A stretch of DNA of 64,000 nt from Candidatus Bathyarchaeota archaeon (GTDB lineage: Archaea > Thermoproteota > Bathyarchaeia > TCS64). The position numbers and the translations under genes are program-made. Below the pieces are notes generated by a model. It saw nothing but the letters and a program-made list of their open reading frames with translations. It had not been told where the DNA came from and searched no databases. The stretch lies in NCBI GenBank assembly GCA_043826455.1, contig JBDRQD010000048.1, positions 96,001-160,000 on the forward strand. The letters run 5' to 3'. This document shows positions 1-64,000 of this stretch, piece by piece (position 1 is the stretch's first letter; each line of letters opens with the position of its first letter).

Positions 1-81
1 ATCTATTACCTGAGGGTCCCCGAGGAGTAGGGAACATTTTTAAACACAGCATTGATTTCAGCTAACGTTAGGAGGTTTCTG

Positions 82-588
82 ATGCCCTACTGCCCATCCT
101 GCGGAAAAGAGGTAAGCGAGGACGACGAGTTCTGCTCCAAGTGCCGTGCACCCCTTAATGAGCCCAGGCTCCGCCCGGTGAGGAGGCGCGACGAGAAGGA
201 CGAGAAAGATGAGAAGGACGAGAAGGATGAGAAGGACGAGAAACGGGAGGACGACCAGGCAGGAGCCCTGGTGGGCGGCCTCGTCGTAGTGTGGCTCGGG
301 GTCAGCTTCGCCCTCAGGAACCTAGGCTACTACCCGTGGGCCGACATGGGCGGCGTCTTCCTCCTGGGGCTGGGCGTAATACTCATACTGAGGGGCCTGT
401 GGGCCTACAGCAAGACAGGCGTCCTCGACCAGGGCTTCGGCTACATTATTGGCGGCGGCTTCGTGGCTCTCCTGGGCGCAGGGATCGTATACAACATCCG
501 GGACCTGTGGCCCTTCTTCATCATAGGCCTCGGTGCAGTACTGGTCCTCAGGGCCCTCATGGTCCGGGACCGGAACCCCCAGCCCTAG
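82..588 (+). CDS. zinc-ribbon domain membrane protein
   Basis: CPSC..CSKC N-terminus, (DEK)6 linker, four hydrophobic helices; GGAGG at 71-75 before ATG 82. Confidence 0.75.
   Translation: MPYCPSCGKEVSEDDEFCSKCRAPLNEPRLRPVRRRDEKDEKDEKDEKDEKDEKREDDQAGALVGGLVVVWLGVSFALRNLGYYPWADMGGVFLLGLGVILILRGLWAYSKTGVLDQGFGYIIGGGFVALLGAGIVYNIRDLWPFFIIGLGAVLVLRALMVRDRNPQP
190..243 (+). repeat. 9-bp coding tandem repeat GA(C/T)GAGAA(G/A) x6 encoding (DEK)6
   Basis: read directly from sequence. Confidence 0.9.
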
Positions 589-1682
589 AGAAACCAGCCG
601 AAGACGGCCCTGAAGAGCACGTGCTCCAGCACAGTCAGAGGCTTGTCCCTGCCGAATACCCTGAAGTAGTTCTTACCTGCGGCCTCAACCAGGTCGCCTA
701 TCAGGTACCTGGGGAACAAGGGTGTTGACACTATGAGCCTCCCCCACTCGCCACGCCTGATCTCGTGCAGCGGCTTCACTCCTCCGCGGGTCGCAACCTC
801 GAAAACGTAGAGGTCGTAGTTGGGCACCCAGTAGGGTAGCTCGTCCACCTGCTGGCCGAAGGCGCCCTCCGTGGCCGTGTACATCTCCACCACGGGGACG
901 CTCCCGTACATGTTCCTGAGGATGGGGGCGTACCTGGACTGGATTTTAGCCACGCTGGTGGTGTACACCACGTTCAGCCTCCACAGGTCTCGGGGAAGCA
1001 CGCCGTGGCGCCTCTTGACGTAGCGGGCGAACCCTGTCTGGACGGGGGCTACCCCCATCACCGTTACTATCTCCTCGTTTTTAACCCTTTGGTAGATGTA
1101 CTCGTACCGCCTCTCCCAGCCCTCCACGCTGAGCCCCGTCTCCAGGGCATCGATCTCCTCCTGCCTGGGGACCAACCGGAGCCCGGCCATCATGGGGTTC
1201 AGTTTAGCATAGGTGCCGGAGCTGAACCCGTACACCACCTCTCGGCCCCCATCCTCCATCACTTTCATGTTGCTGGGGAACTGGAGGTTGAGGACACCGC
1301 CCGCCAGGGTCTCCAAGCCGCCGTGGGTCATAGCGAAGCTGAGGACGGCCCTGGAGCCGCCCCTCACCAGGTGGTCCATGTGCTTAGGGGTGACGGGCAC
1401 CACCTTTGATGACCCCGTGGTGCCCCGGGTCATCACCCAGGTGATGGGCGCCTCGGAGAGAAGCGCCTCATGGTCGCCGTGCCTCACCCTCTCCAGCCAG
1501 GGCTCCAGGTCACGGTAGGAGGCCGCCGTGGCGCTGCTCCACTCGAAGTCTGCCCCGTACTCGGTTAACCTATAGTCTTCCTGAAGAGACTCCCTGAGGA
1601 TGCCCTGGGCATGTGCCGGGTCAGCCAGGCTCTTCCTCATGGCTTCAAGGTTGTCAGCTACTCTTCTGAGGGCTTCTTCCAT
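585..1682 (-). CDS. GH3 auxin-responsive promoter family (adenylate-forming) protein
   Basis: TRGTTGSSK P-loop-like motif, YTATEG and RYLIGDLV motifs typical of GH3. Confidence 0.75.
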   Translation of the reverse strand: MEEALRRVADNLEAMRKSLADPAHAQGILRESLQEDYRLTEYGADFEWSSATAASYRDLEPWLERVRHGDHEALLSEAPITWVMTRGTTGSSKVVPVTPKHMDHLVRGGSRAVLSFAMTHGGLETLAGGVLNLQFPSNMKVMEDGGREVVYGFSSGTYAKLNPMMAGLRLVPRQEEIDALETGLSVEGWERRYEYIYQRVKNEEIVTVMGVAPVQTGFARYVKRRHGVLPRDLWRLNVVYTTSVAKIQSRYAPILRNMYGSVPVVEMYTATEGAFGQQVDELPYWVPNYDLYVFEVATRGGVKPLHEIRRGEWGRLIVSTPLFPRYLIGDLVEAAGKNYFRVFGRDKPLTVLEHVLFRAVFGWFL

Positions 1683-1758
1683 TCCAAGACATAATGCAGG
1701 CCACACGTTTATTCCAATTACGATTCAGCTTAATAGCGGGGAAACCCACCTTCAATGT

Positions 1759-2502
1759 ATGAAGAGACAGTTCGTATTAACCGTAGCCGAGTCAAAGCGG
1801 CTGATAGCCAAGGCCGTGGCGGCCCTACCCGAGGTGCAGAGGGCCATGAAAGAAGGAACCGTCGTCGTGGCGACGGGCACCACCAACGCCTACGTGCTCG
1901 AGGAGCTCTGGGGCAAGAGGATCGATAAACGCTGCTACAGGAGCGGCATCACCACCCCCGATGAGCCCGAGAAGAGCCCCCAGCCCCAGGGGGAGAAGAT
2001 ACCCGACGTGGTCTTCGTGAAGGGCAAGGTGGAGCCCAAGTACGACCGCGTCACCGCGGTAAAAGACATGAAGAAGGGGGACATCTACATCAAGGGCGCC
2101 AACGTCCTGGACTACCTTGGCAACATGGCCGGCATCCTCATAGGGGGCATGGACGGCGCCACCATCGGTAACACCCTGGGCCACATCATCGGCAAGCAGA
2201 TCAACCTTATAATCCCCATAGGCTTGGAGAAGCTCAGCTACGAGGACATCAACGAGCTCTACATGCTGGCCAGCGACGAGGACTACGAGGGCCCCAGAAT
2301 GTGGCCCCTCACGGGCACCATCATCACCGAGATCGAGGCCCTGGGCATCCTCACAGGCGTGGACGCATACCTGTACTCAGCAGGGGGCGTAGCGGGCGCC
2401 GAGGGCGCGGTACGGCTCCTTGTGGAGGGCGCTGACGAGGAGGTCGAGGAGACCCTGGAACTTGTCAAGTCCATCAAAGGCGAGCCCCGATACCTCCTGT
2501 AA
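1759..2502 (+). CDS. conserved hypothetical protein (CoA-transferase/NagB-like fold possible)
   Basis: long ORF with host codon usage; LTVAESKRLIAKAV, GTTNAY, KGAN, PIGLEK, AGGVAGAEG motifs. Confidence 0.6.
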   Translation: MKRQFVLTVAESKRLIAKAVAALPEVQRAMKEGTVVVATGTTNAYVLEELWGKRIDKRCYRSGITTPDEPEKSPQPQGEKIPDVVFVKGKVEPKYDRVTAVKDMKKGDIYIKGANVLDYLGNMAGILIGGMDGATIGNTLGHIIGKQINLIIPIGLEKLSYEDINELYMLASDEDYEGPRMWPLTGTIITEIEALGILTGVDAYLYSAGGVAGAEGAVRLLVEGADEEVEETLELVKSIKGEPRYLL

Positions 2503-2506
2503 CACC

Positions 2507-3331
2507 ATGCGCCTGAGAGAAACAACCCACTATTTTCTACAGAGGCACAACATCAAGGTAGACCCTTCCCTGGACGAGCAGCAGCTGGTGGACGAGGCCG
2601 CTGTGGCCAAGCTAGTGGCCTCAGCCATGATAGAGCCCGGGGATACAGTGGTTGAAGTGGGGCCGGGCCTGGGGAACATAACCGAGGCTCTACTCTCGGC
2701 CGCCGGAAGAGTGATCGCCGTGGAGAAGAACCCAAAGTACATCCCAGCGCTCCTGGACCGGTTCAGGGGCTCGACGAAGCTGGAGATAATCACCGGGGAC
2801 GCTCTGAAGATAAGTTACCCTAGGCACGATCGTCTGGTCTCAAACCTACCATACATGATAAGTGAGGCCATGATACAGATGCTTCCCCGCCTCAGTTTTA
2901 GGGCAGCCGCCTTCATAGTGCCGGAGGGCTTCGGCCACAGGGTCACTGCGGGTGTGGGCGTCGCCGGCTACACGAAGCTATCGTATGTGACCCAACTATA
3001 TTTCACGGTAAACAAGGTTGATGAGGTGCTGCCCGATGCTTACATACCCGAGCCCGGGACATCCACTTGGATCGTATCTTTGAAGCCAAGAGAGCCCGAG
3101 ACGATGGTGGAGCAGGTGATGCGTGAGCTTCTGTTACAGGGCGACAAGCTTGTCAAGAACGGTCTCAGGGAAGCCCTGATACGGGCTGGGTGCTGTGAGA
3201 CTAAGCGGCAGGCAAGGTTCAAGATGGCTCACACAGCTATGCCGGACAGGGTCTGGGGTAAGAGCGTCTCTAGGCTTTCACTTAGGGATCTGATAAAAAT
3301 GGAGGAGGCTTTAGGCCTCATCCTTCAATGA
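2507..3331 (+). CDS. ksgA: rRNA adenine dimethyltransferase (KsgA/Dim1 family)
   Basis: VVEVGPGLG SAM motif, VSNLPY motif IV. Confidence 0.75.
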   Translation: MRLRETTHYFLQRHNIKVDPSLDEQQLVDEAAVAKLVASAMIEPGDTVVEVGPGLGNITEALLSAAGRVIAVEKNPKYIPALLDRFRGSTKLEIITGDALKISYPRHDRLVSNLPYMISEAMIQMLPRLSFRAAAFIVPEGFGHRVTAGVGVAGYTKLSYVTQLYFTVNKVDEVLPDAYIPEPGTSTWIVSLKPREPETMVEQVMRELLLQGDKLVKNGLREALIRAGCCETKRQARFKMAHTAMPDRVWGKSVSRLSLRDLIKMEEALGLILQ

Positions 3332-3716
3332 AGGCCTGCCCCACCTCGTCCCAGATACCGTCCAAGACCAAACCCACGACTCTGTTATTGATGACATAGG
3401 CTTCAGCCACGTGGCGGGTTACCACCTGTAAGAGCATCTGTCCTGAACGGTTACCGTAGCTGCTGTGGCCGCACTCGAACTCCAGGCAGACGAGGTGCCC
3501 GTCGCCGAGGCGCTGGACAGTCTTCACCTGCACGGATTCCTTAAACCCGTCGAACATGAAGGTGGGTGACACCACGAGGTGGTTATATGCGGCGGATGCC
3601 GCCTTGTCCTCAGCCGCTCTCCGCTGGGTCCTCTGCCACGCTGAGATGGTTAGGACCGGTAGACACATGGCCGTTACGACGAAGGCCACCAGTAGCACGT
3701 TTACCTGCTTCGACAT
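3318..3716 (-). CDS. hypothetical membrane-anchored/secreted protein
   Basis: N-terminal hydrophobic helix; SPTFMFDG and YGNRSGQMLLQVVTRH segments. Confidence 0.6.
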   Translation of the reverse strand: MSKQVNVLLVAFVVTAMCLPVLTISAWQRTQRRAAEDKAASAAYNHLVVSPTFMFDGFKESVQVKTVQRLGDGHLVCLEFECGHSSYGNRSGQMLLQVVTRHVAEAYVINNRVVGLVLDGIWDEVGQAFIEG

Positions 3717-3848
3717 ACCCTATCGAGGTATGCTTATCCCTGGTCAAAGATAATCCCAGGGAATAGATCAGTCGTTCAACTCCATGGAACGCCGGGTAAT
3801 GATTTATACCGCCGCCATACGGTTAAAGGGATTCACCGGGGTGATTTT

Positions 3849-5108
3849 TTGGAGGTGAGGCGCAGGTTGGGGGAAGTCTTCTACGGGTACTGGATACTCC
3901 TAGGGGCCGTCATCCTCCACGCCCTAGACTCCGGCATGTACTTCTACGGCTTCAGCGTCTTCTACACACCCCTCCGGGAGGAGTTCGGCTGGAGCAACAC
4001 CGTCGTCTCAGGCGCTGTAAGCTTCTCCCGCCTCGAAGGGGGCTTGGAGGGGCCCGTCGTGGGGTACCTGATAGACAAATATGGGGCTCGGAAGCTCCTA
4101 GCGGTAGGTGCCTTCCTCACCGGCTTAGGCTTCATAGCCATGCTCCGGGTGGACAGCGTCTGGATGTTGTACCTGATCTACGGGGGCGTCCTAAGCGTAG
4201 GATACAACACGGGGTTCAGCCATAGCCTGGCCACCATCATCAACCAGTGGTTCATCAGGAAGAGGAGCCGCGCCATGAGCATCTACGCCATGGCAGCCGG
4301 CCTCGGCGGCGCCATCATAGTGCCCCTACTGGCTAAATCCATAGCCATGAACGGGTGGAGGATGACCGCCGTATACTGTGGGATAACCTTCTGGATTGCG
4401 GGTCTAACCCTGGCTCTCATCTTCAGGGACAAGCCTGAGGACATGGGGCTGCTCCCCGACGGAGACACCCTCCTTATGAGCGCCGACACGGGCTCAGGGC
4501 TGACTAACCGCAAAGCTGAGGCCGAGTTCACCACGAAACAGGCTTTATCGTCCCCCACCTTCAGGTGGCTGCTTCTAGGGGAGTCCTTCCGCAGCTTCCT
4601 ATTGGGCTCCATAGTGCTCCACCAGATACCTCACCTGGTGTCCATAGGCATCAACCAGGAGACAGCGGCCTCCATACTAGGCCTCATGATCCTCATCAGC
4701 ATAGCCGGGCGCCTTGTCTTCGGCACCATGGGGGACTTCGTGAACAAGAGGCTGCTCCTCTCAGCCACCATGATACTCCAAGCTATAGGCGTCCTGGTCT
4801 TCGCTTACGCGTCCAGCGTCGTCCACGTGTACGCGTTCGTCATCGTATACGGCCTCGCCTACGGAGGTGCCATCCCTCTTCTGATGGCCTTCAGGGGAGA
4901 ACTCTTTGGCCGCAAAAGGTTCGCCACAATATCGGGTATGATGGCTCCCTTCAAGATGATCGGGAACGTGGGCGGCCCCATATTCGCCGGCTACGTCTTC
5001 GACGTCACGGGGAGCTATAGGCTGGCCTTCCTGTCCTTCGTTCTGCTCGCTGCTCTATCCGCGGCTTCCTTCTTCATGGTGAAGTCAGATACAATAAACC
5101 CGCTCTAG
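3849..5108 (+). CDS. MFS transporter
   Basis: about 12 TM helices, GYLIDKYGAR motif A. Confidence 0.9.
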   Translation: MEVRRRLGEVFYGYWILLGAVILHALDSGMYFYGFSVFYTPLREEFGWSNTVVSGAVSFSRLEGGLEGPVVGYLIDKYGARKLLAVGAFLTGLGFIAMLRVDSVWMLYLIYGGVLSVGYNTGFSHSLATIINQWFIRKRSRAMSIYAMAAGLGGAIIVPLLAKSIAMNGWRMTAVYCGITFWIAGLTLALIFRDKPEDMGLLPDGDTLLMSADTGSGLTNRKAEAEFTTKQALSSPTFRWLLLGESFRSFLLGSIVLHQIPHLVSIGINQETAASILGLMILISIAGRLVFGTMGDFVNKRLLLSATMILQAIGVLVFAYASSVVHVYAFVIVYGLAYGGAIPLLMAFRGELFGRKRFATISGMMAPFKMIGNVGGPIFAGYVFDVTGSYRLAFLSFVLLAALSAASFFMVKSDTINPL

Positions 5109-5156
5109 TATGCAAAAAGTAGATATCTGTGAGCCCGTTTATCCATATTGGTACAG

Positions 5157-5402
5157 ATGAAGGCGTTCGTTCTATTAAACACAGAGCTAGGGCAGGAGGC
5201 GTCCATCACTGAGGCTCTCGAAGGCGTGAAGGAGATCATAGGGATTCACAGTCTCTACGGTATCTACGACCTCATCATCGAGATGGAGGCGGAGAGTATG
5301 GACAGGGTCAAGGAGATAGTCTTCAACAAGGTTAGGCGCCTGGAGCACGTGAAGAGCACCATAACGCTTCTGACCTACGGTGAACCAATAATCAACGAGT
5401 AA
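5157..5402 (+). CDS. stand-alone Lrp/AsnC ligand-binding (RAM) domain protein
   Basis: MKAFVLLN..LYGIYDLI..VKSTITL pattern. Confidence 0.85.
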   Translation: MKAFVLLNTELGQEASITEALEGVKEIIGIHSLYGIYDLIIEMEAESMDRVKEIVFNKVRRLEHVKSTITLLTYGEPIINE

Positions 5403-5569
5403 CCACCCACCCCTTCTTTCAGGATACAATAAAACAAAATATTGTTCCCTCATGGTTTGATTGAGGGCCAGAGACTTGTAAAAAGAACCCCCCTTCACAA
5501 AATCTCTGGCTTCCTCAAAAAATGGGATACAGTTTTATGCAACACCCCGTAACAGACACGTGAACTGAA

Positions 5570-6640
5570 ATGAGTAACTCAGGAATGGGCTTCGGGGGCT
5601 TCCTCCTGGGGCTCGGAGGAGGCTGGTACTTCTTCAGGTACATCGACGCCTCCCTGGACATCATAAGCTACGTCTTGGTCCTCATGGGGGCAGGCATCAT
5701 CATCAACGCCCTATTATCCCAAGGAGGCAGACGCAACCCCCTGCAGGGCCTATTCGGAGGCATGATCGGCGGCCTATTCCTGGCCCTGTTCTTCACGCAG
5801 GGATTCGCCATCTTTGAGAGCATAGGTGAAGGCTTCGGTACAGTTGGCTCCAATTACCGGATACAGGAGACAGAAACTCTCACGGGGGACGTTGACCTCC
5901 AGAAGCTGTACCTTGAGATCGACAACAAAAACGGGGGGATTACGGTGGAGACCTGGGACCAGCCCGGGTACCAAATTGACCTGACAATGAAGGCAAAGGG
6001 AGCTTCTGACAGGCAGGCGCAGGAAAACCTTGACAAGGTACAGATATGGTTCTCTGACAACGACCTGGCTGGCACACAGAGGCTTTCATTGGAGTTCACG
6101 GTGCCAGGGGATAACTGGAGCAACTACGCTATAACCGTGAGCGCGAAGGTTCCCGAGGGCGTGGTCTTGGACCTCGACGTAACTACCAGCAATGGGGAGA
6201 TAGTTCTCACAGACGTGTCAGGCAGAGACATGGTGCTGCACACCAGCAACGGCAGAATGACCCTGGACAAGATGTACGCCGAGACAATCAGAGGCTCCAC
6301 AAGCAACGGAAGGATAAGCGGTGAGGTGGAGGCCTCCATCGTCGACCTGTCCACCAGCAACGGCTCCATTGACCTCACCATACCCGCAACCAGGAGCGGC
6401 GACTACGCGCTGGACACCAGCAACGGCTCCATAGACCTAACACTACCCAAGTCCACCAACATAGGCTACGACATTAACCTGAGCACCAGCCTGGGCTCAG
6501 TGAACGTGGACCTCCCCACCCTGTCCTACACCATCAACGAGAGTCGAAGGAAGGTGGCATCCACGGACGGGTACCTAGGCAAGGAGATCCAGGTGAAGAT
6601 CGCCGCGAAGACCAGCATAGGCAGCATCGAGATCAACTAG
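5570..6640 (+). CDS. membrane protein with DUF4097-type beta-strand repeats
   Basis: N-terminal TM helices; repeated TSNG(S/E/R)I motifs. Confidence 0.8.
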   Translation: MSNSGMGFGGFLLGLGGGWYFFRYIDASLDIISYVLVLMGAGIIINALLSQGGRRNPLQGLFGGMIGGLFLALFFTQGFAIFESIGEGFGTVGSNYRIQETETLTGDVDLQKLYLEIDNKNGGITVETWDQPGYQIDLTMKAKGASDRQAQENLDKVQIWFSDNDLAGTQRLSLEFTVPGDNWSNYAITVSAKVPEGVVLDLDVTTSNGEIVLTDVSGRDMVLHTSNGRMTLDKMYAETIRGSTSNGRISGEVEASIVDLSTSNGSIDLTIPATRSGDYALDTSNGSIDLTLPKSTNIGYDINLSTSLGSVNVDLPTLSYTINESRRKVASTDGYLGKEIQVKIAAKTSIGSIEIN

Positions 6641-7473
6641 ACCTGGCACACGGGGCACAGGTACACGGTGCCCCCTCCGTGCTTAAGCCCCTCTATCTCA
6701 GCACCGCATATGGGGCATGCAGATCCCTTCATATTTGGTCCCATCCTAGGAGAGTAGCCTCCGCGCCTGCCGTGGAGATCCACGAACTCGTCCTTGCCCC
6801 CGAGCCACAGCCTCTCCTCAACTAAGCCCTTCACGGCGTTGAACAGACCCTCGGCCTCCGAGGCGCTCAGGGACGAGGCCTTCCTCTTGGGGTGTAGCCC
6901 AGCCCTGTAGATGACGTCCTGGAAAGCGCTGTTGCTGAGGCCCACCAGAACAGCGTCCTTCCCCACCAGGACCTGCTTGAGTCCACGGTTTAGCCGAGAC
7001 AGCGTCTCAGAGAACCACTCCGATGCGAAGGCGTCTTCGAGGGGGGACACGCCGGTGAGGAAGTCCCTCCTATAACTGTAAGACTTTTCCAGATCCCTGT
7101 CCCTGACCGCGAGTATCAGCCCCATGCTTGTGAGCCTCACAGTGAGGACGCTGTCGTCGTCGAAACCCATACGCAGATGCGACTTCTCCAGCTCGTCACC
7201 GGCCTCACCGAGGAGCACCACGCCTCCGTACTCTGGAGCGATGAGCAGGTTCACCCCCTCATCCAAGTCAACCCTAACCGTGTTACCCCTGGAAGCAACG
7301 TCCTCAACAGCCCTTCCCACGAGCCACTGGAACTCCTCCACATTCCTGTTGACGAACCCTATCCTCTGGAGCTTCTCGCAGTCGCTGAGGGTGACCGATT
7401 TGACTACCCGGCCCCGCAGCACCGTCCTCATCTGCTCCGCCAGGATGTAGGCCTCGGGGAGCTCGACGCTCAT
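6637..7473 (-). CDS. Fpg/Nei DNA glycosylase-like protein (catalytically divergent)
   Basis: ELPE N-terminal motif, H2TH-like GLSN..IYRAGLHP, C-terminal CPIC..CPVCQ zinc finger. Confidence 0.8.
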   Translation of the reverse strand: MSVELPEAYILAEQMRTVLRGRVVKSVTLSDCEKLQRIGFVNRNVEEFQWLVGRAVEDVASRGNTVRVDLDEGVNLLIAPEYGGVVLLGEAGDELEKSHLRMGFDDDSVLTVRLTSMGLILAVRDRDLEKSYSYRRDFLTGVSPLEDAFASEWFSETLSRLNRGLKQVLVGKDAVLVGLSNSAFQDVIYRAGLHPKRKASSLSASEAEGLFNAVKGLVEERLWLGGKDEFVDLHGRRGGYSPRMGPNMKGSACPICGAEIEGLKHGGGTVYLCPVCQV

Positions 7474-7637
7474 GGAAATGACTTTAGATGTGCCCTAGTT
7501 ATGGGTTTCTAGGCCGCGGCTGCGCCCTTTATAAGTCATCTGTCGCCTCGGAAAGGGTAATGTCTCAGCCCGGTCTAACATAACGTTTTAATAAGATGTG
7601 TCAACTAACCCCTAGTCACTGACAAGGAGATCTCATA

Positions 7638-8096
7638 ATGTCCAGAGAATTCAACTACATTGTCAGGCTCCACGGCACCAACATAGATGGTACTAAGATG
7701 GTGCCCTATGCCATCACTGAGGTTAAGGGTGTAGGCATAAGACTCGCTCGCAGCATTGTAAAGCAGTTGGAGCTTGACGCTACTGAGAGACTCGGCACCC
7801 TAAGCGACGCGGACGTCAGGCGCCTCGAAGAGGCCATAGACGACCCGTCCAGCGTGGGGCTGCCAACCTGGATGCTCAACAGGCGTAAGGACCCCATGAC
7901 GGGGAAGGACCTCCACCTGCTGGCATCCGACCTAGACCTCAGGGTCAAGGACGACGTAGACCTCATGAGGGAGACCAGGAGCTGGAAGGGCGAGCGCCAC
8001 GCCCGCGGCCTCAAGGTCCGTGGACAGCACACCAAGACCACGGGCAGGACCGGCCGAAGCGTGGGCGTAAGCAAGAAACAGCAGCAACAGAGGTAG
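7638..8096 (+). CDS. rps13: 30S ribosomal protein uS13
   Basis: VKGVGIRLA, WMLNRRKD, RHARGLKVRGQHTKTTGR. Confidence 0.97.
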   Translation: MSREFNYIVRLHGTNIDGTKMVPYAITEVKGVGIRLARSIVKQLELDATERLGTLSDADVRRLEEAIDDPSSVGLPTWMLNRRKDPMTGKDLHLLASDLDLRVKDDVDLMRETRSWKGERHARGLKVRGQHTKTTGRTGRSVGVSKKQQQQR

Positions 8097-8103
8097 ATGA
8101 CCC

Positions 8104-8658
8104 ATGGGTGACCCAAAGAAGAAGCATAAGCGGTTTACTACCCCCAGGGTGCCCTACGACACCGAGGCCCTCACGGAGGAGCTGCGCATCATAGGTGCAT
8201 ACGGTCTCAGGAACAAGAGGGAGCTGTGGAAGGCGCACACCGAGCTGTCCACCCTCCGAGGCAGGGCGAGGGACCTCCTGAGCCTGGGGCTCGAGGAGAG
8301 AGAAATAAGGGAGGCCAACCTGATCGCCAAACTCTACAAGAGGGGGCTGGTGATGGAGAGCAGCCGCCTAGAGGACGTCCTGACGCTGAGTGTCGAGGAT
8401 CTGCTGGAACGGAGACTCCAGACTTACATATTAAGGAGAGGGTTGGCCCAAAGCCTGTTCCAGGCGAGGCAGCTCATCTCCCACGGCCACATAGAGATCA
8501 ATGGCAGGAAGGTGACCTCCCCCAGCTACCAGGTGCGGATCGAGGACGAGCAGACCCTGGACTACGCCAAGTCCAGCCCCATGAGGAGCACGGACCACCC
8601 CCTCAGGAGGGACTTGGAGGTGGAGGGGGCGATAGCGGAGGAGAAGTCCCATGAGTGA
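8104..8658 (+). CDS. rps4: 30S ribosomal protein uS4
   Basis: [33 protein letters not shown]. Confidence 0.97.
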
Positions 8659-9043
8659 AGGAGAAAGGTGGGCCATAGTCCACATCTTTAGCAGCTTCAA
8701 CAACACCCTAATCCACATGACCGACCTCACCGGCGCCGAGACCCTCGGCATAGCCAGCGGCGGCATGTTCGTCAAGGCCGACAGGCTCAAGCCCAGCCCC
8801 TACGCCGCCATGAAGGCCGCGCAGCACATCGCCGACATAGCCAGGGACAAGGGCGTCAACGCCATCCACATCAAGGTGCGGGCCCCGGGAGGCACAGGGA
8901 GCAAGACCCCCGGCCCCGGAGCCCAGTCAGCTATCCGTATACTGGCCAGGAGCGGCTTCAGGATCGGCAGGATCGAGGAGACGACGCCTATCCCCCACGA
9001 CGGCACTAGGAAGCCGGGTGGCAGGAGAGGCAGAAGGCCATAG
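8651..9043 (+). CDS. rps11: 30S ribosomal protein uS11
   Basis: [38 protein letters not shown]. Confidence 0.97.
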
Positions 9044-9061
9044 GAGACCGGTGGGGAAACC

Positions 9062-10003
9062 TTGAAGACAAAGATAGTTAGCCTGACCGAGGACACCATC
9101 AGGTTCCTGCTGGAGGGCGTGGACGTAGCCTTCGCCAACGCGCTGCGGAGGACCATGGTCTCAGAGGTCCCCATCATGACCATAGACGACATCTTCTACT
9201 TCGACAACTCCAGCCTGGTCCCAGACGAGTTGCTGGCTCACAGGATTGGGCTTGTGCCCCTCAAGACGAACCTGGACGTCTACGTGCTGCCGGAGGACTG
9301 CGACTGCAACGCTGAGCTGGGGTGCCCCAAGTGCAGGGCCGTCCTAACCATGGACGTGGAGGCCACCGACGACAACGTCACCGTCTACAGCGGAGACCTT
9401 GTCTCGGAGGACACCTCCGTGGCCCCAGCCTCACCCAGGATACCCCTGGCGAAGCTTGCGCCAGGCCAGGCCATCAAGTTCGAGGCCTACGCCCAGCTAG
9501 GGCAGGGCAAAATCCACGTCAAGTGGAGCCCCGTCAGCATGTGCGTGTACCAGAACGTGGCCCTGGTCCCGGGAAAGGACAAGGCCTCCATGCAGGCATG
9601 CGTGGACGCCTGCGGAGCCGCGGCAGCCGCCGTGGAGGGCGACAGCCTCAAGGTCATCGACATCCAGGGGTTCGAGAGCTGTAAAAATTGCAGTGACTTG
9701 GTGACCCACCAGGAGATCATGGACAACCTGAAGCCAGACGAGTTCCTGTTCACGGTGGAGAGCAACGGGGCCCTGCGGCCAGAGCGCATCGTCCAGGAGG
9801 CAGTCAAGGTGCTCAAGCGGAAGCTCAGCGGTCTATCCGAGAAGGTGGCCTCCGGGGAGCTCCACGACGAGATAAGAGACTTCGAGACTCCTGAGCTCGA
9901 TGAGGGTAAGCTCTACAGCGTGGGCTCAGGAGACTACGACGAGGAGGACGAGGAGGGCGGTGGAGGAGAGGATGAGGAATTCGCGGGAGATGTAGAGGAA
10001 TGA
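9062..10003 (+). CDS. rpoD: DNA-directed RNA polymerase subunit D (Rpo3)
   Basis: FANALRR, LAHRIGLVPL, GQGKIHVKWSP; conserved position after rps11. Confidence 0.95.
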   Translation: MKTKIVSLTEDTIRFLLEGVDVAFANALRRTMVSEVPIMTIDDIFYFDNSSLVPDELLAHRIGLVPLKTNLDVYVLPEDCDCNAELGCPKCRAVLTMDVEATDDNVTVYSGDLVSEDTSVAPASPRIPLAKLAPGQAIKFEAYAQLGQGKIHVKWSPVSMCVYQNVALVPGKDKASMQACVDACGAAAAAVEGDSLKVIDIQGFESCKNCSDLVTHQEIMDNLKPDEFLFTVESNGALRPERIVQEAVKVLKRKLSGLSEKVASGELHDEIRDFETPELDEGKLYSVGSGDYDEEDEEGGGGEDEEFAGDVEE

Positions 10004-10347
10004 TTAACAGACAACTGGTAGACACAATACAGGCACTGGAGAAGGCCTCAGAGGAGACGGGTAAAGCCATCTGGGGGGCCCTGGCAGAGGAGCTGGACAG
10101 GTCCAAGCGGAGAAGGGTCTCCGTGAACCTGAGTAGCATCGACAGGCACACCCAGGAAGGCGACGTGGTCGCCGTACCCGGCAAGGTGCTGGCCGCGGGC
10201 AGCCTCAGCAAGGCCGTCAAGGTGGCGGCCTTCAGCTTCAGCGTGGGCGCCTTGGCGAAGATCAGGGCGGCTGAGGGTGAGGCCATGAGCCTAACCGATC
10301 TCCTAGAGGCGGGCGTAGAGCCCAGCCAGATCAGGATCATGAAGTAG
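10000..10347 (+). CDS. rpl18e: 50S ribosomal protein eL18
   Basis: VNLSSIDR, VVAVPGKVLAAG, AAFSFS. Confidence 0.95.
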   Translation: MINRQLVDTIQALEKASEETGKAIWGALAEELDRSKRRRVSVNLSSIDRHTQEGDVVAVPGKVLAAGSLSKAVKVAAFSFSVGALAKIRAAEGEAMSLTDLLEAGVEPSQIRIMK

Positions 10348-10430
10348 TTTCTTAATACTCTTCTAATACAGCGGGACCGGGGATGAGGTTGCTCCGCCGG
10401 TTTTTTAAGTAATACCCTTGAATATTAGGG

Positions 10431-11516
10431 TCAGAGGTGGGCCTTCAGCTTCATGAAGGCGTCCACATAGTCCTGGGGCGTCACTCCGGGGCTCTCAGGC
10501 CCCTCTTCGTCGTAGAACCGGGTTATCCGCTCCATTAACTCGTCTTCCTTCAGCTGGGCGCCGACGAGGGCCGACTCCAGCTCGGCGACGGCCTCCTTGG
10601 GCACAACGAAGAGGTCTCCCGTGATCCTCAGGTCCAGTATCTGGGTTCCCTTCACCTCGGCTCTGAGCCTTATGAGCTTACCAGCCTTGTGGTCGGCCTC
10701 CACGACCTTGACCTCGTGGGCGATCTTGACGGCGCGTCCGGGTTTGCTTCGGGGCGCATCCATGTAGAGCCACTCTCTGCTTGTGTGCCTGGGCATGGTC
10801 TCTTCCCTGAATATTCTGCGCTCCTCATGGGTGGGTTTGCCGGGTACGAGCTTTACGCCCAGGAGCCTCTGGAACTCCTCGGCGTAGACCTCTTTAATCC
10901 TGTTAGGGGGCGGACTCTCCCCCAGCTCCCGTCTGAGGCTGCTGACCCACTGCTCCATGCTCTTGGCCATCTTGTCCCTGAACTTCTCGTCGGGGACCCT
11001 GAGCACCCGGGCCATCTGGGCGTAGTTGAGGTCAATGATGAAGTTTCCCACCAAGATGGTGGCCGTCTCGTGGAGCCCCGCGCCGTTTCCGCTGATCTTG
11101 CGACCTTCCACCACCACGTCATTGAGGGGCTTGAACTCGGCTGGGACGCCTAGGCGGCGGTACACGGCCACCGTGACGCTGAGGAGCTTTTCGAAGAGGG
11201 TGTCCACCGTCCTCGGCAGGGCTCGGCTGTCTCTGAACACTACTTGGTAGAAGACTTGGTCGCGGTCAAGGTAGGTGGCTCCGCCGCCCTGGCTGCGCCG
11301 TATGACGGGTAGGCCCGCCTTCTCCACGTATTCCTGGTCTATCTCTTTCTCCAGGTCTTGGTGGTACCCGATGCAGGCGTAGGGGGCCGCGGGCTGGACC
11401 AGCAGCAGGGTGTTGGGGCTGGTGCCCCTGTGTACTGCTTCGGCTACGGCCTCGTAGAAGGTCTGGGCTGTGTAGGGCTCTGCTTGGCCTAGGTCTATTA
11501 GGCGCCACTGCTCCAC
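10431..11516 (-). CDS. lplA: lipoate-protein ligase
   Basis: RRSQGGGATYLD, NDVVVEGRKISGNG; C-terminal accessory domain. Confidence 0.9.
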   Translation of the reverse strand: MEQWRLIDLGQAEPYTAQTFYEAVAEAVHRGTSPNTLLLVQPAAPYACIGYHQDLEKEIDQEYVEKAGLPVIRRSQGGGATYLDRDQVFYQVVFRDSRALPRTVDTLFEKLLSVTVAVYRRLGVPAEFKPLNDVVVEGRKISGNGAGLHETATILVGNFIIDLNYAQMARVLRVPDEKFRDKMAKSMEQWVSSLRRELGESPPPNRIKEVYAEEFQRLLGVKLVPGKPTHEERRIFREETMPRHTSREWLYMDAPRSKPGRAVKIAHEVKVVEADHKAGKLIRLRAEVKGTQILDLRITGDLFVVPKEAVAELESALVGAQLKEDELMERITRFYDEEGPESPGVTPQDYVDAFMKLKAHL

Positions 11517-11519
11517 GGG

Positions 11520-11951
11520 TTAGACTCCGGCCTTGGCTTTCTCCTCTTTGAGCCAGGCCTCTAGGGCGGCTTTGTCGGTGCCCTTGATGAGGTCTTTGAG
11601 CTCTGTGTTGAGGTCGCTGGGCTGGATGACTGCGACCCAGCCGTCGCTGTAGGGGGCGTTGTTTATGACGCTGGGTTTGCCGTCTAGGGCGGGGTTGATC
11701 TCTAGGACTGTGCCGCTGAGGGGTACCTTGAGGCTGCCCACCCATTTGCCTGACTCTATGCTGCCCAGGGTTTTGCCGGCTTTGACGTCTTTGCCGGCTG
11801 GTCTGGTTTTGATGCTGACGAGTTTGCCTGCGGCTTCGGCTGCCCAGGAGTTGTAGCCTACTCGGGCTTTTCCGTCTTCGAGGCGGACCCACATGTGGTC
11901 TCTGTGGTAGTAGAGGTCTTCTGGGAACTCGTGGCCTTCTATCTTGGTCAT
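11520..11951 (-). CDS. gcvH: glycine cleavage H-like lipoyl carrier protein
   Basis: YYHRDHMWV, IESGK lipoyl lysine, INNAPYSDGW. Confidence 0.9.
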   Translation of the reverse strand: MTKIEGHEFPEDLYYHRDHMWVRLEDGKARVGYNSWAAEAAGKLVSIKTRPAGKDVKAGKTLGSIESGKWVGSLKVPLSGTVLEINPALDGKPSVINNAPYSDGWVAVIQPSDLNTELKDLIKGTDKAALEAWLKEEKAKAGV

Positions 11952-12017
11952 GTTTGTCGTATGTTTGTGTTGTTTGTCTGTATTTAATTGGTTCGCCTGT
12001 GTTTCTGTGAAACGTTT

Positions 12018-13583
12018 TTAATTAGGTTTGTTGTATGGTTTTAGGCGTTGGGTCTGTAGCTCAGTCAGGTAGAGCGATGGCCTCTTAAGCCATTGGCCAA
12101 GGGTTCGATTCCCTTCAGACCCGCCACATATTCTCTTGTGTGCGCGTGGGGGGGGGGGAGGGGGGGTCCCATCACCGCCACCGCTTTTCCCTGTTTTCGG
12201 GTTTGTTTTCGTGTTCTGAGGCTTTTCTGGGGTTGTTTTGGTGGTGGTGGAGGGTGGCGGTGTCCGCTGTGTTCTTTGCTCGTCCAGGTCACTTGGAGTG
12301 TCGTGGGCCCCGTGTTTCTCTACATGTGTCGTTCCTGGGGTGTAGACGCCGCCGTTTATTGTGTGGTGGCTTGGCTTGAGGCGTCTTAGGGTGGTGTACG
12401 CCGTTATGGCTCCGAGTAATATAGTGGCTGCGGGGTGGCCTGGGATGGCTGTCTGCTGGTCTTCCGGTGTCGGGTTTTGCTGGGCTTCTGCGACGGTTAT
12501 GGTGTCCTGGAGGGCTCTTGTACCTCGGTGCCAGACGGTGATCTTGTAGGCGCCGGGGGTCTCGGGGTAGAACTCGTACCAGTTGGCGGCGTCTGCGTCT
12601 GGGGAGGTCTCCGACATCATGTATATGCTTAGGGGGTTCGTGGGTTCTCCCTGGGACTGGGTTTGCCTGATCTTCATCCAGTAGAGGCACTGGGTTTGCT
12701 CCTTCAGGGTCGTGGATACTGTCAGTGTTACTTTGATCTGTTGGCCGGCTGTGGGGTTGCTGGGCTCCACGGTTAGGCCGCTGAACCTGTAGGCTTCGCT
12801 CATGTACCCCGCCTCGTGGATGGTGAAGTTGGCGGCTTGTTCTCCGTTCATGGAGGCGGTGTATGTGCCGGGGAGGGTGAAGTTGAGTCTCAGCTCTCGG
12901 CCCGTGTATCCTCCTGGGGCGACGCCTATCCAGAAGGTGGTGGTGTTCACGTAGCCGGTGCATGGGCCGTGGATGCCTGTGAAGGTGATGGAGACGTTTC
13001 CTGAGGCCCACTGGCCTCCGGGGTTGATGAAGCCCGCGGTGCCGTATATGTCCTCGTATACGGTTCTGTTGGCGGGGATTATGAGTTCGGCCAGCTCTAT
13101 GCTGCCCTCGGGCATAGGGGTGATCCCTTCCTGGGTTACATTGAGGTTTAGGCCGCCTAGGGAGTTGGCCGTATCCCCGGTGACGATGAAGACGCCCTGG
13201 ACGGAGCCGTACACCGTGTATAGTGGCTGATCCAGGTGCGTCTGGTCCGTTGACGCGAGGAAGACGAGCGTCCTCTCGCCTATGGTGAACTCGGGTTGGT
13301 TCTCGACCCAGACCCCTTGAATGCCTATCATGCCGCCCTCCACCCTGACATAGAGGGTGGTGGCGCTCACGGGGTTCTTGTAGTATCTTTCAACGCTGAT
13401 AGTCACCACGCGGTAGATCATGCCCCTGTCTCCCCAGTGTGTGGTGATCCCTGTTACTCTGCCGAGGGCGACGGTGTCAGCTTCGTTCCACAGCTGCTCG
13501 TACGGTATCTCGACCATTGATCCCCAACATACTGGTGCTAGTAGACCGAGTAGAACCAGGGTCAGGGCCACGGCTTTTTTCAA
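12018..13583 (-). CDS. secreted surface protein with Ig-like/CARDB-like regions and degenerate IPG-type C-terminal anchor; stop codon apparently lost
   Basis: signal peptide from TTG (LKKAVALTLVLLG..), IPGHPAATILLGAITAYTTLRRLK anchor near 12450-12375, then low-complexity read-through across the repeat and antisense tRNA. Confidence 0.55.
   Translation of the reverse strand: MKKAVALTLVLLGLLAPVCWGSMVEIPYEQLWNEADTVALGRVTGITTHWGDRGMIYRVVTISVERYYKNPVSATTLYVRVEGGMIGIQGVWVENQPEFTIGERTLVFLASTDQTHLDQPLYTVYGSVQGVFIVTGDTANSLGGLNLNVTQEGITPMPEGSIELAELIIPANRTVYEDIYGTAGFINPGGQWASGNVSITFTGIHGPCTGYVNTTTFWIGVAPGGYTGRELRLNFTLPGTYTASMNGEQAANFTIHEAGYMSEAYRFSGLTVEPSNPTAGQQIKVTLTVSTTLKEQTQCLYWMKIRQTQSQGEPTNPLSIYMMSETSPDADAANWYEFYPETPGAYKITVWHRGTRALQDTITVAEAQQNPTPEDQQTAIPGHPAATILLGAITAYTTLRRLKPSHHTINGGVYTPGTTHVEKHGAHDTPSDLDEQRTQRTPPPSTTTKTTPEKPQNTKTNPKTGKSGGGDGTPPPPPPRAHKRICGGSEGNRTLGQWLKRPSLYLTELQTQRLKPYNKPN
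12050..12126 (+). tRNA. tRNA-Lys(CTT), intron-less, CCA encoded
   Basis: acceptor GGGTCTG/CAGACCC, anticodon stem ATGGC-CT CTT AA-GCCAT, GTTCGA T-loop; TATA-like TTTTTAAT at about 12015. Confidence 0.95.
12137..12262 (+). repeat. ~125-bp G/T-rich structured repeat, copy 1
   Basis: near-identical to 60248-60371; internal inverted repeat CACCGCCACC (12173-12182) / GGTGGCGGTG (12253-12262). Confidence 0.85.
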
Positions 13584-13930
13584 TTCAGGATAAAACTGGT
13601 GCAAAGGCATATAATACTAGGTTTTTGAACGCTTGTGGGGCTATGTGTTTTTAGGAACGTGTCTATGAAAGCCGTTATCTTGACTGAGAGGTGAGGGTTG
13701 AGGGAAATTGTGGCACCCTTCTTTGCACCCCAGACAAGTCCCTCCTTTTGTAGCTTGTCGAGGCATCGGTCCACTTTTCTCCCATCCTTGAGAACCTGTA
13801 TGCCGAGGTATCTTGTCATCCTCTGCTTGTTGTAGTATTTTGCTCCCCACCTGCCTCTGGTTAGGAGGAAGTTCAATATCATGGCCATTATTTCCTCGTC
13901 GGTCAGGTCACTAGGGGGCACAAACTTCAA
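13580..13930 (-). CDS. small basic winged-helix-like protein
   Basis: RGRWGAKY..LDKLQKEGLV..ISLNP pattern; divergent from an HTH gene. Confidence 0.6.
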   Translation of the reverse strand: MKFVPPSDLTDEEIMAMILNFLLTRGRWGAKYYNKQRMTRYLGIQVLKDGRKVDRCLDKLQKEGLVWGAKKGATISLNPHLSVKITAFIDTFLKTHSPTSVQKPSIICLCTSFILN

Positions 13931-13991
13931 TTAATACGTTTTCAAAACGCATTATTTATATTTTCTTGTGGGGTAGGGTAAAATTGTGACA

Positions 13992-14378
13992 ATGGCTAAC
14001 ACAGTTAATGACACGATACTGGTCGAGGTGTTCGGGTCCTCGCCGGAGACCAGGATAATCAGCTTCTTCATGGACTTCCCCCTAAACGATTTCATGCAGA
14101 AGGAAGTATGTGAGGCCACGGGGCTCAACCCAAGGACGGTCAGTGCTAGGCTGTCAAAGCTGAAGGAGTTAGGAATCATTAAGGATACACGGAAGGTGGG
14201 TAAGGCCACGTTCTACAAGCTCAACAGAGGGAACCGCGTAGTAGGTAAGATCGACGACTTGATCAAGACCATTTCGATGGATATAGCTTTACAGGAACAA
14301 GTAATGGAAACAGAGGCCGCGGAGACAATCACAGTATCTGCCGTGGAAAAACCTCCTAACAAACTAGAAGCTAGATAG
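13992..14378 (+). CDS. winged helix-turn-helix DNA-binding protein
   Basis: FGSSPETRIISF..EVCEATGLNPRTVSARLSKLKELGII..RKVGKATFYKLN. Confidence 0.8.
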   Translation: MANTVNDTILVEVFGSSPETRIISFFMDFPLNDFMQKEVCEATGLNPRTVSARLSKLKELGIIKDTRKVGKATFYKLNRGNRVVGKIDDLIKTISMDIALQEQVMETEAAETITVSAVEKPPNKLEAR

Positions 14379-14427
14379 CTATAATGTGTTAAAAAGAGTT
14401 AAAAAATAAATCTCCAGTAGATTGAAT

Positions 14428-15030
14428 TTAGACTCTCAGAGAGCCGCGGAACCCTCTAACGCCATAGAAAGAGGGCGCACTGTTATGATACACGAAGACG
14501 TGGCCGTACCGGCGATCAGCGAAGATGGCCCCGCCAAGCTTCCTAATATCGGAAGGCGTCTTCACCCAGCTCTGCGTCCTCGTATCGAATTCCCCGAGTT
14601 TCTGCAGCTCCCGATACTGTTCTTCCGTTAAAAGCTCGACGCCCATGGCAGCCGCCATATCAATAACGTTACCCGCTGGATGCACACCCTTCTTCTCCCG
14701 TTCCTCCTGAGCTTTACGGTCATAAACAACATTCCTGCGGCCCTCAGGGCTCTCCGCCGAGCAATCAATGAAAACGTATTCACCCGTCTTTTCATCACGG
14801 CCAACAACATCCGGTTCGCCGCCGGTTCTCTCCATCTCGCTGAGCGACCACAGTTTCTCAGGATTAGCTTCCAGCCTCGTCTGCACTTCAGCCCATTCAA
14901 GACCCTTATGGCGGTTCATGTTTTCCTCAAAACGGGCTCTCAATGCCCCCAGTAGTTCCTCACGTTGTTCAGGTGACAACCCTTTTTTTGATTCATTAGT
15001 TCGTGGCATGGGCACAATCATGGAACTCAT
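14428..15030 (-). CDS. DUF4256 domain protein
   Basis: RFEENMNRHKGLEW, MERTGGEPDVV, DCSAESPEGRR, RGFRGSLRV. Confidence 0.85.
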   Translation of the reverse strand: MSSMIVPMPRTNESKKGLSPEQREELLGALRARFEENMNRHKGLEWAEVQTRLEANPEKLWSLSEMERTGGEPDVVGRDEKTGEYVFIDCSAESPEGRRNVVYDRKAQEEREKKGVHPAGNVIDMAAAMGVELLTEEQYRELQKLGEFDTRTQSWVKTPSDIRKLGGAIFADRRYGHVFVYHNSAPSFYGVRGFRGSLRV

Positions 15031-15119
15031 CCCAAGTTAATAAACCGTCTATGCACAGTGACGTAGTTATTCCACGTAACAAAAACATTGAAAAAAGGGG
15101 TTTGAGCCACTCACGTGGC

Positions 15120-16292
15120 TCAGAGCTCGTTCACAGCCTTCTCCAGGTTCTTAAGAGCCCTCTCAAGTATCGACCTGGGACAGGCCAGGTTCACCCTCAT
15201 GAACATGGAGCCACCGGTCCCGAAGAGAATCCCCTCGTCCAGCCAGAGCTTCGCCTTCCTCAGCATGAACTCGTTCAGCTCCTTGTCGTCCATGCCCAGG
15301 CAGCTGCAATCTATCCACGCCAGGTAGGTGCCCTCAAGCGGGTAGAGCTTGAATCCGGGGAGCTTCTCCGCGAGGAACTCCTCAAGGTACCTGAGGTTAC
15401 CACGCAGATAGGTTAGCAGCTCCTCCAGCCAGGCCTCGCCCTTGTTGTACGCGGCCTCCTGCGCAGCCATCCCGAAGATGTTGCTGTGGCCGCTCCCCTT
15501 CGATATCTGGTACCTGAGCACGTCCCTCAGCTTCTTGTTCGGGACGATGGCGTTCGCGTTGGTCAACCCAGCCAAATTGAAGGTCTTGCTGGGGGCCACA
15601 AGCGTAACGGTCCTCTGCATGGCGTCCTCGGAGACGATGGCGGTTGGGGTGTGCTTGATCTTCCCGAGGATGAGGTCGTTATGGATCTCGTCGGAGATGA
15701 TCAGTATGTCCTTCTCCCTGCATACCTCTGCGAGCCTCTCCAGCTCCTCACGTCTCCAGACCCTGCTCACCGGGTTATGGGGACTGCAGAGGATGATCAT
15801 CTTCGTCCGGTCATCGATCTTCTTCTCGAGGTCCTCGAAGTCCATCTCGTAGTACCCGTCCACGAGTTTGAGGGGGTTCTCGACTATCTGCCGCCCTGTG
15901 CCGAGGATCTGGTTCTTGAAGGGGTAGTACACCGGGGGCTGGATCACCACCTTGTCCCCCGGCTGGGAGTAGGCCTGAATCGTGATGCTGAAGCCGGCTA
16001 CAACCCCTGGGGTCCAGAGTATCCAGTCTCTCTGGATTCCCTTCCAGCCGTGGCGTCTGGCCATCCAGTTGATGAGCCAATCGTAGTAGCCGTCGCTGAA
16101 CGCCGTGTACCCGAATATGGGGTGGGCTGCACGCTCCTTCAGGGCCTCTACGACTTCTGGTGGGCACGCGAAGTCCATGTCTGCTATCCAGAGAGGGATC
16201 AAGTCATCGTATCCCGTTCTTCGCTTCATGAGTGCCCATTTAGTGGCGTTCGTGGATGTTCTTTCTATTATCGAATTAAAGTCGTATACCAA
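15120..16292 (-). CDS. MalY/PatB family PLP C-S lyase
   Basis: PLWIADMDF, LCSPHNP, SDEIH, APSKTFNLAG. Confidence 0.9.
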   Translation of the reverse strand: MVYDFNSIIERTSTNATKWALMKRRTGYDDLIPLWIADMDFACPPEVVEALKERAAHPIFGYTAFSDGYYDWLINWMARRHGWKGIQRDWILWTPGVVAGFSITIQAYSQPGDKVVIQPPVYYPFKNQILGTGRQIVENPLKLVDGYYEMDFEDLEKKIDDRTKMIILCSPHNPVSRVWRREELERLAEVCREKDILIISDEIHNDLILGKIKHTPTAIVSEDAMQRTVTLVAPSKTFNLAGLTNANAIVPNKKLRDVLRYQISKGSGHSNIFGMAAQEAAYNKGEAWLEELLTYLRGNLRYLEEFLAEKLPGFKLYPLEGTYLAWIDCSCLGMDDKELNEFMLRKAKLWLDEGILFGTGGSMFMRVNLACPRSILERALKNLEKAVNEL

Positions 16293-16433
16293 GTTGATCT
16301 GTTCAAAATTATTCTCAGTCGATATATGTTTAACGAACAGACCCTGTATTCTACTATTCGTCTCATCAAATAACGTAATGGGCTCACAGAAAATCTACGT
16401 TGACTTTAACTGATCAGTCTCGGTCTATCATGT

Positions 16434-18473
16434 ATGGCACGTAGACTGAGGTACCCCAAGTCACATCGAGTCAACCACGTGGATGTAATACATGGGGTAA
16501 AGGTCCCCGACCCCTACAGGTGGCTGGAGGACATAGACTCCCCCGAGACCCGGGCGTGGATCGAGGAGCAGAACAAGGTCACCTTCAAGTACCTGGAAGC
16601 CGTCCCTGAGCGAGAACAGATCAAGAAGCGCATGACCGAGCTGTGGGACTTCGAGAAGTACGGCATACCCTTCAAACGAGGCACCCGGTACTTCTACACC
16701 CTCAACGACGGCCTCAGAAACCAGGCCGTGCTCTACTGGACCGAGGGGCTACGGGGCGAGCCCAGGGTGCTCCTGGACCCAAATGGGCTGAGTGAGGACG
16801 GCACAGTGGCCCTCACGGGGCTCGAGGTGAGCGACGACGGCGGACTCCTCGCCTACGGCGTCTCATCTGCGGGCTCCGACTGGCAAGAGTGGCGGGTCCG
16901 GAGCGTGGAAACCGGCGAGGACACACGCGACCACCTCAAATGGACCAAGCTCACCTCCGCCAACTGGACCAAGGACGGCGCCGGCTTCTACTACAGCAGG
17001 TACGACGAGCCCACCGGCGAAGCCCTCAAGGAGGCCAACTACTACCAGAAGCTCTACCATCACAAGCTAGGCGACCCCCAGACGGAGGACACCCTCATCT
17101 ACAAACGGGACGACCAGAAAGAGTGGAGGTTCCACGGCGAGGTCACCGAAGACGGCGCATACCTCATCATCACCGTGACCAGGGGCACCTACCCCGAGAC
17201 CCAGATACTCTACAAGCCGCTGACAGAGCAAGGCCAGGTCGTCGAACTCATCACCGGCTTCAAGGCCAAGTACCACTTCATATCCAACGACGGCCCCACC
17301 TTCCACTTCCTCACCGACCAGGACGCCCCCATGGGCAGACTCGTCTCCATGGACATCACCGAACCCGGTGAGGTGAACGAGGTGATCCCAGAGGCCGAGG
17401 ACGCCCTCCAGAGCGTCTCCATGGTGGGCGGCAGGTTCCTCTCCATATACCTCCACGACGCCCACAGCCTCATCAAGGTCTACGACCGAGCCGGCGACCA
17501 CATGAGGGACGTGGAGCTGCCCGGCATGGGCACCGCCACAGGCTTCACCGGCAAACAAGACGGCGACGAGGCCTTCTTCCACTTCACCAGCTTCACGTAC
17601 CCGGGCACAATCTACCGGATGGACGTGAAGCGGGACACCGTTGAGGCGTTCAAGGAACCCAAACTGGGCTTCAATCCAGACGATTACAGGGTTGATCAGG
17701 TCTTCTACAGCAGCAAGGACGGCACCAGGATCCCCATGTACATCTGCTACAGGAAAGACGTGAACCCCAGAGACAACAACAGGGCCTACCTGTACGGGTA
17801 CGGCGGCTTCAACATAAGCCTCACACCCTTCTTCAACGTCCGCAACCTGGTCTGGATGGAGACGGGCGGCCTATTCTGCCTAGCCAACCTCAGAGGCGGA
17901 GACGAGTACGGCAAACGCTGGCACGACGAGGGCATAAAGCTGAGGAAACAGAACGTCTTCGACGACTTCATAGCGGCCGCAGAGTATCTGATCGACGAGG
18001 GCTATACCAGCACCCCCAGGCTAGCCATAGGCGGCCGCAGCAACGGCGGCCTCCTAACAGCTGCATGCCTCACCCAAAGACCCGACCTATACGGAGTAAC
18101 AGTGCCCGCCGTTGGGGTCCTTGACATGCTAAGGTTCGAGAAGTTCACGGTGGGCTGGGGCTGGACCAGCGACTACGGCACCGTGGAGGACCCAGACGAG
18201 TTCAGGGCCCTCCTAGCGTACAGCCCCTACCACAACCTGAAAAAGGGCACCGAGTACCCGCCCACCCTCGTCACCACAGCCGACCACGACGACAGAGTCT
18301 ACCCGGCCCACAGCCTCAAGTTCGCCGCCGCCCTCCAGCACGCCCAGGCTGGGCCCTCGCCCACACTCATCAGGATAGAGTCCAGGGCGGGCCACGGCAT
18401 GGGAAAGCCCACCATGAAGGTCATAGAGGAGTACACCGACGAGCTGGCCTTCATATTGGCCAACCTGAAGTAG
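16434..18473 (+). CDS. prolyl oligopeptidase (S9A)
   Basis: DPYRWLED, GRSNGG nucleophile, DDRV, AGHGMGKP. Confidence 0.95.
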   Translation: MARRLRYPKSHRVNHVDVIHGVKVPDPYRWLEDIDSPETRAWIEEQNKVTFKYLEAVPEREQIKKRMTELWDFEKYGIPFKRGTRYFYTLNDGLRNQAVLYWTEGLRGEPRVLLDPNGLSEDGTVALTGLEVSDDGGLLAYGVSSAGSDWQEWRVRSVETGEDTRDHLKWTKLTSANWTKDGAGFYYSRYDEPTGEALKEANYYQKLYHHKLGDPQTEDTLIYKRDDQKEWRFHGEVTEDGAYLIITVTRGTYPETQILYKPLTEQGQVVELITGFKAKYHFISNDGPTFHFLTDQDAPMGRLVSMDITEPGEVNEVIPEAEDALQSVSMVGGRFLSIYLHDAHSLIKVYDRAGDHMRDVELPGMGTATGFTGKQDGDEAFFHFTSFTYPGTIYRMDVKRDTVEAFKEPKLGFNPDDYRVDQVFYSSKDGTRIPMYICYRKDVNPRDNNRAYLYGYGGFNISLTPFFNVRNLVWMETGGLFCLANLRGGDEYGKRWHDEGIKLRKQNVFDDFIAAAEYLIDEGYTSTPRLAIGGRSNGGLLTAACLTQRPDLYGVTVPAVGVLDMLRFEKFTVGWGWTSDYGTVEDPDEFRALLAYSPYHNLKKGTEYPPTLVTTADHDDRVYPAHSLKFAAALQHAQAGPSPTLIRIESRAGHGMGKPTMKVIEEYTDELAFILANLK

Positions 18474-18533
18474 CCACCCAACGGGTTCCTATCCACCCGG
18501 CTCAGTTTAATATCCGGCTCCCACCTTTCACTT

Positions 18534-19214
18534 ATGGTTCTCAGGATCGGCCACAGGGGCGCCGCCGGCCACGAGCCGGAGAACACCATCCGCGGCTTCC
18601 TGAAGGCGGTTCAGCTGAATGCAGACATGACCGAGCTGGACGTCCACCTATGCGCCTCGGGTGAGCTTGTGGTAATCCACGACGAGACCGTGGACAGGAC
18701 CACGGAAGGGTCAGGCCGCGTCGGCGACATGTCCCTCAGAGAACTTGGGGCTCTTGACGCCGGCAACGGCGAGAGGATATCCACCCTGGAAGAGGTCTTC
18801 TCGGCCCTACAGGGCCAGATAGCTGTGAATGTGGAGCTCAAGGGCCGGGGGACAGCCGAGCCCGTGTACGAGCTGATAAACGGGCTAACCCTGAGTCGTA
18901 AGTGGAGCCATGGCAGCATACTTGTCACGTCCTTCGACTGGGGCATGCTGGAGGAGATGCGCAGCCTATCGGAGAAGATGAGGCTAGGCCCTCTCGCCCA
19001 CCGTGAGCCCTTCAAGGCGCTGAGATTCGCCCAGGAGATCAAGGCATTCTCAGTCAACCCCTTCCACGGGCTCACAGACGCTGGGCTCGTCAGGGACGCC
19101 CACCATCTAGGCATAGCCGTCTACCCCTGGACCGTGAACAAGGCCGAGGACATAGCCCGGGTTAAGACAATGGGCGTGGACGGCGTCATATCCGACTACC
19201 CTGACCGGGTCTAG
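18534..19214 (+). CDS. glycerophosphodiester phosphodiesterase
   Basis: GHRGA..PENT, ELDVH, HDETVDRTT, GVDGVISDYP. Confidence 0.93.
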   Translation: MVLRIGHRGAAGHEPENTIRGFLKAVQLNADMTELDVHLCASGELVVIHDETVDRTTEGSGRVGDMSLRELGALDAGNGERISTLEEVFSALQGQIAVNVELKGRGTAEPVYELINGLTLSRKWSHGSILVTSFDWGMLEEMRSLSEKMRLGPLAHREPFKALRFAQEIKAFSVNPFHGLTDAGLVRDAHHLGIAVYPWTVNKAEDIARVKTMGVDGVISDYPDRV

Positions 19215-19257
19215 CGCATGGGTTTTAAGCCCCTAGCCCACCAAGAAGGTGATAAAC

Positions 19258-19941
19258 ATGGTTCTACCAGTGAAAATCTTCGAGGTCCGCGGCCTGGAGG
19301 GAGACCCACGGGACAGGCTCACGGGCTGGAGGGAGACGGAGCAGGTGGAAGGCGAGGAGCTCCAACTGGTCACAGAGGTCCTGGACCTGGAGGCCGCAGA
19401 CGACACCGTCACCGGCATCTTCGCCCGGGACTTCCTCAGGGACCGCAGCTACAGGCGCAGGGTACGAAGCGCCCCCGAGACGGAGGAGGCCAGGTTCTGG
19501 CTGGTGCCCCACGAGCAGCGCCAGTTCCTGGTAGTGATGGCGCCCAGCGTGGCCAGGGGCGTCAAGAAGATGCTGAGCAACCACGTGGCGGTGAAGCTGG
19601 GGGAGATACTCAACGCCGACGTCCGGGAGTCAAGGATCGCCTCCGAGATCCTGCAGAAGCTCCACGAGGCCAACCCCAAGGCAACCAACCTCATCTGGTT
19701 CGACCAGGTGGACATCCCCGGCGTCAACAAGCTGTGCCTATCCGGGGAGGGCCTGGCCGATACTGGCCTATACAAGGAGTACCTGGGCCACGGCATGATC
19801 TGGTACGTGGTGTACACGGGGCAGAGGAGCGGATACACGGTGGGGGTCACCAGGAACGCGGTGGTCACCAACTTCAGCAAGAGCACAGAGGACGAGTTCC
19901 TCAAATTCGTCAGGGAGGAGCTGCTGAGGCTCATCGAGTAA
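19258..19941 (+). CDS. conserved archaeal hypothetical protein
   Basis: host codon usage; GGTGA SD before ATG. Confidence 0.65.
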   Translation: MVLPVKIFEVRGLEGDPRDRLTGWRETEQVEGEELQLVTEVLDLEAADDTVTGIFARDFLRDRSYRRRVRSAPETEEARFWLVPHEQRQFLVVMAPSVARGVKKMLSNHVAVKLGEILNADVRESRIASEILQKLHEANPKATNLIWFDQVDIPGVNKLCLSGEGLADTGLYKEYLGHGMIWYVVYTGQRSGYTVGVTRNAVVTNFSKSTEDEFLKFVREELLRLIE

Positions 19942-19986
19942 ACCTTACTCCTTATCTCTTCAAACGCCCTTCATCTGTGAGCAGCA

Positions 19987-20781
19987 TTGAGGTTCAGCGT
20001 CACCTCGGACATGTTCAACTACAGCTTCAAGCCCGGGCTGGAGGAGAAGCTGAGCCTCTTCAGGGAGTACGGCTTCGAGTACCTCCACTGGTGCGACAAC
20101 TGGAACGACGACGTGCTCTACACCCGCGACGAGATGAAACAGTACGCCCGGCTCATTACGGACGCGGGCCTCACCTGCCTCGACGTCCACGGCACCGCCA
20201 CCCACGACATAAGGTTAGACGCGGACGACGCAGCCACACACAGGCTCTACGTGAAGCTGCTGAGGAACCGGGTCGAGTTCTGCTCCGCCGTGGGGGGCGA
20301 CGCCGTGGTGGCGCACCCGCCCCACCTCCACGAGCCGGACCTGGAGAAGCGGCTGAGCCGAGCCGCGGAGGCCCTGGACGCTGTCAGGAGCCTATGCGGA
20401 GGCCACGGGGTAGCCCTTGCCCTGGAGAACTGCTACAGGGACGACCACAGGGTGCTCAGGCGCCTCCTCGACGAGCACCCGCCCGAGTTCCTCGGCTTCT
20501 GCTACGACTCAGGCCACGCCAACATCCACGGCAACTTCAGGCAGCTAAACCCCTTCAGAGAAAGGCTCCTCGTGACCCACCTCCACGACAACCGGGGCGA
20601 CGCTGACAGCCACCAGCCCCCCGGCTGGGGGACCATAGACTGGGGCACAGTCGTAGGGTGGTTGGAGGGCCACGGAAAGCCCCTGAACCTGGAGGTGACC
20701 CACAGCCAGGAGCACTTCAAAGGCGATCCGCGGGGCTTCCTGGAGGCGATCCGCGGCTCCCTCAAACACCTGGCCCGCTAG
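19987..20781 (+). CDS. sugar phosphate isomerase/epimerase (AP endonuclease 2 TIM barrel)
   Basis: ALEN, CYDSGHAN, HLHDNRG.DSH..PGWGTIDW. Confidence 0.88.
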   Translation: MRFSVTSDMFNYSFKPGLEEKLSLFREYGFEYLHWCDNWNDDVLYTRDEMKQYARLITDAGLTCLDVHGTATHDIRLDADDAATHRLYVKLLRNRVEFCSAVGGDAVVAHPPHLHEPDLEKRLSRAAEALDAVRSLCGGHGVALALENCYRDDHRVLRRLLDEHPPEFLGFCYDSGHANIHGNFRQLNPFRERLLVTHLHDNRGDADSHQPPGWGTIDWGTVVGWLEGHGKPLNLEVTHSQEHFKGDPRGFLEAIRGSLKHLAR

Positions 20782-22238
20782 ATGCTGAGCCAGTAACTCA
20801 CCGACAGGTAGGCAAGAGTGTACAAGGCCAGGAACCCCGCATAGGGCAGCGTCTCGCTGGTGAAGGCGAAGAAGAGGCCCAGCGCGCAGAGGAAGCCCAG
20901 CAGAGCCTCGATCCCGTTGAACCGTTTAAGGGACCCGTAGCTCCTGCGCCCCAGGCTCACCAGCCGCTCCTTGACGTCGTACTTGGGTACACGCTCGAAG
21001 ACGCCCCCCTCCTGGAGCATGCCCTCCACGATGTTGATGGCGCACACCGCGGATATCCCGTGGCCCATCAGGGCCAGGAGCCCAATGTAGGGGAGCTTGT
21101 CTCTGAAGCTGATGCCCTGCCTGCTGAGGGCCGTGTAGTAGTAGACCCCTGTGCAGAGGGTGCACACTGTGAACATGACGCCGAACCTGGGGTCCCTTAT
21201 CACCTGGCCGAAGAGGGTGCGGGGCAGGAAGCCTGTCAGGAACATGGCGTTGTAGCCTAGGAGGACGACGCCCATGAGCACAGTCATGAGCATGAGGAGG
21301 CTGATGCTGTAGTTGGTGAGCTGCATGGTGGCCTGGAACTTCTGGAAGGCTGTCAGCCACGGTGCCCCGTATATCCTGCCCAGCAGCTTCCTGGCGCACT
21401 GGATGCTGCCCTTGGCCCACCTGGCCTGCTGCACCCTGAAGGAGTACAGGTCCACGGGCACCACCCCGGGCACCACCACGTCCCGGAGGTAGACCCCCCT
21501 GTACCCGGCCAACTGAACCCGCACCGCCAGGTCCATGTCCTCGCTGAGGGTGTCCCAGCTCCAGCCCCCCGCCGCCTCGATGGCCCTGGCCCTGAAGACA
21601 CCGGCCGAGCCGTTGAAGCTCATGAGGAACCCCAGGCTGTACCTGCCGGCCTGGTCCACCACGTGATGACCGTCCAGGGCAATGGCGATGGCCTCCGTGA
21701 ACTTGTTCAGAGCCCGGTTCAGGTGGCCCCACCGGGCCTGCACGAAGCCCACCGAGGGGTCGGCCTCCAGGTGGGGTATAGTCTTCTCCAGGAAGTCGGG
21801 GTCCGGCAGGAAATCGGCGTCGAAGAGAGCTATGTACTCCCCCTTTGACTGGCTGAAGGCGTTCACCAGGGCCCCCGCCTTGTAGCCCAAGCGCCCCTGC
21901 CTCCTAACGGCCCTGATGTTGTACCCCTGGGACCTGTACCAGTCCACGGACGCGTCCACGATCCTCCCGGTTTCGTCGGTGCTGTCGTCCAGCACCAGCA
22001 CCTCCAACCTGTCCCTGGGCCATCTGAAGCCGCACACCGCCTCAATGAGCCCCTCCACCATGGTGCCCTCATTGTAGACCGGGAGCTGCACCGTCACATT
22101 GGGGCGCCTCTTCATGGGCGGCGCCTCCGGTGCCCTGTACCTGCTGGACCCGTAGGCCAGGAGGAGGCAGTTGTAGCCGAAGGGGAGCAGCAGGAAGCTG
22201 AACATAAAGTATAGGAAAACCACTAGTTCACCGATCAC
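20778..22238 (-). CDS. GT2 glycosyltransferase, cellulose-synthase-like
   Basis: QLPVYNE, KAGAL, FDADF, SEDMD, QQARWAKG (QxxRW), TM helices. Confidence 0.9.
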   Translation of the reverse strand: MIGELVVFLYFMFSFLLLPFGYNCLLLAYGSSRYRAPEAPPMKRRPNVTVQLPVYNEGTMVEGLIEAVCGFRWPRDRLEVLVLDDSTDETGRIVDASVDWYRSQGYNIRAVRRQGRLGYKAGALVNAFSQSKGEYIALFDADFLPDPDFLEKTIPHLEADPSVGFVQARWGHLNRALNKFTEAIAIALDGHHVVDQAGRYSLGFLMSFNGSAGVFRARAIEAAGGWSWDTLSEDMDLAVRVQLAGYRGVYLRDVVVPGVVPVDLYSFRVQQARWAKGSIQCARKLLGRIYGAPWLTAFQKFQATMQLTNYSISLLMLMTVLMGVVLLGYNAMFLTGFLPRTLFGQVIRDPRFGVMFTVCTLCTGVYYYTALSRQGISFRDKLPYIGLLALMGHGISAVCAINIVEGMLQEGGVFERVPKYDVKERLVSLGRRSYGSLKRFNGIEALLGFLCALGLFFAFTSETLPYAGFLALYTLAYLSVSYWLSI

Positions 22239-22320
22239 GGCCGCGCCCCAGTTTTCCTATTCGGGGCCCGACTTATAGGGGTTCCCAAACCCCATAAACC
22301 CGCACCCGCCACATCTATCC

Positions 22321-23535
22321 ATGGTAATTGTTGACGCAGAGGAACGGTTCCTGCGGGAGGTAGACCGCCTAGAGAAATACATGACGAACCACCTCCAGGG
22401 CATGGTCAGGATACCCAGCGAGAACCCCCCGGGGGACGAATCCAAGGTAGCCGGCTACGTTGGTGATGCCCTCACCGCCCTCGGCCTCAAGGTGGAGCAC
22501 GTGGAGCCCATGCGGGGCAGGGTGAACACACTAGGTGTGCTCAGGGGCTCCGGCGACGGCGCCGGGCTCCTCTGGAACGGCCACTTCGACACGGTGCCCC
22601 TGGGCAACCTGGACAACTGGACAGTGGACCCCCTGGGCGGCGAGGTGAAGGACGGCAAAGTCTGGGGCAGAGGAAGCGGCGACATGAAGGGCGCAGTAGC
22701 CTCCGCCATGACAGCGGTCAAGGCCCTCCAGGACGCTGGCGTCAGGCTGAGGGGCGACCTCCACATCCACGCCGTGGCCGACGAGGAGTTCTTCGGACGC
22801 TACGGCACCCAACATCTATGCGAGAAAGGCTACGTCAGCGGCGTGGAGGCCGCCGTGGTGGGGGAGGCCTCCACCAGGGATGGGAGAATCATGGCCAGGC
22901 CCGCCGTCAGGGGCAGGACCCTGGTCAACATCCGGGTCAAAGGTAAATCAGCCCACAGCAGCAGGCCCCAGATGGGCGTCAACGCGGTCCTCAAGATGAG
23001 CAAGGTGCTCCTAGCCATAGACGGGGCCGAGTTCAGGTTCCCCCGGCACGGGCTGCTGCCGGACCCCACAATAGCCCCGGGCACCACCATCCGGGGCGGC
23101 ACCAAGGACAACATGGTGCCCGAGGACTGTGAGGCCGTGTGCGACGTCCGCACCGTCCCCGGCATGAGCCCCGAGGGCGTCGTGGAGGACATCAGGGCCA
23201 TCATACGCGTCCTGGCTAGCAGGGACCCGAACCTCCACGCCACGGTAACTGCGCCCCTGAGTAAGCCCCCCAGCGAGATATCCGTCACCCACCCCCTCTA
23301 TAGGGCAGCCGCCGAGGCCACTGTGAAGGCGGTGGGCTACGAGCTGGAGCCCCTGGGCGCCGAGGGCAGCAATGACACCAGCCACATCACAAACATCGCC
23401 GGGGTCCCCGCCATGGCCTTCGGGCCAGGCGGAGGCAACGCCCACGCCCCGGACGAGTGGGCTGACATCCGGACCCACCTGGACTTCGCCAAGATATACG
23501 GACTCATGATGATGAGCCTCTGCGGCGTGGAGTAA
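22321..23535 (+). CDS. M20 metallopeptidase (ArgE/DapE family)
   Basis: NGHFDTVP, GRGSGDMKG, ADEE, AHAPDEW. Confidence 0.9.
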   Translation: MVIVDAEERFLREVDRLEKYMTNHLQGMVRIPSENPPGDESKVAGYVGDALTALGLKVEHVEPMRGRVNTLGVLRGSGDGAGLLWNGHFDTVPLGNLDNWTVDPLGGEVKDGKVWGRGSGDMKGAVASAMTAVKALQDAGVRLRGDLHIHAVADEEFFGRYGTQHLCEKGYVSGVEAAVVGEASTRDGRIMARPAVRGRTLVNIRVKGKSAHSSRPQMGVNAVLKMSKVLLAIDGAEFRFPRHGLLPDPTIAPGTTIRGGTKDNMVPEDCEAVCDVRTVPGMSPEGVVEDIRAIIRVLASRDPNLHATVTAPLSKPPSEISVTHPLYRAAAEATVKAVGYELEPLGAEGSNDTSHITNIAGVPAMAFGPGGGNAHAPDEWADIRTHLDFAKIYGLMMMSLCGVE

Positions 23536-23576
23536 GCCCCACCTTTTATAGGGTGTGAAGCTGAGACTGATCCGAT

Positions 23577-23990
23577 ATGGTCGACGAGTTGGATGAGCGG
23601 ATACTGAGGCTGCTGGAGGAGAACAGCCGCGCCACATACGTGGAGATAGGGCAGCAGGTGGGCCTCAGCGAGGGCGCCGTCAGGAACCGGGTGCAAGCCC
23701 TGGTGGCGTCAGGCGTCATCAAGCGGTTCACCATCGAGAAGGCCTCCGGCGTCGGCGTAAGGGCCCTCATCATGATTGCGGTCAGCCCCACGATCCCCAC
23801 GTATGAGGTCTCCCAGAGAGTACACAGGCTCAACGGCGTAGAGCGCATCTACGAGGTCACAGGCGAGTATGACATAGTCTTGGTGAGCAGCAGCCACAAC
23901 ATCGACGGCATCAACAGGGTCATAGAGGAGATCAGGAAGATACCCGGCGTCGAGAAGACCAACACAATAATAGTGCTGAGGACCCTCTGA
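23577..23990 (+). CDS. Lrp/AsnC transcriptional regulator (LysM-like)
   Basis: DELDERILRLL..GLSEGAVRNRV HTH; YEVTGEYDI. Confidence 0.9.
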   Translation: MVDELDERILRLLEENSRATYVEIGQQVGLSEGAVRNRVQALVASGVIKRFTIEKASGVGVRALIMIAVSPTIPTYEVSQRVHRLNGVERIYEVTGEYDIVLVSSSHNIDGINRVIEEIRKIPGVEKTNTIIVLRTL

Positions 23991-24026
23991 CAAACCTTTA
24001 TACCGTTTCCGCTGCAGCCTTGAACC

Positions 24027-25049
24027 ATGAAGCGGAGTCTCATAACCCCCATAATACTCGTTGTGTTGGTTGTCGCGGGCTACGCGCTCATCAACAGGGG
24101 CGGCGAGGGGCCTGCGACCCAGGGCGCGGAGACCGAGCAGCAGCATCCAGAAGAGCCGGTCTCTGAGCCCCAGGCCACACTCAAAGGCGTCAGCCTCTCT
24201 CCTCGCAGCTACGAGGGGGACGACTTCGTGGGTTTCTGGGAGAAGGCGTCAGAGGGTGGCAAGGTGGTGACTTGGGCGGGGGACTGGGGGCACATGGTGA
24301 ACGGGACGGCGCCCCAGGTGGTCGCTGGCCTCTCCCACACGTACGGGTGCGAGCCTGTGATCATGGTGACCTACATGGATCCGCCCTCAGGGACCAGCCA
24401 CGCCCTCACAGAGGAGACCAGAGAGGCCTACTTGAGCTCCATCAAGGGCTTCGCTGCCGAGTACGAGCCCAGATGCCTGGGAATCGGCGTTGAGGTGAAC
24501 AGCGTCTACATGCGCACCCCTGAGACCTACAACGAGTTCAAGGAGTTCTTCCCCCAGGCTCTCAGGGCCGTGAAGGAGGCGTCCCCAGACACCCAGGTTT
24601 TCACCGTCTTCCAGCTGGAGCAGATGAAAGGCCTCGGAGGCGGCCTCTTCGGCGGAGTCAACGACGAGTCCAAGAACCACTGGCGTCTATTGGACGACTT
24701 CCCCGACGCCGACCTACACGCCTTCACCACATACCCGTGCCTCATCTACGGGCACCCATCCGAGATGCCTGAGGAGTACTACTCCGAGATACTGCTCCAC
24801 ACCGATAAACCCGTGGCGTTCACCGAGGTGGGCTGGTTCAGGGAGGGCTTCCCCGGGTGGGAGAGCAGCCCAGAGGAGCAGGGCGAGTTCATCGACAGGT
24901 TCTTTGACCTCATAGAGGACGTGGACCCCGTGCTGGTTGTCTGGAGCTTCCTGTACGACCAGGATGCACAGAGGCCCTTCGACACCATGGGGCTCTTGGA
25001 CGCCGAGGAGAAGCACCTGGCGGCCTGGGAGGCCTGGCTCAGACACTAA
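24027..25049 (+). CDS. membrane-anchored glycoside-hydrolase-like TIM barrel protein
   Basis: N-terminal anchor, IGVEVN acid/base-like motif, KPVAFTEVGW nucleophile-like motif. Confidence 0.65.
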   Translation: MKRSLITPIILVVLVVAGYALINRGGEGPATQGAETEQQHPEEPVSEPQATLKGVSLSPRSYEGDDFVGFWEKASEGGKVVTWAGDWGHMVNGTAPQVVAGLSHTYGCEPVIMVTYMDPPSGTSHALTEETREAYLSSIKGFAAEYEPRCLGIGVEVNSVYMRTPETYNEFKEFFPQALRAVKEASPDTQVFTVFQLEQMKGLGGGLFGGVNDESKNHWRLLDDFPDADLHAFTTYPCLIYGHPSEMPEEYYSEILLHTDKPVAFTEVGWFREGFPGWESSPEEQGEFIDRFFDLIEDVDPVLVVWSFLYDQDAQRPFDTMGLLDAEEKHLAAWEAWLRH

Positions 25050-25080
25050 CCCTAAAACCGTGAGACCCCACGGATATGAC

Positions 25081-25497
25081 GTGAAGATATACTTCGCTGG
25101 CAGCATCAGAGGCGAGAAGCCGGACCCGGGCTGGTTCCAGGCACTGATAACACACATCTCAAGACATGGAAGGGTCCTCACGGAGCACAGCTTCAGTTAC
25201 ATCCCCGAGGAGGAGGGGCAGCTCGACGACCAGCGGATATACGAGAGGGACATGGCGTGGCTCAGGGAGGCCGACGCCGTGGTGGCCGAGGTCACGGCCC
25301 CTAGCCTGGGCGTAGGCTACGAGGTGGCCAAGGCCGAGGAGTGGGGCAAACCTCTGCTACTCCTCTACAGGGAAACGCCAGGCAGGAAACCCTCCGCCAT
25401 GCTGAACGGTAACCGCAACCTTCACCTCTTCAAATACGCGGAGAAGCGGGATGCTCTGAGAGCGGTGGACGAGTTCCTGGAGGCGTTCAAGGGGTAA
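25081..25497 (+). CDS. nucleoside 2-deoxyribosyltransferase / DNPH1-like hydrolase
   Basis: IYFAGSIRG, IYERDMAWL, AEVTAPSLGVGYE. Confidence 0.88.
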   Translation: MKIYFAGSIRGEKPDPGWFQALITHISRHGRVLTEHSFSYIPEEEGQLDDQRIYERDMAWLREADAVVAEVTAPSLGVGYEVAKAEEWGKPLLLLYRETPGRKPSAMLNGNRNLHLFKYAEKRDALRAVDEFLEAFKG

Positions 25498-26416
25498 CGC
25501 CCAGGCGCAGGAGCTCCGCCTCAGCCAGCAGGTGGACACCAGCCGTCCACTGGCCCGTCGCGTGAACCTCCCTGAACACCTTAACGGCCTCACTTTTCCG
25601 CCCCTCAGCCAGGTACAGGTTGCCCACGGCCTGGGCCCTGGTGACGAACCTGACTGGGCCCTCAGCCCTCGCGTCACCTAGCACAGCCTCAGGGGTGAAG
25701 TGCCCCTTGTACATGAGGAGGGTCTGGTAGTAGTCCCCCACCTCCACCAGGCTCAGTCCGGGCTCCACCTCCTCCAACAGCAGCTCCGCCTCGTACCTGA
25801 GGCCCAGCCTTATGAGCACCATGTAGAGCCAGTGGCCTGTAGCTATCCGGCTTTCCAAGTTGTCCGAGGCCTCCATGCACCGGCGGTACGCCTCCGCGGC
25901 CTCCTCCAGCATCCCGGCCGCGAAGTAGGTGAAGCCCTGGTGGTAGTAGACGTTCCAGTTGAAGCTGGCTACACCCATCTTGTCCTTGCTGGGGCCCCCG
26001 CTGGCGTACAGCTCGGGCTCATCAGGCCTGCCCTCGATGAGCTCCACGGCCCGCCTGAAGTCGTTGATGGCTAGGTCTATGCGGCGGAGGATGGCGAACC
26101 TGTGGCCTCTGAACCTGTAGAACCTGGGGTCCTCGGGCCACCGCCTAACGCCCTCACCATAGATGACGGCGGCCTCGTTGAACCTGCCCAAGATGCCTGT
26201 CCTTCTGCCGAGCCATAGAAGCTTCTCCGGGGCGTCGGGGTCGGCCAGGTAATCCCGGAGCGCCTTCTCCCGGTTCTCCTCCAGCTCCCTCATCTTCTCC
26301 CTGTAGGCCTCCTCCTCGGAGGGCAGCCACAGCCTTATGGGGCTCCTGTGGAGGGGCTCACCGAAGAGGCTGAAGGCCTCGGGAGACTCGAACGGCTCAC
26401 CGCGTGGTTTATCCAT
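25487..26416 (-). CDS. tetratricopeptide repeat protein
   Basis: TPR-like helices (YRFRGHRF..AINDFRRAVEL; YYHQG..EEAAEAYRRC). Confidence 0.75.
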   Translation of the reverse strand: MDKPRGEPFESPEAFSLFGEPLHRSPIRLWLPSEEEAYREKMRELEENREKALRDYLADPDAPEKLLWLGRRTGILGRFNEAAVIYGEGVRRWPEDPRFYRFRGHRFAILRRIDLAINDFRRAVELIEGRPDEPELYASGGPSKDKMGVASFNWNVYYHQGFTYFAAGMLEEAAEAYRRCMEASDNLESRIATGHWLYMVLIRLGLRYEAELLLEEVEPGLSLVEVGDYYQTLLMYKGHFTPEAVLGDARAEGPVRFVTRAQAVGNLYLAEGRKSEAVKVFREVHATGQWTAGVHLLAEAELLRLGVTP

Positions 26417-26533
26417 GTTACTGTATAGCTGGGGCTGTCGGCATTTACCCCTTTTGAAAACGTTGACACATGGGACGCCCAGATGGTCTCTTGTATAAAT
26501 AGGTCACAGTAGATACATTGAGACTGACACTGG

Positions 26534-27667
26534 ATGCGAGGCTCCTTGGAGACAGAACTGGCCGATGCACACAGGAAGCTCTTCGGAGGCGGAGAAGTGA
26601 CGGTCCACAAAGCCTCGGGCAGGGTGAACCTCATCGGAGAGCACACCGACTACAACGACGGATACGTGCTACCCACCCCCATAGACCGGCACGTCTTCGT
26701 CGCCTCCTCTCCCAGAGGCGACAGCAGGGTGGTGGCCATCGCCCGGGACCTGGAGGACAGGGCAGAGTTCAACCTGGGATCAATGAAGAGGAGCCCTGAG
26801 CACCCGTGGAGCAACTACGTCATGGGGGTCGCTCAGAAGCTCATCGAGGAAGGCCACAGGCTCAGAGGCGCCGACATGGTCGTCGGGGGCGACGTGCCCC
26901 TGGGGGCCGGGCTCAGCAGCTCCGCCGCCCTACTGGTTGCCTCCCTCCGGGCCTTCCAGGCCATGAACGGCATAGCCCTGGACCCCGTGGAGGCGGCATA
27001 CCTTGCGAAGAGGGCCGAGAACGAGTTCGTGGGGGTCCAGTGCGGCGTCATGGACCCGTTCGTGGCAACCCTGGGGGAACACGGCAAGGCGCTGTTCATA
27101 GACTGCAGGACCAATGAGCACCGGCACGTGGCCCTGCCCCGCGACCACAGAGTGGTCATAGTCAACACCATGAAGAGCAGGGACCTTGCGTCCTCCGCAT
27201 ACAACGAGAGGAGGCAGCAGTGCATGGATGCGGTCCAGATACTCAGTAGGCACGACCCCATGATCAAAGCCCTCAGGGATGTGTCCCCCGAGACCCTGGT
27301 GAAGCACTGGGATGAGCTGCCGCCCCTAACCCGGATGCGCGCCCGCCACGTGGTCACCGAGAACCAGAGGGTGATGGAGTCCCTTGAGCTACTGGAGGAC
27401 GGCGACGTGGACGGATTCGGGGACCTCATGTACGACAGCCACGAGAGCCTCCAGAACGACTATGAGGTGAGCTGCAGGGAACTGGATGTCCTGGTGGACG
27501 CCACCCTGGACATGAGGGCCGTCGCCGGCGCACGGATGACGGGCGCAGGCTTCGGCGGCTGCACCGTGAACCTGGTGGAGGAAGGCTACGTGGACAGGTT
27601 CACCGAGCTGATTAAGGAGAAGTACCTCAGTTCAACGGCTAAGCAGGCCGAGGTCTACCTGGCCTGA
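26534..27667 (+). CDS. galK: galactokinase
   Basis: GRVNLIGEHTDYN, PLGAGLSSSAA, GARMTGAGFGGC. Confidence 0.95.
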   Translation: MRGSLETELADAHRKLFGGGEVTVHKASGRVNLIGEHTDYNDGYVLPTPIDRHVFVASSPRGDSRVVAIARDLEDRAEFNLGSMKRSPEHPWSNYVMGVAQKLIEEGHRLRGADMVVGGDVPLGAGLSSSAALLVASLRAFQAMNGIALDPVEAAYLAKRAENEFVGVQCGVMDPFVATLGEHGKALFIDCRTNEHRHVALPRDHRVVIVNTMKSRDLASSAYNERRQQCMDAVQILSRHDPMIKALRDVSPETLVKHWDELPPLTRMRARHVVTENQRVMESLELLEDGDVDGFGDLMYDSHESLQNDYEVSCRELDVLVDATLDMRAVAGARMTGAGFGGCTVNLVEEGYVDRFTELIKEKYLSSTAKQAEVYLA

Positions 27668-28035
27668 GGCCTCTGAACTATCTCCACCACGTAGCCCTCA
27701 GGGTCCTCACAGAAGAAGACCCTACCCTCTACTTTCCTCAGCTCCACCTCACTGGTTCTCATCTTCACTCCAGCGTCCCTCAGCCTCCCGTATAGGCCCC
27801 AGATGTCCTCGCCGTCCTTCAGGCCGAGGCATAGGATCACGGGTTTGTCCTCCGCTGCCCTGAGGTATCCTTTCCCATCCTGTACGACTCCAATGGTGTA
27901 ACCTGGGCAGACATGGTATAGGGTGGTCCAGCTGGACTCAGCCTCCTCCTCAAGACCAAGAAGGTCCCCGTAGAAGCCCCGGGCAACCCCCATGTCCTTG
28001 TAGTAGATGAATGTGTAGGCCCGGTCGAAGCTCAT
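27655..28035 (-). CDS. VOC/glyoxalase family protein
   Basis: FYGDLLGL, FFCEDPEGYVVEI. Confidence 0.85.
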   Translation of the reverse strand: MSFDRAYTFIYYKDMGVARGFYGDLLGLEEEAESSWTTLYHVCPGYTIGVVQDGKGYLRAAEDKPVILCLGLKDGEDIWGLYGRLRDAGVKMRTSEVELRKVEGRVFFCEDPEGYVVEIVQRPQAR

Positions 28036-28799
28036 CTCCAGTAACGCTCCACGTACTCGGTGGCCTTCATGAACTCCACGTCGGGGAACTTCTGGATGTA
28101 CTCCATGATGCCGTTGAGGCACAGAAGCCTGGAGGGCCTGCCCGTGACCTGGGGGTGCATGGTGAGGCAGAACAGGCTCCTATCCCTGTACCTGGCGTCG
28201 AACTCTATTGTCCACGTGTCCACGGTGTCTTTCACCGTGGCGCCCCAGTCGTAGTAGAAGGTCCAGTCGTCCAGGTTGTAGGCAACCGGTATCTCCAGTA
28301 GTTTCGAGACGCAGCCGTCTATGACGTTGTAGAAGCACTCCTCGGCGCCCATGTAGTCGCTGTTCCATAGGAAACCCAGCTCCTCTAGGAGCCTGTGGGT
28401 CCGCTCAGACGGCCTCCACCTGGGCGTCCGGTGGCCCACGATCCTCTTACCGGTGAACTCCTCAAGAATGCCCCTGCTCTTCAAAATGCCCTGCCGCTCC
28501 TCCTCGGGCTCCAACGCGTTGTAGCCGCGGTGGGTGTACCCGTGGCAGGCCACCTCGTGGCCCCTGGACACGATCTCCTCCACGGCCTCAGGGTACCGCT
28601 CAGCTGTGAGGCCCACGACGCAGAACGTGGCCTTGACCTCGTTCTCGTCCAGTAGGTCCAGTATCCGGTACACCCCCTTCCGGGGCCCGTAGCCTCCCTG
28701 AGTAACCCAGTAAGGGATGCCGGGATGCATCTCCTCGAAGGCGGTCTCCCCGTCCAGGTCGAAGGTGAGTAGAACAGGGAAAGGCTTGGAGTCAGACAT
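28032..28799 (-). CDS. polysaccharide deacetylase (NodB/CE4)
   Basis: LTFDLD, GHEVACHGYTH, HRTP, MHPQVTGRP. Confidence 0.9.
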   Translation of the reverse strand: MSDSKPFPVLLTFDLDGETAFEEMHPGIPYWVTQGGYGPRKGVYRILDLLDENEVKATFCVVGLTAERYPEAVEEIVSRGHEVACHGYTHRGYNALEPEEERQGILKSRGILEEFTGKRIVGHRTPRWRPSERTHRLLEELGFLWNSDYMGAEECFYNVIDGCVSKLLEIPVAYNLDDWTFYYDWGATVKDTVDTWTIEFDARYRDRSLFCLTMHPQVTGRPSRLLCLNGIMEYIQKFPDVEFMKATEYVERYWR

Positions 28800-28831
28800 G
28801 GAGAATAGGTTGGAGGAGGCTGCTAAAAGGT

Positions 28832-29440
28832 CTACTGGGCCGCCTGCCTCTTGGCCATGTACTCGGCGTCCGCCTTATCTCGGCTCAAGGGCACGCAGAT
28901 GACGTACTGGGGCTTCACGTCCAGCACGTTGGGGCTGTCCGCGGCCAGGAAGCTCACAGCCGTGTCCGCCCCCCTGTGGCTGCCGGCGACGCTTATCACA
29001 TGCTCACCGGCCTGGACCAGGCCCGCGTCACAGGCCTTAGCCACGATCTCCACATTAACTTTCACCTTCATGGCGATGAGGGTCTGGGTGATGAAGCTCA
29101 TGGGGCTGTGGCCCAGCCTCTGCCGCTGCCTAATGGCGTTGGTGAGAACATCGGTGCCCAGGTTCACCACACCCCCCAACTCCTCGATCCTTTTCCAGTT
29201 ATCGGGCTTGAACTGCTGGACGCCTGTCGCTGGGAACCCCATCTGGTGGCCCACCACGATGATCTGGACGCCGCTGCCCTTGAAGAGCTCAGCTGCCTTG
29301 ACTCCCGTGTCTCCGCTGGTGCTGGCCACCAGCACCTTCTTCACAGCCAACCCTTTGGCCGCCTGGAGCGCTGCTTTGAGGGTGTCCTCGGTGTGCTCGG
29401 CCCCACCCTCCTCGTAGTAGACTGTCTCCCGTATGATCAT
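28832..29440 (-). CDS. pyruvate kinase C-terminal-like domain protein
   Basis: VLVASTSGDTG, ACDAGLV, VISVAGSHRGADTA. Confidence 0.8.
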   Translation of the reverse strand: MIIRETVYYEEGGAEHTEDTLKAALQAAKGLAVKKVLVASTSGDTGVKAAELFKGSGVQIIVVGHQMGFPATGVQQFKPDNWKRIEELGGVVNLGTDVLTNAIRQRQRLGHSPMSFITQTLIAMKVKVNVEIVAKACDAGLVQAGEHVISVAGSHRGADTAVSFLAADSPNVLDVKPQYVICVPLSRDKADAEYMAKRQAAQ

Positions 29441-29550
29441 AGAACCAGAAAGGTGTTCACCGTCGCCGATTTAAAGCTTAACAGTAGGCAGAGCGCCATA
29501 CAGCCATGCATAACACTAAAGCCGTGGAGCCCACTTTCCCATTGGTATCC

Positions 29551-30198
29551 ATGGTTGACCTCAAAGTAATACGGGAGAGGCTGAACAGCAGCATCATATC
29601 TGATGTCCTGGACGGCATGGGGCTCAGAGGCCAAGCCATGTCCACGGACGTAAGGCCCCTCAGCGAGGAGATGTCCACGGTGGGCACGGCCTCCACCATG
29701 CTCATGGCGGACCAGTACGACGAGGGCAAGGACACCTTCACCCTCCAGTTCCAGGCCATCGACAGCCTAGGCAAGGACGACGTCATGGTGGTCTGCAGCA
29801 ACGGCAGCGACCGCGCTGCCCTCTGGGGCGAGCTCCTCTCGACGGCCGCCACCTACCGGGGCGCGGCCGGCGCAGTCATCGACGGACTAGCCAGGGACGT
29901 GAGCCTCATCAAGAAGATGGGGTTCCCCGTGTTCTGCAGGGGGATCGCGCCCATAAGCAGCAAAGGCAGAGTCATAGCCGTTGACTATAACTGCCCCGTC
30001 GTGGTGAGCGGAGTCAAGGTGCATCCGGGCGACATTGTGGTGGCTGACCTGGACGGCGTCGTCGTGGTACCGAAGGACCTGGCCGAGGAAACCGTGAAGA
30101 GAGCTCTTGATGTGGTCAGCAGGGAGTCCAAGACCAGGGAGGAGCTGAGGAAAGGCGCCGGCCTCAGCGACGTCTACAAGAAGTACGGCACCGTGTAG
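29551..30198 (+). CDS. RraA family / HMG aldolase
   Basis: ALWGELL, GAVIDGLARD, VHPGDIVVADLDGVVVVP. Confidence 0.9.
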   Translation: MVDLKVIRERLNSSIISDVLDGMGLRGQAMSTDVRPLSEEMSTVGTASTMLMADQYDEGKDTFTLQFQAIDSLGKDDVMVVCSNGSDRAALWGELLSTAATYRGAAGAVIDGLARDVSLIKKMGFPVFCRGIAPISSKGRVIAVDYNCPVVVSGVKVHPGDIVVADLDGVVVVPKDLAEETVKRALDVVSRESKTREELRKGAGLSDVYKKYGTV

Positions 30199-30253
30199 CT
30201 CCCCGTGGTTACAGTTATAATGAGATAAGTGAAAAGATGTGTGAGGTACCTGC

Positions 30254-30919
30254 TTGGTCCCCCGGGCGTCCCTCCTGAAGGGCGTAGCTGAGATAATAGT
30301 GCGTGTCACGAGGAGCCACCCAACAAGGGTGGCCGTAGACGGCGTGGACTCAGCCGGGAAGACCGTCTTCGCCGACGAGCTTAAACCCCTCATCGAGGAG
30401 CACGGGAGGGAGGCCATCAGGGCCTCCGTGGACGGGTTTCACACCCCCCGGGCCGCCAGGTACCAGAGGGGGCGCCTCAGCCCAGAGGGCTACTACATTG
30501 ACAGCTTCAACTACAGGGCGCTCCTCGACAACCTCCTCCTGCCTCTGGGTCCAGGCGGAAGCCTGGAGTACAGGGACGCTGTCTTCGACTACAGGAAGGA
30601 CCGACCCATCAGGGGGCCTGCGAAGAAGGCCCGCCCCGACGCCGTGCTCCTCTTCGACGGCGTCTTCCTCATGCGCCCCGAGCTAGTGGGCCTCTGGGAC
30701 CTGAGGATATACCTGGACGTCTCCTACGGTGAGATGGTGGCCAGGGGGGTGAAGAGGGACGGGGGCGACACGGAGACCGAGGAGCTCTACACCCAGAGGT
30801 ATGTGCCCGGCCAGAAGCTGTACCAGCTCCACTCCGCGCCCAAGAGGAGAGCGGACCTGGTGATCGATAACAACAACCCCCTGAACCCGCGGATCACCTA
30901 CATAAACCCCAACCTCTAA
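30254..30919 (+). CDS. uridine kinase-like P-loop kinase
   Basis: VAVDGVDSAGKT, DGFH, DGVFLMRPEL. Confidence 0.8.
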   Translation: MVPRASLLKGVAEIIVRVTRSHPTRVAVDGVDSAGKTVFADELKPLIEEHGREAIRASVDGFHTPRAARYQRGRLSPEGYYIDSFNYRALLDNLLLPLGPGGSLEYRDAVFDYRKDRPIRGPAKKARPDAVLLFDGVFLMRPELVGLWDLRIYLDVSYGEMVARGVKRDGGDTETEELYTQRYVPGQKLYQLHSAPKRRADLVIDNNNPLNPRITYINPNL

Positions 30920-30970
30920 TACCTAATACCCCGGAGCCGAGGTATTACTCCAATAATACCAGCCGTAATA

Positions 30971-32899
30971 CTATGGCAGGCCCGCGAAGTTTAGTAGCCT
31001 GAGTATTACGCCCCCCAGCAACACCGCAACCGCGATCTCCGTCAAGCTGATGATGGCCGCGTTCCTCGCACCGAACTCCTTCACCAGCGCCGCGATGGTG
31101 CTGATGCAGGGCACGTAAACCATCACCACGAAGGCGAACACGAACATCTGCACGGGGGAAAGGAAGCTGGCGAAGTCCGTTGAGCCCATCAAGAACCCCA
31201 AGAGGACGAGGGTTAGCTCCTTCCTGAGGACGCCGAAGATGAGGACCACCCCGGCAGCCGCGGGCAAGCCCAGCCACCCCACGGTGACGGGGCTCAGCGC
31301 CCCCTCCACAAGCCGCAGGAGACCGAGGGCCGCAGCAACCTGGATCACCAGGTTGCCCGCAACCATGATGGGGAAAGCCTCATAGATGAAGCCCCTGAGC
31401 CTGAACCACGTCCTCTGAGCCGTGGTGCGGAGGGAGGGCATCCTGTACCCAGGCAACTCCATGATGAGGCCCACCGGCTCGTCAGGGGCCACCCTGTAGG
31501 CCAGCCTACCCAGGACGAAGATGAGGATGAAGTCGATCAGGTAGAGAAGCAGCGCCCACCTGAAGCCCAGGTAGGAGGCCACCAGCCCCATGATGACGAT
31601 GCTGCGGGCGGCGCAGGGCACCAAGCTACCGACGAAGGCGCAGATGAGGCGCTCCCGCTCAGTCTCCATTATGCGGGCCCCCAGCACCGCGGGCACGTTA
31701 CAGCCGAAGCCCAACATCACGGGAATGAAGGCTTTTCCGTGGAGCCCTATGGCGTGCATGGCCGAGTCCATGAGGAAGGCAATGCGGGCCAGGTACCCCG
31801 AGTCCTCGAGGACCGATAAGGCCAGGTAGAAGGGGCCTATGTAGGGCAAGGCCACCACCAGGCCCCCTATGATGCCCTCAGCCAGGCCCCTCCAGACGAA
31901 CTCCGTCACCCCGTTCCTGCCAAGGCCCCCATAGTAGGCAACTTGGACAACGGCGAACGCCTCTCCGAGGAGCCCGGCGAGCCAGTCACCGAAGCTGAAA
32001 ATCGTGTAGAAGATGGCTAGTATGCTGGCCACCATGAAGACGTAGCCCATGACCCTGTGGCTGGTCACCTCCTCAAGCCGGTCACCCAGGGTCTTCTCAG
32101 GGACCACCACCTGGGTGCTCTCATCTGCCACGCGGCTGGCCAGGGCGTACCTCTCTGAGGCTATGACGCTCTGGATTTCGTGGCCGTGTATCTCCTCAAT
32201 GAACCGGACGGCCTCCTCAACCCTGGTCCTAACCTCTGGCTGGTCACCGTAGACGAGGCCTATTATCTCCGCGTCCCCTTCAAGGAGCTTTATGGCCACC
32301 CAGCGTCTCGGGTAAGAGGTCTCCACCTTGAGGCTGTCGCTTATCTCCTTGAGCCTGTCCTCAATCTCTGGGCCGTATACGGGGGGCCTAACAGGGGCTC
32401 CCTCAGATGCCTCCACTGCCTTCGACATGAGGTCTGTTAGACCCGCCCCCTTCACCGCCACCGTGGGGACGACAGGGACACCTAGAAGGCTGCAAAGTGT
32501 GTCGGGGTTTACTTTTATACCTCTGCTCTCGGCTACGTCAATCTGGTTGAGGGCCACAACCATCCTGGGCTCCAGCTCCATGAGCTGCACGGTGAAGGCC
32601 AGGTTCCTCTCCAGGGCCCCCGCATCCACAACGTTGACTATGACGTCGGGGCGCTCCACGGCTATGTACTCCCGGCTCACCAGCTCCTCGATGCTGTAGG
32701 TGCTGAGGCTGTAGATGCCTGGGAGGTCAACGACATCGATCTCTCTGCCCTCGAAGAACAGGGTGCCCTCAGCCCGTTCCACCGTCTTGCCGGGCCAGTT
32801 GCCAACGTGCTGGTGGAGGCCCGTCAACTCGTTGAAGATGACGCTCTTCCCCACATTCGCGTTACCGGCTAACGCGACAACAATCTTCTTCCCGGACAA
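30971..32899 (-). CDS. feoB: ferrous iron transporter B
   Basis: GNANVGKS, VGNWPGKTVE, DLPG, LEDSGYLAR, GFGCNVPA. Confidence 0.96.
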   Translation of the reverse strand: MSGKKIVVALAGNANVGKSVIFNELTGLHQHVGNWPGKTVERAEGTLFFEGREIDVVDLPGIYSLSTYSIEELVSREYIAVERPDVIVNVVDAGALERNLAFTVQLMELEPRMVVALNQIDVAESRGIKVNPDTLCSLLGVPVVPTVAVKGAGLTDLMSKAVEASEGAPVRPPVYGPEIEDRLKEISDSLKVETSYPRRWVAIKLLEGDAEIIGLVYGDQPEVRTRVEEAVRFIEEIHGHEIQSVIASERYALASRVADESTQVVVPEKTLGDRLEEVTSHRVMGYVFMVASILAIFYTIFSFGDWLAGLLGEAFAVVQVAYYGGLGRNGVTEFVWRGLAEGIIGGLVVALPYIGPFYLALSVLEDSGYLARIAFLMDSAMHAIGLHGKAFIPVMLGFGCNVPAVLGARIMETERERLICAFVGSLVPCAARSIVIMGLVASYLGFRWALLLYLIDFILIFVLGRLAYRVAPDEPVGLIMELPGYRMPSLRTTAQRTWFRLRGFIYEAFPIMVAGNLVIQVAAALGLLRLVEGALSPVTVGWLGLPAAAGVVLIFGVLRKELTLVLLGFLMGSTDFASFLSPVQMFVFAFVVMVYVPCISTIAALVKEFGARNAAIISLTEIAVAVLLGGVILRLLNFAGLP

Positions 32900-32909
32900 C
32901 GCCTAAACC

Positions 32910-33671
32910 TCAGCTTTCCTGTCTTGGTGCGTGGTGGGGGCCGTGGGGGTGGCTGCGCTCCCAGGGTCTTCCATCCTCCTCTACTTGTACGAAGACCTGT
33001 GCTGCGAGGTGCCGGCCCAAGGCCAGGCTTGTGCCCCTTATCTCAATCTCTACTGGCCCCTTGAAGGGTGCAGCGTTCACCATCTTGACGTAGGTGTTTG
33101 GGGTGAGCCCCATGTCTATTAGGCGCTGGCACGCCTGTTTTCCGCCTCTCATGAAGGCGACTCTACCCTTTTCACCGGGCTTCAGGTTGGAGAGCTGGGT
33201 GATGAGGGGGTGCTCCTCCCCCGCCTCTACCCGCATCTCCTCGCACTCACTACAGCTTTGAACATCCAGGTTACACGGAGGAATAGGGTCATCATCGGGG
33301 CAGGTCTCAGGGTTGTTGAGGGCCTTGCAGAGGGCCGCCGCGGTCTCGTCGCTCATCCCGTGCTCCATCTTACAGGCCTCCCCGTGCACCTTGTCGTTGG
33401 GAAGTCCTAGGAAGTCGTGGAGGAACCTTTCCAGAAGCCTGTGTTTTCTCACCACTTTCTGGGCTAGAGCCATGCCTTTCCCTGTCAGAGTAGCCCCCTT
33501 GTAGGGCTTGTATTCTACAAGGCCCTCTTCTGAGAGGCGTTTGATCATCTGGGTGACGCTGGGGGGGCTCACCTTGAGCTTGTCCGATAGGTCCTGGTTC
33601 TTTGCTAGCTTACTTTTCTCGTTGAAGCTGTAGATGGCTTCCAGGTACTCCTCGACGCTCTCACTGCTCAA
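32910..33671 (-). CDS. DtxR/MntR metal-dependent regulator with C-terminal FeoA domain
   Basis: EEYLEAIY, RKHRLLERFL, EACKMEH; FeoA-like RLIDMGLTP..APFKGPV. Confidence 0.92.
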   Translation of the reverse strand: MSSESVEEYLEAIYSFNEKSKLAKNQDLSDKLKVSPPSVTQMIKRLSEEGLVEYKPYKGATLTGKGMALAQKVVRKHRLLERFLHDFLGLPNDKVHGEACKMEHGMSDETAAALCKALNNPETCPDDDPIPPCNLDVQSCSECEEMRVEAGEEHPLITQLSNLKPGEKGRVAFMRGGKQACQRLIDMGLTPNTYVKMVNAAPFKGPVEIEIRGTSLALGRHLAAQVFVQVEEDGRPWERSHPHGPHHAPRQES

Positions 33672-33680
33672 TCCGATCAG

Positions 33681-33700
33681 AATTTAGGTGAGCCTAAATT
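33681..33700. promoter_or_regulatory. DtxR/IdeR-type operator
   Basis: perfect palindrome AATTTAGG-TGAG-CCTAAATT between the TATA-like TTTAAAT (33707-33701, minus) and the regulator start; matches the TTAGG..CCTAA DtxR box. Confidence 0.85.
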
Positions 33701-33717
33701 ATTTAAATGTTTGTCTC

Positions 33718-34761
33718 TTATCCCAGAACGTAGCTGAATCTGGGGACGTTTTCTATGCCGCCTTCGGTGCGGAGGTCGGTGGTTTCATCGATGTCTTCGT
33801 CTTCGGTCATGGCTTCCAGGAGCTCGAAGTAGGGGTTCATGGTGTAGACTCCTGTTTTTCTCCAGGTCATCCACTCGTTGCTGAGGACGCCGTGGACGCT
33901 GGCCCAGCCTTCCGGGTGGAGCTCGTAGTAGAGCTGGCGGATGTCTTTGCGGCCTTCTTCTCGTAGGGTCTCCATGATCATGCGTCTGGCCTGGAACACG
34001 TTTATGTGTAGCTGTGGGACGTTGCGGTCCTGGTCCATGGGGTGCGTCTCCACGGCTGTGCGGGTGAGGCGTATTACGCTGTTCTTGGGTGGCTGGTATA
34101 CTCGGTCCATGTAGACGGCCATGTCGCGGAGGCCTCGGCGGCTGCTGACGAACATGGCCTCGTTCTCGCCTAGGGCGAGGTAGCAGGGCTGGTGCCAGTT
34201 GCAGATGGTTATTGTTTCGGGTTCGTCGGTGTGGATGGCTGCCAGGAGGAAGAAGCCTTCCAGCTTGGGTGCTATGGCTTGGAAGGCCTGGACCATGTTT
34301 TTACCGGTGGCGAGGGCGTCGCCTAGCATGTGGACGGCTACCTCGCTGTCGGTGATGTCGTCCACCTTCCCGCTGTGGCTCTTGAACTTGTGGGTCTTCT
34401 CCAGCTCCTTCCAGAGGTCCCGGTAGTTGGTGATGGTGCCGTTGTGCATCAGGGCGAGTTTGCCGTCGTCGCTGGTGAAGGGGTGGGCGTTCTCGTCCAG
34501 GTTGTAGTCGGGGTTGTCCCGGGCGTTGTCGCTGTACCTGCTGTGGGCGATGGCGCAGGTGCCCTTAACCTTGGTTATGTTGGGCTTGGCCTTCATGACG
34601 TGGGCGACGGGGCCGGCGCCCTTGACCACTGTGATTTTGCCTCCGTTGACGGCGGCGATGCCTGTGGCGTGTCCGCCGTAGAGGGCCTCCTGGTACTCCA
34701 GGGCGTCCAGGAGTAGGGGGGCGACGGGGCGTCTGCCCGTGTAGGCTGCTAGCTGGCACAT
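33718..34761 (-). CDS. class II (Ntn) glutamine amidotransferase domain protein, paralog A
   Basis: Cys2 (MCQLAAY), AHSR, NAHPF, MHNG, TDSEV. Confidence 0.85.
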   Translation of the reverse strand: MCQLAAYTGRRPVAPLLLDALEYQEALYGGHATGIAAVNGGKITVVKGAGPVAHVMKAKPNITKVKGTCAIAHSRYSDNARDNPDYNLDENAHPFTSDDGKLALMHNGTITNYRDLWKELEKTHKFKSHSGKVDDITDSEVAVHMLGDALATGKNMVQAFQAIAPKLEGFFLLAAIHTDEPETITICNWHQPCYLALGENEAMFVSSRRGLRDMAVYMDRVYQPPKNSVIRLTRTAVETHPMDQDRNVPQLHINVFQARRMIMETLREEGRKDIRQLYYELHPEGWASVHGVLSNEWMTWRKTGVYTMNPYFELLEAMTEDEDIDETTDLRTEGGIENVPRFSYVLG

Positions 34762-34795
34762 GTCGGGTAATTTCTGTGGGTGGCCGGGTATAGAC

Positions 34796-34866
34796 TTTGC
34801 GGAGGGTGACAGCTGCAGGGTAGAATGTGAAGCGTTTTTTGGATTGGGTTTGGATAAATCCTGCTA
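34796..34866 (+). repeat. imperfect direct repeat, left copy
   Basis: TGACAGCTGC-N5-AGAATGTGA core shared with 35560-35627. Confidence 0.7.
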
Positions 34867-34890
34867 GGTTTGTTTCAAGGAGGAGCTTTA

Positions 34891-35157
34891 TTAGCCGTCT
34901 TTCTTAGGCGCTAGTCCAGCTTTCCGTATCTTTGTCTTGATCTCCTCGGGCAGGGTCTTCCACACCTGTGGCATCTCATCCCAGTCAAGCATCTCCCACC
35001 ACTCGGGCTTGGATAGCACCAGCTTTCCTTCCAATATCTCGACCTTCAGTATCTCGTCGTCCCCGAAGGGAAATTCTGGGTCGTTGAGTAGCTCTTGTTT
35101 TAGGTATAGTCTTGCCCCGGACTTGTTGAAGTGTTTTAGCTGGGTTGTTGATATCAT
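34891..35157 (-). CDS. small AbrB/SpoVT-like DNA-binding protein
   Basis: ARLYLKQELLNDPEFPFGDDEILKVEILEGKLVL swapped-hairpin pattern; GGAG SD. Confidence 0.6.
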   Translation of the reverse strand: MISTTQLKHFNKSGARLYLKQELLNDPEFPFGDDEILKVEILEGKLVLSKPEWWEMLDWDEMPQVWKTLPEEIKTKIRKAGLAPKKDG

Positions 35158-35272
35158 CCACGTCTCTCCATTGACTTAGCATTATAGTATATTTTTAAAT
35201 ATTATCTTTTTTTCCATAATATGCCCATTACTTAGTATTAAATATATTTATTTGTAAATATATGTTGCTGGT

Positions 35273-35533
35273 GTGGAAGTAGACGCCAAGATTATTAGTG
35301 GGGTGACCGCGGGGCTGCTGGCATTATATGAGGTCACGAACGGCTCGATCCATGCGCATGTTCCGGAGCCTGCTTTTAGAAGAAAACTTGGTAGAGATTA
35401 CAAGCAGCACTCCTCGAGGATACTTAAATGGTTTAAGAGATACGGTTTTGCTTACATTAATGGCGGCACGGATTCGTGGGCCATCACTCAGCAGGGGATT
35501 GATTTCCTGATGAAGCGGAAACTGGTGCCTTAG
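35273..35533 (+). CDS. small winged-helix-like hypothetical protein
   Basis: ILKWFKRYGFA..WAITQQGIDFL wing motif. Confidence 0.55.
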   Translation: MEVDAKIISGVTAGLLALYEVTNGSIHAHVPEPAFRRKLGRDYKQHSSRILKWFKRYGFAYINGGTDSWAITQQGIDFLMKRKLVP

Positions 35534-35559
35534 GGTTTCTGTGTCGGACGAGTTTAGTT

Positions 35560-35627
35560 TTTGTGGGAATGACAGCTGCGTGGAAGAATGTGAGCTTATT
35601 CGGGTTAGATTTAGATATTATTTAGCT
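35560..35627 (+). repeat. imperfect direct repeat, right copy
   Basis: same core as 34796-34866. Confidence 0.7.
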
Positions 35628-35652
35628 AATTGGCTATTACTCGGGTTCAGTG

Positions 35653-36612
35653 TTAACCCATAATAATTTGGCTTAGCTTGTCTGCGTCGATGCTTCCACC
35701 TGTGAGAACGCAGACGGTTCTACCTCTTTCCTCTTTGGGGGTCGATAGCGCCGCTGCGAGGCTTATGGCTCCTGCTCCTTCGGCGACCAGCTTGTTCTCA
35801 AGGGCGAGGAACCGGATGGCCTTCTTTATCTCCTCCTCTGAGACCAGCACCACGTCGTCCAGTGTCTCCCTCACTAATTTCAGCATGTCCTCAGTGACAG
35901 GGTCGTTGATAGCGTCTGCGATGGTGTCTCTTGTCTCATGAGGGACAACCCGGTTCTGCCTCAGGCTCTCATAGAACCATGGAGAGAGCTCAGCGTTGAC
36001 TCCGATGACGCGTACGTTGGGGTTCAACGCTTTGGCTGCGAGGGCTATGCCGGAGGACACGAAGCCTACTCCCAGGGGAACGTAGATTGTCTCGGTTTCG
36101 GGTGCGTCCTCCATCACCTCGAGGCCGATGGTCCCGTGGCCGTCCAGTAGACGGAACTCGGCTAAGGGGTGGAGAAAACAGTAGTCGCTGGGCAGGTTGT
36201 CGAGGTACTCGAATAGCTCTTTCATGGACATCAATATGATCTCCATCCCGTACTTTCTGCAGGACTCGATCTTTGACCTGGGTGTGTGGTCCGGCATTAT
36301 TGCCCGTGAGGGTACGCCGTAGAGGTTGGCCGTGTATCCAAGTCCTTGGGACATGTTTCCTGCGCTCATGGTCGACAGTCCTCTCCTCCTTTCCTTTGCT
36401 GGCAGTTGAGATGCCCAGTTGTAGACTCCTCTGATCTTGTAGCTGCCTACGGGTTGCAGCATCTCGGGTTTAAGGAGTATCCCTGTGTCCTCCTCCCTGT
36501 ATCGTCTCAGCGGTATGAGGGGGGTGTGTAGTGCGACTCCTTTGATGCGCTCTGCCGCTTTTCTGAAATCTTTCAGGGTGGGTCTGTGAGAACTGGGAGC
36601 TGGATTGACCAT
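35653..36612 (-). CDS. threonine/serine dehydratase family PLP enzyme
   Basis: KPEMLQPVGSYKIRG, SAGN, AEGAGA. Confidence 0.88.
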   Translation of the reverse strand: MVNPAPSSHRPTLKDFRKAAERIKGVALHTPLIPLRRYREEDTGILLKPEMLQPVGSYKIRGVYNWASQLPAKERRRGLSTMSAGNMSQGLGYTANLYGVPSRAIMPDHTPRSKIESCRKYGMEIILMSMKELFEYLDNLPSDYCFLHPLAEFRLLDGHGTIGLEVMEDAPETETIYVPLGVGFVSSGIALAAKALNPNVRVIGVNAELSPWFYESLRQNRVVPHETRDTIADAINDPVTEDMLKLVRETLDDVVLVSEEEIKKAIRFLALENKLVAEGAGAISLAAALSTPKEERGRTVCVLTGGSIDADKLSQIIMG

Positions 36613-36708
36613 GGAGATTAATGTTTGCTAAGTTTAATGATGTTTTCTGAGAAAGACCGTAGTGCGCCTCTCGGAGACCGAGAAAAGGTATCAATAGCGT
36701 CGGCTGCT

Positions 36709-37266
36709 CTAGCCGCGGGATAGAAGATGGTCGTTGACCCTGCTGTTCACCAGCTGGGGCGTGATGTCCATCATCATGGTGACTCCGCCCGAGTCCACCG
36801 ACACGGTCCTGTACCCCAGGTTCTCCCAAATCCTGCGCAGCGGCCTCCCCGCCTGATCGTACTCCTCCGTGGTGAACTTCACGGCCCTGTACCCGGCCTC
36901 CAGCAGGTAAACCATCTCCAGGACAGCCAGCACAGTGCCTACCCCCTTCCGCTCCACGAGGGTGGCCGAGCTGTCAGAGAAGTACACGCCCGGCTCCTCG
37001 TCCCGGTACCCGAAGTCGTATGCCACAGGCTCCCCGTCCAGCTCCACCATGAGGCAGAAGAACCCAGGCTTGTCCACCCTGGCCCGGAGCTCCTCGCCGG
37101 TGTACCAGAGCTCCGCCCTGAACTTGACGTGGTCGATGGCCGCGATCTTCTCCAGGAGCCCGTCGTCCAGGTGGGTGTGGGTCGAGATGCTGGCGTCCCC
37201 GCCTAGAGAGCCGCTGAGCCTCTTCTCAGCGTACATCACCACATCCCGGAGAGAAGGAGCCTGCAT
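36709..37266 (-). CDS. GNAT-fold hypothetical protein
   Basis: ERKGVGTVL and WENLGY motifs. Confidence 0.6.
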   Translation of the reverse strand: MQAPSLRDVVMYAEKRLSGSLGGDASISTHTHLDDGLLEKIAAIDHVKFRAELWYTGEELRARVDKPGFFCLMVELDGEPVAYDFGYRDEEPGVYFSDSSATLVERKGVGTVLAVLEMVYLLEAGYRAVKFTTEEYDQAGRPLRRIWENLGYRTVSVDSGGVTMMMDITPQLVNSRVNDHLLSRG

Positions 37267-37379
37267 ATTCCATATTTGCTTAACCGAAGATGATATCAAT
37301 TTATCGAGCAGCGAACACGGGCACAGGCCCCGCGAATGTATCCACCTAGCCAAGCTGGCTGTTAAAAGAAAAAGGGGGG

Positions 37380-37682
37380 TTAGATGCGCTCAACCTTGAA
37401 GATGACGGGCCGCACCCCGTCCGCGCAGCACGTCACCGAGGTCCCCTTCTCGCTGAAGAAGGGCAGGTCGCCCCCGTACCACAGGGTCCGGAGGTTGGGG
37501 TATATGGTCTGCCATGCGGAGCCGCAGAAGCCCTCAGGCATGGCCAGGCTGTCTAGGATGTACGTCTGGCCGTCCGTGTAGATGTCGCAGGGCTCCATCC
37601 AGTCCTGGCGCTCCACAGGGAGCTCCTCGAATATATCGTCGGGGTCAAGGCGCTTGACCACAGTTATCTTCAGCTTGGTCAT
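37380..37682 (-). CDS. TIGR04076 family protein
   Basis: PEGFCGSAW, CCADGVRPVIFKVERI. Confidence 0.85.
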   Translation of the reverse strand: MTKLKITVVKRLDPDDIFEELPVERQDWMEPCDIYTDGQTYILDSLAMPEGFCGSAWQTIYPNLRTLWYGGDLPFFSEKGTSVTCCADGVRPVIFKVERI

Positions 37683-37737
37683 TGCAATTAGGTATCTTGG
37701 GGCCAGCCATAAAAAACATGGGTTCCGCTGACCGAGC

Positions 37738-38769
37738 CTAGAGGCCCCACAGGACCCTGGGGACGGTGACGCCTCCCTCCGTCCTGTGCTTGACACTGCG
37801 CCTGATCCTGCCCCAACGGGCAAGCTGCTCCAGGGGCTCGAAGAGGTCGTTGGCGTCGCCGTAGCCCAGCCTTACCAGCGTCCTCCAGGCGTCCTGTTCG
37901 ACGCCGTAGGCTTCGCCGTAGCCTTTTCTGAGGAGGGGGATGAGGAGGTCGTAGCTGTCCAGCTCGCCCTTCTCCTCTAGTAGCCTCTTGACGTGGCTCT
38001 CGAAGATGGCGATGTCTAGGGTGAGGTCGGGGAAGCTTCTCCCGGCGTCCAGCTTGGTTATCTCTGCGTCTCCGGGGGTCAGCTTTATGAGGCTGTTGCT
38101 GGGGGCCCTGAAGACGTTGAACGCGTCTCTGAGGTGGCTGAAGCCGACCCTGCTGCTGGCGAACATGGACTCCCCGTCCCCGACTCCCAGGTAGCAGGGC
38201 TGGTTCCAGTTGGCTATGTAGACGGCGTTGGGCTCGCTGCTGGTCACGGCCCCCAGGAGGACCATGCCGGTGAGGCTGTTAGCTGTTGCGCGGAGCGCCT
38301 CCGCGAAGGCGGCGTCCTCCTTCACCTTGTCGCTGAGCATGTGGACCGCGACCTCGCTGTCGGTGATGTAGTTCAGCTCCTCCACCAGGCTCTCGAAGAC
38401 GTGACTCTTCTCCAGCCTCCTCCAGTGCTCCTCGAAGTTGCTGATTACTCCGTTGTGCATCAGCACAGCGGACCCGTCCTCGGTGAGCCAGGGGTGGGCG
38501 TTCTGAGCCAGGTTGCAGCGGCTGTCCTTGAGGGCGGCGGCGCTGTGCCTGCTGTGGGCTATGCCCGTGGACCCCTTCAGTGAAGCTATCTCTGTCTTCT
38601 TGACCACCTCGTCCCCGGGGCCGTTGTCCTTGATCAAACGTATCTTTCGGCGGTGGATGGTGGCTAGGTCGGTGGCGTGGGCCCCCAGGTACCCTTCCTG
38701 CAGTCGAAGGGACTCCAGGAGGATGGGGGCGGCGTCTCTGCTTCCTACGTAGGCTGCGAGCTGGCACAT
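37738..38769 (-). CDS. class II (Ntn) glutamine amidotransferase domain protein, paralog B
   Basis: MCQLAAY, AHSR, NAHPW, MHNG, TDSEV; colinear with 33718-34761. Confidence 0.85.
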   Translation of the reverse strand: MCQLAAYVGSRDAAPILLESLRLQEGYLGAHATDLATIHRRKIRLIKDNGPGDEVVKKTEIASLKGSTGIAHSRHSAAALKDSRCNLAQNAHPWLTEDGSAVLMHNGVISNFEEHWRRLEKSHVFESLVEELNYITDSEVAVHMLSDKVKEDAAFAEALRATANSLTGMVLLGAVTSSEPNAVYIANWNQPCYLGVGDGESMFASSRVGFSHLRDAFNVFRAPSNSLIKLTPGDAEITKLDAGRSFPDLTLDIAIFESHVKRLLEEKGELDSYDLLIPLLRKGYGEAYGVEQDAWRTLVRLGYGDANDLFEPLEQLARWGRIRRSVKHRTEGGVTVPRVLWGL

Positions 38770-38812
38770 GCGGATAGGGAAAATTCAGGAAGCTATAAAC
38801 TATTGGTTGCCT

Positions 38813-38832
38813 TCCAGGGTGATCCAGCCCTT
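38813..38832. repeat. exact 20-bp duplicate of the ilvH 3' end (att-like)
   Basis: TCCAGGGTGATCCAGCCCTT identical to 39524-39543. Confidence 0.85.
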
Positions 38833-39022
38833 TATCCGCTTAACGATCTTGGGTGCCCCCCGGTCGCCGGGGGTCAGCTTTCTCAGGGTACACGAGTATT
38901 TCACCGACCAACCACCCAACACAGTCGTTTAAAGAGACGCATATAAGTACACACATAGTAAACAGTTATGGCTACATAGGAATGATTATATCCACATACC
39001 ACACTCATATCTACTGATAGAA

Positions 39023-39298
39023 ATGGTTAAGACGTTAAAAGATAAACCCGCCAACTTCATCCCCTTTGTACGCAAAACAGGGAGAAAGCTCAGAGATGCC
39101 ATCATAATGTTCATTGACACCAAAGAATCCACCCTGGTAATAGAGAAAGACGAGATATCTATGTTCAAAGGCAAAACATACGATAACAAGGTATCAGTAT
39201 GCATCGGCTCAATCAAAAGGATACTCAGAAAGAGACAGAATGAATTCATAATAGGCACAAACCACGACAAGACCGAGATATACATAGTAAGAATTTAG
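39023..39298 (+). CDS. small basic hypothetical protein in AT-rich islet
   Basis: 91-codon ORF in A/T-rich DNA; atypical codon usage. Confidence 0.5.
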   Translation: MVKTLKDKPANFIPFVRKTGRKLRDAIIMFIDTKESTLVIEKDEISMFKGKTYDNKVSVCIGSIKRILRKRQNEFIIGTNHDKTEIYIVRI

Positions 39299-39519
39299 CC
39301 ACAATCCATCTCTTTTTAAGCACATAATACGCGCAGATGCGTAACCCCAAGTGGTTTACGTGACCTTTAGTACCTGTTTCTAGCCTATTCTAGGCATAAT
39401 AGGTTAATCTATACAGGGGCTCGATGATGTCTCTGAGCAATGCTGTGTATCTGCTAGGAACCTCAATTGGGACCGGCTTTGGCACTGGACGATGATAAAA
39501 GGGCGGCGGGCCCTCTGGC

Positions 39520-40017
39520 TTACTCCAGGGTGATCCAGCCCTTCTCTATGGCGGTGATGCCGGTGCGGGCCGCCTCTATTATGCCTATGTGCTTGACCTC
39601 CCTCATGAACTCGGTGATCTCGTTCACGGAGCCGGTGACCTCGGCTATTATGGTGTCCGGCTTTATGTCCAGTATCTGGCCCTTGTAGCGGTTGATGGTG
39701 GCCAGAGCCTCCTCCTGGGCCATGGGGTCAGCGGTGCTCAGCTTCACCAGGGCCAGGTCCCGCTGGACGGTGCGCAGCGGGTCCAGGCGCTTCACCTTGA
39801 TGACGTCCACCATCTTCTCTATCTGCTCGACGAGCTTGGTGATCTCGTGGGCGTCTCCGCGGACCGTGATGGTGATCCGGGTGGTGTCCACGTCCTCGCC
39901 GGCGATGGCGGTGATGCTGTGGATGTTGAAGCCCTTGCGCCTGAAGTTGTTGCTGATGTTGAAGAGCACGCCGGGCTTGTTCTCCACCATGAGGCTGATA
40001 ACGTTTAGGGGCGTCAC
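39520..40017 (-). CDS. ilvH: acetolactate synthase small (regulatory) subunit, copy 2
   Basis: VENKPGVL..GFNIHSIT ACT domain, ARTGITAI. Confidence 0.9.
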   Translation of the reverse strand: MTPLNVISLMVENKPGVLFNISNNFRRKGFNIHSITAIAGEDVDTTRITITVRGDAHEITKLVEQIEKMVDVIKVKRLDPLRTVQRDLALVKLSTADPMAQEEALATINRYKGQILDIKPDTIIAEVTGSVNEITEFMREVKHIGIIEAARTGITAIEKGWITLE

Positions 40018-41702
40018 GGTAGATCATCCGTCAATATGTCCTTTAAACCCATCCCTGGGGGGATCATGGGGTACACGTTCTCCTCGGGGTCTATGGGCAC
40101 CTCTATCACCGTGGTGTAGTCCGCCGCAGCGGCTCTCCTCAGCTCCGTGTTCAGCTCCTTCATGGTCTCCGTCTTGACGCCGTGGGCTCCGTAGGTCTTG
40201 ACAAGCTCCGTGAAGTCCAAGGTGTAATCCCTTTTCACGGCCGAGTATCTGCCCCCCATGAAGAGGCGCTGCCACTGGGCCACCATGCCCAGCATCCTGT
40301 TGTTGAGCACCACCACCACTATGGGCAGGTCCTCGTCCACGGCTACCGCCAGGTTGTTCTCCGTCATGGCGAAGCTGCCGTCCCCGCTTATGTTCAGCAC
40401 CACCCTGTCGGGTCTGGCCGCCTTGGCGCCTATGGCTGCGGGGGTCCCCCACCCCATGGTGCCCAGGCCGCCGGAGGTGAGGAAGGTGCCGGGCTCGTAG
40501 ACGTCGTAGTGGAGGGCCGCCAGCATCTGGTGCTGGCCCACGTCGGTGGTCACCAAGGCGTCCCCGGGGAGGGCGCGTCTGATGGCCTTGATGACTGCGG
40601 GACCCGTTATCCCGTTGGCGTACTCCGGCACCTCGTAGCTGCGCCTGAACTCCTCTATCTTGTGGGCCCACTCGCCGTTGCCTCCCTCGGCCCTCCTCAG
40701 GGCCCTGATCTGTTCCACCAGGCCCCTGATGCAGGGCTTGGCGTCTCCCCAGACCTTGATGACGCTCTCCACGTTCTTGTCTATCTCGCTGCGGTCAATG
40801 TCCATGTGGATGATCCTGGCGCCTGGGGCGAACCCGGCCAGGGCCCCGGTGGTCCTGTCACTGAACCTGCTGCCCACCACCAGGAGCACGTCCGCGTCGG
40901 GCACTAGGTAGTTGGCCTCCGCCCTGCCGTGCATCCCCAGGAGCCCCAGGCTCAGGGGGTGGTTGCTGGGTATGGAGCCCTTGCCCATGAGGCTGGTGGC
41001 CGTGGGCGCCATGAGCAGCTCAGCCAGCTCGGTCAGCTCCCTGCCTGCCCCGGCGCTCACCACCCCACCGCCCGCCACTATGACGGGCTGCCTGGCCTCA
41101 GAGAGTACCTTGGCCGCCCACTCCAGCTCCGTGGGGTCCGGCTGTAACCTGGGCCTGTAGCCGGGGAAACTCACCTCGGCGTCGAAGTCCATGTCCGCGG
41201 ACTCTGTGGTGACGTTCTTGGGCAAGTCCACCAGCACGGCCCCCTTCCTGCCCGTGTTAGCCACATACATGGCCGCCTTCACGGCCCAGGGTATGCGCCC
41301 GGGCTCCCTCACCTGGTGGTTCCACTTGGTGATGCTGGCGGTGACGCCGATGATGTCCACCTCCTGGAAGGCGTCGGTGCCCACCATGCTCATGCTCACC
41401 TGGCCTGTGAAGGCCACCAGGGGGCTGCTGTCCAGCTGGGCCGTGGCGACGCCTGTGACTATGTTGGTGGCGCCGGGTCCGCTGGTCACCTGGACCACGC
41501 CGGGCCGCCCGGAGGCCCTGGCGTAGCCGTCGGCCATGTGGGCGCTGCCCTGCTCGTGGACGCCCGGCACGTACCTCATGTCGGTGTTCAGCATCTCGTC
41601 GCATATGGGTATCAGGGCCGCGCCCGTGATACCGAATACGTGTGTAACTCCCTCCTTCTCCAGGGCCCTGACGTAGGCCCTGGCTCCTGTCATCTCAGTC
41701 AT
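40014..41702 (-). CDS. ilvB: acetolactate synthase large subunit, copy 2
   Basis: HEQGSAHMADGYAR, TSGPGATN, GTDAFQE, SGGLGTMG, GDGSF..NN TPP motif. Confidence 0.95.
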   Translation of the reverse strand: MTEMTGARAYVRALEKEGVTHVFGITGAALIPICDEMLNTDMRYVPGVHEQGSAHMADGYARASGRPGVVQVTSGPGATNIVTGVATAQLDSSPLVAFTGQVSMSMVGTDAFQEVDIIGVTASITKWNHQVREPGRIPWAVKAAMYVANTGRKGAVLVDLPKNVTTESADMDFDAEVSFPGYRPRLQPDPTELEWAAKVLSEARQPVIVAGGGVVSAGAGRELTELAELLMAPTATSLMGKGSIPSNHPLSLGLLGMHGRAEANYLVPDADVLLVVGSRFSDRTTGALAGFAPGARIIHMDIDRSEIDKNVESVIKVWGDAKPCIRGLVEQIRALRRAEGGNGEWAHKIEEFRRSYEVPEYANGITGPAVIKAIRRALPGDALVTTDVGQHQMLAALHYDVYEPGTFLTSGGLGTMGWGTPAAIGAKAARPDRVVLNISGDGSFAMTENNLAVAVDEDLPIVVVVLNNRMLGMVAQWQRLFMGGRYSAVKRDYTLDFTELVKTYGAHGVKTETMKELNTELRRAAAADYTTVIEVPIDPEENVYPMIPPGMGLKDILTDDLP

Positions 41703-41788
41703 GTTTGGCTGCCTCCCACTCCCGCCTCACCTTGAAGGGCTGGGCGGGCACGTTAGTAGAAGTTTTACGTTTGGTTTCTCTGCGGGGT

Positions 41789-41812
41789 CTACCTAAGAAT
41801 ACGATACCCCAT
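41789..41812 (-). CDS. putative leader peptide uORF2 (MGYRILR) of ilvB copy 2
   Basis: GGAGGGG SD inside uORF1, TGA-ATG junction, positional homolog at 46627-46653. Confidence 0.55.
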   Translation of the reverse strand: MGYRILR

Positions 41813-41857
41813 TCAGCTCTGCCCCTCCGCTGGGGGCCCGACAAAACGATACCCCAT
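41813..41857 (-). CDS. putative leader peptide uORF1 (MGYRFVGPPAEGQS) of ilvB copy 2
   Basis: GAGGAG SD 7 nt upstream; homolog at 46654-46695. Confidence 0.55.
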   Translation of the reverse strand: MGYRFVGPPAEGQS

Positions 41858-41903
41858 TTTCAGTCTCCTCGTACCGTTCGTAATGTTGGATGAAGGCTCA
41901 CCT

Positions 41904-41911
41904 AATAAAAA
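41904..41911 (-). promoter_or_regulatory. TATA box of ilvB copy 2 leader
   Basis: CTTTTTATT conserved at the same offset in both ilvB leaders. Confidence 0.65.
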
Positions 41912-41943
41912 GGTTGTCAGTAACGCTTGTTGCATACGAGCGG

Positions 41944-42420
41944 CTAGGGCGGGAATAGGGGCACAAACTTGTAGGTATCGCTGAAGTCTATGCGGTTCTC
42001 CCCCAGCATGGTCTCTATCCTCATGGCGCCCTTGAACTCCCACTCCCAGACCCGGCTCGTCCGGGCAGCCTGTATGTGGGTGCCGCTGGTGGGTGGCAGC
42101 GTCAAGGTTCTCTCCACTATCTGGGGCGTCCCCCCCACCACGGTTATTGGGCCGGCTATGGTGTCCGTGGTCAGGGCCACGCCGTTGAGCATGACGCTGT
42201 AGGGCGTCTCCAGGACGGTGACGCGGACGCCCCGCGGGTTGGTGTACTTGAAGCTGAGGTACATTGTGGAGTCGGTGGGGGTGAACCCCATGATCTGGAC
42301 CTCCACATCCGTGTACATGGCCGACTTCACGTAGCCCCAGTAGTCCAGGGCCACGGCCGCCACTACGATGAGCACCAGCCCGAGGGCTATGAAGGCGGGC
42401 AGTTTCTTGCGCTCAGTCAT
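41944..42420 (-). CDS. membrane-anchored LEA type 2-like protein
   Basis: N-terminal TM; YTNPRG..YSVMLNG beta-sandwich pattern. Confidence 0.6.
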   Translation of the reverse strand: MTERKKLPAFIALGLVLIVVAAVALDYWGYVKSAMYTDVEVQIMGFTPTDSTMYLSFKYTNPRGVRVTVLETPYSVMLNGVALTTDTIAGPITVVGGTPQIVERTLTLPPTSGTHIQAARTSRVWEWEFKGAMRIETMLGENRIDFSDTYKFVPLFPP

Positions 42421-42487
42421 CGATGAATGTGGGGGCTCATGGCGAATAAAAGTGTGGCTTGTTTCAAATCACGTGTTATTTCAAGCA

Positions 42488-43237
42488 CTAGCTGAGCTTC
42501 TTGAAAACATATATTGCCCATCCCTGTGCGTCTCGTCCTTCCTCCAAGTACGCGTTCTTATATCCCAGAATCTTTGAGAGAAGCTCCTCGTTGTCAGGGT
42601 CGTCGGGGTTCTCAGTCAAGTGTTGCTCAACTGCCAGCCACTGGAGGCTCTCATAGTGATCCCAGTCATCCTCGTCGCTCATGATGGTGTAAACACACCT
42701 CATACCCATGTCCTCACCAACCCGTATGTTCTCGAGGTGGCTTCCGCAGTCCTCTTTCTTCATCTTCTGGGACTCAAGATACTCGTCACTCGGCTCCCTC
42801 ATCCAGAAGGGTTCGCCGACGACAACCCAGCCACCGGGGGCAGTCATCTCTGAGAGCGTCTTTAAGGTCCCTCTGTGGCCGCCGTAGACCCAGCTCGCGC
42901 CGATGCAGCTAGCTAAACGGAACTTCTCACAGTTTCTAGGCTTATAGTCCGCTCCATCCATCTCCAAGAAATCCAGGTCCGCCTCAGGCACCCGTCCCTG
43001 TTTCTTTTCTCTACAGTAACGGATACAGAACGGTGACTTGTCTACGCCGACCCCTGATACGTCGTACAGCTCAGCGAGCCTGACGAGGAACTCACCCTTA
43101 CCGCACGCGATGTCTAGAACACGGTCCTTCTTCTTCAAGGGAAGTACATCGCATAGCCTGTAGAATTTCTCCCTATTCATGGGGTTGCAGACGAGGTGCT
43201 TCTTATGGGTGATGTCGAAGAACTTCCAGCGGTCCAT
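42488..43237 (-). CDS. class I SAM-dependent methyltransferase
   Basis: VLDIACGKGE, GVGVD, SCIGASWVYGG, GEPFW. Confidence 0.88.
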   Translation of the reverse strand: MDRWKFFDITHKKHLVCNPMNREKFYRLCDVLPLKKKDRVLDIACGKGEFLVRLAELYDVSGVGVDKSPFCIRYCREKKQGRVPEADLDFLEMDGADYKPRNCEKFRLASCIGASWVYGGHRGTLKTLSEMTAPGGWVVVGEPFWMREPSDEYLESQKMKKEDCGSHLENIRVGEDMGMRCVYTIMSDEDDWDHYESLQWLAVEQHLTENPDDPDNEELLSKILGYKNAYLEEGRDAQGWAIYVFKKLS

Positions 43238-43345
43238 GCTTCATCAGCGAGGTCTATCGTTTAAAATAGTTACGTGAACACTGCGGGGGCACGTTAAACT
43301 ACGCTTTTGTACAACAAATAGGGAAATGAAGAGAATTGAGGGCGC

Positions 43346-44344
43346 CTACTTCTCCAATCCGCTCATCCTGCGGACCTGACGCCCGACCTTCTCGATCTCC
43401 AGGGCGTCGCACTCCGCCATGAGCTCCTCGAACTTCTTGGCCCCCGCCTTGCTCTCAGCGATCCAGGCCTTGGCGAAGCTGCCGTCACGGACCGCCTTCA
43501 GCGCCTCCCGCATGTTGGCCTCAACATGATCATCAACGATCACTGGGCCCACGGTCATGCCTCCCCACTTGGCGGTGTCGCTCACGGCCCGGTACATGCC
43601 TCCGATGCCGCTCTTGTATATGAGGTCCACTATGAGCTTCAGCTCGTTGCACACCTCGAAGTACGCCAGTTCAGGCGGGTACCCGGCCTCCGTAAGCACC
43701 TTGAAGCCGCGCCTGATGAGCTGGTCAACGCCTCCGCAGAGGACGGCCTGCTCGCCGAAGAGGTCCGACTCGGTCTCGTTCTTGTAGGTGGTCTCGATGA
43801 CGCCCGCCCGGCCGCTGCCCAGGGCCTTGGCTACGGCCAGGGCCTTCTTGAGGGCCTGGCCTGAGGCGTCCTGGTGGACCGCCACCAGTGCGGGGACCCC
43901 GAACCCGGCCTCGTACTGGCGCCTCATCTCGGGGCCTGGGCTCTTGGGGGCCACCATGATGACATCCACGTCCTTTGGCGGCTTAATCTCCCCGAAGTGG
44001 ATGTTGAACCCGTGGGCGAACTGGAGGGCCTTGCCCGGCGTCATGGCCAGGGCCACCTCCTCCTTGTAGACGCTAGGCTGCGCCATGTCCGGCATCAGCA
44101 TCAGCACCACGTCGCCCCTCTGGGCGGCCTCCAGGTGGGTCACGGGCTTGAACCCGTCCTCCTGGGCCCGCTTCCAGCTCTTCCCTCCGGGCCTGAGCCC
44201 CACCACTACGTTTACGCCGCTGTCCCTCATGTTGAGGGCCTGGGCTCTACCCTGGCTCCCGTAGCCTAGGACGGCCACGGTCTTTCCCTTCAAGACTGAC
44301 TCGTCTATGTCCTTGTCGTGGTAAACCTTCACCAATCTATTCAC
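43346..44344 (-). CDS. ilvC: ketol-acid reductoisomerase
   Basis: [44 protein letters not shown]. Confidence 0.97.
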
Positions 44345-44830
44345 CTACAGTTTTAGCCGCCCCTTCTCCAGGGCGGTGACTCCCGTCCTCGACATCTCTA
44401 CGACGCCGACGCTCTTAACGTAATCCAGGAACTGGTCCAGCTCCTCGGGCGTCCCGCTCACCTCAGCCATGATGTTGTCCTCGTCTATGTCTAGGACCAG
44501 GCCGTGCTGGTTGTTGATGAGGCGCAGGGCGTCTTCCCGGGCCATGGGGTCCCTGGTACTCAGCTTCACCAGCAGCATCTCCCGCCGCACAATACGCAGC
44601 GGGTCCAGGCGCTTCACCTTCACCACCTCCACCATCTTGTCCAGCTGCTCCAGGAGGTTGTTCAGGGTCCTGGGGTCAGCCTCCACGGTGATGGTCATCC
44701 TGCTGTACCTGGAGTCCTCCAGGGCCCCCACGGTTATGCTGTCGATGTTGAAGCCCCGGCGCCTGAACAGGTTGCTCACGTTGAAGAGGACCCCCGGCTG
44801 GTTCTCCACCAGGAAGCTGACGGTGTGCAC
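44345..44830 (-). CDS. ilvH: acetolactate synthase small (regulatory) subunit, copy 1
   Basis: VENQPGVL..RRGFNIDSITVG, SRTGVTAL. Confidence 0.93.
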   Translation of the reverse strand: MHTVSFLVENQPGVLFNVSNLFRRRGFNIDSITVGALEDSRYSRMTITVEADPRTLNNLLEQLDKMVEVVKVKRLDPLRIVRREMLLVKLSTRDPMAREDALRLINNQHGLVLDIDEDNIMAEVSGTPEELDQFLDYVKSVGVVEMSRTGVTALEKGRLKL

Positions 44831-46519
44831 CTAGTCGGCCTCCATGAGGGTGTCCTTCAGCCCCATCCCCGGGGGCACCATGGGCATCACGTTCTCCTCG
44901 GGGTCGATGGGCACGTCGATGACAGTGGGCACGTCGGCCTTCATGGCCCTCCGCACCGCGGCCCTGAACTCGTCGTAGGAGGCCACCCTGACGCCCTCGG
45001 CCCCGTAGGCGCCGGCCAGCTTAACGAAGTCCGGGTTGCCCTTCAGCTTCACCGCCGAGTACCTGCGGTTGTAGAAGAGGCGCTGCCACTGGGCCACCAT
45101 GCCCAGCACGTTGTTGTTCAGCACCACCACTATGACGGGGAGCTCCTCCTCCACCGCCGTTGCCAGCCCGTTCTCCGTCATGCCGAAGCTGCCGTCCCCG
45201 GCGATGTCCACCACCGGGACCCCCGGCTTGGCCGCCTTGGCCCCGATGGCTGCGGGGAAACCCCACCCCATGGTTCCTAGGCCGCCGCTGGTGAAGAAAG
45301 TTCGGGGCATGTACGCGTCGAAGTGGAGGGCCGCCCACATCTGGTTCTGGCCCACCTCCGTGGTGACTATGGCGTCCCTGGGCAGCTCCTGCCGCAGGGC
45401 CCTGATGACCTTGGGGGCCCGCAGGTAGGGGGGCCTCTCCTCGCCGTTTTCACCCATGTCGCACCTGAGCTCCCCTATGCGTTTGGTCCACTCGGGGCTG
45501 GTCTTGACCGTGCGAAGCACCTTCACCCTGTCCAGGAGGCCCCTGAGGGCCAGCCCGGCGTCGCCCACCACCTTGGTCAATGTCTCTACGTTCTTATCGA
45601 TCTCGCTGCGGTCGATGTCTATGTGGATGACCTTGGTGTTGGGGGCGAACTCGCTGATCTTGCCGGTGGTCCTGTCGCTGAAGCGTGACCCCACCACCAG
45701 GAGCACGTCGGACTTGGGGACCATCATGTTGGCCTCCATGGTGCCGTGCATCCCGCAAAGGCCCAAGCTCAGGGGATGGTCGCTGGGTATGGCCCCCTTG
45801 CCCATGAGGCTGGTGGCCGTGGGCGCCAGCAGGAACTCGGCCAGGGCCGTAAGCTCACCGCTGGCCCCAGCCGCTATGACGCCGCCCCCGGCCATGATGA
45901 TGGGCCTCTCGGCCTCAGCCAGTATCTTGGCGGCCCAGTCCAGCTCCTCGGGGCTGGGCGCCTTCGGCGGCGAGTAACCTCTGAAGCTCACCTCTTCCGG
46001 GAACACCATCTCAGCTGACTCGGTGGTGCAGTCCTTGGGTATGTCCACCAGGACGGCCCCCTTCCTGCCCGTGTCGGCCACGTAGAAGGCCCTCTTCACG
46101 GCCACAGGAATCTCCTCCGGGCTCGTCACCGGGATGTTGTACTTGGTGACGCTGGCCGAGACCCCTATTATGTCGCACTCCTGGAAAGCGTCGGTCCCTA
46201 TCACAGGCCTGTTCACCTGGCCCGTGAAGGCTACCACGGGGCTGCTGTCGATCTGAGCAGTGGCCAGGCCCGTGACTAGGTTAGTGGCACCGGGCCCGCT
46301 GGTGGCCATGCAGACTCCCACCTTGTTGAGGGCCCGTGCGTAGCCGTCGGCCATGTGGGCGGCGCCCTGCTCGTGGCGCGCCAGGATGAACCTCATGTCG
46401 CTGTTGAGCAGCTCGTCGCATATGGGGATCAGTGAGCCGCCGCTGATGCCGAAGATGTGCCTGGTGCCCTCCCGCTCCAGGGCCTTGACGAAGGCGCGGG
46501 CCCCGGTCATCTCAGTCAT
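44831..46519 (-). CDS. ilvB: acetolactate synthase large subunit, copy 1
   Basis: RHEQGAAHMADGYAR, TSGPGATN, VGQNQMW, GDGSF..NN. Confidence 0.95.
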   Translation of the reverse strand: MTEMTGARAFVKALEREGTRHIFGISGGSLIPICDELLNSDMRFILARHEQGAAHMADGYARALNKVGVCMATSGPGATNLVTGLATAQIDSSPVVAFTGQVNRPVIGTDAFQECDIIGVSASVTKYNIPVTSPEEIPVAVKRAFYVADTGRKGAVLVDIPKDCTTESAEMVFPEEVSFRGYSPPKAPSPEELDWAAKILAEAERPIIMAGGGVIAAGASGELTALAEFLLAPTATSLMGKGAIPSDHPLSLGLCGMHGTMEANMMVPKSDVLLVVGSRFSDRTTGKISEFAPNTKVIHIDIDRSEIDKNVETLTKVVGDAGLALRGLLDRVKVLRTVKTSPEWTKRIGELRCDMGENGEERPPYLRAPKVIRALRQELPRDAIVTTEVGQNQMWAALHFDAYMPRTFFTSGGLGTMGWGFPAAIGAKAAKPGVPVVDIAGDGSFGMTENGLATAVEEELPVIVVVLNNNVLGMVAQWQRLFYNRRYSAVKLKGNPDFVKLAGAYGAEGVRVASYDEFRAAVRRAMKADVPTVIDVPIDPEENVMPMVPPGMGLKDTLMEAD

Positions 46520-46626
46520 GTTTGCTCAGCTCCCATGTTCTGCTGAGGCGGTACCCCGCCGGGGCTCCGCCGTGCTCTGGTTCTCGGACGCTAGAATACT
46601 TCTTAGCGTGGTTCAGTCGTTTGGGT

Positions 46627-46653
46627 CTACGATATAATAAAACGATACCCCAT
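46627..46653 (-). CDS. putative leader peptide uORF2 (MGYRFIIS) of ilvB copy 1
   Basis: GGAGGGGG SD inside uORF1, TAA-ATG junction. Confidence 0.55.
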   Translation of the reverse strand: MGYRFIIS

Positions 46654-46695
46654 TTAAGCCCCCTCCGCCCGGGGGTTGACAAAGCAATTCCCCAT
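46654..46695 (-). CDS. putative leader peptide uORF1 (MGNCFVNPRAEGA) of ilvB copy 1
   Basis: GGAG SD 8 nt upstream; homolog of 41813-41857. Confidence 0.55.
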   Translation of the reverse strand: MGNCFVNPRAEGA

Positions 46696-46741
46696 TTTTT
46701 GGTCTCCAGTTGGGTAGGTAACATGAAGGGCAGGGTGAGCC

Positions 46742-46749
46742 AATAAAAA
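46742..46749 (-). promoter_or_regulatory. TATA box of ilvBHC leader
   Basis: CTTTTTATT, same as in the second ilvB leader. Confidence 0.65.
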
Positions 46750-46966
46750 GCTTACTACTGTACGTATTCATACACACAAGCATAATTCCTGTTCCGAATG
46801 TCTCTCAGGTGAGGCGGGTTCTGGATAAACGACTAAAGTTGGACAGGCCTCATTTTCCCCATATCTTCAACGAGTCCAGGCAGCATTCATGCGGCTCACC
46901 GGGGCCGCGGCTCTCCGCCACCTTAACAGTTATCTCCTCGGCCCCAACAAATACATGAGGAAAGAT

Positions 46967-48187
46967 ATGAGCTACTTCACGCACCTTGATTGCTCGGCCT
47001 GCGGCGAGGAGCACGACGCCACCATCGTCCAGACCGTGTGCAAGAAATGTGGAAAACCTCTCCTGGCCAGGTACGACCTGGGGAGAGTAGCGGAGGAGGT
47101 GACCAAACGGGAGCTGGTGGGCCGAGAGGCCACCATGTGGAGGTACTGGGAGATGCTCCCCGTCAAGAGCAGGAAGAACGTGGTGAGCCTCGGGGAGGGG
47201 TGGACCCCCCTGACGCCTGCGCCCCGCCTCGGAGAGGAGATCGGGCTACCCGACCTCTTGGTCAAGGACGAGGGCGTCATACCCACGGGCAGCTTCAAGG
47301 CCCGCGGCCTGGCCATGGCCGTGAGCAAAGCCAAGGAACTAGGCATAAAGCGCGTCGCCCTGCCTTCGGCCGGCAACGCCGCCGGCTCCATGGCCGCCTA
47401 CGGGGCCCGCGCCGGGATGGAGGTCTACGTCTTCATGCCCAAGGACGCCCCCAAGGTGAACATGGTGGAGAGCGAGATCGTCGGCGCCAAGGTGGTGCTG
47501 GTGGACGGCTTCATCACCGACGCCGGGAAGCTGGTGAAGGAGGGCATCAGCGAGATGGGCTGGTTCAACGTGACCACCCTGGGCGAGCCCTACAGGATCG
47601 AGGGCAAGAAGACCATGGGCCTGGAGGTGGCCGAGCAGCTCGACTGGCGTCTCCCCGACGTGATAGTGTACCCAACAGGCGGAGGCACGGGCATCATAGG
47701 CATGTGGAAGGTCTTCGACGAGCTGGAGGAGATGGGCTGGATAGGCAGCGAGCGGCCCAGGATGGTGAGCGTCCAGGCCGAGGGCTGCGCCCCCATAGTC
47801 AAGGCCTACAACGAGGGCAAGAAGGAGTCGGAGTACTTCCAGAACGCCAAGACTCTGGCCGCCGGCCTTAGGGTACCCAAGGCCCTGGGCGACTTCCTGA
47901 TACTTAGGGCGGCCAGGGAGAGCGGAGGCACCTGCATAGCCGTCAGCGACGAGGAGATCATGGACAGCGTGGGCCAGATCGGCCGGGCCGAGGGTCTCTT
48001 CGCGTGCCCCGAGGGTGCGGCCACCCTGGCGGCCCTGAAGAAGATGCTGGCGGACGGTCAGGTGGACAGGGACGAGAAGGTGGTCCTCTTCAACACGGGT
48101 TCGGGCCTCAAGTACGTGGATCTGTTCGAGGTGCACGCCTCCGTGGCGGACCCCAGGAAGCCCTTCAACTACCGGAGCCTACTCTGA
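46967..48187 (+). CDS. thrC: threonine synthase
   Basis: N-terminal CxxC..CxxC, SLGEGWTPL, PTGSFKARG, EGKKTMG, PTGGGTG. Confidence 0.88.
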   Translation: MSYFTHLDCSACGEEHDATIVQTVCKKCGKPLLARYDLGRVAEEVTKRELVGREATMWRYWEMLPVKSRKNVVSLGEGWTPLTPAPRLGEEIGLPDLLVKDEGVIPTGSFKARGLAMAVSKAKELGIKRVALPSAGNAAGSMAAYGARAGMEVYVFMPKDAPKVNMVESEIVGAKVVLVDGFITDAGKLVKEGISEMGWFNVTTLGEPYRIEGKKTMGLEVAEQLDWRLPDVIVYPTGGGTGIIGMWKVFDELEEMGWIGSERPRMVSVQAEGCAPIVKAYNEGKKESEYFQNAKTLAAGLRVPKALGDFLILRAARESGGTCIAVSDEEIMDSVGQIGRAEGLFACPEGAATLAALKKMLADGQVDRDEKVVLFNTGSGLKYVDLFEVHASVADPRKPFNYRSLL

Positions 48188-48237
48188 CCCGTTCAGCAAC
48201 CTTTTTCCCCTACTACTCTTCTTTCACGCGATACATC

Positions 48238-49146
48238 TTGCCTGAAGCAGCGGCCTTCGCCCCAGGGCACCTCACGGGCCTATTCCAGATATGCGATCAG
48301 CCCGAGGACCCCCTGCTGAAGGGGGCAAGGGGATCAGGGGTCAGCCTCACCCGTGGCACCCACACCACCGTCACAGCTGAGGTCAGCCGCCGCCACAGCC
48401 ACACCGTGGCCATCAACGGGGAGACCATGGCCGACGCCGTGGTCAGCGAGAACGTCCTGGGCAAGTACCTGCCCCGACTCACCAGGCCCCACAGCATACG
48501 CATCAGCCACATCATCGACACGCCCCTCACCGCGGGCTTCGGTAGCAGCGGCGGCGGGGCCCTCAGCCTAAGCCTGGCCCTCAACCAGGCCCTGGGTACA
48601 GGCTTAACTAGGGTCCAGGCGGCCCAGATCGCCCACGTGGCTGAGATAGAGTGTGGCACCGGCCTGGGCAGCGTCTTCGCCGCCAACGTGGGCGGCTTCG
48701 GGGTTCTCCACAGGCCCGGGGCACCGGGCGTCGGCGCCAGCGTGTCCTACCCCAGGAGCCGTGAGCTGAGCGTCGTGTACCTCTACTATGGGCCCATCAA
48801 GACCAAGGAGGCCCTGGGGAACCCTGAGCTGCGGAGCAGGATCAACCAGATAGGTGGCGGGTACGTGGACGAGTTGCACAGGGGGCTCACCCCCGAGAGG
48901 TTCATGAGGCTCTCCAGGCAGTTCACGGAGCACGTAGGCCTCGTCACCCCCCGGCTGAGACGGGTATTCGACGCCATGGACTCCGAGGGCGTGGTCTTCA
49001 CCATGGCCATGTTCGGTGAGGTGGCCTTCACGGTTCAGCTCAGGGACGGGGCTGAGGATGTGGCTGACCTTGTGCGGGGGAAGGGCTTGGCTGAACCCGT
49101 GGTGTGTGGCATAGACACTCGTGGAGCAGTCCTGCTAGGCGACTAG
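48238..49146 (+). CDS. archaeal pantoate kinase (GHMP family)
   Basis: AFAPGHLTGLF, GARGSG, GFGSSGGGAL, AHVAEIECGTGLG. Confidence 0.85.
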   Translation: MPEAAAFAPGHLTGLFQICDQPEDPLLKGARGSGVSLTRGTHTTVTAEVSRRHSHTVAINGETMADAVVSENVLGKYLPRLTRPHSIRISHIIDTPLTAGFGSSGGGALSLSLALNQALGTGLTRVQAAQIAHVAEIECGTGLGSVFAANVGGFGVLHRPGAPGVGASVSYPRSRELSVVYLYYGPIKTKEALGNPELRSRINQIGGGYVDELHRGLTPERFMRLSRQFTEHVGLVTPRLRRVFDAMDSEGVVFTMAMFGEVAFTVQLRDGAEDVADLVRGKGLAEPVVCGIDTRGAVLLGD

Positions 49147-49158
49147 AAAGGGCGGCGC

Positions 49159-49416
49159 CTACACCCTGATGGGGATCAGGATCTCCGTTATGTAATGCGT
49201 CATGTGGATTGGGCGGGGCACCTTCCTGCTCATCTCCTGGAAGTGGTCGAAGCCGTTGGCCTGGAACAGCCACACGTAGTTCCACTTCTCGTTCATGCTG
49301 CCGAAGAGGCCCTCATGTTCGACTGCGGTCTCGATGCAGGCCTTCTGCATCTTCTTGTCGTGCTCCTTGAGCTCCTTGCGTGTGCCTGTCCAGTCGAAGT
49401 AAAGCAGGATTTTCAT
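49159..49416 (-). CDS. small hypothetical protein
   Basis: ORF with host codon usage filling the gap between convergent genes. Confidence 0.6.
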   Translation of the reverse strand: MKILLYFDWTGTRKELKEHDKKMQKACIETAVEHEGLFGSMNEKWNYVWLFQANGFDHFQEMSRKVPRPIHMTHYITEILIPIRV

Positions 49417-49552
49417 CCGTCGGTCCCCTTGACGTATCCCACCATCCATATATCCTTATCGCTCCGTGAACCCTCATAAGAGGCTTACAGTTAACGCGGC
49501 CACTGCGAGCACAATCCATAATAGATAACGGTGTGACCCTTGTAACCTGTCA

Positions 49553-50737
49553 GTGGTTAAGATGCCTAACGTAAGTCCCTTTGATAAACCGACCATCCAG
49601 AGCAGGCTCTCCGTCCGCGGAACCAAGTGGCACAGAGACGCCCCGGACGTGATCCCCCTCTGGTTGGCGGACCCGGACTATCCCTTATGCCCTGAGCTTA
49701 AGGACGAGATGAGAAAGGTCATCGAGGAGGAGTACACGGTCTACGGCTCGGACCTGGAGGCCCGCCGCGCCATCTCGGAGAAGCTGAAGCGCTTCAACAA
49801 GCTGGACATCCCCAAGGAGCAGGTCATGATGAGCCAAGGGGTAACCCCCATCATGTGGCTGGCCATCCAGAACGCCTGCAAGCCGGGGGACGAGGTCATA
49901 GTGACCGACCCCATGTACTTCCCCTTCTTCACGGCCGTCAGCGTCACCAACACGCGGCCCGTGTACTGGAAGCTTGACCTGGAGGAGGGGTACAGCTTCG
50001 ACGTGGAGCGCCTCAAGGCGTGCATAACCCCAAAAACCAGGCTCATCTTCGTCTGCAACCCCCACAACCCCGCCGGCCGCGCCATGACCAAGGAGGAGCT
50101 GAAGGGCATCGCCGAGGTGGCGGTGGACAACAAGCTCTACATAATGGTGGACGAGCTGTGGGAGGACATCAGGTACGACGGCCACAAGCACTACAGCCTG
50201 GCCGCCGTAGACGACGAGGCCGCTGCCCAGACCATGACCAGCTGGGGCTTCAGCAAGACGTGGAGCGTCCCCGGATTCCAGGCCGGGTATATGGGCTGCA
50301 CCAACAAGGTGATGTTCGAGGGCCTCCAGAAGATGGCGAACGGGGTCCTCAGGGGCACCAACAACCTGAGCAAGGGCATAGCTTCCCTCATCTGCAGCGG
50401 TAAGATCGATTACTGGGTCAAGGACATGAACAAATACATGGCCGAGGTCCGGGACCTGGTCGCTAAGAGGCTCACCGGGATGGGGGACATCACAGTCCCC
50501 AGGCTGGACGCCACTTACCTCATGTTCCCACGGTTCAACTACGGGATAAGCAGCAACGAGCTGGAGAAGGTCCTGTTGAACGACGCCAAGGTGAGCCTGC
50601 ACAACGGCATAGCCTTCGGCCCCAGCGGCGACGGTCACATGAGGATACTGACGGCCACCAGCAAGGGCATAATGAACGAGGCCCTTGACAGGATCGAGGG
50701 TGTCATCCCCAAGCTGGAGAAGATGAAGAAGAAGTAG
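49553..50737 (+). CDS. class I/II PLP aminotransferase (MalY-like)
   Basis: PLWLADPD, CNPHNPAG, VDELW, GFSKTW. Confidence 0.88.
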   Translation: MVKMPNVSPFDKPTIQSRLSVRGTKWHRDAPDVIPLWLADPDYPLCPELKDEMRKVIEEEYTVYGSDLEARRAISEKLKRFNKLDIPKEQVMMSQGVTPIMWLAIQNACKPGDEVIVTDPMYFPFFTAVSVTNTRPVYWKLDLEEGYSFDVERLKACITPKTRLIFVCNPHNPAGRAMTKEELKGIAEVAVDNKLYIMVDELWEDIRYDGHKHYSLAAVDDEAAAQTMTSWGFSKTWSVPGFQAGYMGCTNKVMFEGLQKMANGVLRGTNNLSKGIASLICSGKIDYWVKDMNKYMAEVRDLVAKRLTGMGDITVPRLDATYLMFPRFNYGISSNELEKVLLNDAKVSLHNGIAFGPSGDGHMRILTATSKGIMNEALDRIEGVIPKLEKMKKK

Positions 50738-50755
50738 CTCTTCTCCACCCTTCCC

Positions 50756-52591
50756 TTATTTTGACACGGCTTCCTGCTTTAGAGGTTCCTCCGGCTCAGC
50801 CTCGGCAGCGTACTTGAACTGCATCTCGTACAGCTGCTTGTAGAGGCCTCCCAGCCGGATGAGCTCGTCGTGGGTGCCCTGCTCGGCTATCCTCCCCTGG
50901 TCCAGGACCACTATCTTGTCTGCGTTCCTGACGGTGCTGAGCCTATGCGCTATGATGATGCTGGTTCTGTTCCTGAGCACCTTCTCCAGGGCCTTCTGGA
51001 TGATGAGCTCCGTGTAGGCGTCTATGCTGCTGGTGGCCTCATCCATTATCAGTATCCTGGGGTCCGTCAGCAGCGCCCTTGCGAGGCTTATGAGCTGCCT
51101 CTGACCCACGCTGAGCCTACCGCCGCGCTCCCGGACGTCCGTGTCGTAGCCCTCCGGCAGCCTCATGATGAACTCATGAGCACCCACGGCGTCGGACACC
51201 TCCACGATCTCGTCGTCGGTGGCGTCCAGTCTGCCGTACCTGACGTTCTCCCGGATGCTGGCGCTGAACAGGAACGTGTCCTGGAGGACCACGGCCATCT
51301 GGCGGCGGAGAGACTTCACCTCCACGTCCCTGAGGTCTAGGCCGTCCACTGTGATCCTGCCCTCCGTTGGGTCGTAGAACCTGTAGAGGAGGTTGGTCAT
51401 GGTGGTTTTACCCACACCCGTGGGTCCGACCAGGGCTATTGTGGTGTTGGGCTCTATCACCAGGTCTATGTCCTGGAGCACCGGCTGCCCGGGCTCGTAC
51501 TCGAAGCTCATGTTCTCGTAGCTGACCCTGCCCACGATCCTGGGCATCTCCATGGCGTCGGGCTTGTCGAATATCATGGTTGGCGTGTCCATGATGCCGA
51601 ACACCCTTTCCGACGCGGCCAGGGCTGACTGGACGCTGTTCCAGAACATGCTCAGGTCTTGTATGGGCCAGAAGAACCTGCCCAGGTAGTTCATGAACCC
51701 GAAGAGGACGCCCACGCTGAGCTCACCCCTCATGACGGCCACGCCGCCGAACCAGAGGACCAGGAAGTTGCCCACTGAGGTGAACACGTTGACGGCGGGC
51801 CAGAAGGCTGACATGACCTGGCCGGCCTGGACGTTGGCCTCCATGTTGCTCCGGTTCACCTGCTGGAACTCCTCCCGCGTCTGGCCCTCCCTGCTGAAGC
51901 TCTGAATCTCCTTCATGCCGCTGACGCTCTCCTCCATCTTGGCGGAGACGCTGGCTATGGTCTTCCGGGTCTCCCTGTACACCTTGCGCACCCGCTTCCC
52001 CCAGAAGTAGAGAAACAGGAACATGACGGGGATGATGCTGAAGGTGATGAGGCTCAGCCTCCAGTTCATGTACAGCATTATGGCCACTATCCCCACCAGG
52101 GTGAACAGGTCGGTCACCACGTTAGCTATGCCGCTGCTCACCAGCTCAGTGATCTTCTCCACGTCGTTGGTGGCCCTGGAGACCACGCTGCCCACCTCCT
52201 GCTTGGCGTAGAAGCCCAGGCCCAGCTCCTGCAGGTGCCTGAACATGTCCATCCTGAGGTCGTACTCCAGCTTCGCCCCCAGCCACTCAATGAGGTACCG
52301 CTGGGCGTACTGGGACGCGAACACCATGGCGTACACGGCGATGAAGGCCCCTCCGATGAGCAGAAGCCCGTTCATGTCCAGCTTCTTGATGTACTCGTCG
52401 ATGGTCAGGCTCAGCATGTAGGGCGGCAGGAGGCTGACCACGGTGGACACGATTATGACGGCGAACAGCATGAGGCTCTTCCTGCGGTGCCGGGTTATGT
52501 AGCCCAGCATCCTGCGCATGAGAACCACGTCAGGCGTCGCCCTGTCGTAGTCGTCTTCCCCAGCCCAGTGCTCCATGTGGTGCATGCCCAT
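50756..52591 (-). CDS. ABC exporter TMD-NBD subunit (canonical Walker B/H-switch, degenerate signature)
   Basis: GPTGVGKT, LSVGQRQ, ILIMDE, IAHRL. Confidence 0.93.
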   Translation of the reverse strand: MGMHHMEHWAGEDDYDRATPDVVLMRRMLGYITRHRRKSLMLFAVIIVSTVVSLLPPYMLSLTIDEYIKKLDMNGLLLIGGAFIAVYAMVFASQYAQRYLIEWLGAKLEYDLRMDMFRHLQELGLGFYAKQEVGSVVSRATNDVEKITELVSSGIANVVTDLFTLVGIVAIMLYMNWRLSLITFSIIPVMFLFLYFWGKRVRKVYRETRKTIASVSAKMEESVSGMKEIQSFSREGQTREEFQQVNRSNMEANVQAGQVMSAFWPAVNVFTSVGNFLVLWFGGVAVMRGELSVGVLFGFMNYLGRFFWPIQDLSMFWNSVQSALAASERVFGIMDTPTMIFDKPDAMEMPRIVGRVSYENMSFEYEPGQPVLQDIDLVIEPNTTIALVGPTGVGKTTMTNLLYRFYDPTEGRITVDGLDLRDVEVKSLRRQMAVVLQDTFLFSASIRENVRYGRLDATDDEIVEVSDAVGAHEFIMRLPEGYDTDVRERGGRLSVGQRQLISLARALLTDPRILIMDEATSSIDAYTELIIQKALEKVLRNRTSIIIAHRLSTVRNADKIVVLDQGRIAEQGTHDELIRLGGLYKQLYEMQFKYAAEAEPEEPLKQEAVSK

Positions 52592-54489
52592 TAGAAGGCA
52601 CCTCCCGTATCCGCTGCCACCTGAGTCTGGTACAGCTTGCGGTATATGCCGTCGTGCTTCATCAGCTCCTCGTGGGTGCCCTTCTCGGCTATGCCGCCGT
52701 CGTCCAGCACCAGTATGTAGTCGGCCTTCTTGATGCTGCTGAGGCGCTGGGTGATGATGAAGGTGGTCCTGTTCTCCAGCAGCTCGTCCAGAGCCAGCTG
52801 TATCTCGTACTCGGTCTGGGTGTCCACGCTGCTGGTGCTGTCGTCCAGAATCAGAATCTTGGGGTTCTTCAGCAGTGCCCTGGCAATGGCGACCCGCTGC
52901 TTCTGGCCGCCGCTGAGGGTCACGCCCCGTTCACCCACCTTGGTGTCGTAGCCGTCAGGCAGACCCGCTATGAACTCGTGTATCTTAGCCTGGGCCGCGG
53001 CCTCCTTCACCTTGTCCATGGTGGCGTCCTCCACCCCGTAACTTATGTTCTCCCTGAGCGTGGTGCTGAAGATGAAGGGGTCCTGGCGGACGATGCCTAT
53101 GTGTTTCCTGAGGCTCTTGATGGTCACGTCCCGGATGTCGGCGCCGTCCACCCTGATGGCGCCCCGGGTGACGTCGTAGAACCGGGGGATGAGGTTGATG
53201 AAGCTGCTCTTGCCGCTGCCCGTGGCCCCCAGTATGGCCACGGTCTGCCCCGGCTGGACGTCCAGGTCTATGCCCCTGAGCACCATGTTCTTGCCATCGT
53301 AGCTGAACCAGGCGTCCTCGAAGGTCACCCGGCCCTCCACCGTCTTCAGCTCCTGGGCCCCCTCCTTGTCGTGGACGTCCACCTTGGCGTCCATGATCTC
53401 GAAGACCCTCTCGGAGGCCGCGTTGGCCCTGACGAACATGGATGTGAGGAAGCCCAGCATCCTCACCGGCTGCATGAGGCGGGTCAGGTACAAGTAGAAG
53501 GCCACCAGGCTGCCTATGCTGAGGGCCCCGGCAATTACCTGGTTGCCGCCGTACCAGAGGACGGCCACTAGGCCGACGCTGGATATGAGGGTTGCCAGGG
53601 GCATGAAGAAGCTCCTGAGCTTGGCCATGATGATGTTGATGTCGAAGTATCTCTGGCACTCGACCGCGAACTTCTGCTCCTCGTAGCTCTCCCTGTTGAA
53701 GCCGCGGACCACCCGTATGCCCGTCAGGTTCTCCTGCAGCACCGAGGTTATGACCCCGAACTGGTCGCGGACCTGCCTCCACATGGGGCTGACGGTCCTG
53801 GAGTACTTGAGGGTGGCCGCGAAGATGAGGGGCACCACGATCATGGAGACTAGGGTGAGCTCCAGGTTGAGCGTCACCATGGAGTAGAAGACCATGGCAA
53901 GGAGCAGTACGGTGCTCATGCCCTGCCTCAGCCCCATGTCGAAGAACCGTTCCAGCATGTTGATGTCCCCGGTGGCCCTGGCCATGAGCTGCCCGGTGCG
54001 CTGCTGGTCGTAGAAGCTGAAGCTCTGGTCCAGGAGGCTGTTGTAGAGGGCGTTCCTCATGTCGAAGCTGGCCTTCTGAGCCACCACGGTGCTGATGTAC
54101 CTCTCAGCGTAGTTGATGAGCCCGTCCAGGGCGGCTATCACTATGAGGCTGAAGCTGAACACCAGAAGCATTCCGAAGTTTATCTGCATCCCCGTCAACC
54201 CCGTGAGCCACTTGGATAAGGGGAGAAGGACCACGTAGGCCAGGTCCTCCACGCCTCCGCCGACCCTCATCTCGGCGCCCGAGGCCAGGCTCTCCACCAT
54301 GTCCACTATGTCGCCTATGATGGCGGGGCTCAGGACACTTAGCACCGTGGTGAAGACTATGAGGACCATGATGGCCTTCAGCTCCCAGTAGGGGAGTATG
54401 TACCTCATCATGCGCCGGAAGATGGACCAGCTGAACTGGCCCAGGCCCCGCTCCTGCTGCCTCTGCATGGGCGTCACTCGTCCTCCCAT
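52591..54489 (-). CDS. ABC exporter TMD-NBD subunit (degenerate Walker B/Q-switch)
   Basis: GATGSGKS, LSGGQKQ, ILILDD, ITQRL; TM287/288-type heterodimer pattern. Confidence 0.93.
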   Translation of the reverse strand: MGGRVTPMQRQQERGLGQFSWSIFRRMMRYILPYWELKAIMVLIVFTTVLSVLSPAIIGDIVDMVESLASGAEMRVGGGVEDLAYVVLLPLSKWLTGLTGMQINFGMLLVFSFSLIVIAALDGLINYAERYISTVVAQKASFDMRNALYNSLLDQSFSFYDQQRTGQLMARATGDINMLERFFDMGLRQGMSTVLLLAMVFYSMVTLNLELTLVSMIVVPLIFAATLKYSRTVSPMWRQVRDQFGVITSVLQENLTGIRVVRGFNRESYEEQKFAVECQRYFDINIIMAKLRSFFMPLATLISSVGLVAVLWYGGNQVIAGALSIGSLVAFYLYLTRLMQPVRMLGFLTSMFVRANAASERVFEIMDAKVDVHDKEGAQELKTVEGRVTFEDAWFSYDGKNMVLRGIDLDVQPGQTVAILGATGSGKSSFINLIPRFYDVTRGAIRVDGADIRDVTIKSLRKHIGIVRQDPFIFSTTLRENISYGVEDATMDKVKEAAAQAKIHEFIAGLPDGYDTKVGERGVTLSGGQKQRVAIARALLKNPKILILDDSTSSVDTQTEYEIQLALDELLENRTTFIITQRLSSIKKADYILVLDDGGIAEKGTHEELMKHDGIYRKLYQTQVAADTGGAF

Positions 54490-55076
54490 GAGGCCTCCAG
54501 GATCGCTGAGAGCCTCCTCACGGCGTCCATGTACTCGGGGTCCTTAAGGAGCTGTATGTGGTTGAGTATGTGGGCCACGTTTCTGGCCGCGAAGGGGCTG
54601 ATCTCGGCCTTTCCCTTCCTCTTGGTGAGGCGGTCCTCGTAGGCCTTCTTCTCCCGCATGTAGCAGGTTCTGAGGAGCCCCCTGACTTGAGCCCGCTTGC
54701 CATCCGGGACATCCACGTAGTCCTCCAGGCCCTGCATGAGCTTGTCCATGTACTCCTCCTGCCACGCCGAGAAGTCAGGGTCCTGGCTCAGGGCCTCCGT
54801 GAGGCTGTAGGCCACGTGGTAGCTGTGGCTAACGCTCCTATAGTAGGGCTGGACCATGTTGCGGACCTTGTCCTCCCGGCTGACCTCTATGAGGCCGGCC
54901 CCGAGCATGGTGTTCAGGTGGTGGATGATGCTGCTGTGGTTCTTGTTGAGGGCCTTGGCCAGGTCTGTGGCGGACATCTCCTGGTGCCTGAGGAGGTGCA
55001 GTATCTCCCGGCGGGTGGGGTCGGCCAGGAGCTTGGCCACCTCCGGGTCCTTTATGATGGTGGTTCCTCGGCTCAT
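54474..55076 (-). CDS. ArsR-family winged-helix regulator
   Basis: AKLLADPTRREILHLL..HHLNTMLGAGLI. Confidence 0.88.
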   Translation of the reverse strand: MSRGTTIIKDPEVAKLLADPTRREILHLLRHQEMSATDLAKALNKNHSSIIHHLNTMLGAGLIEVSREDKVRNMVQPYYRSVSHSYHVAYSLTEALSQDPDFSAWQEEYMDKLMQGLEDYVDVPDGKRAQVRGLLRTCYMREKKAYEDRLTKRKGKAEISPFAARNVAHILNHIQLLKDPEYMDAVRRLSAILEASWEDE

Positions 55077-55081
55077 TGTAT

Positions 55082-55101
55082 CGCTACAGTCACGTGTAGC
55101 G
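55082..55101. promoter_or_regulatory. putative operator of the ArsR-ABC operon
   Basis: inverted repeat CGCTACA-N6-TGTAGCG between a TATA-like element (~55106-55115, minus) and the start codon. Confidence 0.6.
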
Positions 55102-55162
55102 GTCTAATATACTTTACTAAAAATCGGCGCTCTTGAAAGAGAATGTGTTAGTTGCCTGAGGA

Positions 55163-55486
55163 CTACTTTCTGTGGCACAGGTTCCGCATCTTCTTGCCTG
55201 CGCCCGTCATACCCCTGTAGACGCGGCCCACCACGGGCTTGCCGGTCTGCCTGGGCTTCTCCACCTTGAGGCCCGCCTCCTTGGCCTCCTTCAGGTACTC
55301 CCTGAGGGCCTCCACGTTCTCCTCGTGGCTCGTCCTTCTCCGGGGGTCGTAGGGAACACCCAGCTTCACGGCCTCTCCGGGTGAGACCTCCGCGGCCTTC
55401 AGCTCCTCGGCGCTGAACCCCTTGCCATCCCTGGCCCTGTCGCCGCTGGTGATAACAGGTTCAATCATGCGTACCACTGTGATCAC
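55163..55486 (-). CDS. rpl13e: 50S ribosomal protein eL13 with C-terminal extension
   Basis: [29 protein letters not shown]. Confidence 0.85.
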
Positions 55487-55893
55487 CTGTAGCTCTTCTG
55501 CTTCCTGCGCCTGGCGCCGGGGCCGCCGAACTTCTTGGGCTCCTTCCGCCTAGGGTCGCCGGCCAGCATGGTCCTGTCGTACTCGATGTACCTGGACCTG
55601 AGGCGCTTGCTCCTAGTGAACTTGACTATGCCCTGGGCGATGCCCATCCTGGCGGCCTCGGCCTGGCCCAGGAATCCTCCGCCGTGGGTCTTGACGCTGA
55701 TGTCCACCTTGTCCCTGTAGTCGCCCGCCAGCATGAGGGGCTCCAGAAGCTTGGCCCTCGCCATGTAGGGCTCCACCAGGTGCACGGGCACGTTGTTGAT
55801 CCTCACCCTGCCCTTGCCCTCGGACACCACGACCCTGGCCTTGCTGGCCCTGCGCTTGCCGACGGCTAGAACAGATCTCTTCTTACTTGACAA
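55483..55893 (-). CDS. rps9: 30S ribosomal protein uS9
   Basis: [45 protein letters not shown]. Confidence 0.97.
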
Positions 55894-55899
55894 TCATCA

Positions 55900-56325
55900 T
55901 CACTTCTTCCAGCCGATGGCTTCGGCGATCTCTCCTATGGTTACGAACCTGCGGCTCAGAGTGTCCGAGTGAACCTCCGGGATGCTCTGCTTCTCCACGG
56001 CGGCCAGCTCCTCGGGGACGCCTATGTGGACCCTGAGGCGCTTGAAGGCCTTCTGGCCCATGGGCTTCCTGTAGGGCAGCATGCCCCTTATGGTCTTCCT
56101 GACGATTCTGTGGGGCTGCCTGTAGTGGACGGGGCCCTTCTCGTGGCCGCCCAGGTTAAGGAACTCCAGCTCCTTGTCTACCACCATCTTGCGCTTCCCT
56201 GAGACGACGATCTTCTCAGCGTTGACTATCTCTATGGTCTCGCCTGCGAGAAGCCTCCTGGCGACCAGGCTGGCCATCCTACCCAGTATGAGGCCGTTCC
56301 CGTCGATGACTGTTCGCTCGGACAT
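55900..56325 (-). CDS. rpl13: 50S ribosomal protein uL13
   Basis: ILGRMASLVA, NAEKIVVSG, IRGMLPY, LRVHIGVP. Confidence 0.96.
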   Translation of the reverse strand: MSERTVIDGNGLILGRMASLVARRLLAGETIEIVNAEKIVVSGKRKMVVDKELEFLNLGGHEKGPVHYRQPHRIVRKTIRGMLPYRKPMGQKAFKRLRVHIGVPEELAAVEKQSIPEVHSDTLSRRFVTIGEIAEAIGWKK

Positions 56326-56382
56326 TCTTGTTCAACCTTGCTGTGCGTGAGCCGCGTAATGCACCACCTTTGACAATGTTTC

Positions 56383-56399
56383 TGCGTATAAAGGTTTTC
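56383..56399 (-). promoter_or_regulatory. BRE-TATA promoter of rpl13-rps9-rpl13e
   Basis: GAAAACCTTTATA on the minus strand about 60-75 nt upstream of rpl13. Confidence 0.6.
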
Positions 56400-56503
56400 C
56401 AAAACCTGATGCGTCAAGGCTGGGGCGGATGGTCACACCCGGGTGAGACAACCCGCGGGTTACCCTTTTTAATCTTCAAGTCTCATGGACCAGCGAGCAC
56501 CCG

Positions 56504-57640
56504 ATGCACATCATGTACCGTGAGCTTGTGGAGGCCGGCGAGGCCGCCTACGTCAGGGGGGAATCCTTGGATGCTCTGAGGCAGGTGGACGTGGTGGTCT
56601 TCGACTGCGACGGGGTCCTCCTGGACGTGAGGGGGTCCTACATTAGGGCAGTGGCTCGTACGGTGAGCCTGCTGGTTGAGGCCTTCACAGGCTCAGCGGT
56701 CCCCGAGGCCATGGTTGACCCAGCCCTCAACTACGCGTACAAGCAGACGGGGGGCTTCAACAACGACTGGAGCCTGGCCTACGCCCTCACCATGAGGACA
56801 CTGGCCGAGGCCGGGGACGCCCTCACGGAGATCAACGGGGTAGCCGAAGCCGCCGCCGGCATTCAGGAACTCCCCGCCCGCCTGGAGTACATCCGCCGCC
56901 ACAGGCCCGAGGCCCACATACCCGTGGACGGCCTCTACCAGAAGCTCTACGGTTTCGCGGGGGAGCTAGACGACACAGGCCACCAGGCTGCTGACCGCCA
57001 CCTGGGGCACCTTGAGCCAGTCAAGAGGGCTTTAAACTACAGAGCGGGAGTGGGGGAGAGCCTGGTCTCCACCCTGTTCGAGGAGGTACTCCTCGGAAGC
57101 CGCCTCTTCCAAGAGGCCTTCGGTTTATCAGCTTCCTTAACCTCTTGTGACCGGGGCTTCGTGGAGGACACTGAGGTAGTAATCACTGAGTCTACCATCC
57201 GTGACCTAGAGGCTCTGCTGGGGGGCCGCCGCCTCGGGGTGGCCTCGGGGAGCATCCGGAGTACTGCTTACAACGTCCTTGGCCCCTTGGCTCACATGAT
57301 ACCCAGGGAGGCCCAGGTGTGGCACGACGACGTGGACGAGTTCGCAGGGGCCACGGGCCGCGGGGACCTCCACAAGCCTAACCCGTACCCACTGGTAGCC
57401 GCGTGCGAGCCCTACAGGCCGTACCTCTGCGTCCTATACGTGGGGGACACGGCCGCGGACCACCTCATGGCCAGGAGGGCCGGCGGGGTCTTCCTTTTCG
57501 CAGGGGTGTACGGCGTGGCCCACGGGGCTGAAGAGACTAAGCGGGGCTTCCTGGAGGCTGGATGCGACATCGTGGCGTCTAACGTCAACCAGTTACCGGG
57601 GATCATGAGACAAGCTCGGTTACTAGACCCAGGCGGCTAG
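56504..57640 (+). CDS. HAD-superfamily hydrolase
   Basis: FDCDGVLLD, GGFNNDW, KPNP, YVGDTAAD. Confidence 0.85.
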   Translation: MHIMYRELVEAGEAAYVRGESLDALRQVDVVVFDCDGVLLDVRGSYIRAVARTVSLLVEAFTGSAVPEAMVDPALNYAYKQTGGFNNDWSLAYALTMRTLAEAGDALTEINGVAEAAAGIQELPARLEYIRRHRPEAHIPVDGLYQKLYGFAGELDDTGHQAADRHLGHLEPVKRALNYRAGVGESLVSTLFEEVLLGSRLFQEAFGLSASLTSCDRGFVEDTEVVITESTIRDLEALLGGRRLGVASGSIRSTAYNVLGPLAHMIPREAQVWHDDVDEFAGATGRGDLHKPNPYPLVAACEPYRPYLCVLYVGDTAADHLMARRAGGVFLFAGVYGVAHGAEETKRGFLEAGCDIVASNVNQLPGIMRQARLLDPGG

Positions 57641-58549
57641 GCCGTGCATCATGTTGGCCATGTCGCCGCCCGCCCTCAGCCTGAGCACCTGTACGGATGC
57701 GGGCTCACCTGTACATGGCTGCTCTTCATCTCCCAGATTTATCACCAGGGTTCGCACACCTGAGTGTCCCAGGGTGTCGAGGAGCCCAGCGGCTTCATGG
57801 TCCAGTTTGTCTGTGATCACCACCAGCCTCTCAGGGTTAGCGAGAGCAGCCGTCTTTAGGGCTCTCCTTATGTCAGCCTCCTGTCCCCTTGGCGGAGCTG
57901 GGCTCCCTGATTCTCCGTACCTGATGAGGGACGAGTTCACGTACATGCTCCGCAGAGCCTCCGCCAGGAACCCAGCCACCTGGCTCTTCTGGTAGCTCTC
58001 CCACAGGCTCCAGGGCTCCCCCATGGCTGGTCGTCCGTTTAGAAGCAGCACCGTGCGGTCCCGCCTGCCGTCATCGGCTCGCATGGGTCCCCTGCCCTCA
58101 TTCGTGGAGCTGGATGAGTATGGTTTAAAATCCCTCCAGGTTGGCCGGCGGCGCCTCCTGTCAATCTTCATGTAAGACCTCAGAAGCTCCGTGAACTCGT
58201 GGGGCCGGTTCTCCTTCAACAGCCTCAGTATGAGCCGCTCCTCGTCGTAGACCGTGACGGGGTGCATGGAGGACCTGCGTACCGCCGTGGGCTTCGTCTC
58301 CGCTCCATCCCCCAGGAGCGCCACGTAGAACCCTCCGCCGCCGTCCACCTCCAGGAGCCGCGGCCTCTCAGCCTCCCCCAGGGTGAGCCTCCCCTCAGCG
58401 ATGTACTCCTCCACCTGAGCCTTGAGATCCCTCTTCTCCACGTATATGCGGGCTGTGGGCTTGCCGTCCAGGTAGGCGGCTGCCCCTCCAACGGCCCTGA
58501 AGGCCAGGGACACCTTGGGTCTCCACTCGCCTTCGCTGGCCCCGCTCAT
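57623..58549 (-). CDS. vWA-like protein with degenerate MIDAS
   Basis: ATGA-coupled to the MoxR-like ATPase; TVLLLNGRPAM, LVVITD, TLVINLG vWA-like strands. Confidence 0.55.
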   Translation of the reverse strand: MSGASEGEWRPKVSLAFRAVGGAAAYLDGKPTARIYVEKRDLKAQVEEYIAEGRLTLGEAERPRLLEVDGGGGFYVALLGDGAETKPTAVRRSSMHPVTVYDEERLILRLLKENRPHEFTELLRSYMKIDRRRRRPTWRDFKPYSSSSTNEGRGPMRADDGRRDRTVLLLNGRPAMGEPWSLWESYQKSQVAGFLAEALRSMYVNSSLIRYGESGSPAPPRGQEADIRRALKTAALANPERLVVITDKLDHEAAGLLDTLGHSGVRTLVINLGDEEQPCTGEPASVQVLRLRAGGDMANMMHGLAAWV

Positions 58550-60177
58550 GCCTTCTCCCACTTGTACTCCATGACTCTTCGGTGGGCCTCCACGTACTCC
58601 TCGCGGCCGAACCCGTTGAGGACCCTCATCCTGAGGAGCCTGTCCACGGCCAGCTGCTTCAGCTGGGCCTCGTCCTGGTACAGGCCCCTGTAGGCGTTGT
58701 ACTCCTTGGCGAACTTGAGGAGGTTCCTGACGCTGACGGGGGCCAGGTACCTCATCTTGCACGCCTCCTGCCTCACCCACGTGGCCAGGTTGAAGACGTG
58801 CTCGGGGAGGGCGTACCTGGCCAGGAGGGCCTGGATGTTCTCCACGGGGGTCTTACACCAGACCACGTGTTTGCCGAACCGGTCAAGGAAGGCCGGGTTG
58901 GGTGCCTCCATAGTGTGGCTGTCCAGGGTGGCCGCCGCCACCACGCTGAACTCCTCGGGCAGAGTGACGCTGGCTCCGTCCACCGGGTTGGTGAAGGTCT
59001 TGTTGTTCATGGCCTCCAGGAGTAGTGCCTGAGCCGCGGGCCTCAGCTCAGAGACGTTGTCCAGGTACAGCATGGGGGACTCGCCCTGCTTCACCTGCAC
59101 GAGTGCGCCGCTGTGCACCGGGGCCTGCCCGGCCTGGGCGCCTGGGTTGAACCCGGCCACCAGCTCCCTCTCAGTGGTCTCCTCGCTGCACTGGAGGTAG
59201 ACCCCGCCCAGCGCACGCTTAAACTGGAGGAGGGTCTCCGTCTTGCCCTCCCCGTCGGGCCCCAGGATGAGGACGTTGTCGTGGAGCCTGACGGCTCTGA
59301 GGATGCGCTTGAGTTCGTCGTCGTGGCCCTTGACGTACCTGGTCACCTCCTTGAGGGCCTCGTCCTTCTCCACCTTGGCCTCGGGCTCCCCGGGCTCGGG
59401 TGCCTCAGCTAGCTCCGCCTCTATGGGCTCCGGCTCAAGCTGCCAGTCCACGCTGTTCTCGAAGATGCCCAGCAGGTCCTCCAGGTCGCCCCCTATGATG
59501 TCCCTCATCTCCGCGGGCATCACGCCGGCGGCCACCAGCCCGGGCAGCCGGACGCTGTAGCTGTGGAGCCTGCTCCTTATGTGGCTGAGCTTGGCGTCGT
59601 CCTCCTCGGTGCCGCCGCCTAGGCCCAGCTCGTTCCTCTTGGCTCTCAGCCTGTTTATCGTTCTCTGTACCTTGTCTATGACGCCTCGGAGCCTGTCGAA
59701 CTCGGCCATGAACTCCTGGGTGCTCAGCTCTCCCCTTGCCCTCTGCTCCTGTCTCTCCTCCAGCTGCCGCCTGGTCTCTAGGAGCGTCTCGTGGGCCTCG
59801 GCTACCTCGTCCCCGATGTCGGCGTACTGCTGGGTGAGTTCCACGGTCTTGTCCATGTACTGGCTGTAGAGCTCTGTGAAGACCTCCCCCATTATCTCGC
59901 CTCGCTCCGCCTTCTCTAGGAGCTTCACCCTCCACAGCATGTAGGCGGCCAGCCTGCCCTCCGGTTTCTCCTCTGGGCTGAGCTCGGTGACGGTGGTTAC
60001 CAGTTCCTCCTTGGCTTTCTCTTCGTTCTCCTGGCGTCTGATGGTTTCGCCGACGGCTTGGAAGGGGTTTTGGGGGGCTTGGGGTGGTAGTCTGCTGCCG
60101 CAGTTGATGCAGGCGGGGCTCCAGGGTACGACGGCCTCGCAGCTGGGGCATTTGACGTGGCTGTCGGGGAAGGTCAA
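58546..60177 (-). CDS. MoxR-like AAA+ ATPase with N-terminal zinc ribbon and coiled coil
   Basis: CPSC..CINC, coiled coil, GPDGEGKT, LLEAMN, AFLDRF, SVRNL. Confidence 0.8.
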   Translation of the reverse strand: MTFPDSHVKCPSCEAVVPWSPACINCGSRLPPQAPQNPFQAVGETIRRQENEEKAKEELVTTVTELSPEEKPEGRLAAYMLWRVKLLEKAERGEIMGEVFTELYSQYMDKTVELTQQYADIGDEVAEAHETLLETRRQLEERQEQRARGELSTQEFMAEFDRLRGVIDKVQRTINRLRAKRNELGLGGGTEEDDAKLSHIRSRLHSYSVRLPGLVAAGVMPAEMRDIIGGDLEDLLGIFENSVDWQLEPEPIEAELAEAPEPGEPEAKVEKDEALKEVTRYVKGHDDELKRILRAVRLHDNVLILGPDGEGKTETLLQFKRALGGVYLQCSEETTERELVAGFNPGAQAGQAPVHSGALVQVKQGESPMLYLDNVSELRPAAQALLLEAMNNKTFTNPVDGASVTLPEEFSVVAAATLDSHTMEAPNPAFLDRFGKHVVWCKTPVENIQALLARYALPEHVFNLATWVRQEACKMRYLAPVSVRNLLKFAKEYNAYRGLYQDEAQLKQLAVDRLLRMRVLNGFGREEYVEAHRRVMEYKWEKA

Positions 60178-60247
60178 CCTTGTTCGGTGTGGGCGTCGCG
60201 GTTCGTAGCTATATATTTTCGAGATCGGTGATCCATATGTGTGGGTG

Positions 60248-60371
60248 TGTGTGCGCGTGGGGGGGAGGGGGAGGGTCCCGTCGCCGCCACCACTTTTCCC
60301 TGTTTTCGGGTTTATTTTCGGGTTCAGAGGCTTTTTTGGGGTTGTTTTGGCGGTGGTGGATGGTGGCGGTG
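60248..60371 (+). repeat. ~125-bp G/T-rich structured repeat, copy 2
   Basis: near-identical to 12137-12262. Confidence 0.85.
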
Positions 60372-60550
60372 GTCGTCGTCGAGCCACCGTGGGGTGGGGG
60401 GTGTCTGTGTGGTTTGGATGGTTTCGTCGGGTGACGTTTTCGGGGGGTGAGCCGGCTCTCCCTGTTTTCGTGGGCTCTGCGTGGGGGTTGGGTTGGCGGT
60501 GGTTGGGGGAGTAAGAATTATATCAGGCGTATCGTGTAGTGGTTGTGCGT

Positions 60551-60624
60551 GCGACCGTAGTCTAGAGGTATGATTTCTGCCTGCCACGCAGAGGGCCCGG
60601 GTTCGAGTCCCGGCGGTCGCACCA
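60551..60624 (+). tRNA. tRNA-Gly(GCC), intron-less, CCA encoded
   Basis: acceptor GCGACCG/CGGTCGC, anticodon stem TCTGC-CT GCC AC-GCAGA, CCGGG-TTCGAGT-CCCGG. Confidence 0.95.
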
Positions 60625-60759
60625 GTTATGATTTGTTCCTGTGCGTCTCGCTTCAACTTATTTGGTGTTTTCAGAGTCATTATGTGGTACCCCCCGGTAT
60701 TTTCATCTGCGGACGCCGAGGAGGCGTGCTATTAATACGCCCCAAGCCTACTCACCTGT

Positions 60760-61929
60760 ATGTTTGACCCATACGAGAAGTACGGGCTGAGACGCGTGGT
60801 GAACGCCGCCACCTGCCTCACCCGTCTCGGCGGCTCGGCCCCCCACCCCAGGGTCATGGAGGCCATGGCCGAGGTGTCCCGGGCCTTCATCCAGATACCC
60901 GTGCTCCAGAAGTGGGCCGGCGACGAGATAGCCAAGGCGACGGGGGCCGAGGCGGGGCTCCCCACCGCGGGGGCGGTGAACGGCATCATGCTGGCCTGCG
61001 CGGCCTGCACCATGAAGGGCACGGAGCTGGAGGGCTACGACCCCCTGGGGCCTGAGACTTGGAGCCACCTGGGCGGCAGGCTGCCCCTGGACACGGGGGG
61101 CCTCAGGACCGAGTTCGTAGCCCAGAGGGTGAACCGGTATAGCTACGATTTCGCTGTCGCCTCCGCTGGTGGCAGGATCGTGGAGACGGAGGCAACCGCC
61201 GAGGCTCTGGACTCGGCCTACGACCCGGATAGGACCGCGGCCTACTACTACACGGTGCGTGGAGGCAGAGGCGTCCCCGTGGACACGGTCATCGAGGTGG
61301 CCCACCGTCACGGCGTCCCCGTCATCGTGGACGCGGCCCCCGACCTCCGGCCTAAGAGCATCCTCACCTACTACACGGGGAAGGGGGCGGACCTGGTGGT
61401 GTTCAGCGGCGGAAAGCACCTGGGCGGCCCCAACAACTCAGGCATCCTCGCAGGCCGAGCCGACCTCATCAAGCTGGCTCACCTCCAGGCGTACCCCTTC
61501 GACGGCATTGGCAGGGCGGCCAAGATGAGCAAGGAGGCCATCGTGGGCCTGGTGGAGGCCCTGTGGCTGTACCTGGAGAGGGACGACGAGGCCTGCTTCA
61601 AGCGCTACGAGGATGGGTGCAGGGAGATCGCTGACAGGCTCAACAAGATACCCGGCGTGGAGGCCGGGGTCACCTACGAGTACACCATCGACGAGGGCCT
61701 GCCCATGACGCCCCTGGCGTACCTGAGCTTGAACGAGGCGGAAACAGGGGTAACTCTGCGCAGGCTCCACGGGGAGCTGAGACGCGGCGACCCCGTGGTG
61801 GAGACCCTGCTGGAGCCCGCGTTCCTCATCCCCGACTACAGGGGCAGGATCACCATAAACCCTGAGTACATGCTGGAGGGAGACGACGAGGTGCTTCTCA
61901 GGCGGGCGAAGGAGATACTCGGAGCCTAG
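60760..61929 (+). CDS. SelA-like PLP-dependent enzyme (DgaE-like)
   Basis: RVVNAATCLTRLGGS, VIVDAA, FSGGKHLGGP, IGRAAKMSKE. Confidence 0.8.
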   Translation: MFDPYEKYGLRRVVNAATCLTRLGGSAPHPRVMEAMAEVSRAFIQIPVLQKWAGDEIAKATGAEAGLPTAGAVNGIMLACAACTMKGTELEGYDPLGPETWSHLGGRLPLDTGGLRTEFVAQRVNRYSYDFAVASAGGRIVETEATAEALDSAYDPDRTAAYYYTVRGGRGVPVDTVIEVAHRHGVPVIVDAAPDLRPKSILTYYTGKGADLVVFSGGKHLGGPNNSGILAGRADLIKLAHLQAYPFDGIGRAAKMSKEAIVGLVEALWLYLERDDEACFKRYEDGCREIADRLNKIPGVEAGVTYEYTIDEGLPMTPLAYLSLNEAETGVTLRRLHGELRRGDPVVETLLEPAFLIPDYRGRITINPEYMLEGDDEVLLRRAKEILGA

Positions 61930-62579
61930 CCTCCGAGCAGCTGAAGGAGCTCCCTGAACTCATCGATGATATAGTCGGGTTTCACCGTCTCCAGGCGCTC
62001 CCTACTGTGGGTGCCCGTGGTGATCCCTATGGTTTTGACGCCGGCACCGATGCCCGCCGTGAGGCCCACGGTGGTGTCGTCCACGAAGATGGCCCTCTCT
62101 CTGGGTACGCCAAGCCTCTCCAGAGTGAGGTTGATCATGTCGGGGGCCGGCTTGGGGTTGGGCACATCCATGAAGCCCACCAGCAGGTTGAAACTGTCCC
62201 GCACGCCCAGCAGCGTGAGGATGCGGTCCGCCTCGGTGTTGGTCTTGTTGGTGGCCAGGCTCTGCATGTAGCCCCGGGCCTTCAGGGTCTCCAGGGTCTC
62301 AGCCACATCTGGCAGCAGCCTCGTGTGCTCTATGTCCTGCTCCTGGAAGTGGGCGATGTACCTGTCCCGCAGCCTCCACACGTCTGGGCGATGCTCCTCC
62401 GGCAGCAGCTCCCTCAAAATTTCTATGAGGCTGTACCCGATGCGGCTCACCACTTCCTCCGGGTTCAGGGGCTCACCTATCTCCCTGAAGGTGAGCCTGA
62501 AGCTGTTCACTATGGCCTGGGTCGCGTCTATGAGCACCCCGTCCAGGTCGTAGATGACCAGGTCCACGCCCTCAAGCAT
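61926..62579 (-). CDS. HAD phosphatase (Gph/PpaX-like)
   Basis: YDLDGVLID, ATNK, PKPAPD, FVDDT. Confidence 0.88.
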   Translation of the reverse strand: MLEGVDLVIYDLDGVLIDATQAIVNSFRLTFREIGEPLNPEEVVSRIGYSLIEILRELLPEEHRPDVWRLRDRYIAHFQEQDIEHTRLLPDVAETLETLKARGYMQSLATNKTNTEADRILTLLGVRDSFNLLVGFMDVPNPKPAPDMINLTLERLGVPRERAIFVDDTTVGLTAGIGAGVKTIGITTGTHSRERLETVKPDYIIDEFRELLQLLGG

Positions 62580-62639
62580 GCCTCTAGGGGCGCGTCGGCC
62601 CCTTAAACCAGTTGTGAAGAAAAGGGGCCAGGGGCTGAG

Positions 62640-63776
62640 CTACTTGCCCTTGGGGAGATTGTAGAGGACCCTGGCCCTGGCCCTATCCAGCTCCCTGATG
62701 GTGGCCCCCAAGTCCATCTTGGCGGGCTCTCCCAGCCTGCTCCTGATGTAGCTGAGGCTCACTATCTGCTGGTTGAAGTTGATGGTCATCTCGGGGCTCA
62801 GGTAAGTGATCTCCGCGCTGCCGAAGCTGTCCGGGAACAGTGTCCTGTAGTTCTCCTCCCACCTGATGTGGTCGTCCAGGCCGCTGTGGTTCCCGAATAT
62901 CAGCATGTTGTACTTCTCGTGGATGGTCTGGATGGCTATGGGTATGCTGGGGTCTATGATGATCTCGTTGAGTATCCTCTCGTCCAGCCTCCTAAACTGG
63001 ACAAGCATGTAGGTGAGCAGGTAGTTGGGGGGTACGAAGAAGTTGGGGAACCTGCACACGGGCATCGCCAGCAGCCTCTCCTGCACCAGGAGGTCGATGC
63101 GCTTCTCCACGGTCTTCCTGTGGAGGCCCGTCCTCTCGCACAGGAGAGTGTGGTTGGTCTTGACGCCCTTGCCGTTCACCAGGCACCTGATGATGTCCAG
63201 GTCCAGCTCGTCAAGGTCGTAGCCCCGCAGCTTCACAGACCCATTCCTGTTGTAGTCCTGCTCTATGAGGTTGATGCCCGTGCTGGGGTTGTACTTGATC
63301 ATGAGCTGGTTGCTGAAGTAGGCCGTGCTGGACTTGAAGTGAGAGTACTCCTCGTCCACCCCGTAGCTGATCTCCAGGATGCTGGGGATGCTGCTCATCC
63401 ACAGCTGGTAGTTGGTGATGTTCTCATGGTAAGTGAAGAGCAGAGTGTCGTACTCCCCCTGCCGGGACCTGAAGGCCGCGAATATCTGGGGGTCCTCGGT
63501 GATCCACTTGATGATGCCCTTGGTGCAGTCCTTGCAGTCAGGGATGTCCACCTTGATGATGGCCAGGACGGGGTAGACCCTGTAGAGGCCGTGGAAGGGG
63601 TAGATGGGGGGGTCCAGGATGTTGTGCCTGAAGATGGTCTCCACCTTGTTCTTGATGGTGTTCCTGTGCTTGCCCAGAATCCTGGAGAGCTCGCTGATGT
63701 TGACACTCACGGCGTTCCCGGACACCAGCTCCTCCAGGAGCTTCAGGTTATCCACGTCGTCTAGCAGCGGTGACAT
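62640..63776 (-). CDS. tandem Lrp/AsnC-like transcriptional regulator
   Basis: two HTH modules (LDDVDNLKLL..GKHRNTIKNKV; LDELDLDII..GLHRKTVEKRI), each followed by a RAM-like domain. Confidence 0.7.
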   Translation of the reverse strand: MSPLLDDVDNLKLLEELVSGNAVSVNISELSRILGKHRNTIKNKVETIFRHNILDPPIYPFHGLYRVYPVLAIIKVDIPDCKDCTKGIIKWITEDPQIFAAFRSRQGEYDTLLFTYHENITNYQLWMSSIPSILEISYGVDEEYSHFKSSTAYFSNQLMIKYNPSTGINLIEQDYNRNGSVKLRGYDLDELDLDIIRCLVNGKGVKTNHTLLCERTGLHRKTVEKRIDLLVQERLLAMPVCRFPNFFVPPNYLLTYMLVQFRRLDERILNEIIIDPSIPIAIQTIHEKYNMLIFGNHSGLDDHIRWEENYRTLFPDSFGSAEITYLSPEMTINFNQQIVSLSYIRSRLGEPAKMDLGATIRELDRARARVLYNLPKGK

Positions 63777-64000
63777 CTTATCCCCTCCCCTGTGGCACTA
63801 ACTTATACTTTCCCGCCTAATAATTACCATAGTTGGATGATTTCCGAGGGGGGAAAGGTTAACATTTACCCCGTGCGAGCATCTAAACATTTACCATCCC
63901 AACACATACGCTATAGCATTTTTTAACATTTTCGATGCCCACCGTGTAAACCCGGTTTATATCAGACACCCATATAGTATCACCCAGGTGAAGGAGGAAG

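What the first reader, a model, noticed from the sequence alone, without database searches (positions are those of the whole stretch)
41702..46750. Tandem leader-peptide (double uORF) attenuator conserved upstream of both archaeal ilvB genes
Seen: both ilvB leaders (41702-41912 and 46519-46750, minus strand) share one layout: CTTTTTATT TATA box, GGAG SD, uORF1, stop directly abutting the ATG of uORF2, then TAGACCC. uORF1 is MGYRFVGPPAEGQS (41857-41813) or MGNCFVNPRAEGA (46695-46654), with a single Val (GTC) at codon 6 in both. uORF2 is MGYRILR (41812-41789) or MGYRFIIS (46653-46627), with adjacent Ile-Leu or Ile-Ile codons. The SD of uORF2 (GCGGAGGGG) lies inside uORF1, and the 3-nt indels between copies keep each uORF in frame. 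Known: bacterial ilvGMEDA/ilvBN operons are attenuated by single leader peptides rich in Ile/Leu/Val. Inference: a two-stage ribosome-dependent switch sensing Val (uORF1) and Ile/Leu (uORF2), with different uORF2 codons tuning the two AHAS isozymes. I know of no described tandem-uORF attenuator for archaeal ilv genes.
Basis: partly seen in the sequence, partly recalled or inferred. Interest (0 to 1): 0.9.

Follow-up and report, generated by a model that had tools for sequence, protein, structure and literature searches.

The report
Amino-acid-sensing frameshift leader in archaea
A tiny, almost invariant six-codon cassette in front of the valine, leucine and isoleucine genes of these uncultured archaea most likely makes the ribosome slip one base forward when the matching amino acid runs short, which switches on the gene behind it; no amino-acid sensor of this kind has been described.

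Summary
Both ilvB leaders carry two tandem mini-ORFs built on one cassette: SD, then ATG GGG WAT YGY TTT, then one branched-chain codon. The cassette is not private to ilvB. It matched in 186 of 401 genomes of the class (Bathyarchaeia-like).

The sixth codon fits the gene behind it:
- Val in 13 of 13 valS leaders.
- Ile in 49 of 49 leuA/cimA-family genes.
- Val followed by Ile or Leu before ilvB.

The decisive new finding concerns the +1 frame.
- In 49 of 49 leuA-type loci the enzyme is encoded in the +1 frame of the cassette. No conserved start codon of its own is present, across four spacer lengths.
- In 29 of 29 ilvB and valS leaders the +1 frame has no stop from the first cassette to a stop that overlaps or abuts the main start codon. 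Frames 0 and +2 each hold 1-5 stops.

Best reading (about 0.6): a hungry-codon +1 ribosomal frameshift sensor, not a hairpin attenuator. There is no experimental evidence. If true, this would be the first +1 recoding and the first amino-acid-sensing leader shown in Archaea.

The parts
41904..41912 (-). TATA-like box (CTTTTTATT) of the ilvB1 leader promoter
   Evidence: Sequence. An A+T peak lies 51-40 nt upstream of the first cassette ATG in all three gene classes. The promoter role is inferred.
41865..41870 (-). SD-like GAGGAG before cassette 1
   Evidence: Sequence. It is complementary to the 16S 3' tail ...GGATCACCTCCT read. SD-like 4-mers occur before 82 of 88 cassettes.
41840..41857 (-). 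Cassette 1 of the ilvB1 leader: ATG GGG TAT CGT TTT GTC (Val sensor). The 0-frame mini-ORF runs to the TGA at 41815-41813.
41821..41837 (-). G+C hairpin (GCCCC / GGGGC) just after the Val codon; its 3' arm is the SD of cassette 2
   Evidence: All 24 Val-type cassettes listed have a predicted hairpin of this kind. The listed stems differ in sequence while staying complementary.
41795..41812 (-). Cassette 2 of the ilvB1 leader: ATG GGG TAT CGT ATT CTT (Leu sensor; ATT replaces TTT). The 0-frame stop TAG is at 41791-41789.
   Evidence: The homologous cassettes in six congeners read TTT CTC AGG.
41695..41856 (-). +1-frame open stretch of 53 codons, from TGG inside cassette 1 to TGA at 41697-41695. 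The TGA sits between the two in-frame ATGs of ilvB1 (41702-41700 and 41693-41691).
   Evidence: (row L002): 0 stops in +1, against 5 in frame 0 and 2 in frame +2.
40014..41702 (-). ilvB1, acetolactate synthase large subunit (followed by ilvN at 39520-40017)
46742..46750 (-). TATA-like box (CTTTTTATT) of the ilvB2 leader promoter
   Evidence: An RNA-library contig from a relative ends at 46707; this is weak evidence.
46678..46695 (-). Cassette 1 of the ilvB2 leader: ATG GGG AAT TGC TTT GTC (Val sensor). The 0-frame stop TAA is at 46656-46654.
46659..46675 (-). Hairpin CCCCC / GGGGG after the Val codon; its 3' arm is the SD of cassette 2
   Evidence: row L004.
46636..46653 (-). Cassette 2 of the ilvB2 leader: ATG GGG TAT CGT TTT ATT (Ile sensor). 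The 0-frame stop TAG is at 46629-46627.
46512..46694 (-). +1-frame open stretch of 60 codons, ending at TGA 46514-46512, between the two in-frame ATGs of ilvB2 (46519-46517 and 46510-46508)
   Evidence: (row L004): 0 stops in +1, against 5 in frame 0 and 2 in frame +2.
44831..46519 (-). ilvB2, acetolactate synthase large subunit (followed by ilvN at 44345-44830 and ilvC at 43346-44344)

Best explanation
Each mini-ORF is a sensor cassette that is translated from its own SD and ATG. Codons 1-5 (Met-Gly-Tyr/Asn-Arg/Cys-Phe) are fixed at the nucleotide level. Codon 6 is a Val (GTY), Ile (ATY) or Leu (CTY) codon. In this genome each of these is read by a single G34 tRNA.

Proposed mechanism:
- When that tRNA is well charged, the ribosome reads on in frame 0 and terminates within 1-9 codons.
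- When it is scarce, the A site stays empty. The peptidyl-tRNA(Phe) on TTT slips one base forward to TTN, and the ribosome continues in the +1 frame.

In the leuA/cimA-family gene the +1 frame is the enzyme itself, so the enzyme is made only as a trans-frame product.

Before ilvB and valS the +1 frame is open across the whole leader (124-241 nt from the first cassette's ATG) and stops on or next to the main start codon. A shifted ribosome therefore escorts the transcript to the start and hands over. It could do this by termination-reinitiation, or by shielding the leader RNA from premature termination or decay.

Tandem cassettes share one frame, so a shift at either feeds the same +1 frame. 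That gives OR logic: ilvB1 responds to Val or Leu, ilvB2 to Val or Ile.

Shown here: the anatomy, its conservation, the frame rules and the match between codon and gene. Inferred: the frameshift itself, its exact site, its response to tRNA charging and the hand-over step.
For: (1) leuA-type loci.
- 49 of 49 unique sites have the catalytic DTTLRDGEQ motif in frame +1 of the cassette ATG, at spacings of 15, 16, 17 or 19 codons.
- 28 of 49 have no ATG, GTG or TTG anywhere between the upstream in-frame stop and that motif.
- The other 21 have only scattered candidates, none conserved across all loci.
- A mechanical ORF caller cuts this gene to 384 aa from an internal ATG.
- The family profile NF002085 starts 9 positions before residue 4 of my translation, which places it at about the cassette ATG.
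- Between nt 17 and 49 the sequence variation has the 3-periodicity of frame +1.

(2) An ortholog in family f17, which had no motif match, has an ordinary SD and in-frame ATG. One in f19 has an in-frame TTG that I take as its start.

(3) ilvB and valS leaders.
- All 29 of 29 leaders (16 ilvB, 13 valS; families f1, f2, f4) have 0 stops in +1, against 1-5 stops in each other frame.
- The +1 stop lies -13 to +14 nt from a main-frame start. In 11 of 13 valS leaders it is an NTGA overlap. In 12 of 16 ilvB leaders it reads TGA-N-ATG.
- The shuffle probability of an open +1 frame is 0.025-0.27 per leader. Over 15 clusters below 70% identity the product is 4.9e-15. This figure is rough, because the clusters share ancestry.

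(4) Codon 6 is GTY in 13 of 13 valS leaders and ATY in 49 of 49 leuA-type loci. Before ilvB it is GTY, then ATY or CTY. One genome has three tandem cassettes: Val, Leu, Ile (L152).

(5) Nucleotides 1-16 of the cassette are nearly invariant (per-position entropy at most 0.22), including third codon positions. For comparison, third positions of the catalytic motif reach 1.32.

(6) The same pattern with one G fewer matches only at background level, and none of the 7 examples fetched starts a leuA gene.

(7) G000 has one tRNA-Phe(GAA), one tRNA-Ile(GAU), and single GAC (Val) and GAG (Leu) tRNAs.

(8) The literature says UUU_Y is especially prone to +1 shifting, and that the influenza cassette is UCC_UUU_CGU (PMC5009743 passages).
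Against: - There is no protein, Ribo-seq or reporter evidence.
- After a slip on TTT followed by A or G, tRNA-Phe re-pairs at only two of three positions. Only the Leu type (TTT C) gives a cognate slip.
- The own ilvB1 cassette 2 has ATT instead of TTT.
- The G-run lies 6 nt from the slip codon, not 3 as I recall for RF2, so its role as a stimulator is uncertain.
- A gene that depends wholly on a frameshift needs a substantial shift rate.
- The main starts of ilvB and valS have their own SD and are not predicted to be sequestered: mean unpaired probability 0.51, against 0.49 with shuffled leaders, and lower than the control in only 10 of 29. What keeps them off without a shift is therefore unexplained.
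- ATY at nt 8-10 is also invariant, and it could be an unusual +1-frame start codon.
- Many of the genomes are close relatives, so the counts overstate independence.
Confidence: 0.6

Rival explanations
1. A classical leader peptide without a frameshift. The ribosome stalls at codon 6, and the stall changes RNA folding, transcription termination or RNA stability downstream. The open +1 frame would then be a by-product.
For: SD, start codon and BCAA codon are conserved. Val-type cassettes are followed at once by a hairpin whose stems differ in sequence yet stay complementary in all 24 cassettes listed, and its 3' arm is the SD of the next cassette. Earlier notes from this scan report BCAA-rich leader ORFs before ilvB in other archaea (unchecked).
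Against: - It cannot explain how the leuA/cimA-family enzyme is started in 49 of 49 loci.
- It does not explain why the +1 frame alone is free of stops in 29 of 29 leaders and ends exactly at the main start.
- There is one sensor codon rather than a run.
- No second, competing hairpin was found. Ile-type cassettes mostly have no hairpin (mean z -0.16 for the leuA type).
- The main ribosome-binding site is not predicted to be sequestered.
Confidence: 0.12
2. Non-canonical initiation. The invariant ATY at nt 8-10 is a weak start codon for the +1 ORF (the enzyme, or the long leader ORF). The ATG mini-ORF overlaps it and modulates its use.
For: By my reading of the 88 cassettes tallied, nt 8-10 read ATT or ATC in all. 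The C/T change at nt 10 is silent in frame +1. The +1 peptide G-I-[A/V/I/T]-L varies only conservatively.
Against: - The SD sits at the usual distance from the ATG, not from ATY.
- The first codon varies only between ATG and GTG, as a start codon does.
- A ribosome stalled at codon 6 would cover both starts, so starvation would lower expression rather than raise it.
- This model gives no role to TTT or to the gene-matched codon 6.
- I know of no report of AUY start codons in archaea (recalled, not searched).
Confidence: 0.12
3. Another recoding route into the same frame: a shift at a different codon of the cassette (for example on the G-run just after initiation), a -2 shift, or polymerase slippage on the T-run.
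For: The frame rules only say that the change of frame happens between nt 4 and 19. Start-codon-associated frameshifting induced by starvation has been reported in human cells (bioRxiv 10.1101/2023.02.15.528768; abstract read).
Against: - Codon 6 would then not need to match the regulated gene.
- T3-T4 is short for polymerase slippage (own knowledge).
- Contigs from RNA libraries that cross both cassettes of the ilvB2 leader show no indel there. This is weak evidence, because contigs drop rare variants (table 4).
Confidence: 0.06
4. The motif is an operator for a DNA- or RNA-binding regulator, or a tRNA-binding riboswitch, and the reading frames are incidental.
For: Conservation is at the nucleotide level. 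The same motif serves a BCAA regulon.
Against: - SD, start-codon behaviour, the fixed frame relations and the indels in multiples of three argue against it.
- There is no Rfam match.
- There is no dyad symmetry in the motif (my reading of the sequence).
Confidence: 0.04

Closest known systems
Autoregulatory +1 frameshift of bacterial release factor 2 (prfB)
   Same: An early, short 0-frame ORF ends in a nearby stop, and the product proper lies in the +1 frame. The shift rate is set by how fast the 0-frame A-site codon is decoded. A G-rich SD-like run lies shortly upstream of the slip codon, and the site is conserved at the nucleotide level. (Principle recalled; CUU_U and UGA are mentioned in PMC5009743 passages.)
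   Different: - Here the slow A-site codon is a sense codon read by an aminoacyl-tRNA, not a stop read by a protein factor.
- The slip codon is TTT.
- The G-run lies 6 nt, not 3 nt, upstream.
- The host is an archaeon.
- The cassette is modular and reused on several genes with different sensor codons.
Ketolide-induced frameshift in the ermC leader ORF
   Same: A shift inside a short leader ORF lets ribosomes run on in a new frame across the spacer, and this turns on the main gene (PMC5009743 passage).
   Different: - The trigger there is an antibiotic, not tRNA charging.
- That system works by unfolding a structure that hides the start; I found no such sequestration here.
- Here the new frame ends exactly on the main start.
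Leader-peptide attenuators of bacterial BCAA operons (ilvL, ivbL, leuL; Corynebacterium ilvBNC)
   Same: A short translated leader with Val, Ile or Leu codons lies before ilv and leu genes, and the ribosome senses tRNA charging. (Recalled; PMC11857589 seen only in a search listing.)
   Different: - There is one sensor codon at a fixed position rather than a run.
- There is no terminator/antiterminator pair.
- A frame change is required.
- The system also controls an aminoacyl-tRNA synthetase.
Hungry-codon frameshifting and shift-prone UUU sites (UUU_Y; influenza UCC_UUU_CGU)
   Same: P-site tRNA-Phe on UUU slips forward while the A site waits for a scarce tRNA (PMC5009743 passages; 'hungry' frameshifting in a PMC8211752 passage).
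   Different: These are known as an error, a laboratory phenomenon or a viral expression trick. They are not known as a conserved cellular sensor that controls amino-acid genes. The pheL case was judged incidental.
T-box riboswitches
   Same: The regulon logic is the same: one codon-specific reading of tRNA charging controls both the synthetase and the biosynthetic genes (recalled).
   Different: T-box RNA binds the tRNA directly and is bacterial.
fucA1 -1 frameshift of Saccharolobus solfataricus
   Same: Recoding by frameshift in an archaeon.
   Different: It goes in the -1 direction, uses a heptamer slippery site and is not a metabolite sensor. A 2021 review calls it the only programmed frameshift reported in Archaea (PMC8211752, abstract passage).

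Membership tests
Leader-peptide transcription attenuator (ilvL/ivbL/leuL type) | Short translated ORF between the promoter and the structural gene | tested here: met
   SD-like 4-mer before 82 of 88 cassettes, against 27% at random positions. Start codon ATG in 82 and GTG in 6. An A+T peak lies 51-40 nt upstream.
Leader-peptide transcription attenuator (ilvL/ivbL/leuL type) | Run of several codons for the end-product amino acid | tested here: not met
   A single sensor codon sits at position 6. At most two adjacent BCAA codons occur in some ilvB cassettes.
Leader-peptide transcription attenuator (ilvL/ivbL/leuL type) | Mutually exclusive terminator and antiterminator hairpins | tested here: not met
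   Val-type cassettes have one hairpin (all 24 listed). Ile-type cassettes mostly have none. The alifold run on 13 valS leaders gives only the GGGG:CCCC pairing and one long-range helix.
Programmed +1 ribosomal frameshift gene (prfB / antizyme kind) | Main ORF in the +1 frame of a short upstream ORF, without a start codon of its own | tested here: met
   49 of 49 leuA-type loci are in frame +1. 28 of 49 have no ATG, GTG or TTG at all, and the rest have only candidates not conserved across all loci. Motif-less orthologs have an ATG (f17) or an in-frame TTG that I take as the start (f19).
Programmed +1 ribosomal frameshift gene (prfB / antizyme kind) | Shift site conserved at the nucleotide level, synonymous positions included | tested here: met
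   Entropy is at most 0.22 over nt 1-16, against 1.32 at third positions of DTTLRDGEQ.
Programmed +1 ribosomal frameshift gene (prfB / antizyme kind) | Stimulatory element (upstream SD-like pairing or 3' structure) | tested here: inconclusive
   GGGGT can pair with the 16S tail CCTCC read (my own pairing by eye). A 3' hairpin is present only in Val-type cassettes.
Programmed +1 ribosomal frameshift gene (prfB / antizyme kind) | Trans-frame protein product | not testable with these tools
   This needs proteomics or N-terminal sequencing.
Leader-ORF frameshift that activates a downstream start (ermC/ketolide kind) | The alternative frame of the leader ORF stays open across the spacer to the main start | tested here: met
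   29 of 29 leaders; the +1 stop lies -13 to +14 nt from a main-frame start.
Leader-ORF frameshift that activates a downstream start (ermC/ketolide kind) | The main ribosome-binding site is hidden in a structure that the shifted ribosome unfolds | tested here: not met
   Unpaired probability of SD to start is 0.51, against 0.49 with shuffled leaders, and lower than the control in 10 of 29 (37 C RNA parameters).
T-box or other described riboswitch | Match to a curated RNA family | tested here: not met
   Rfam: 0 matches at E up to 1 in 36000-50000.

The most novel reading that the evidence does not exclude
Bathyarchaeia and a neighbouring lineage use a modular, codon-programmable +1 frameshift switch (Met-Gly-Tyr-Arg/Cys-Phe followed by a sensor codon) as their way of coupling tRNA charging to gene expression. 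A central biosynthetic enzyme, the leuA/cimA-family synthase, exists only as a trans-frame product. The same module was copied in front of ilvB and valS, where the shifted ribosome is delivered exactly onto the main start codon. This would be the first natural amino-acid sensor based on hungry-codon frameshifting in any domain, and the first +1 recoding in Archaea.
Probability: 0.5. Interest if true: 0.95.

Novelty: new variant of a known kind. Interest (0 to 1): 0.9.

Why it matters
How archaea sense amino-acid supply at the level of single genes is largely unknown. Neither leader-peptide attenuation nor T-box control has been shown in them, and a 2021 review lists one programmed frameshift, in the -1 direction, for the whole domain (PMC8211752).

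This element offers a concrete and testable mechanism with a simple grammar: changing codon 6 should change the amino acid that is sensed. It would turn hungry-codon frameshifting from a translational error into a regulatory principle.

There is a practical consequence as well. Gene callers truncate or miss the start of the leuA/cimA-family gene in these genomes, which can distort metabolic reconstructions of a very abundant sediment lineage.

The cassette is short (18 nt plus an SD), so it could serve as a compact synthetic sensor if it works as proposed.

Tried and rejected
- Rfam on 36000-50000 at E up to 1: nothing.

- The search for related loci with the LeuA-family protein in genome contigs: 79 loci, but only one close relative (63% identity, titled Candidatus Bathyarchaeota archaeon). 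The rest were bacteria or distant archaea, and I did not use them.

- Test of whether the leader hides the SD and start of ilvB or valS: no difference from shuffled leaders. I therefore dropped 'unfolding' as the preferred hand-over step.

- Search for an in-frame form of the cassette with one G fewer: 36 of 251 genomes matched, no more often than the reversed-pattern control. None of the 7 places examined starts a leuA gene.

- TTG- and CTG-starting variants of the motif, and matches outside the class: 5 of the 7 places fetched outside the class, and most TTG variants, lie inside other reading frames. Two odd cases were left open. L165 and L179 each have a Val-type look-alike with a long +1 ORF of another kind.

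- A profile of the 88 cassettes run on the own genome finds only the six known copies (E at most 0.24; the next hit has E 6.7). I found no cassette before ileS, leuS, ilvD or the second leuA paralog.

- Avoidance of Val, Ile and Leu codons in the +1 leader peptides: none seen by eye in two leaders, and not pursued.

- RNA evidence: only contigs of relatives (90-97% identity) from three metatranscriptome runs. They cover ilvB2 plus its leader up to 46707. Parts of the ilvB1 leader have no cover. Neither transcription nor a 5' end is proven.

- Earlier notes of this scan, searched by sequence: none.

- Literature searches found nothing describing this element: judged from listings only, apart from the passages and the one abstract read. 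No supplements were opened.

Full report
**1. The observation.**

- the CTTTTTATT box;
- an SD-like GGAG or GAGG;
- a 13-14-codon uORF1 with a single GTC at codon 6;
- a stop that directly abuts the ATG of a 7-8-codon uORF2;
- a GGAGGGG inside uORF1 that serves uORF2.

The two leaders align with a strongly conserved core and two 3-nt indels. Both downstream genes are biosynthetic acetolactate synthase large subunits, followed by ilvN, and ilvB2-ilvN is followed by ilvC.

The 16-mer around the start of each uORF occurs 5 times in the window at up to 3 mismatches, against 0.13 expected.

**2. The motif is a regulon-wide, class-wide cassette.**

In the whole genome (2.95 Mb, 81 contigs) the pattern ATGGGGWATYGYWTT, with at most 1 mismatch, occurs 8 times, and the reversed control 0 times.
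- Four of these are the ilvB uORFs.
- One lies about 155 nt upstream of valS, giving MGNCFVDPPAGI with a single Val. The gene scores as valine-tRNA ligase (NF009687, 608 bits on the N-terminal half).
- One lies at the very 5' end of a leuA/cimA-family gene, giving MGYRFIS (NF002085, 575 bits, above its cut-off). That gene is followed by leuC-, leuD- and leuB-like genes.
- The other two look like chance matches.

A profile of 88 cassettes finds the same six and nothing else.

Taxonomic spread:
- 38 of 41 genomes of a first draw of relatives have matches, including 24 of 24 of the same genus.
- The stricter pattern DTGGGGWAYYRYTTTRTH matches 186 of 401 genomes of the class. By family the counts are f1 69/70, f4 6/6, f11 64/104, f13 19/25, f26 2/59 and f17 0/16. 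By my count of the table, the reversed control matches in 13 genomes.
- One representative each of f26, f12 and f27 had no match at E 1e-40 or better with my leuA-family protein query.
- Outside the class, 10 of 255 genomes match. I fetched 7 of these places. Two, both in family f55, are true leuA-type sites.

The only named close relative of the enzyme is titled Candidatus Bathyarchaeota archaeon.

**3. The data set.**

From the loci fetched, a script found 115 unique motif hits. Of these, 49 lie before a leuA-type gene, 13 before valS and 27 before ilvB by my regular expressions. One of the 27 (L175, plus strand) is a false hit and was dropped. Another 26 had none of the three genes downstream and were left out. 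The ones I looked at lie inside other reading frames or at contig ends.

Codon 6 is:
- GTC or GTT in 13 of 13 valS cassettes;
- ATT or ATC in 49 of 49 leuA-type cassettes;
- before ilvB, GTY in 11, ATY in 13 and CTC (after ATT) in 2.

A separate search for a pyrimidine after TTT found six further ilvB leaders of the genus in which the second cassette reads TTT CTC AGG (Leu), and one in another genus. These seven are not among the 88.

The own ilvB1 cassette 2 (ATT CTT AGG) is the homologue of that Leu cassette. So ilvB1 senses Val and Leu, and ilvB2 senses Val and Ile. One genome has three cassettes in tandem: Val, Ile-Leu, Ile (L152).

All sensor codons end in a pyrimidine. The genome has one tRNA-Ile(GAU), one tRNA-Phe(GAA), and single GAC (Val) and GAG (Leu) tRNAs.

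**4. The +1 frame.**

This is the point that changes the interpretation.

(a) leuA type.
- In all 49 loci the DTTLRDGEQ motif of the enzyme lies in frame +1 of the cassette ATG. The spacing is 15 codons in 2 loci, 16 in 37, 17 in 5 and 19 in 5, so indels have kept the frame.
- In 28 of 49 there is no ATG, GTG or TTG anywhere between the upstream in-frame stop and that motif.
- The other 21 have scattered candidates at positions such as -5, -14 and +37, none conserved across all loci.
- The upstream in-frame stop is often the TGA of the SD-like GTGA at -8 (13 loci).
- The ORF listing therefore calls the gene from an internal ATG, at 384 aa instead of about 505.
- An ortholog from family f17, which had no motif match, begins with SD and ATG in frame (MNNKNGRVRIFDTT...). 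One from f19 has an in-frame TTG that I take as its start.
- The genome's second paralog, on another contig, also has an ordinary start.

(b) ilvB and valS.
- In 29 of 29 leaders the +1 frame has no stop from the first cassette to the main start (124-241 nt). Frame 0 has 1-5 stops and frame +2 has 1-5.
- The +1 stop overlaps the valS start as NTGA in 11 of 13 leaders. The other two lie at +14 and -7.
- Before ilvB it reads TGA-N-ATG in 12 of 16. That is 5 nt after a first in-frame ATG and 1 nt before a second. The others lie at +1, +4, +5 and -13.
- The main gene is in frame 0 (valS) or +2 (ilvB) of the cassette in the rows, apart from two f2/f4 leaders (L020, L021). So the open +1 frame is not simply the gene's own frame running upstream.
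- Mononucleotide shuffles leave the +1 frame open with probability 0.025-0.27 per leader. Over 15 clusters below 70% identity the product is 4.9e-15. The clusters share ancestry, so this figure is only illustrative.

In the window the +1 stretches are 41856-41695 and 46694-46512.

**5. Conservation pattern.**

I compared the 37 leuA-type sequences of equal spacing.
- Nucleotides 1-16 of the cassette have a per-position entropy of at most 0.22, at all three codon positions.
- From nt 17 to the catalytic motif, entropy peaks at the third position of frame +1 (1.37, against 0.94 and 0.77).
- Inside DTTLRDGEQ the third positions reach 1.32.

The cassette is thus held at the nucleotide level, as recoding signals are, and frame +1 is the coding frame from about nt 17 onward.

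The pattern with three instead of four G matches only at background level.

**6. Promoter, SD and structure.**

- An A+T peak (0.80-0.83 before leuA-type and valS cassettes, 0.69 before ilvB) lies 51-40 nt upstream of the first cassette ATG in all three gene classes. This fits a TATA box and a 5' UTR of about 20 nt (the promoter geometry is recalled).
- SD-like 4-mers precede 82 of 88 cassettes, against 27% at random positions. The 16S 3' end reads ...GGATCACCTCCT.
- Val-type cassettes are followed within 0-3 nt by a G+C hairpin in all 24 cassettes listed. The listed stems differ in sequence but stay complementary, for example GATCCCC/GGGGATC, GTTCCCC/GGGGAAC and GGTCCC/GGGACC. Ile-type cassettes mostly lack one.
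- In the ilvB leaders the 3' arm of that hairpin is the SD of the next cassette.
- The main SD and start are not predicted to be hidden by the leader.

**7. RNA.**

Three metatranscriptome runs from three studies hold contigs of relatives (90-97% identity) that bridge the 5' part of ilvB2 and its leader:
- X3 record 24 spans 46071-46707.
- X1 record 8 spans 46133-46656.
- X2 record 16 spans 46481-46656.

One contig reaches 48 nt into the ilvB1 leader (41419-41750). No indel is reported in the cassettes. Contigs from an RNA library prove neither transcription nor ends, so this is a weak hint that leader and gene share one RNA.

**8. Mechanism.**

The simplest model that covers all of this is a hungry-codon +1 frameshift. 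tRNA-Phe sits on TTT in the P site while the A site waits for Val-, Ile- or Leu-tRNA. A slip to TTN follows, and translation continues in frame +1.

This explains:
- the gene-matched codon 6;
- the invariant TTT;
- the early 0-frame stops;
- the missing start of the enzyme gene;
- the stop-free +1 frame that ends on the main start;
- why tandem cassettes must share a frame;
- the direction of control, with scarcity giving more enzyme or more synthetase.

Published work states that UUU_Y is especially prone to +1 shifting and that influenza uses UCC_UUU_CGU (PMC5009743 passages).

For the hand-over at ilvB and valS I favour termination-reinitiation at the overlapping stop and start. An alternative is protection of the nascent leader from factor-dependent termination (recalled: FttA/aCPSF1). 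Both are inferences.

Open problems:
- the imperfect re-pairing on TTT-A and TTT-G;
- ATT in place of TTT in the own ilvB1 cassette 2;
- the role of the G-run;
- what limits independent initiation at the main SD.

**9. Comparison and novelty.**

The nearest known systems are:
- RF2 autoregulation, which uses the same kinetic principle but with a stop codon;
- the ketolide-induced frameshift in the ermC leader, where a shifted ribosome activates the next gene (PMC5009743);
- bacterial BCAA leader peptides;
- hungry-codon frameshifting as an error.

The same review judged frameshifting in the pheL leader incidental. A 2021 review states that only one programmed frameshift, in the -1 direction, has been reported in Archaea (PMC8211752).

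My five literature searches found nothing on this element (listings only).

Earlier notes of this scan report BCAA-rich leader ORFs before ilvB in other archaeal groups (unchecked AI notes). None of the eight entries shown mentions a frame rule.

I file the element as a new variant of regulatory +1 frameshifting and of leader-ORF control, not as a member of the attenuator family. Two of that family's defining features were tested and not met.

Noticed in passing
L001:1326-1535 (G000 contig C39, valS leader) and the 12 other valS leaders: All 13 valS leaders hold a conserved CGGACAAC followed by a TATA-like TTTTAAAG or ATTATAAG, about 70 nt before the valS start. Around it lies a long-range helix GCGGA/TCCGC (paired in 9-12 of 13 sequences at each position). 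This could be an internal promoter giving basal valS expression, or an RNA element.
   Followed up: partly
G000 contigs C40, C28, C30, C31, C39 (43973-43987), C43, C48 (255994-256008, outside the window), C77 (two copies): A repeat of about 45 nt, starting GTAGGGGGGTATCATTTTATGG and containing an inverted repeat (TTTTATGAC...GTCATAAAA), occurs at least 9 times in the genome. It shares GGGGTATC with the cassette but has no ATG.
   Followed up: no
L207 (G000:C57:55500-60000) and L206 (G000:C66:9400-11300): The genome has two leuA-family synthases (46% identical), each followed by its own leuC- and leuD-like genes. Only one carries the Ile cassette. NCBIfam cannot tell isopropylmalate synthase from citramalate synthase here. 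The Ile sensor suggests that the cassette-bearing copy serves isoleucine synthesis (citramalate route).
   Followed up: partly
L152 (G189:C1:497846-499200): An ilvB leader has three tandem cassettes (Val, Ile-Leu, Ile). The first has no stop before the second, so the cassette can also be read as an internal Met-Gly-Tyr-... during elongation. Family f4 leaders have a degenerate first cassette (GTG CAT CGT TTT followed by GTC or CTC) without the G-run.
   Followed up: partly
L165 (G047:C75) and L179 (G366:C1), also L123: These are Val-type look-alikes (GTG or TTG GGG .. TTT GTY) with a short 0-frame ORF and a long +1 ORF (322 and 199 codons) for unrelated proteins. They could be chance, or further genes that use the same trick.
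   Followed up: no
window 41706 joined to 46628/46635 in RNA-library contigs (table 5): Contigs from two runs join the start region of ilvB1 to the ilvB2-type leader, skipping about 4.9 kb. This suggests relatives with a single ilvB operon, or a recombinant arrangement of the two paralogous leaders.
   Followed up: no
whole genome G000: The assembly is listed with 97.66% completeness and 7.21% contamination, so some contigs may belong to another organism. The six cassettes lie on three contigs.
   Followed up: no
window 38986-39285, 41944-42420, 42488-43237 (minus strand): Small ORFs sit inside or between the two ilv operons: a 99-aa ORF with no Pfam match, a 158-aa ORF with a weak DUF4307 match, and a 249-aa methyltransferase. 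Their link to the ilv genes is unknown.
   Followed up: no

Follow-up and report, generated by a model that had tools for sequence, protein, structure and literature searches.

The window, namely the whole stretch of 64,000 nucleotides analysed here, contains two acetolactate synthase loci, and each of them is headed by a leader with two upstream open reading frames (uORFs); one leader stands before ilvB1-ilvH-ilvC and the other before ilvB2-ilvH, both on the minus strand (Table 1). In the first leader uORF2 abuts the stop of uORF1 and lies in the same frame. The Shine-Dalgarno (SD) duplexes predicted before the two ilvB starts amount to -9.8 and -12.8 kcal/mol. A T-rich box resembling the TATA-like box is found at the same place in relatives, and a weak hint on the promoter comes from the RNA-library contigs, which give no cover above 46735, where a DNA run does. 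In relatives (85% likeness) such contigs span the region from uORF2 to ilvB (X16 and X17, end 46656) and both uORFs (X18, 46071-46707), though contigs of this kind show neither the transcript nor its level. Elsewhere in the window, the ORF at 46889-48187 is threonine synthase-like in appearance, and two minus-strand ORFs at 33718-34761 and 37738-38769, which we take by motif to be glutamine-amidotransferase-like, are similar to each other and both begin with MCQLAAY.

Table 1. Genes and leader elements of the two ilvB loci (positions in the window)
Feature	Position	Strand	Remark
ilvB1, acetolactate synthase large subunit	44831..46519	-	TIGR00118 above cut-off
ilvH, downstream of ilvB1	44830-44345	-	TIGR00119 above cut-off
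ilvC, downstream of ilvH	44344-43346	-	TIGR00465 above cut-off
ilvB2, second acetolactate synthase large subunit	40014..41702	-	profile match
ilvH, downstream of ilvB2	40017-39520	-	
TATA-like box TTTTTATT	46742..46749	-	about 50 nt before uORF1; putative promoter element
First leader, uORF1 (Val unit)	46654..46695	-	ATG GGG AAT TGC TTT GTC ... TAA (MGNCFVNPRAEGA)
First leader, SD of uORF1	46707-46704	-	GGAG
First leader, predicted +1 shift site of uORF1	46678..46683	-	P-site TTT, A-site sensor codon GTC
First leader, hairpin behind the sensor codon	46659..46675	-	CCCCC-7-GGGGG; contains the SD of uORF2
First leader, uORF2 (Ile unit)	46627..46653	-	ATG GGG TAT CGT TTT ATT ATA TCG TAG (MGYRFIIS)
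First leader, bridge frame (+1)	46512..46679	-	55 codons, no stop, no ATG of its own; TGA 5 nt inside ilvB1
Second leader, uORF1 (Val unit)	41813..41857	-	MGYRFVGPPAEGQS
Second leader, hairpin of uORF1	41837-41821	-	
Second leader, uORF2 (Leu unit)	41789..41812	-	ATG GGG TAT CGT ATT CTT AGG TAG (MGYRILR)
Second leader, bridge frame (+1)	41695..41841	-	48 codons; TGA 5 nt inside ilvB2

The cassette and its sixth codon

Every uORF is built as one and the same cassette, ATG GGG WAT NGY TTT/ATT followed by what we call the sensor codon (codon 6), and each ilvB leader in the window carries two copies of it. This genome has six copies of the strict pattern, four in the window, one before valS and one before a gene of the LeuA/CimA synthase family (the labels valS, trpS, cysS and trpE are presumed from sequence motifs). 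Codon 6 is GTY, ATY or CTY in all 185 units collected, the first unit in L031-L124 being restricted to VTY by the search pattern itself, and the sensor codons all end in U or C. The cognate codons per uORF are mostly one and sometimes two, as in the ATT ATA of the window, with no runs, and the A site of the predicted shift site holds no stop codon. One pattern match (L162) has a Ser codon and no target gene.

The amino acid encoded by codon 6 is Val in 12 of 12 valS units, Ile in 9 of 9 synthase units and Ile in 8 of 8 threonine-dehydratase-like units. Before ilvB1 there are 35 Val, 63 Ile and 1 Leu units, arranged as Val then Ile or as Ile twice, and before ilvB2 31 Val and 25 Leu units, arranged as Val then Leu. 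Tandem units are spaced by 42 or 45 nt in 71 of 71 pairs, for which the tandem search pattern had allowed 33-58. At L029, Val, Leu and Ile units are chained before one ilvB (at -236, -191 and -146), the first two of them fused in frame with no stop between. At L156 (C39:43633, minus strand) a single Val unit stands before valS.

The remainder of the cassette is constrained as well. Codon 5 is TTT in 52 of 54 units found by homology, while TTT makes up only 7% of the Phe codons in this genome; codon 4 varies among Arg, Cys and Ser; and base 10 is never G in the 185 units, where a G would create an ATG in the +1 frame. These three patterns point to selection on the nucleotides and not on the peptide. 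Bases 8-10 form an ATH triplet of the +1 frame in every one of the 185 units. The GGGG ends 6 nt before the P-site TTT, and GGGGUAUC is predicted to form an 8-bp duplex with the 16S tail of this genome (-8.4 kcal/mol) that ends 2 nt before the UUU; the AAT variant, as in uORF1 of the window, would give a weaker duplex in a different register (-6.3 kcal/mol).

A stop-free frame between the uORFs and the genes

Behind codon 5, the +1 frame of 94 distinct ilvB/valS leaders contains no stop in 2734 codons, versus 116 and 158 stops in the other two frames, with L025 and the loci without a reference gene left out of this count. Among representatives below 60% identity it is open in 35 of 35, versus 9.0 expected from shuffles; as relatives are not independent, a product of the shuffle probabilities would overstate the case.

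This bridge frame ends at the gene. In all four units of the window it is free of stops up to the TGA inside ilvB, and every one of the 27 readable ilvB leaders found by protein homology (omitting L012, L020 and L022, where upstream DNA is lacking) has a unit with its +1 stop exactly 5 nt into ilvB. Counted per unit, 52 of the 54 stop at +5, the two misses being degenerate first units. At L024 a TAG over a TTG start replaces the TGA over ATG, and where the frame of the gene relative to the unit has changed, another stop is used (+7, +10, +1 or +14). Over the larger set, which comprises 185 units, all followed by 450 nt of DNA or more since those with less were dropped, the +1 stop falls between -12 and +15 of the start in 165 of 167 units before ilvB1, ilvB2 or valS. 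The valS units mostly end in a 4-nt overlap, the one in this genome reading TTGA; at L143 the +1 stop lies at +32. Among the neighbouring genes of this genome a stop at +5 is rarer than one at +1 (39 versus 168).

The other frames were tried in the same manner, and for the Val, Ile and Leu units neither the -1 frame nor frame 0 arrives at the gene in any of the 167. A functional bridge peptide is also unlikely, in that its length (27-75 residues) and its sequence both vary widely.

Unit 1 fails to reach the gene in L017, L018 and L109. Decayed or variant units were noted as unit 1 of L017, L018, L030 and L109 and unit 2 of L009; the types are a unit out of register (TAATG overlap), an ACG start, a GTG CAT variant and a stop in the +1 frame.

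Fusion to the LeuA/CimA-family synthase

The LeuA/CimA-family gene is itself the +1 frame of a single Ile unit, the frame 0 of which stops at codon 7-11. In this genome a stop lies 8 nt upstream in the synthase frame, and the DTTLRDG motif is reached without any start codon. Among the fused synthase loci of this order, 10 of 19 have no in-frame ATG, GTG or TTG before that motif. In other families of the class, 19 of the 20 loci fetched are fused to the synthase, 8 of them without a start codon, and the twentieth is coupled to ilvB. An in-frame start codon is found somewhere before the motif in 9 of 19 synthase loci of this order and in 11 of 19 of the other families. Comparison with NCBIfam and PDB decided neither for CimA, of the Ile path, nor for LeuA, so the reading of Ile as the cognate amino acid of the synthase is partly assumed. 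At L155 (C57:59702, minus strand) the fused synthase heads a leuC/leuB-like cluster.

Trp and Cys cassettes in the -1 frame

A separate Trp cassette, GTG YAT CAN NNG GAC TGG, is present in 29 of 30 trpS leaders found by protein homology. From it the -1 frame runs to between -9 and +17 of the start in 29 of 29, whereas the +1 frame does so in 1 and frame 0 in none. The same cassette also joins directly, through its -1 frame, onto a TrpB2-type gene without an in-frame start at 7 of 7 loci, this genome included. The Trp cassette was found in 52 of 301 genomes, all within this order. In this genome it lies at C48:75579 (plus strand) before trpS and at C46:111271 (plus strand; L265:472) on the TrpB2-type gene; at both, GAC TGG is accompanied by a CCTCC/GGAGG hairpin whose loop holds the frame-0 stop or lies close to it. 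The trpS bridge resembles a copy of the TrpB2 N-terminus, and GAC TG GAY in the cassette would also permit a 5-nt hop. Two Trp cassettes stand before trpE, and neither ends at trpE itself: at L213 the -1 frame, open for 113 codons, ends at an intervening ORF, and at L222 it ends at a chain of further short ORFs. These two regions may hide more sensors.

The cysS leaders (L235-L264; in this genome C48:38810, plus strand, which is L236) carry a Cys cassette, NTG AGA CTA TTG TGT, with ATG, CTG or TTG as start, and a frame-0 stop at codon 8-9. In 30 of 30 the -1 frame extends as far as the cysS start, and in 2 the +1 frame does; this bridge has only about 20 codons, so chance weighs more here.

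In the Trp and Cys cassettes, CTG and GTG lie in the -1 frame at the sensor codon, and the re-pairing options for a slip are poor there. Both facts favour an alternative with the same sensing logic but without any slip, namely that the ribosome, once stalled, releases a peptide of 5 residues and begins anew at a near-cognate codon of the bridge frame, which would be AUC, AUU or AUA at bases 8-10, CUG in Trp units and GUG in Cys units. The invariable ATH at bases 8-10 of the Val, Ile and Leu units would suit it too; but the candidate start then differs in kind and place between the cassettes, codon 5 as TTT or ATT is left unexplained, and the AT is equally explained by pairing with the 16S tail. 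We regard such a restart as unlikely.

The same cassettes bear on the question whether codon 6 is a sensor at all. A constitutive frameshift at a fixed ratio might merely lower expression; frameshifts with a set ratio form a known class in the account of a review (PMC5009743), and the Ile cassette on the synthase, being the class-wide form, could simply have been copied. However, codon 6 tracks the target, with Val before valS, Val plus Leu before ilvB2 and Val-Leu-Ile at L029, and separate cassettes set Trp before trpS and trpB2 and Cys before cysS, which makes a fixed ratio very unlikely.

Secondary structure of the leaders

The original prediction for this locus was a pair of mutually exclusive, covarying hairpins, in which segment 1 (ATGGGG, 46695-46690) pairs with segment 2 (CCCCC, 46675-46671) around an inner stem (TTG-CTTTGT-CAA, 46687-46676), or segment 2 pairs with segment 3 (GGGGG, 46663-46659). 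All these segments are present, and so are the complementary GGGT...TAG ACCC of uORF2, the counterparts in the 41.8-kb leader and the two hairpins described at the ilvB SD. The hairpin of segments 2 and 3 covers the SD of uORF2 as claimed; reading the sequence and the folds confirmed that no U-tract occurs between leaders and genes; and the suggestion that control is likely translational and not by intrinsic termination stands.

The switch itself fared differently. In an alignment of 72 Val units (69 distinct), picked from 78 by omitting near-duplicates and supplemented with the second leader of the window, two-sided changes are absent from every pair of the inner stem, 39 of the 69 distinct units leave the middle pair unpaired, and the covariation score is equalled or passed by 460 of 500 shuffles; the covariation seen between two inner-stem sequences is chance. 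Alternative folds of like energy exist in the 41.8-kb leader (-10.4 versus -10.0 kcal/mol) but not in the 46.7-kb leader (-6.5 versus -10.6 kcal/mol). The outer pairing of GGGG with CCCC is complementary in 63 of 72 Val, 23 of 25 Leu, 32 of 55 ilvB1 Ile and 3 of 9 synthase units, and since the GGGG is invariant, it is silent on covariation. As to a conserved burial of the ilvB SD, openness was 0.48 versus 0.40 in shuffles for 51 ilvB1 leaders and 0.41 versus 0.40 for the SD zone of 31 ilvB2 leaders, and burial of the ilvB/valS SD gave no signal against either shuffles or 120 control genes. No folding beyond shuffles was found in the four uORF-bearing pieces (z of +0.62, +0.89, +1.02 and -0.08); the two pieces adjoining the ilvB start have z of -2.04 and -1.25. 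The Rfam covariance models, run over 41500-47200 of the window, returned three matches with E of 1-2.2, far below the gathering score and none of them in the leaders.

The hairpin of segments 2 and 3, lying behind codon 6, is probably real. It has a mean z of -2.4 to -2.9 per sequence in Val units, in 67 of 71 of these it is more stable than the alternative fold, and variants changed on both sides occur (CCCTC/GAGGG and CCTCC/GGAGG); in the ungapped alignment 81% of its cells are paired, but this lies within the shuffle range. Its stability and its cover over the SD of uORF2 are what a model would want in which stalled ribosomes flip exclusive hairpins at the SDs of uORF2 and ilvB while the frame stays unchanged. 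A ribosome paused on codon 6 would presumably cover the C-run, and of the 24 ilvB2 Leu units lacking a 3' hairpin, 22 are followed by a CCCC that could pair with the GGGG. Nevertheless the inner stem does not covary, the ilvB SD is buried no more than by chance, the hairpin is also found in single valS units without a second uORF, and the synthase units keep the same cassette without the hairpin (z 0.05). What is more, a switch of structure could not produce a synthase or TrpB2 whose gene lacks a start codon, and does not predict zero stops in one frame, so the strongest constraint, a stop-free +1 frame ending on or fused to the downstream gene, would go unexplained. We therefore judge the flipping of hairpins highly improbable.

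A predicted mechanism

From the frames, stops, codons and their conservation, which can be read directly in the DNA, we infer hungry-codon +1 frameshifting with translational coupling, in which tandem units would act as an OR gate; we give this reading a probability of about 0.75. It is the simplest account of an obligatory frame change beside a codon for an amino acid of the pathway. The uORFs would be translated, and when charged tRNA for codon 6 (Val, Ile or Leu) is lacking, the ribosome would pause with tRNA-Phe on UUU, or in most Leu units with tRNA-Ile on AUU. The paused ribosome would slip one base forward, read the stop-free +1 frame and restart on ilvB at its end. With the amino acid plentiful, it would keep frame 0 and stop; after the frame-0 stop of uORF1 it could restart on uORF2, whose start touches that stop, so that the second amino acid would be tested, and at the frame-0 stop of uORF2 it would come off the mRNA some 110 nt ahead of ilvB. 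In archaea, coupling requires the stop to lie no more than about 20 nt from the start (PMC10666635); this agrees with a bridge that ends on the start and equally with the 110-nt gap that frame 0 leaves. Because the +1 frame entered from either unit is one and the same, a shortage of just one of the two amino acids would suffice to turn the operon on, namely ilvB1-ilvH-ilvC when Val or Ile is short and ilvB2-ilvH when Val or Leu is short.

Two further elements may assist. By holding on to the 16S tail, the invariant GGGGUAUC may drive the slip, like the internal SD of prfB, though the predicted pairing is suggestive only. The hairpins may be helpers, slowing the ribosome or stopping uORF2 from starting by itself. 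Against the slip, it must be noted that re-pairing at UUG/UUA leaves a wobble mismatch, and that the move from AUU to UUC leaves a mismatch at the first position.

The T-run at the site (TTTT in CGT TTT) might also invite slippage of RNA polymerase, deleting one base in some transcripts and opening the +1 frame in that way. However, the run is just 3 T in 108 of 185 units (C at base 12) and shorter still in ATT units, the Trp and Cys cassettes have no run, and such slippage would have no link to the sensor codon; RNA-library contigs have no indel at the site, though contigs drop rare variants. Polymerase slippage is thus scarcely credible.

Taking all cassettes together, we lean towards a modular and portable amino-acid control of Bathyarchaeia, in which cassettes of about 18-24 nt turn the shortage of one charged tRNA into a programmed frame change, +1 for Val, Ile and Leu and -1 or a short hop for Trp and Cys, which delivers the ribosome into or onto the regulated gene and can be chained into OR logic, with no described counterpart.

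Relation to known systems

In the bacterial leader-peptide attenuators (ilvGMEDA, ilvBN, leu, trp), cognate codons sense charged tRNA, and control can be multivalent, by Val, Ile and Leu. The leaders described here differ in having one sensor codon per uORF without runs, in lacking a terminator or U-tract, and in that the predicted output is a change of frame and not of transcription. Antizyme has a 3' structure close behind its shift site. It is a metabolite-sensing +1 shift, sensor and effector at once, as outlined in the review (PMC5009743), but its signal is polyamine, a stop codon lies at the site, the host is eukaryotic and there is no coupling to a separate gene.

The closer parallel is with prfB, where, in that review's outline, a short frame-0 ORF has a slow A-site codon as sensor, the P-site tRNA re-pairs at +1, a G-rich internal SD lies 5' of the site and the product is in the +1 frame (PMC5009743). 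In the synthase units the layout is fused in precisely that way, the functional product lying in the +1 frame, while the ilvB and valS units have a bridge that ends at the gene start. The A-site codon is UGA in prfB but here a sense codon for a pathway amino acid, and the site is CUU_U there but UUU_R, AUU_C or UUU_C here. The SD-like GGGG is 6 nt away, compared with 3 nt for the internal SD of prfB (PMC5009743); for bacteria, the review relates a distance of 3 nt to +1 shifts and one of 9-14 nt to -1 shifts (PMC5009743). Tandem units with different sensor codons and an archaeal host complete the differences.

Frameshifting in a leader ORF that brings ribosomes across a spacer and turns the next gene on is recorded in the review for ermC under ketolides (PMC5009743). 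In that case an antibiotic sets off the shift largely regardless of sequence, and in pheL the frameshifting was judged incidental, whereas the alternative frame here is conserved without stops and ends on a start codon. As for termination-reinitiation, in Haloferax and E. coli hardly any coupling is left once stop and start are about 20 nt apart (PMC10666635). Our leaders resemble it in having stop and start within a few bases and an SD before the start, with reinitiation predicted; they differ in that the upstream partner is a frame without a start of its own, to be entered only by a frame change, and in an offset that is mostly +5 or +10 in place of the common 4-nt or 1-nt overlap.

The parent idea, a frameshift as sensor, is already known. 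Concerning hungry-codon frameshifting, its natural use is left open in the 2016 review (PMC5009743), and for archaea a 2021 recoding review lists one shown programmed frameshift, a -1 shift in fucA1 (PMC8211752). A literature search, whose coverage excluded most subscription papers and all bioRxiv supplements, gave no report of this system, nor did it turn up the signal, the coupling by a bridge frame or the tandem logic, which does not prove that these are absent from print.

Distribution and origin

The cassette was found in 169 of 401 genomes of the class and in 69 of 70 of this family, with one match in the backwards control, and outside this order it is nearly always single. As the class-wide form is single and fused to the synthase, the sequences suggest that the Ile-synthase cassette is the old form, from which copies with new sensor codons would have reached ilvB, valS and a threonine dehydratase. 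At L051, L066, L084 and L108, tandem Ile-Ile units stand before a threonine-dehydratase-family gene, with the +1 frame ending 5 nt into its TTG start.

Among the 80 listed of 94 matches to the tandem motif, 76 bear Bathyarchaeia or Bathyarchaeota in the record title and the other four have bacterial titles. These four (L040, L044, L095 and L106) are probably mis-binned archaeal contigs, because the ilvB of L044 is about 97% identical to that of the window.

A genome-wide scan for a uORF plus bridge gave 133 candidates, most of them probably due to chance, from which ilvB, valS, trpS and cysS were taken further; the scan is blind to fused cases and missed trpB2. By eye, no unit was seen before the second LeuA-family gene, ileS, leuS or metG. 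The scan did list a short GTG uORF with an ATT codon at C71:10526 (minus strand), the +1 frame of which ends on the ileS start, and this may be chance. We also noted a dispersed intergenic repeat, GTATCG with an inverted pair TTATCC/GGATAA, at five places: C48:184986 (plus), C48:244110 (minus), C66:25366 (plus), C6:2220 (minus) and C6:9745 (minus).

Significance

If the proposed mechanism is true, archaea would have in it their equivalent of attenuation, hungry-codon frameshifting would for the first time be seen in a productive, programmed role, and the N-termini of CimA/LeuA-family and TrpB2 genes would be wrongly called in many of these genomes, so that gene calls could be corrected. Short synthetic leaders allow sharp tests of it, and a compact amino-acid biosensor would be offered as well. 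For the host class, which consists of very abundant archaea, it would supply a regulatory use of hungry codons together with archaeal +1 recoding of core metabolic genes.
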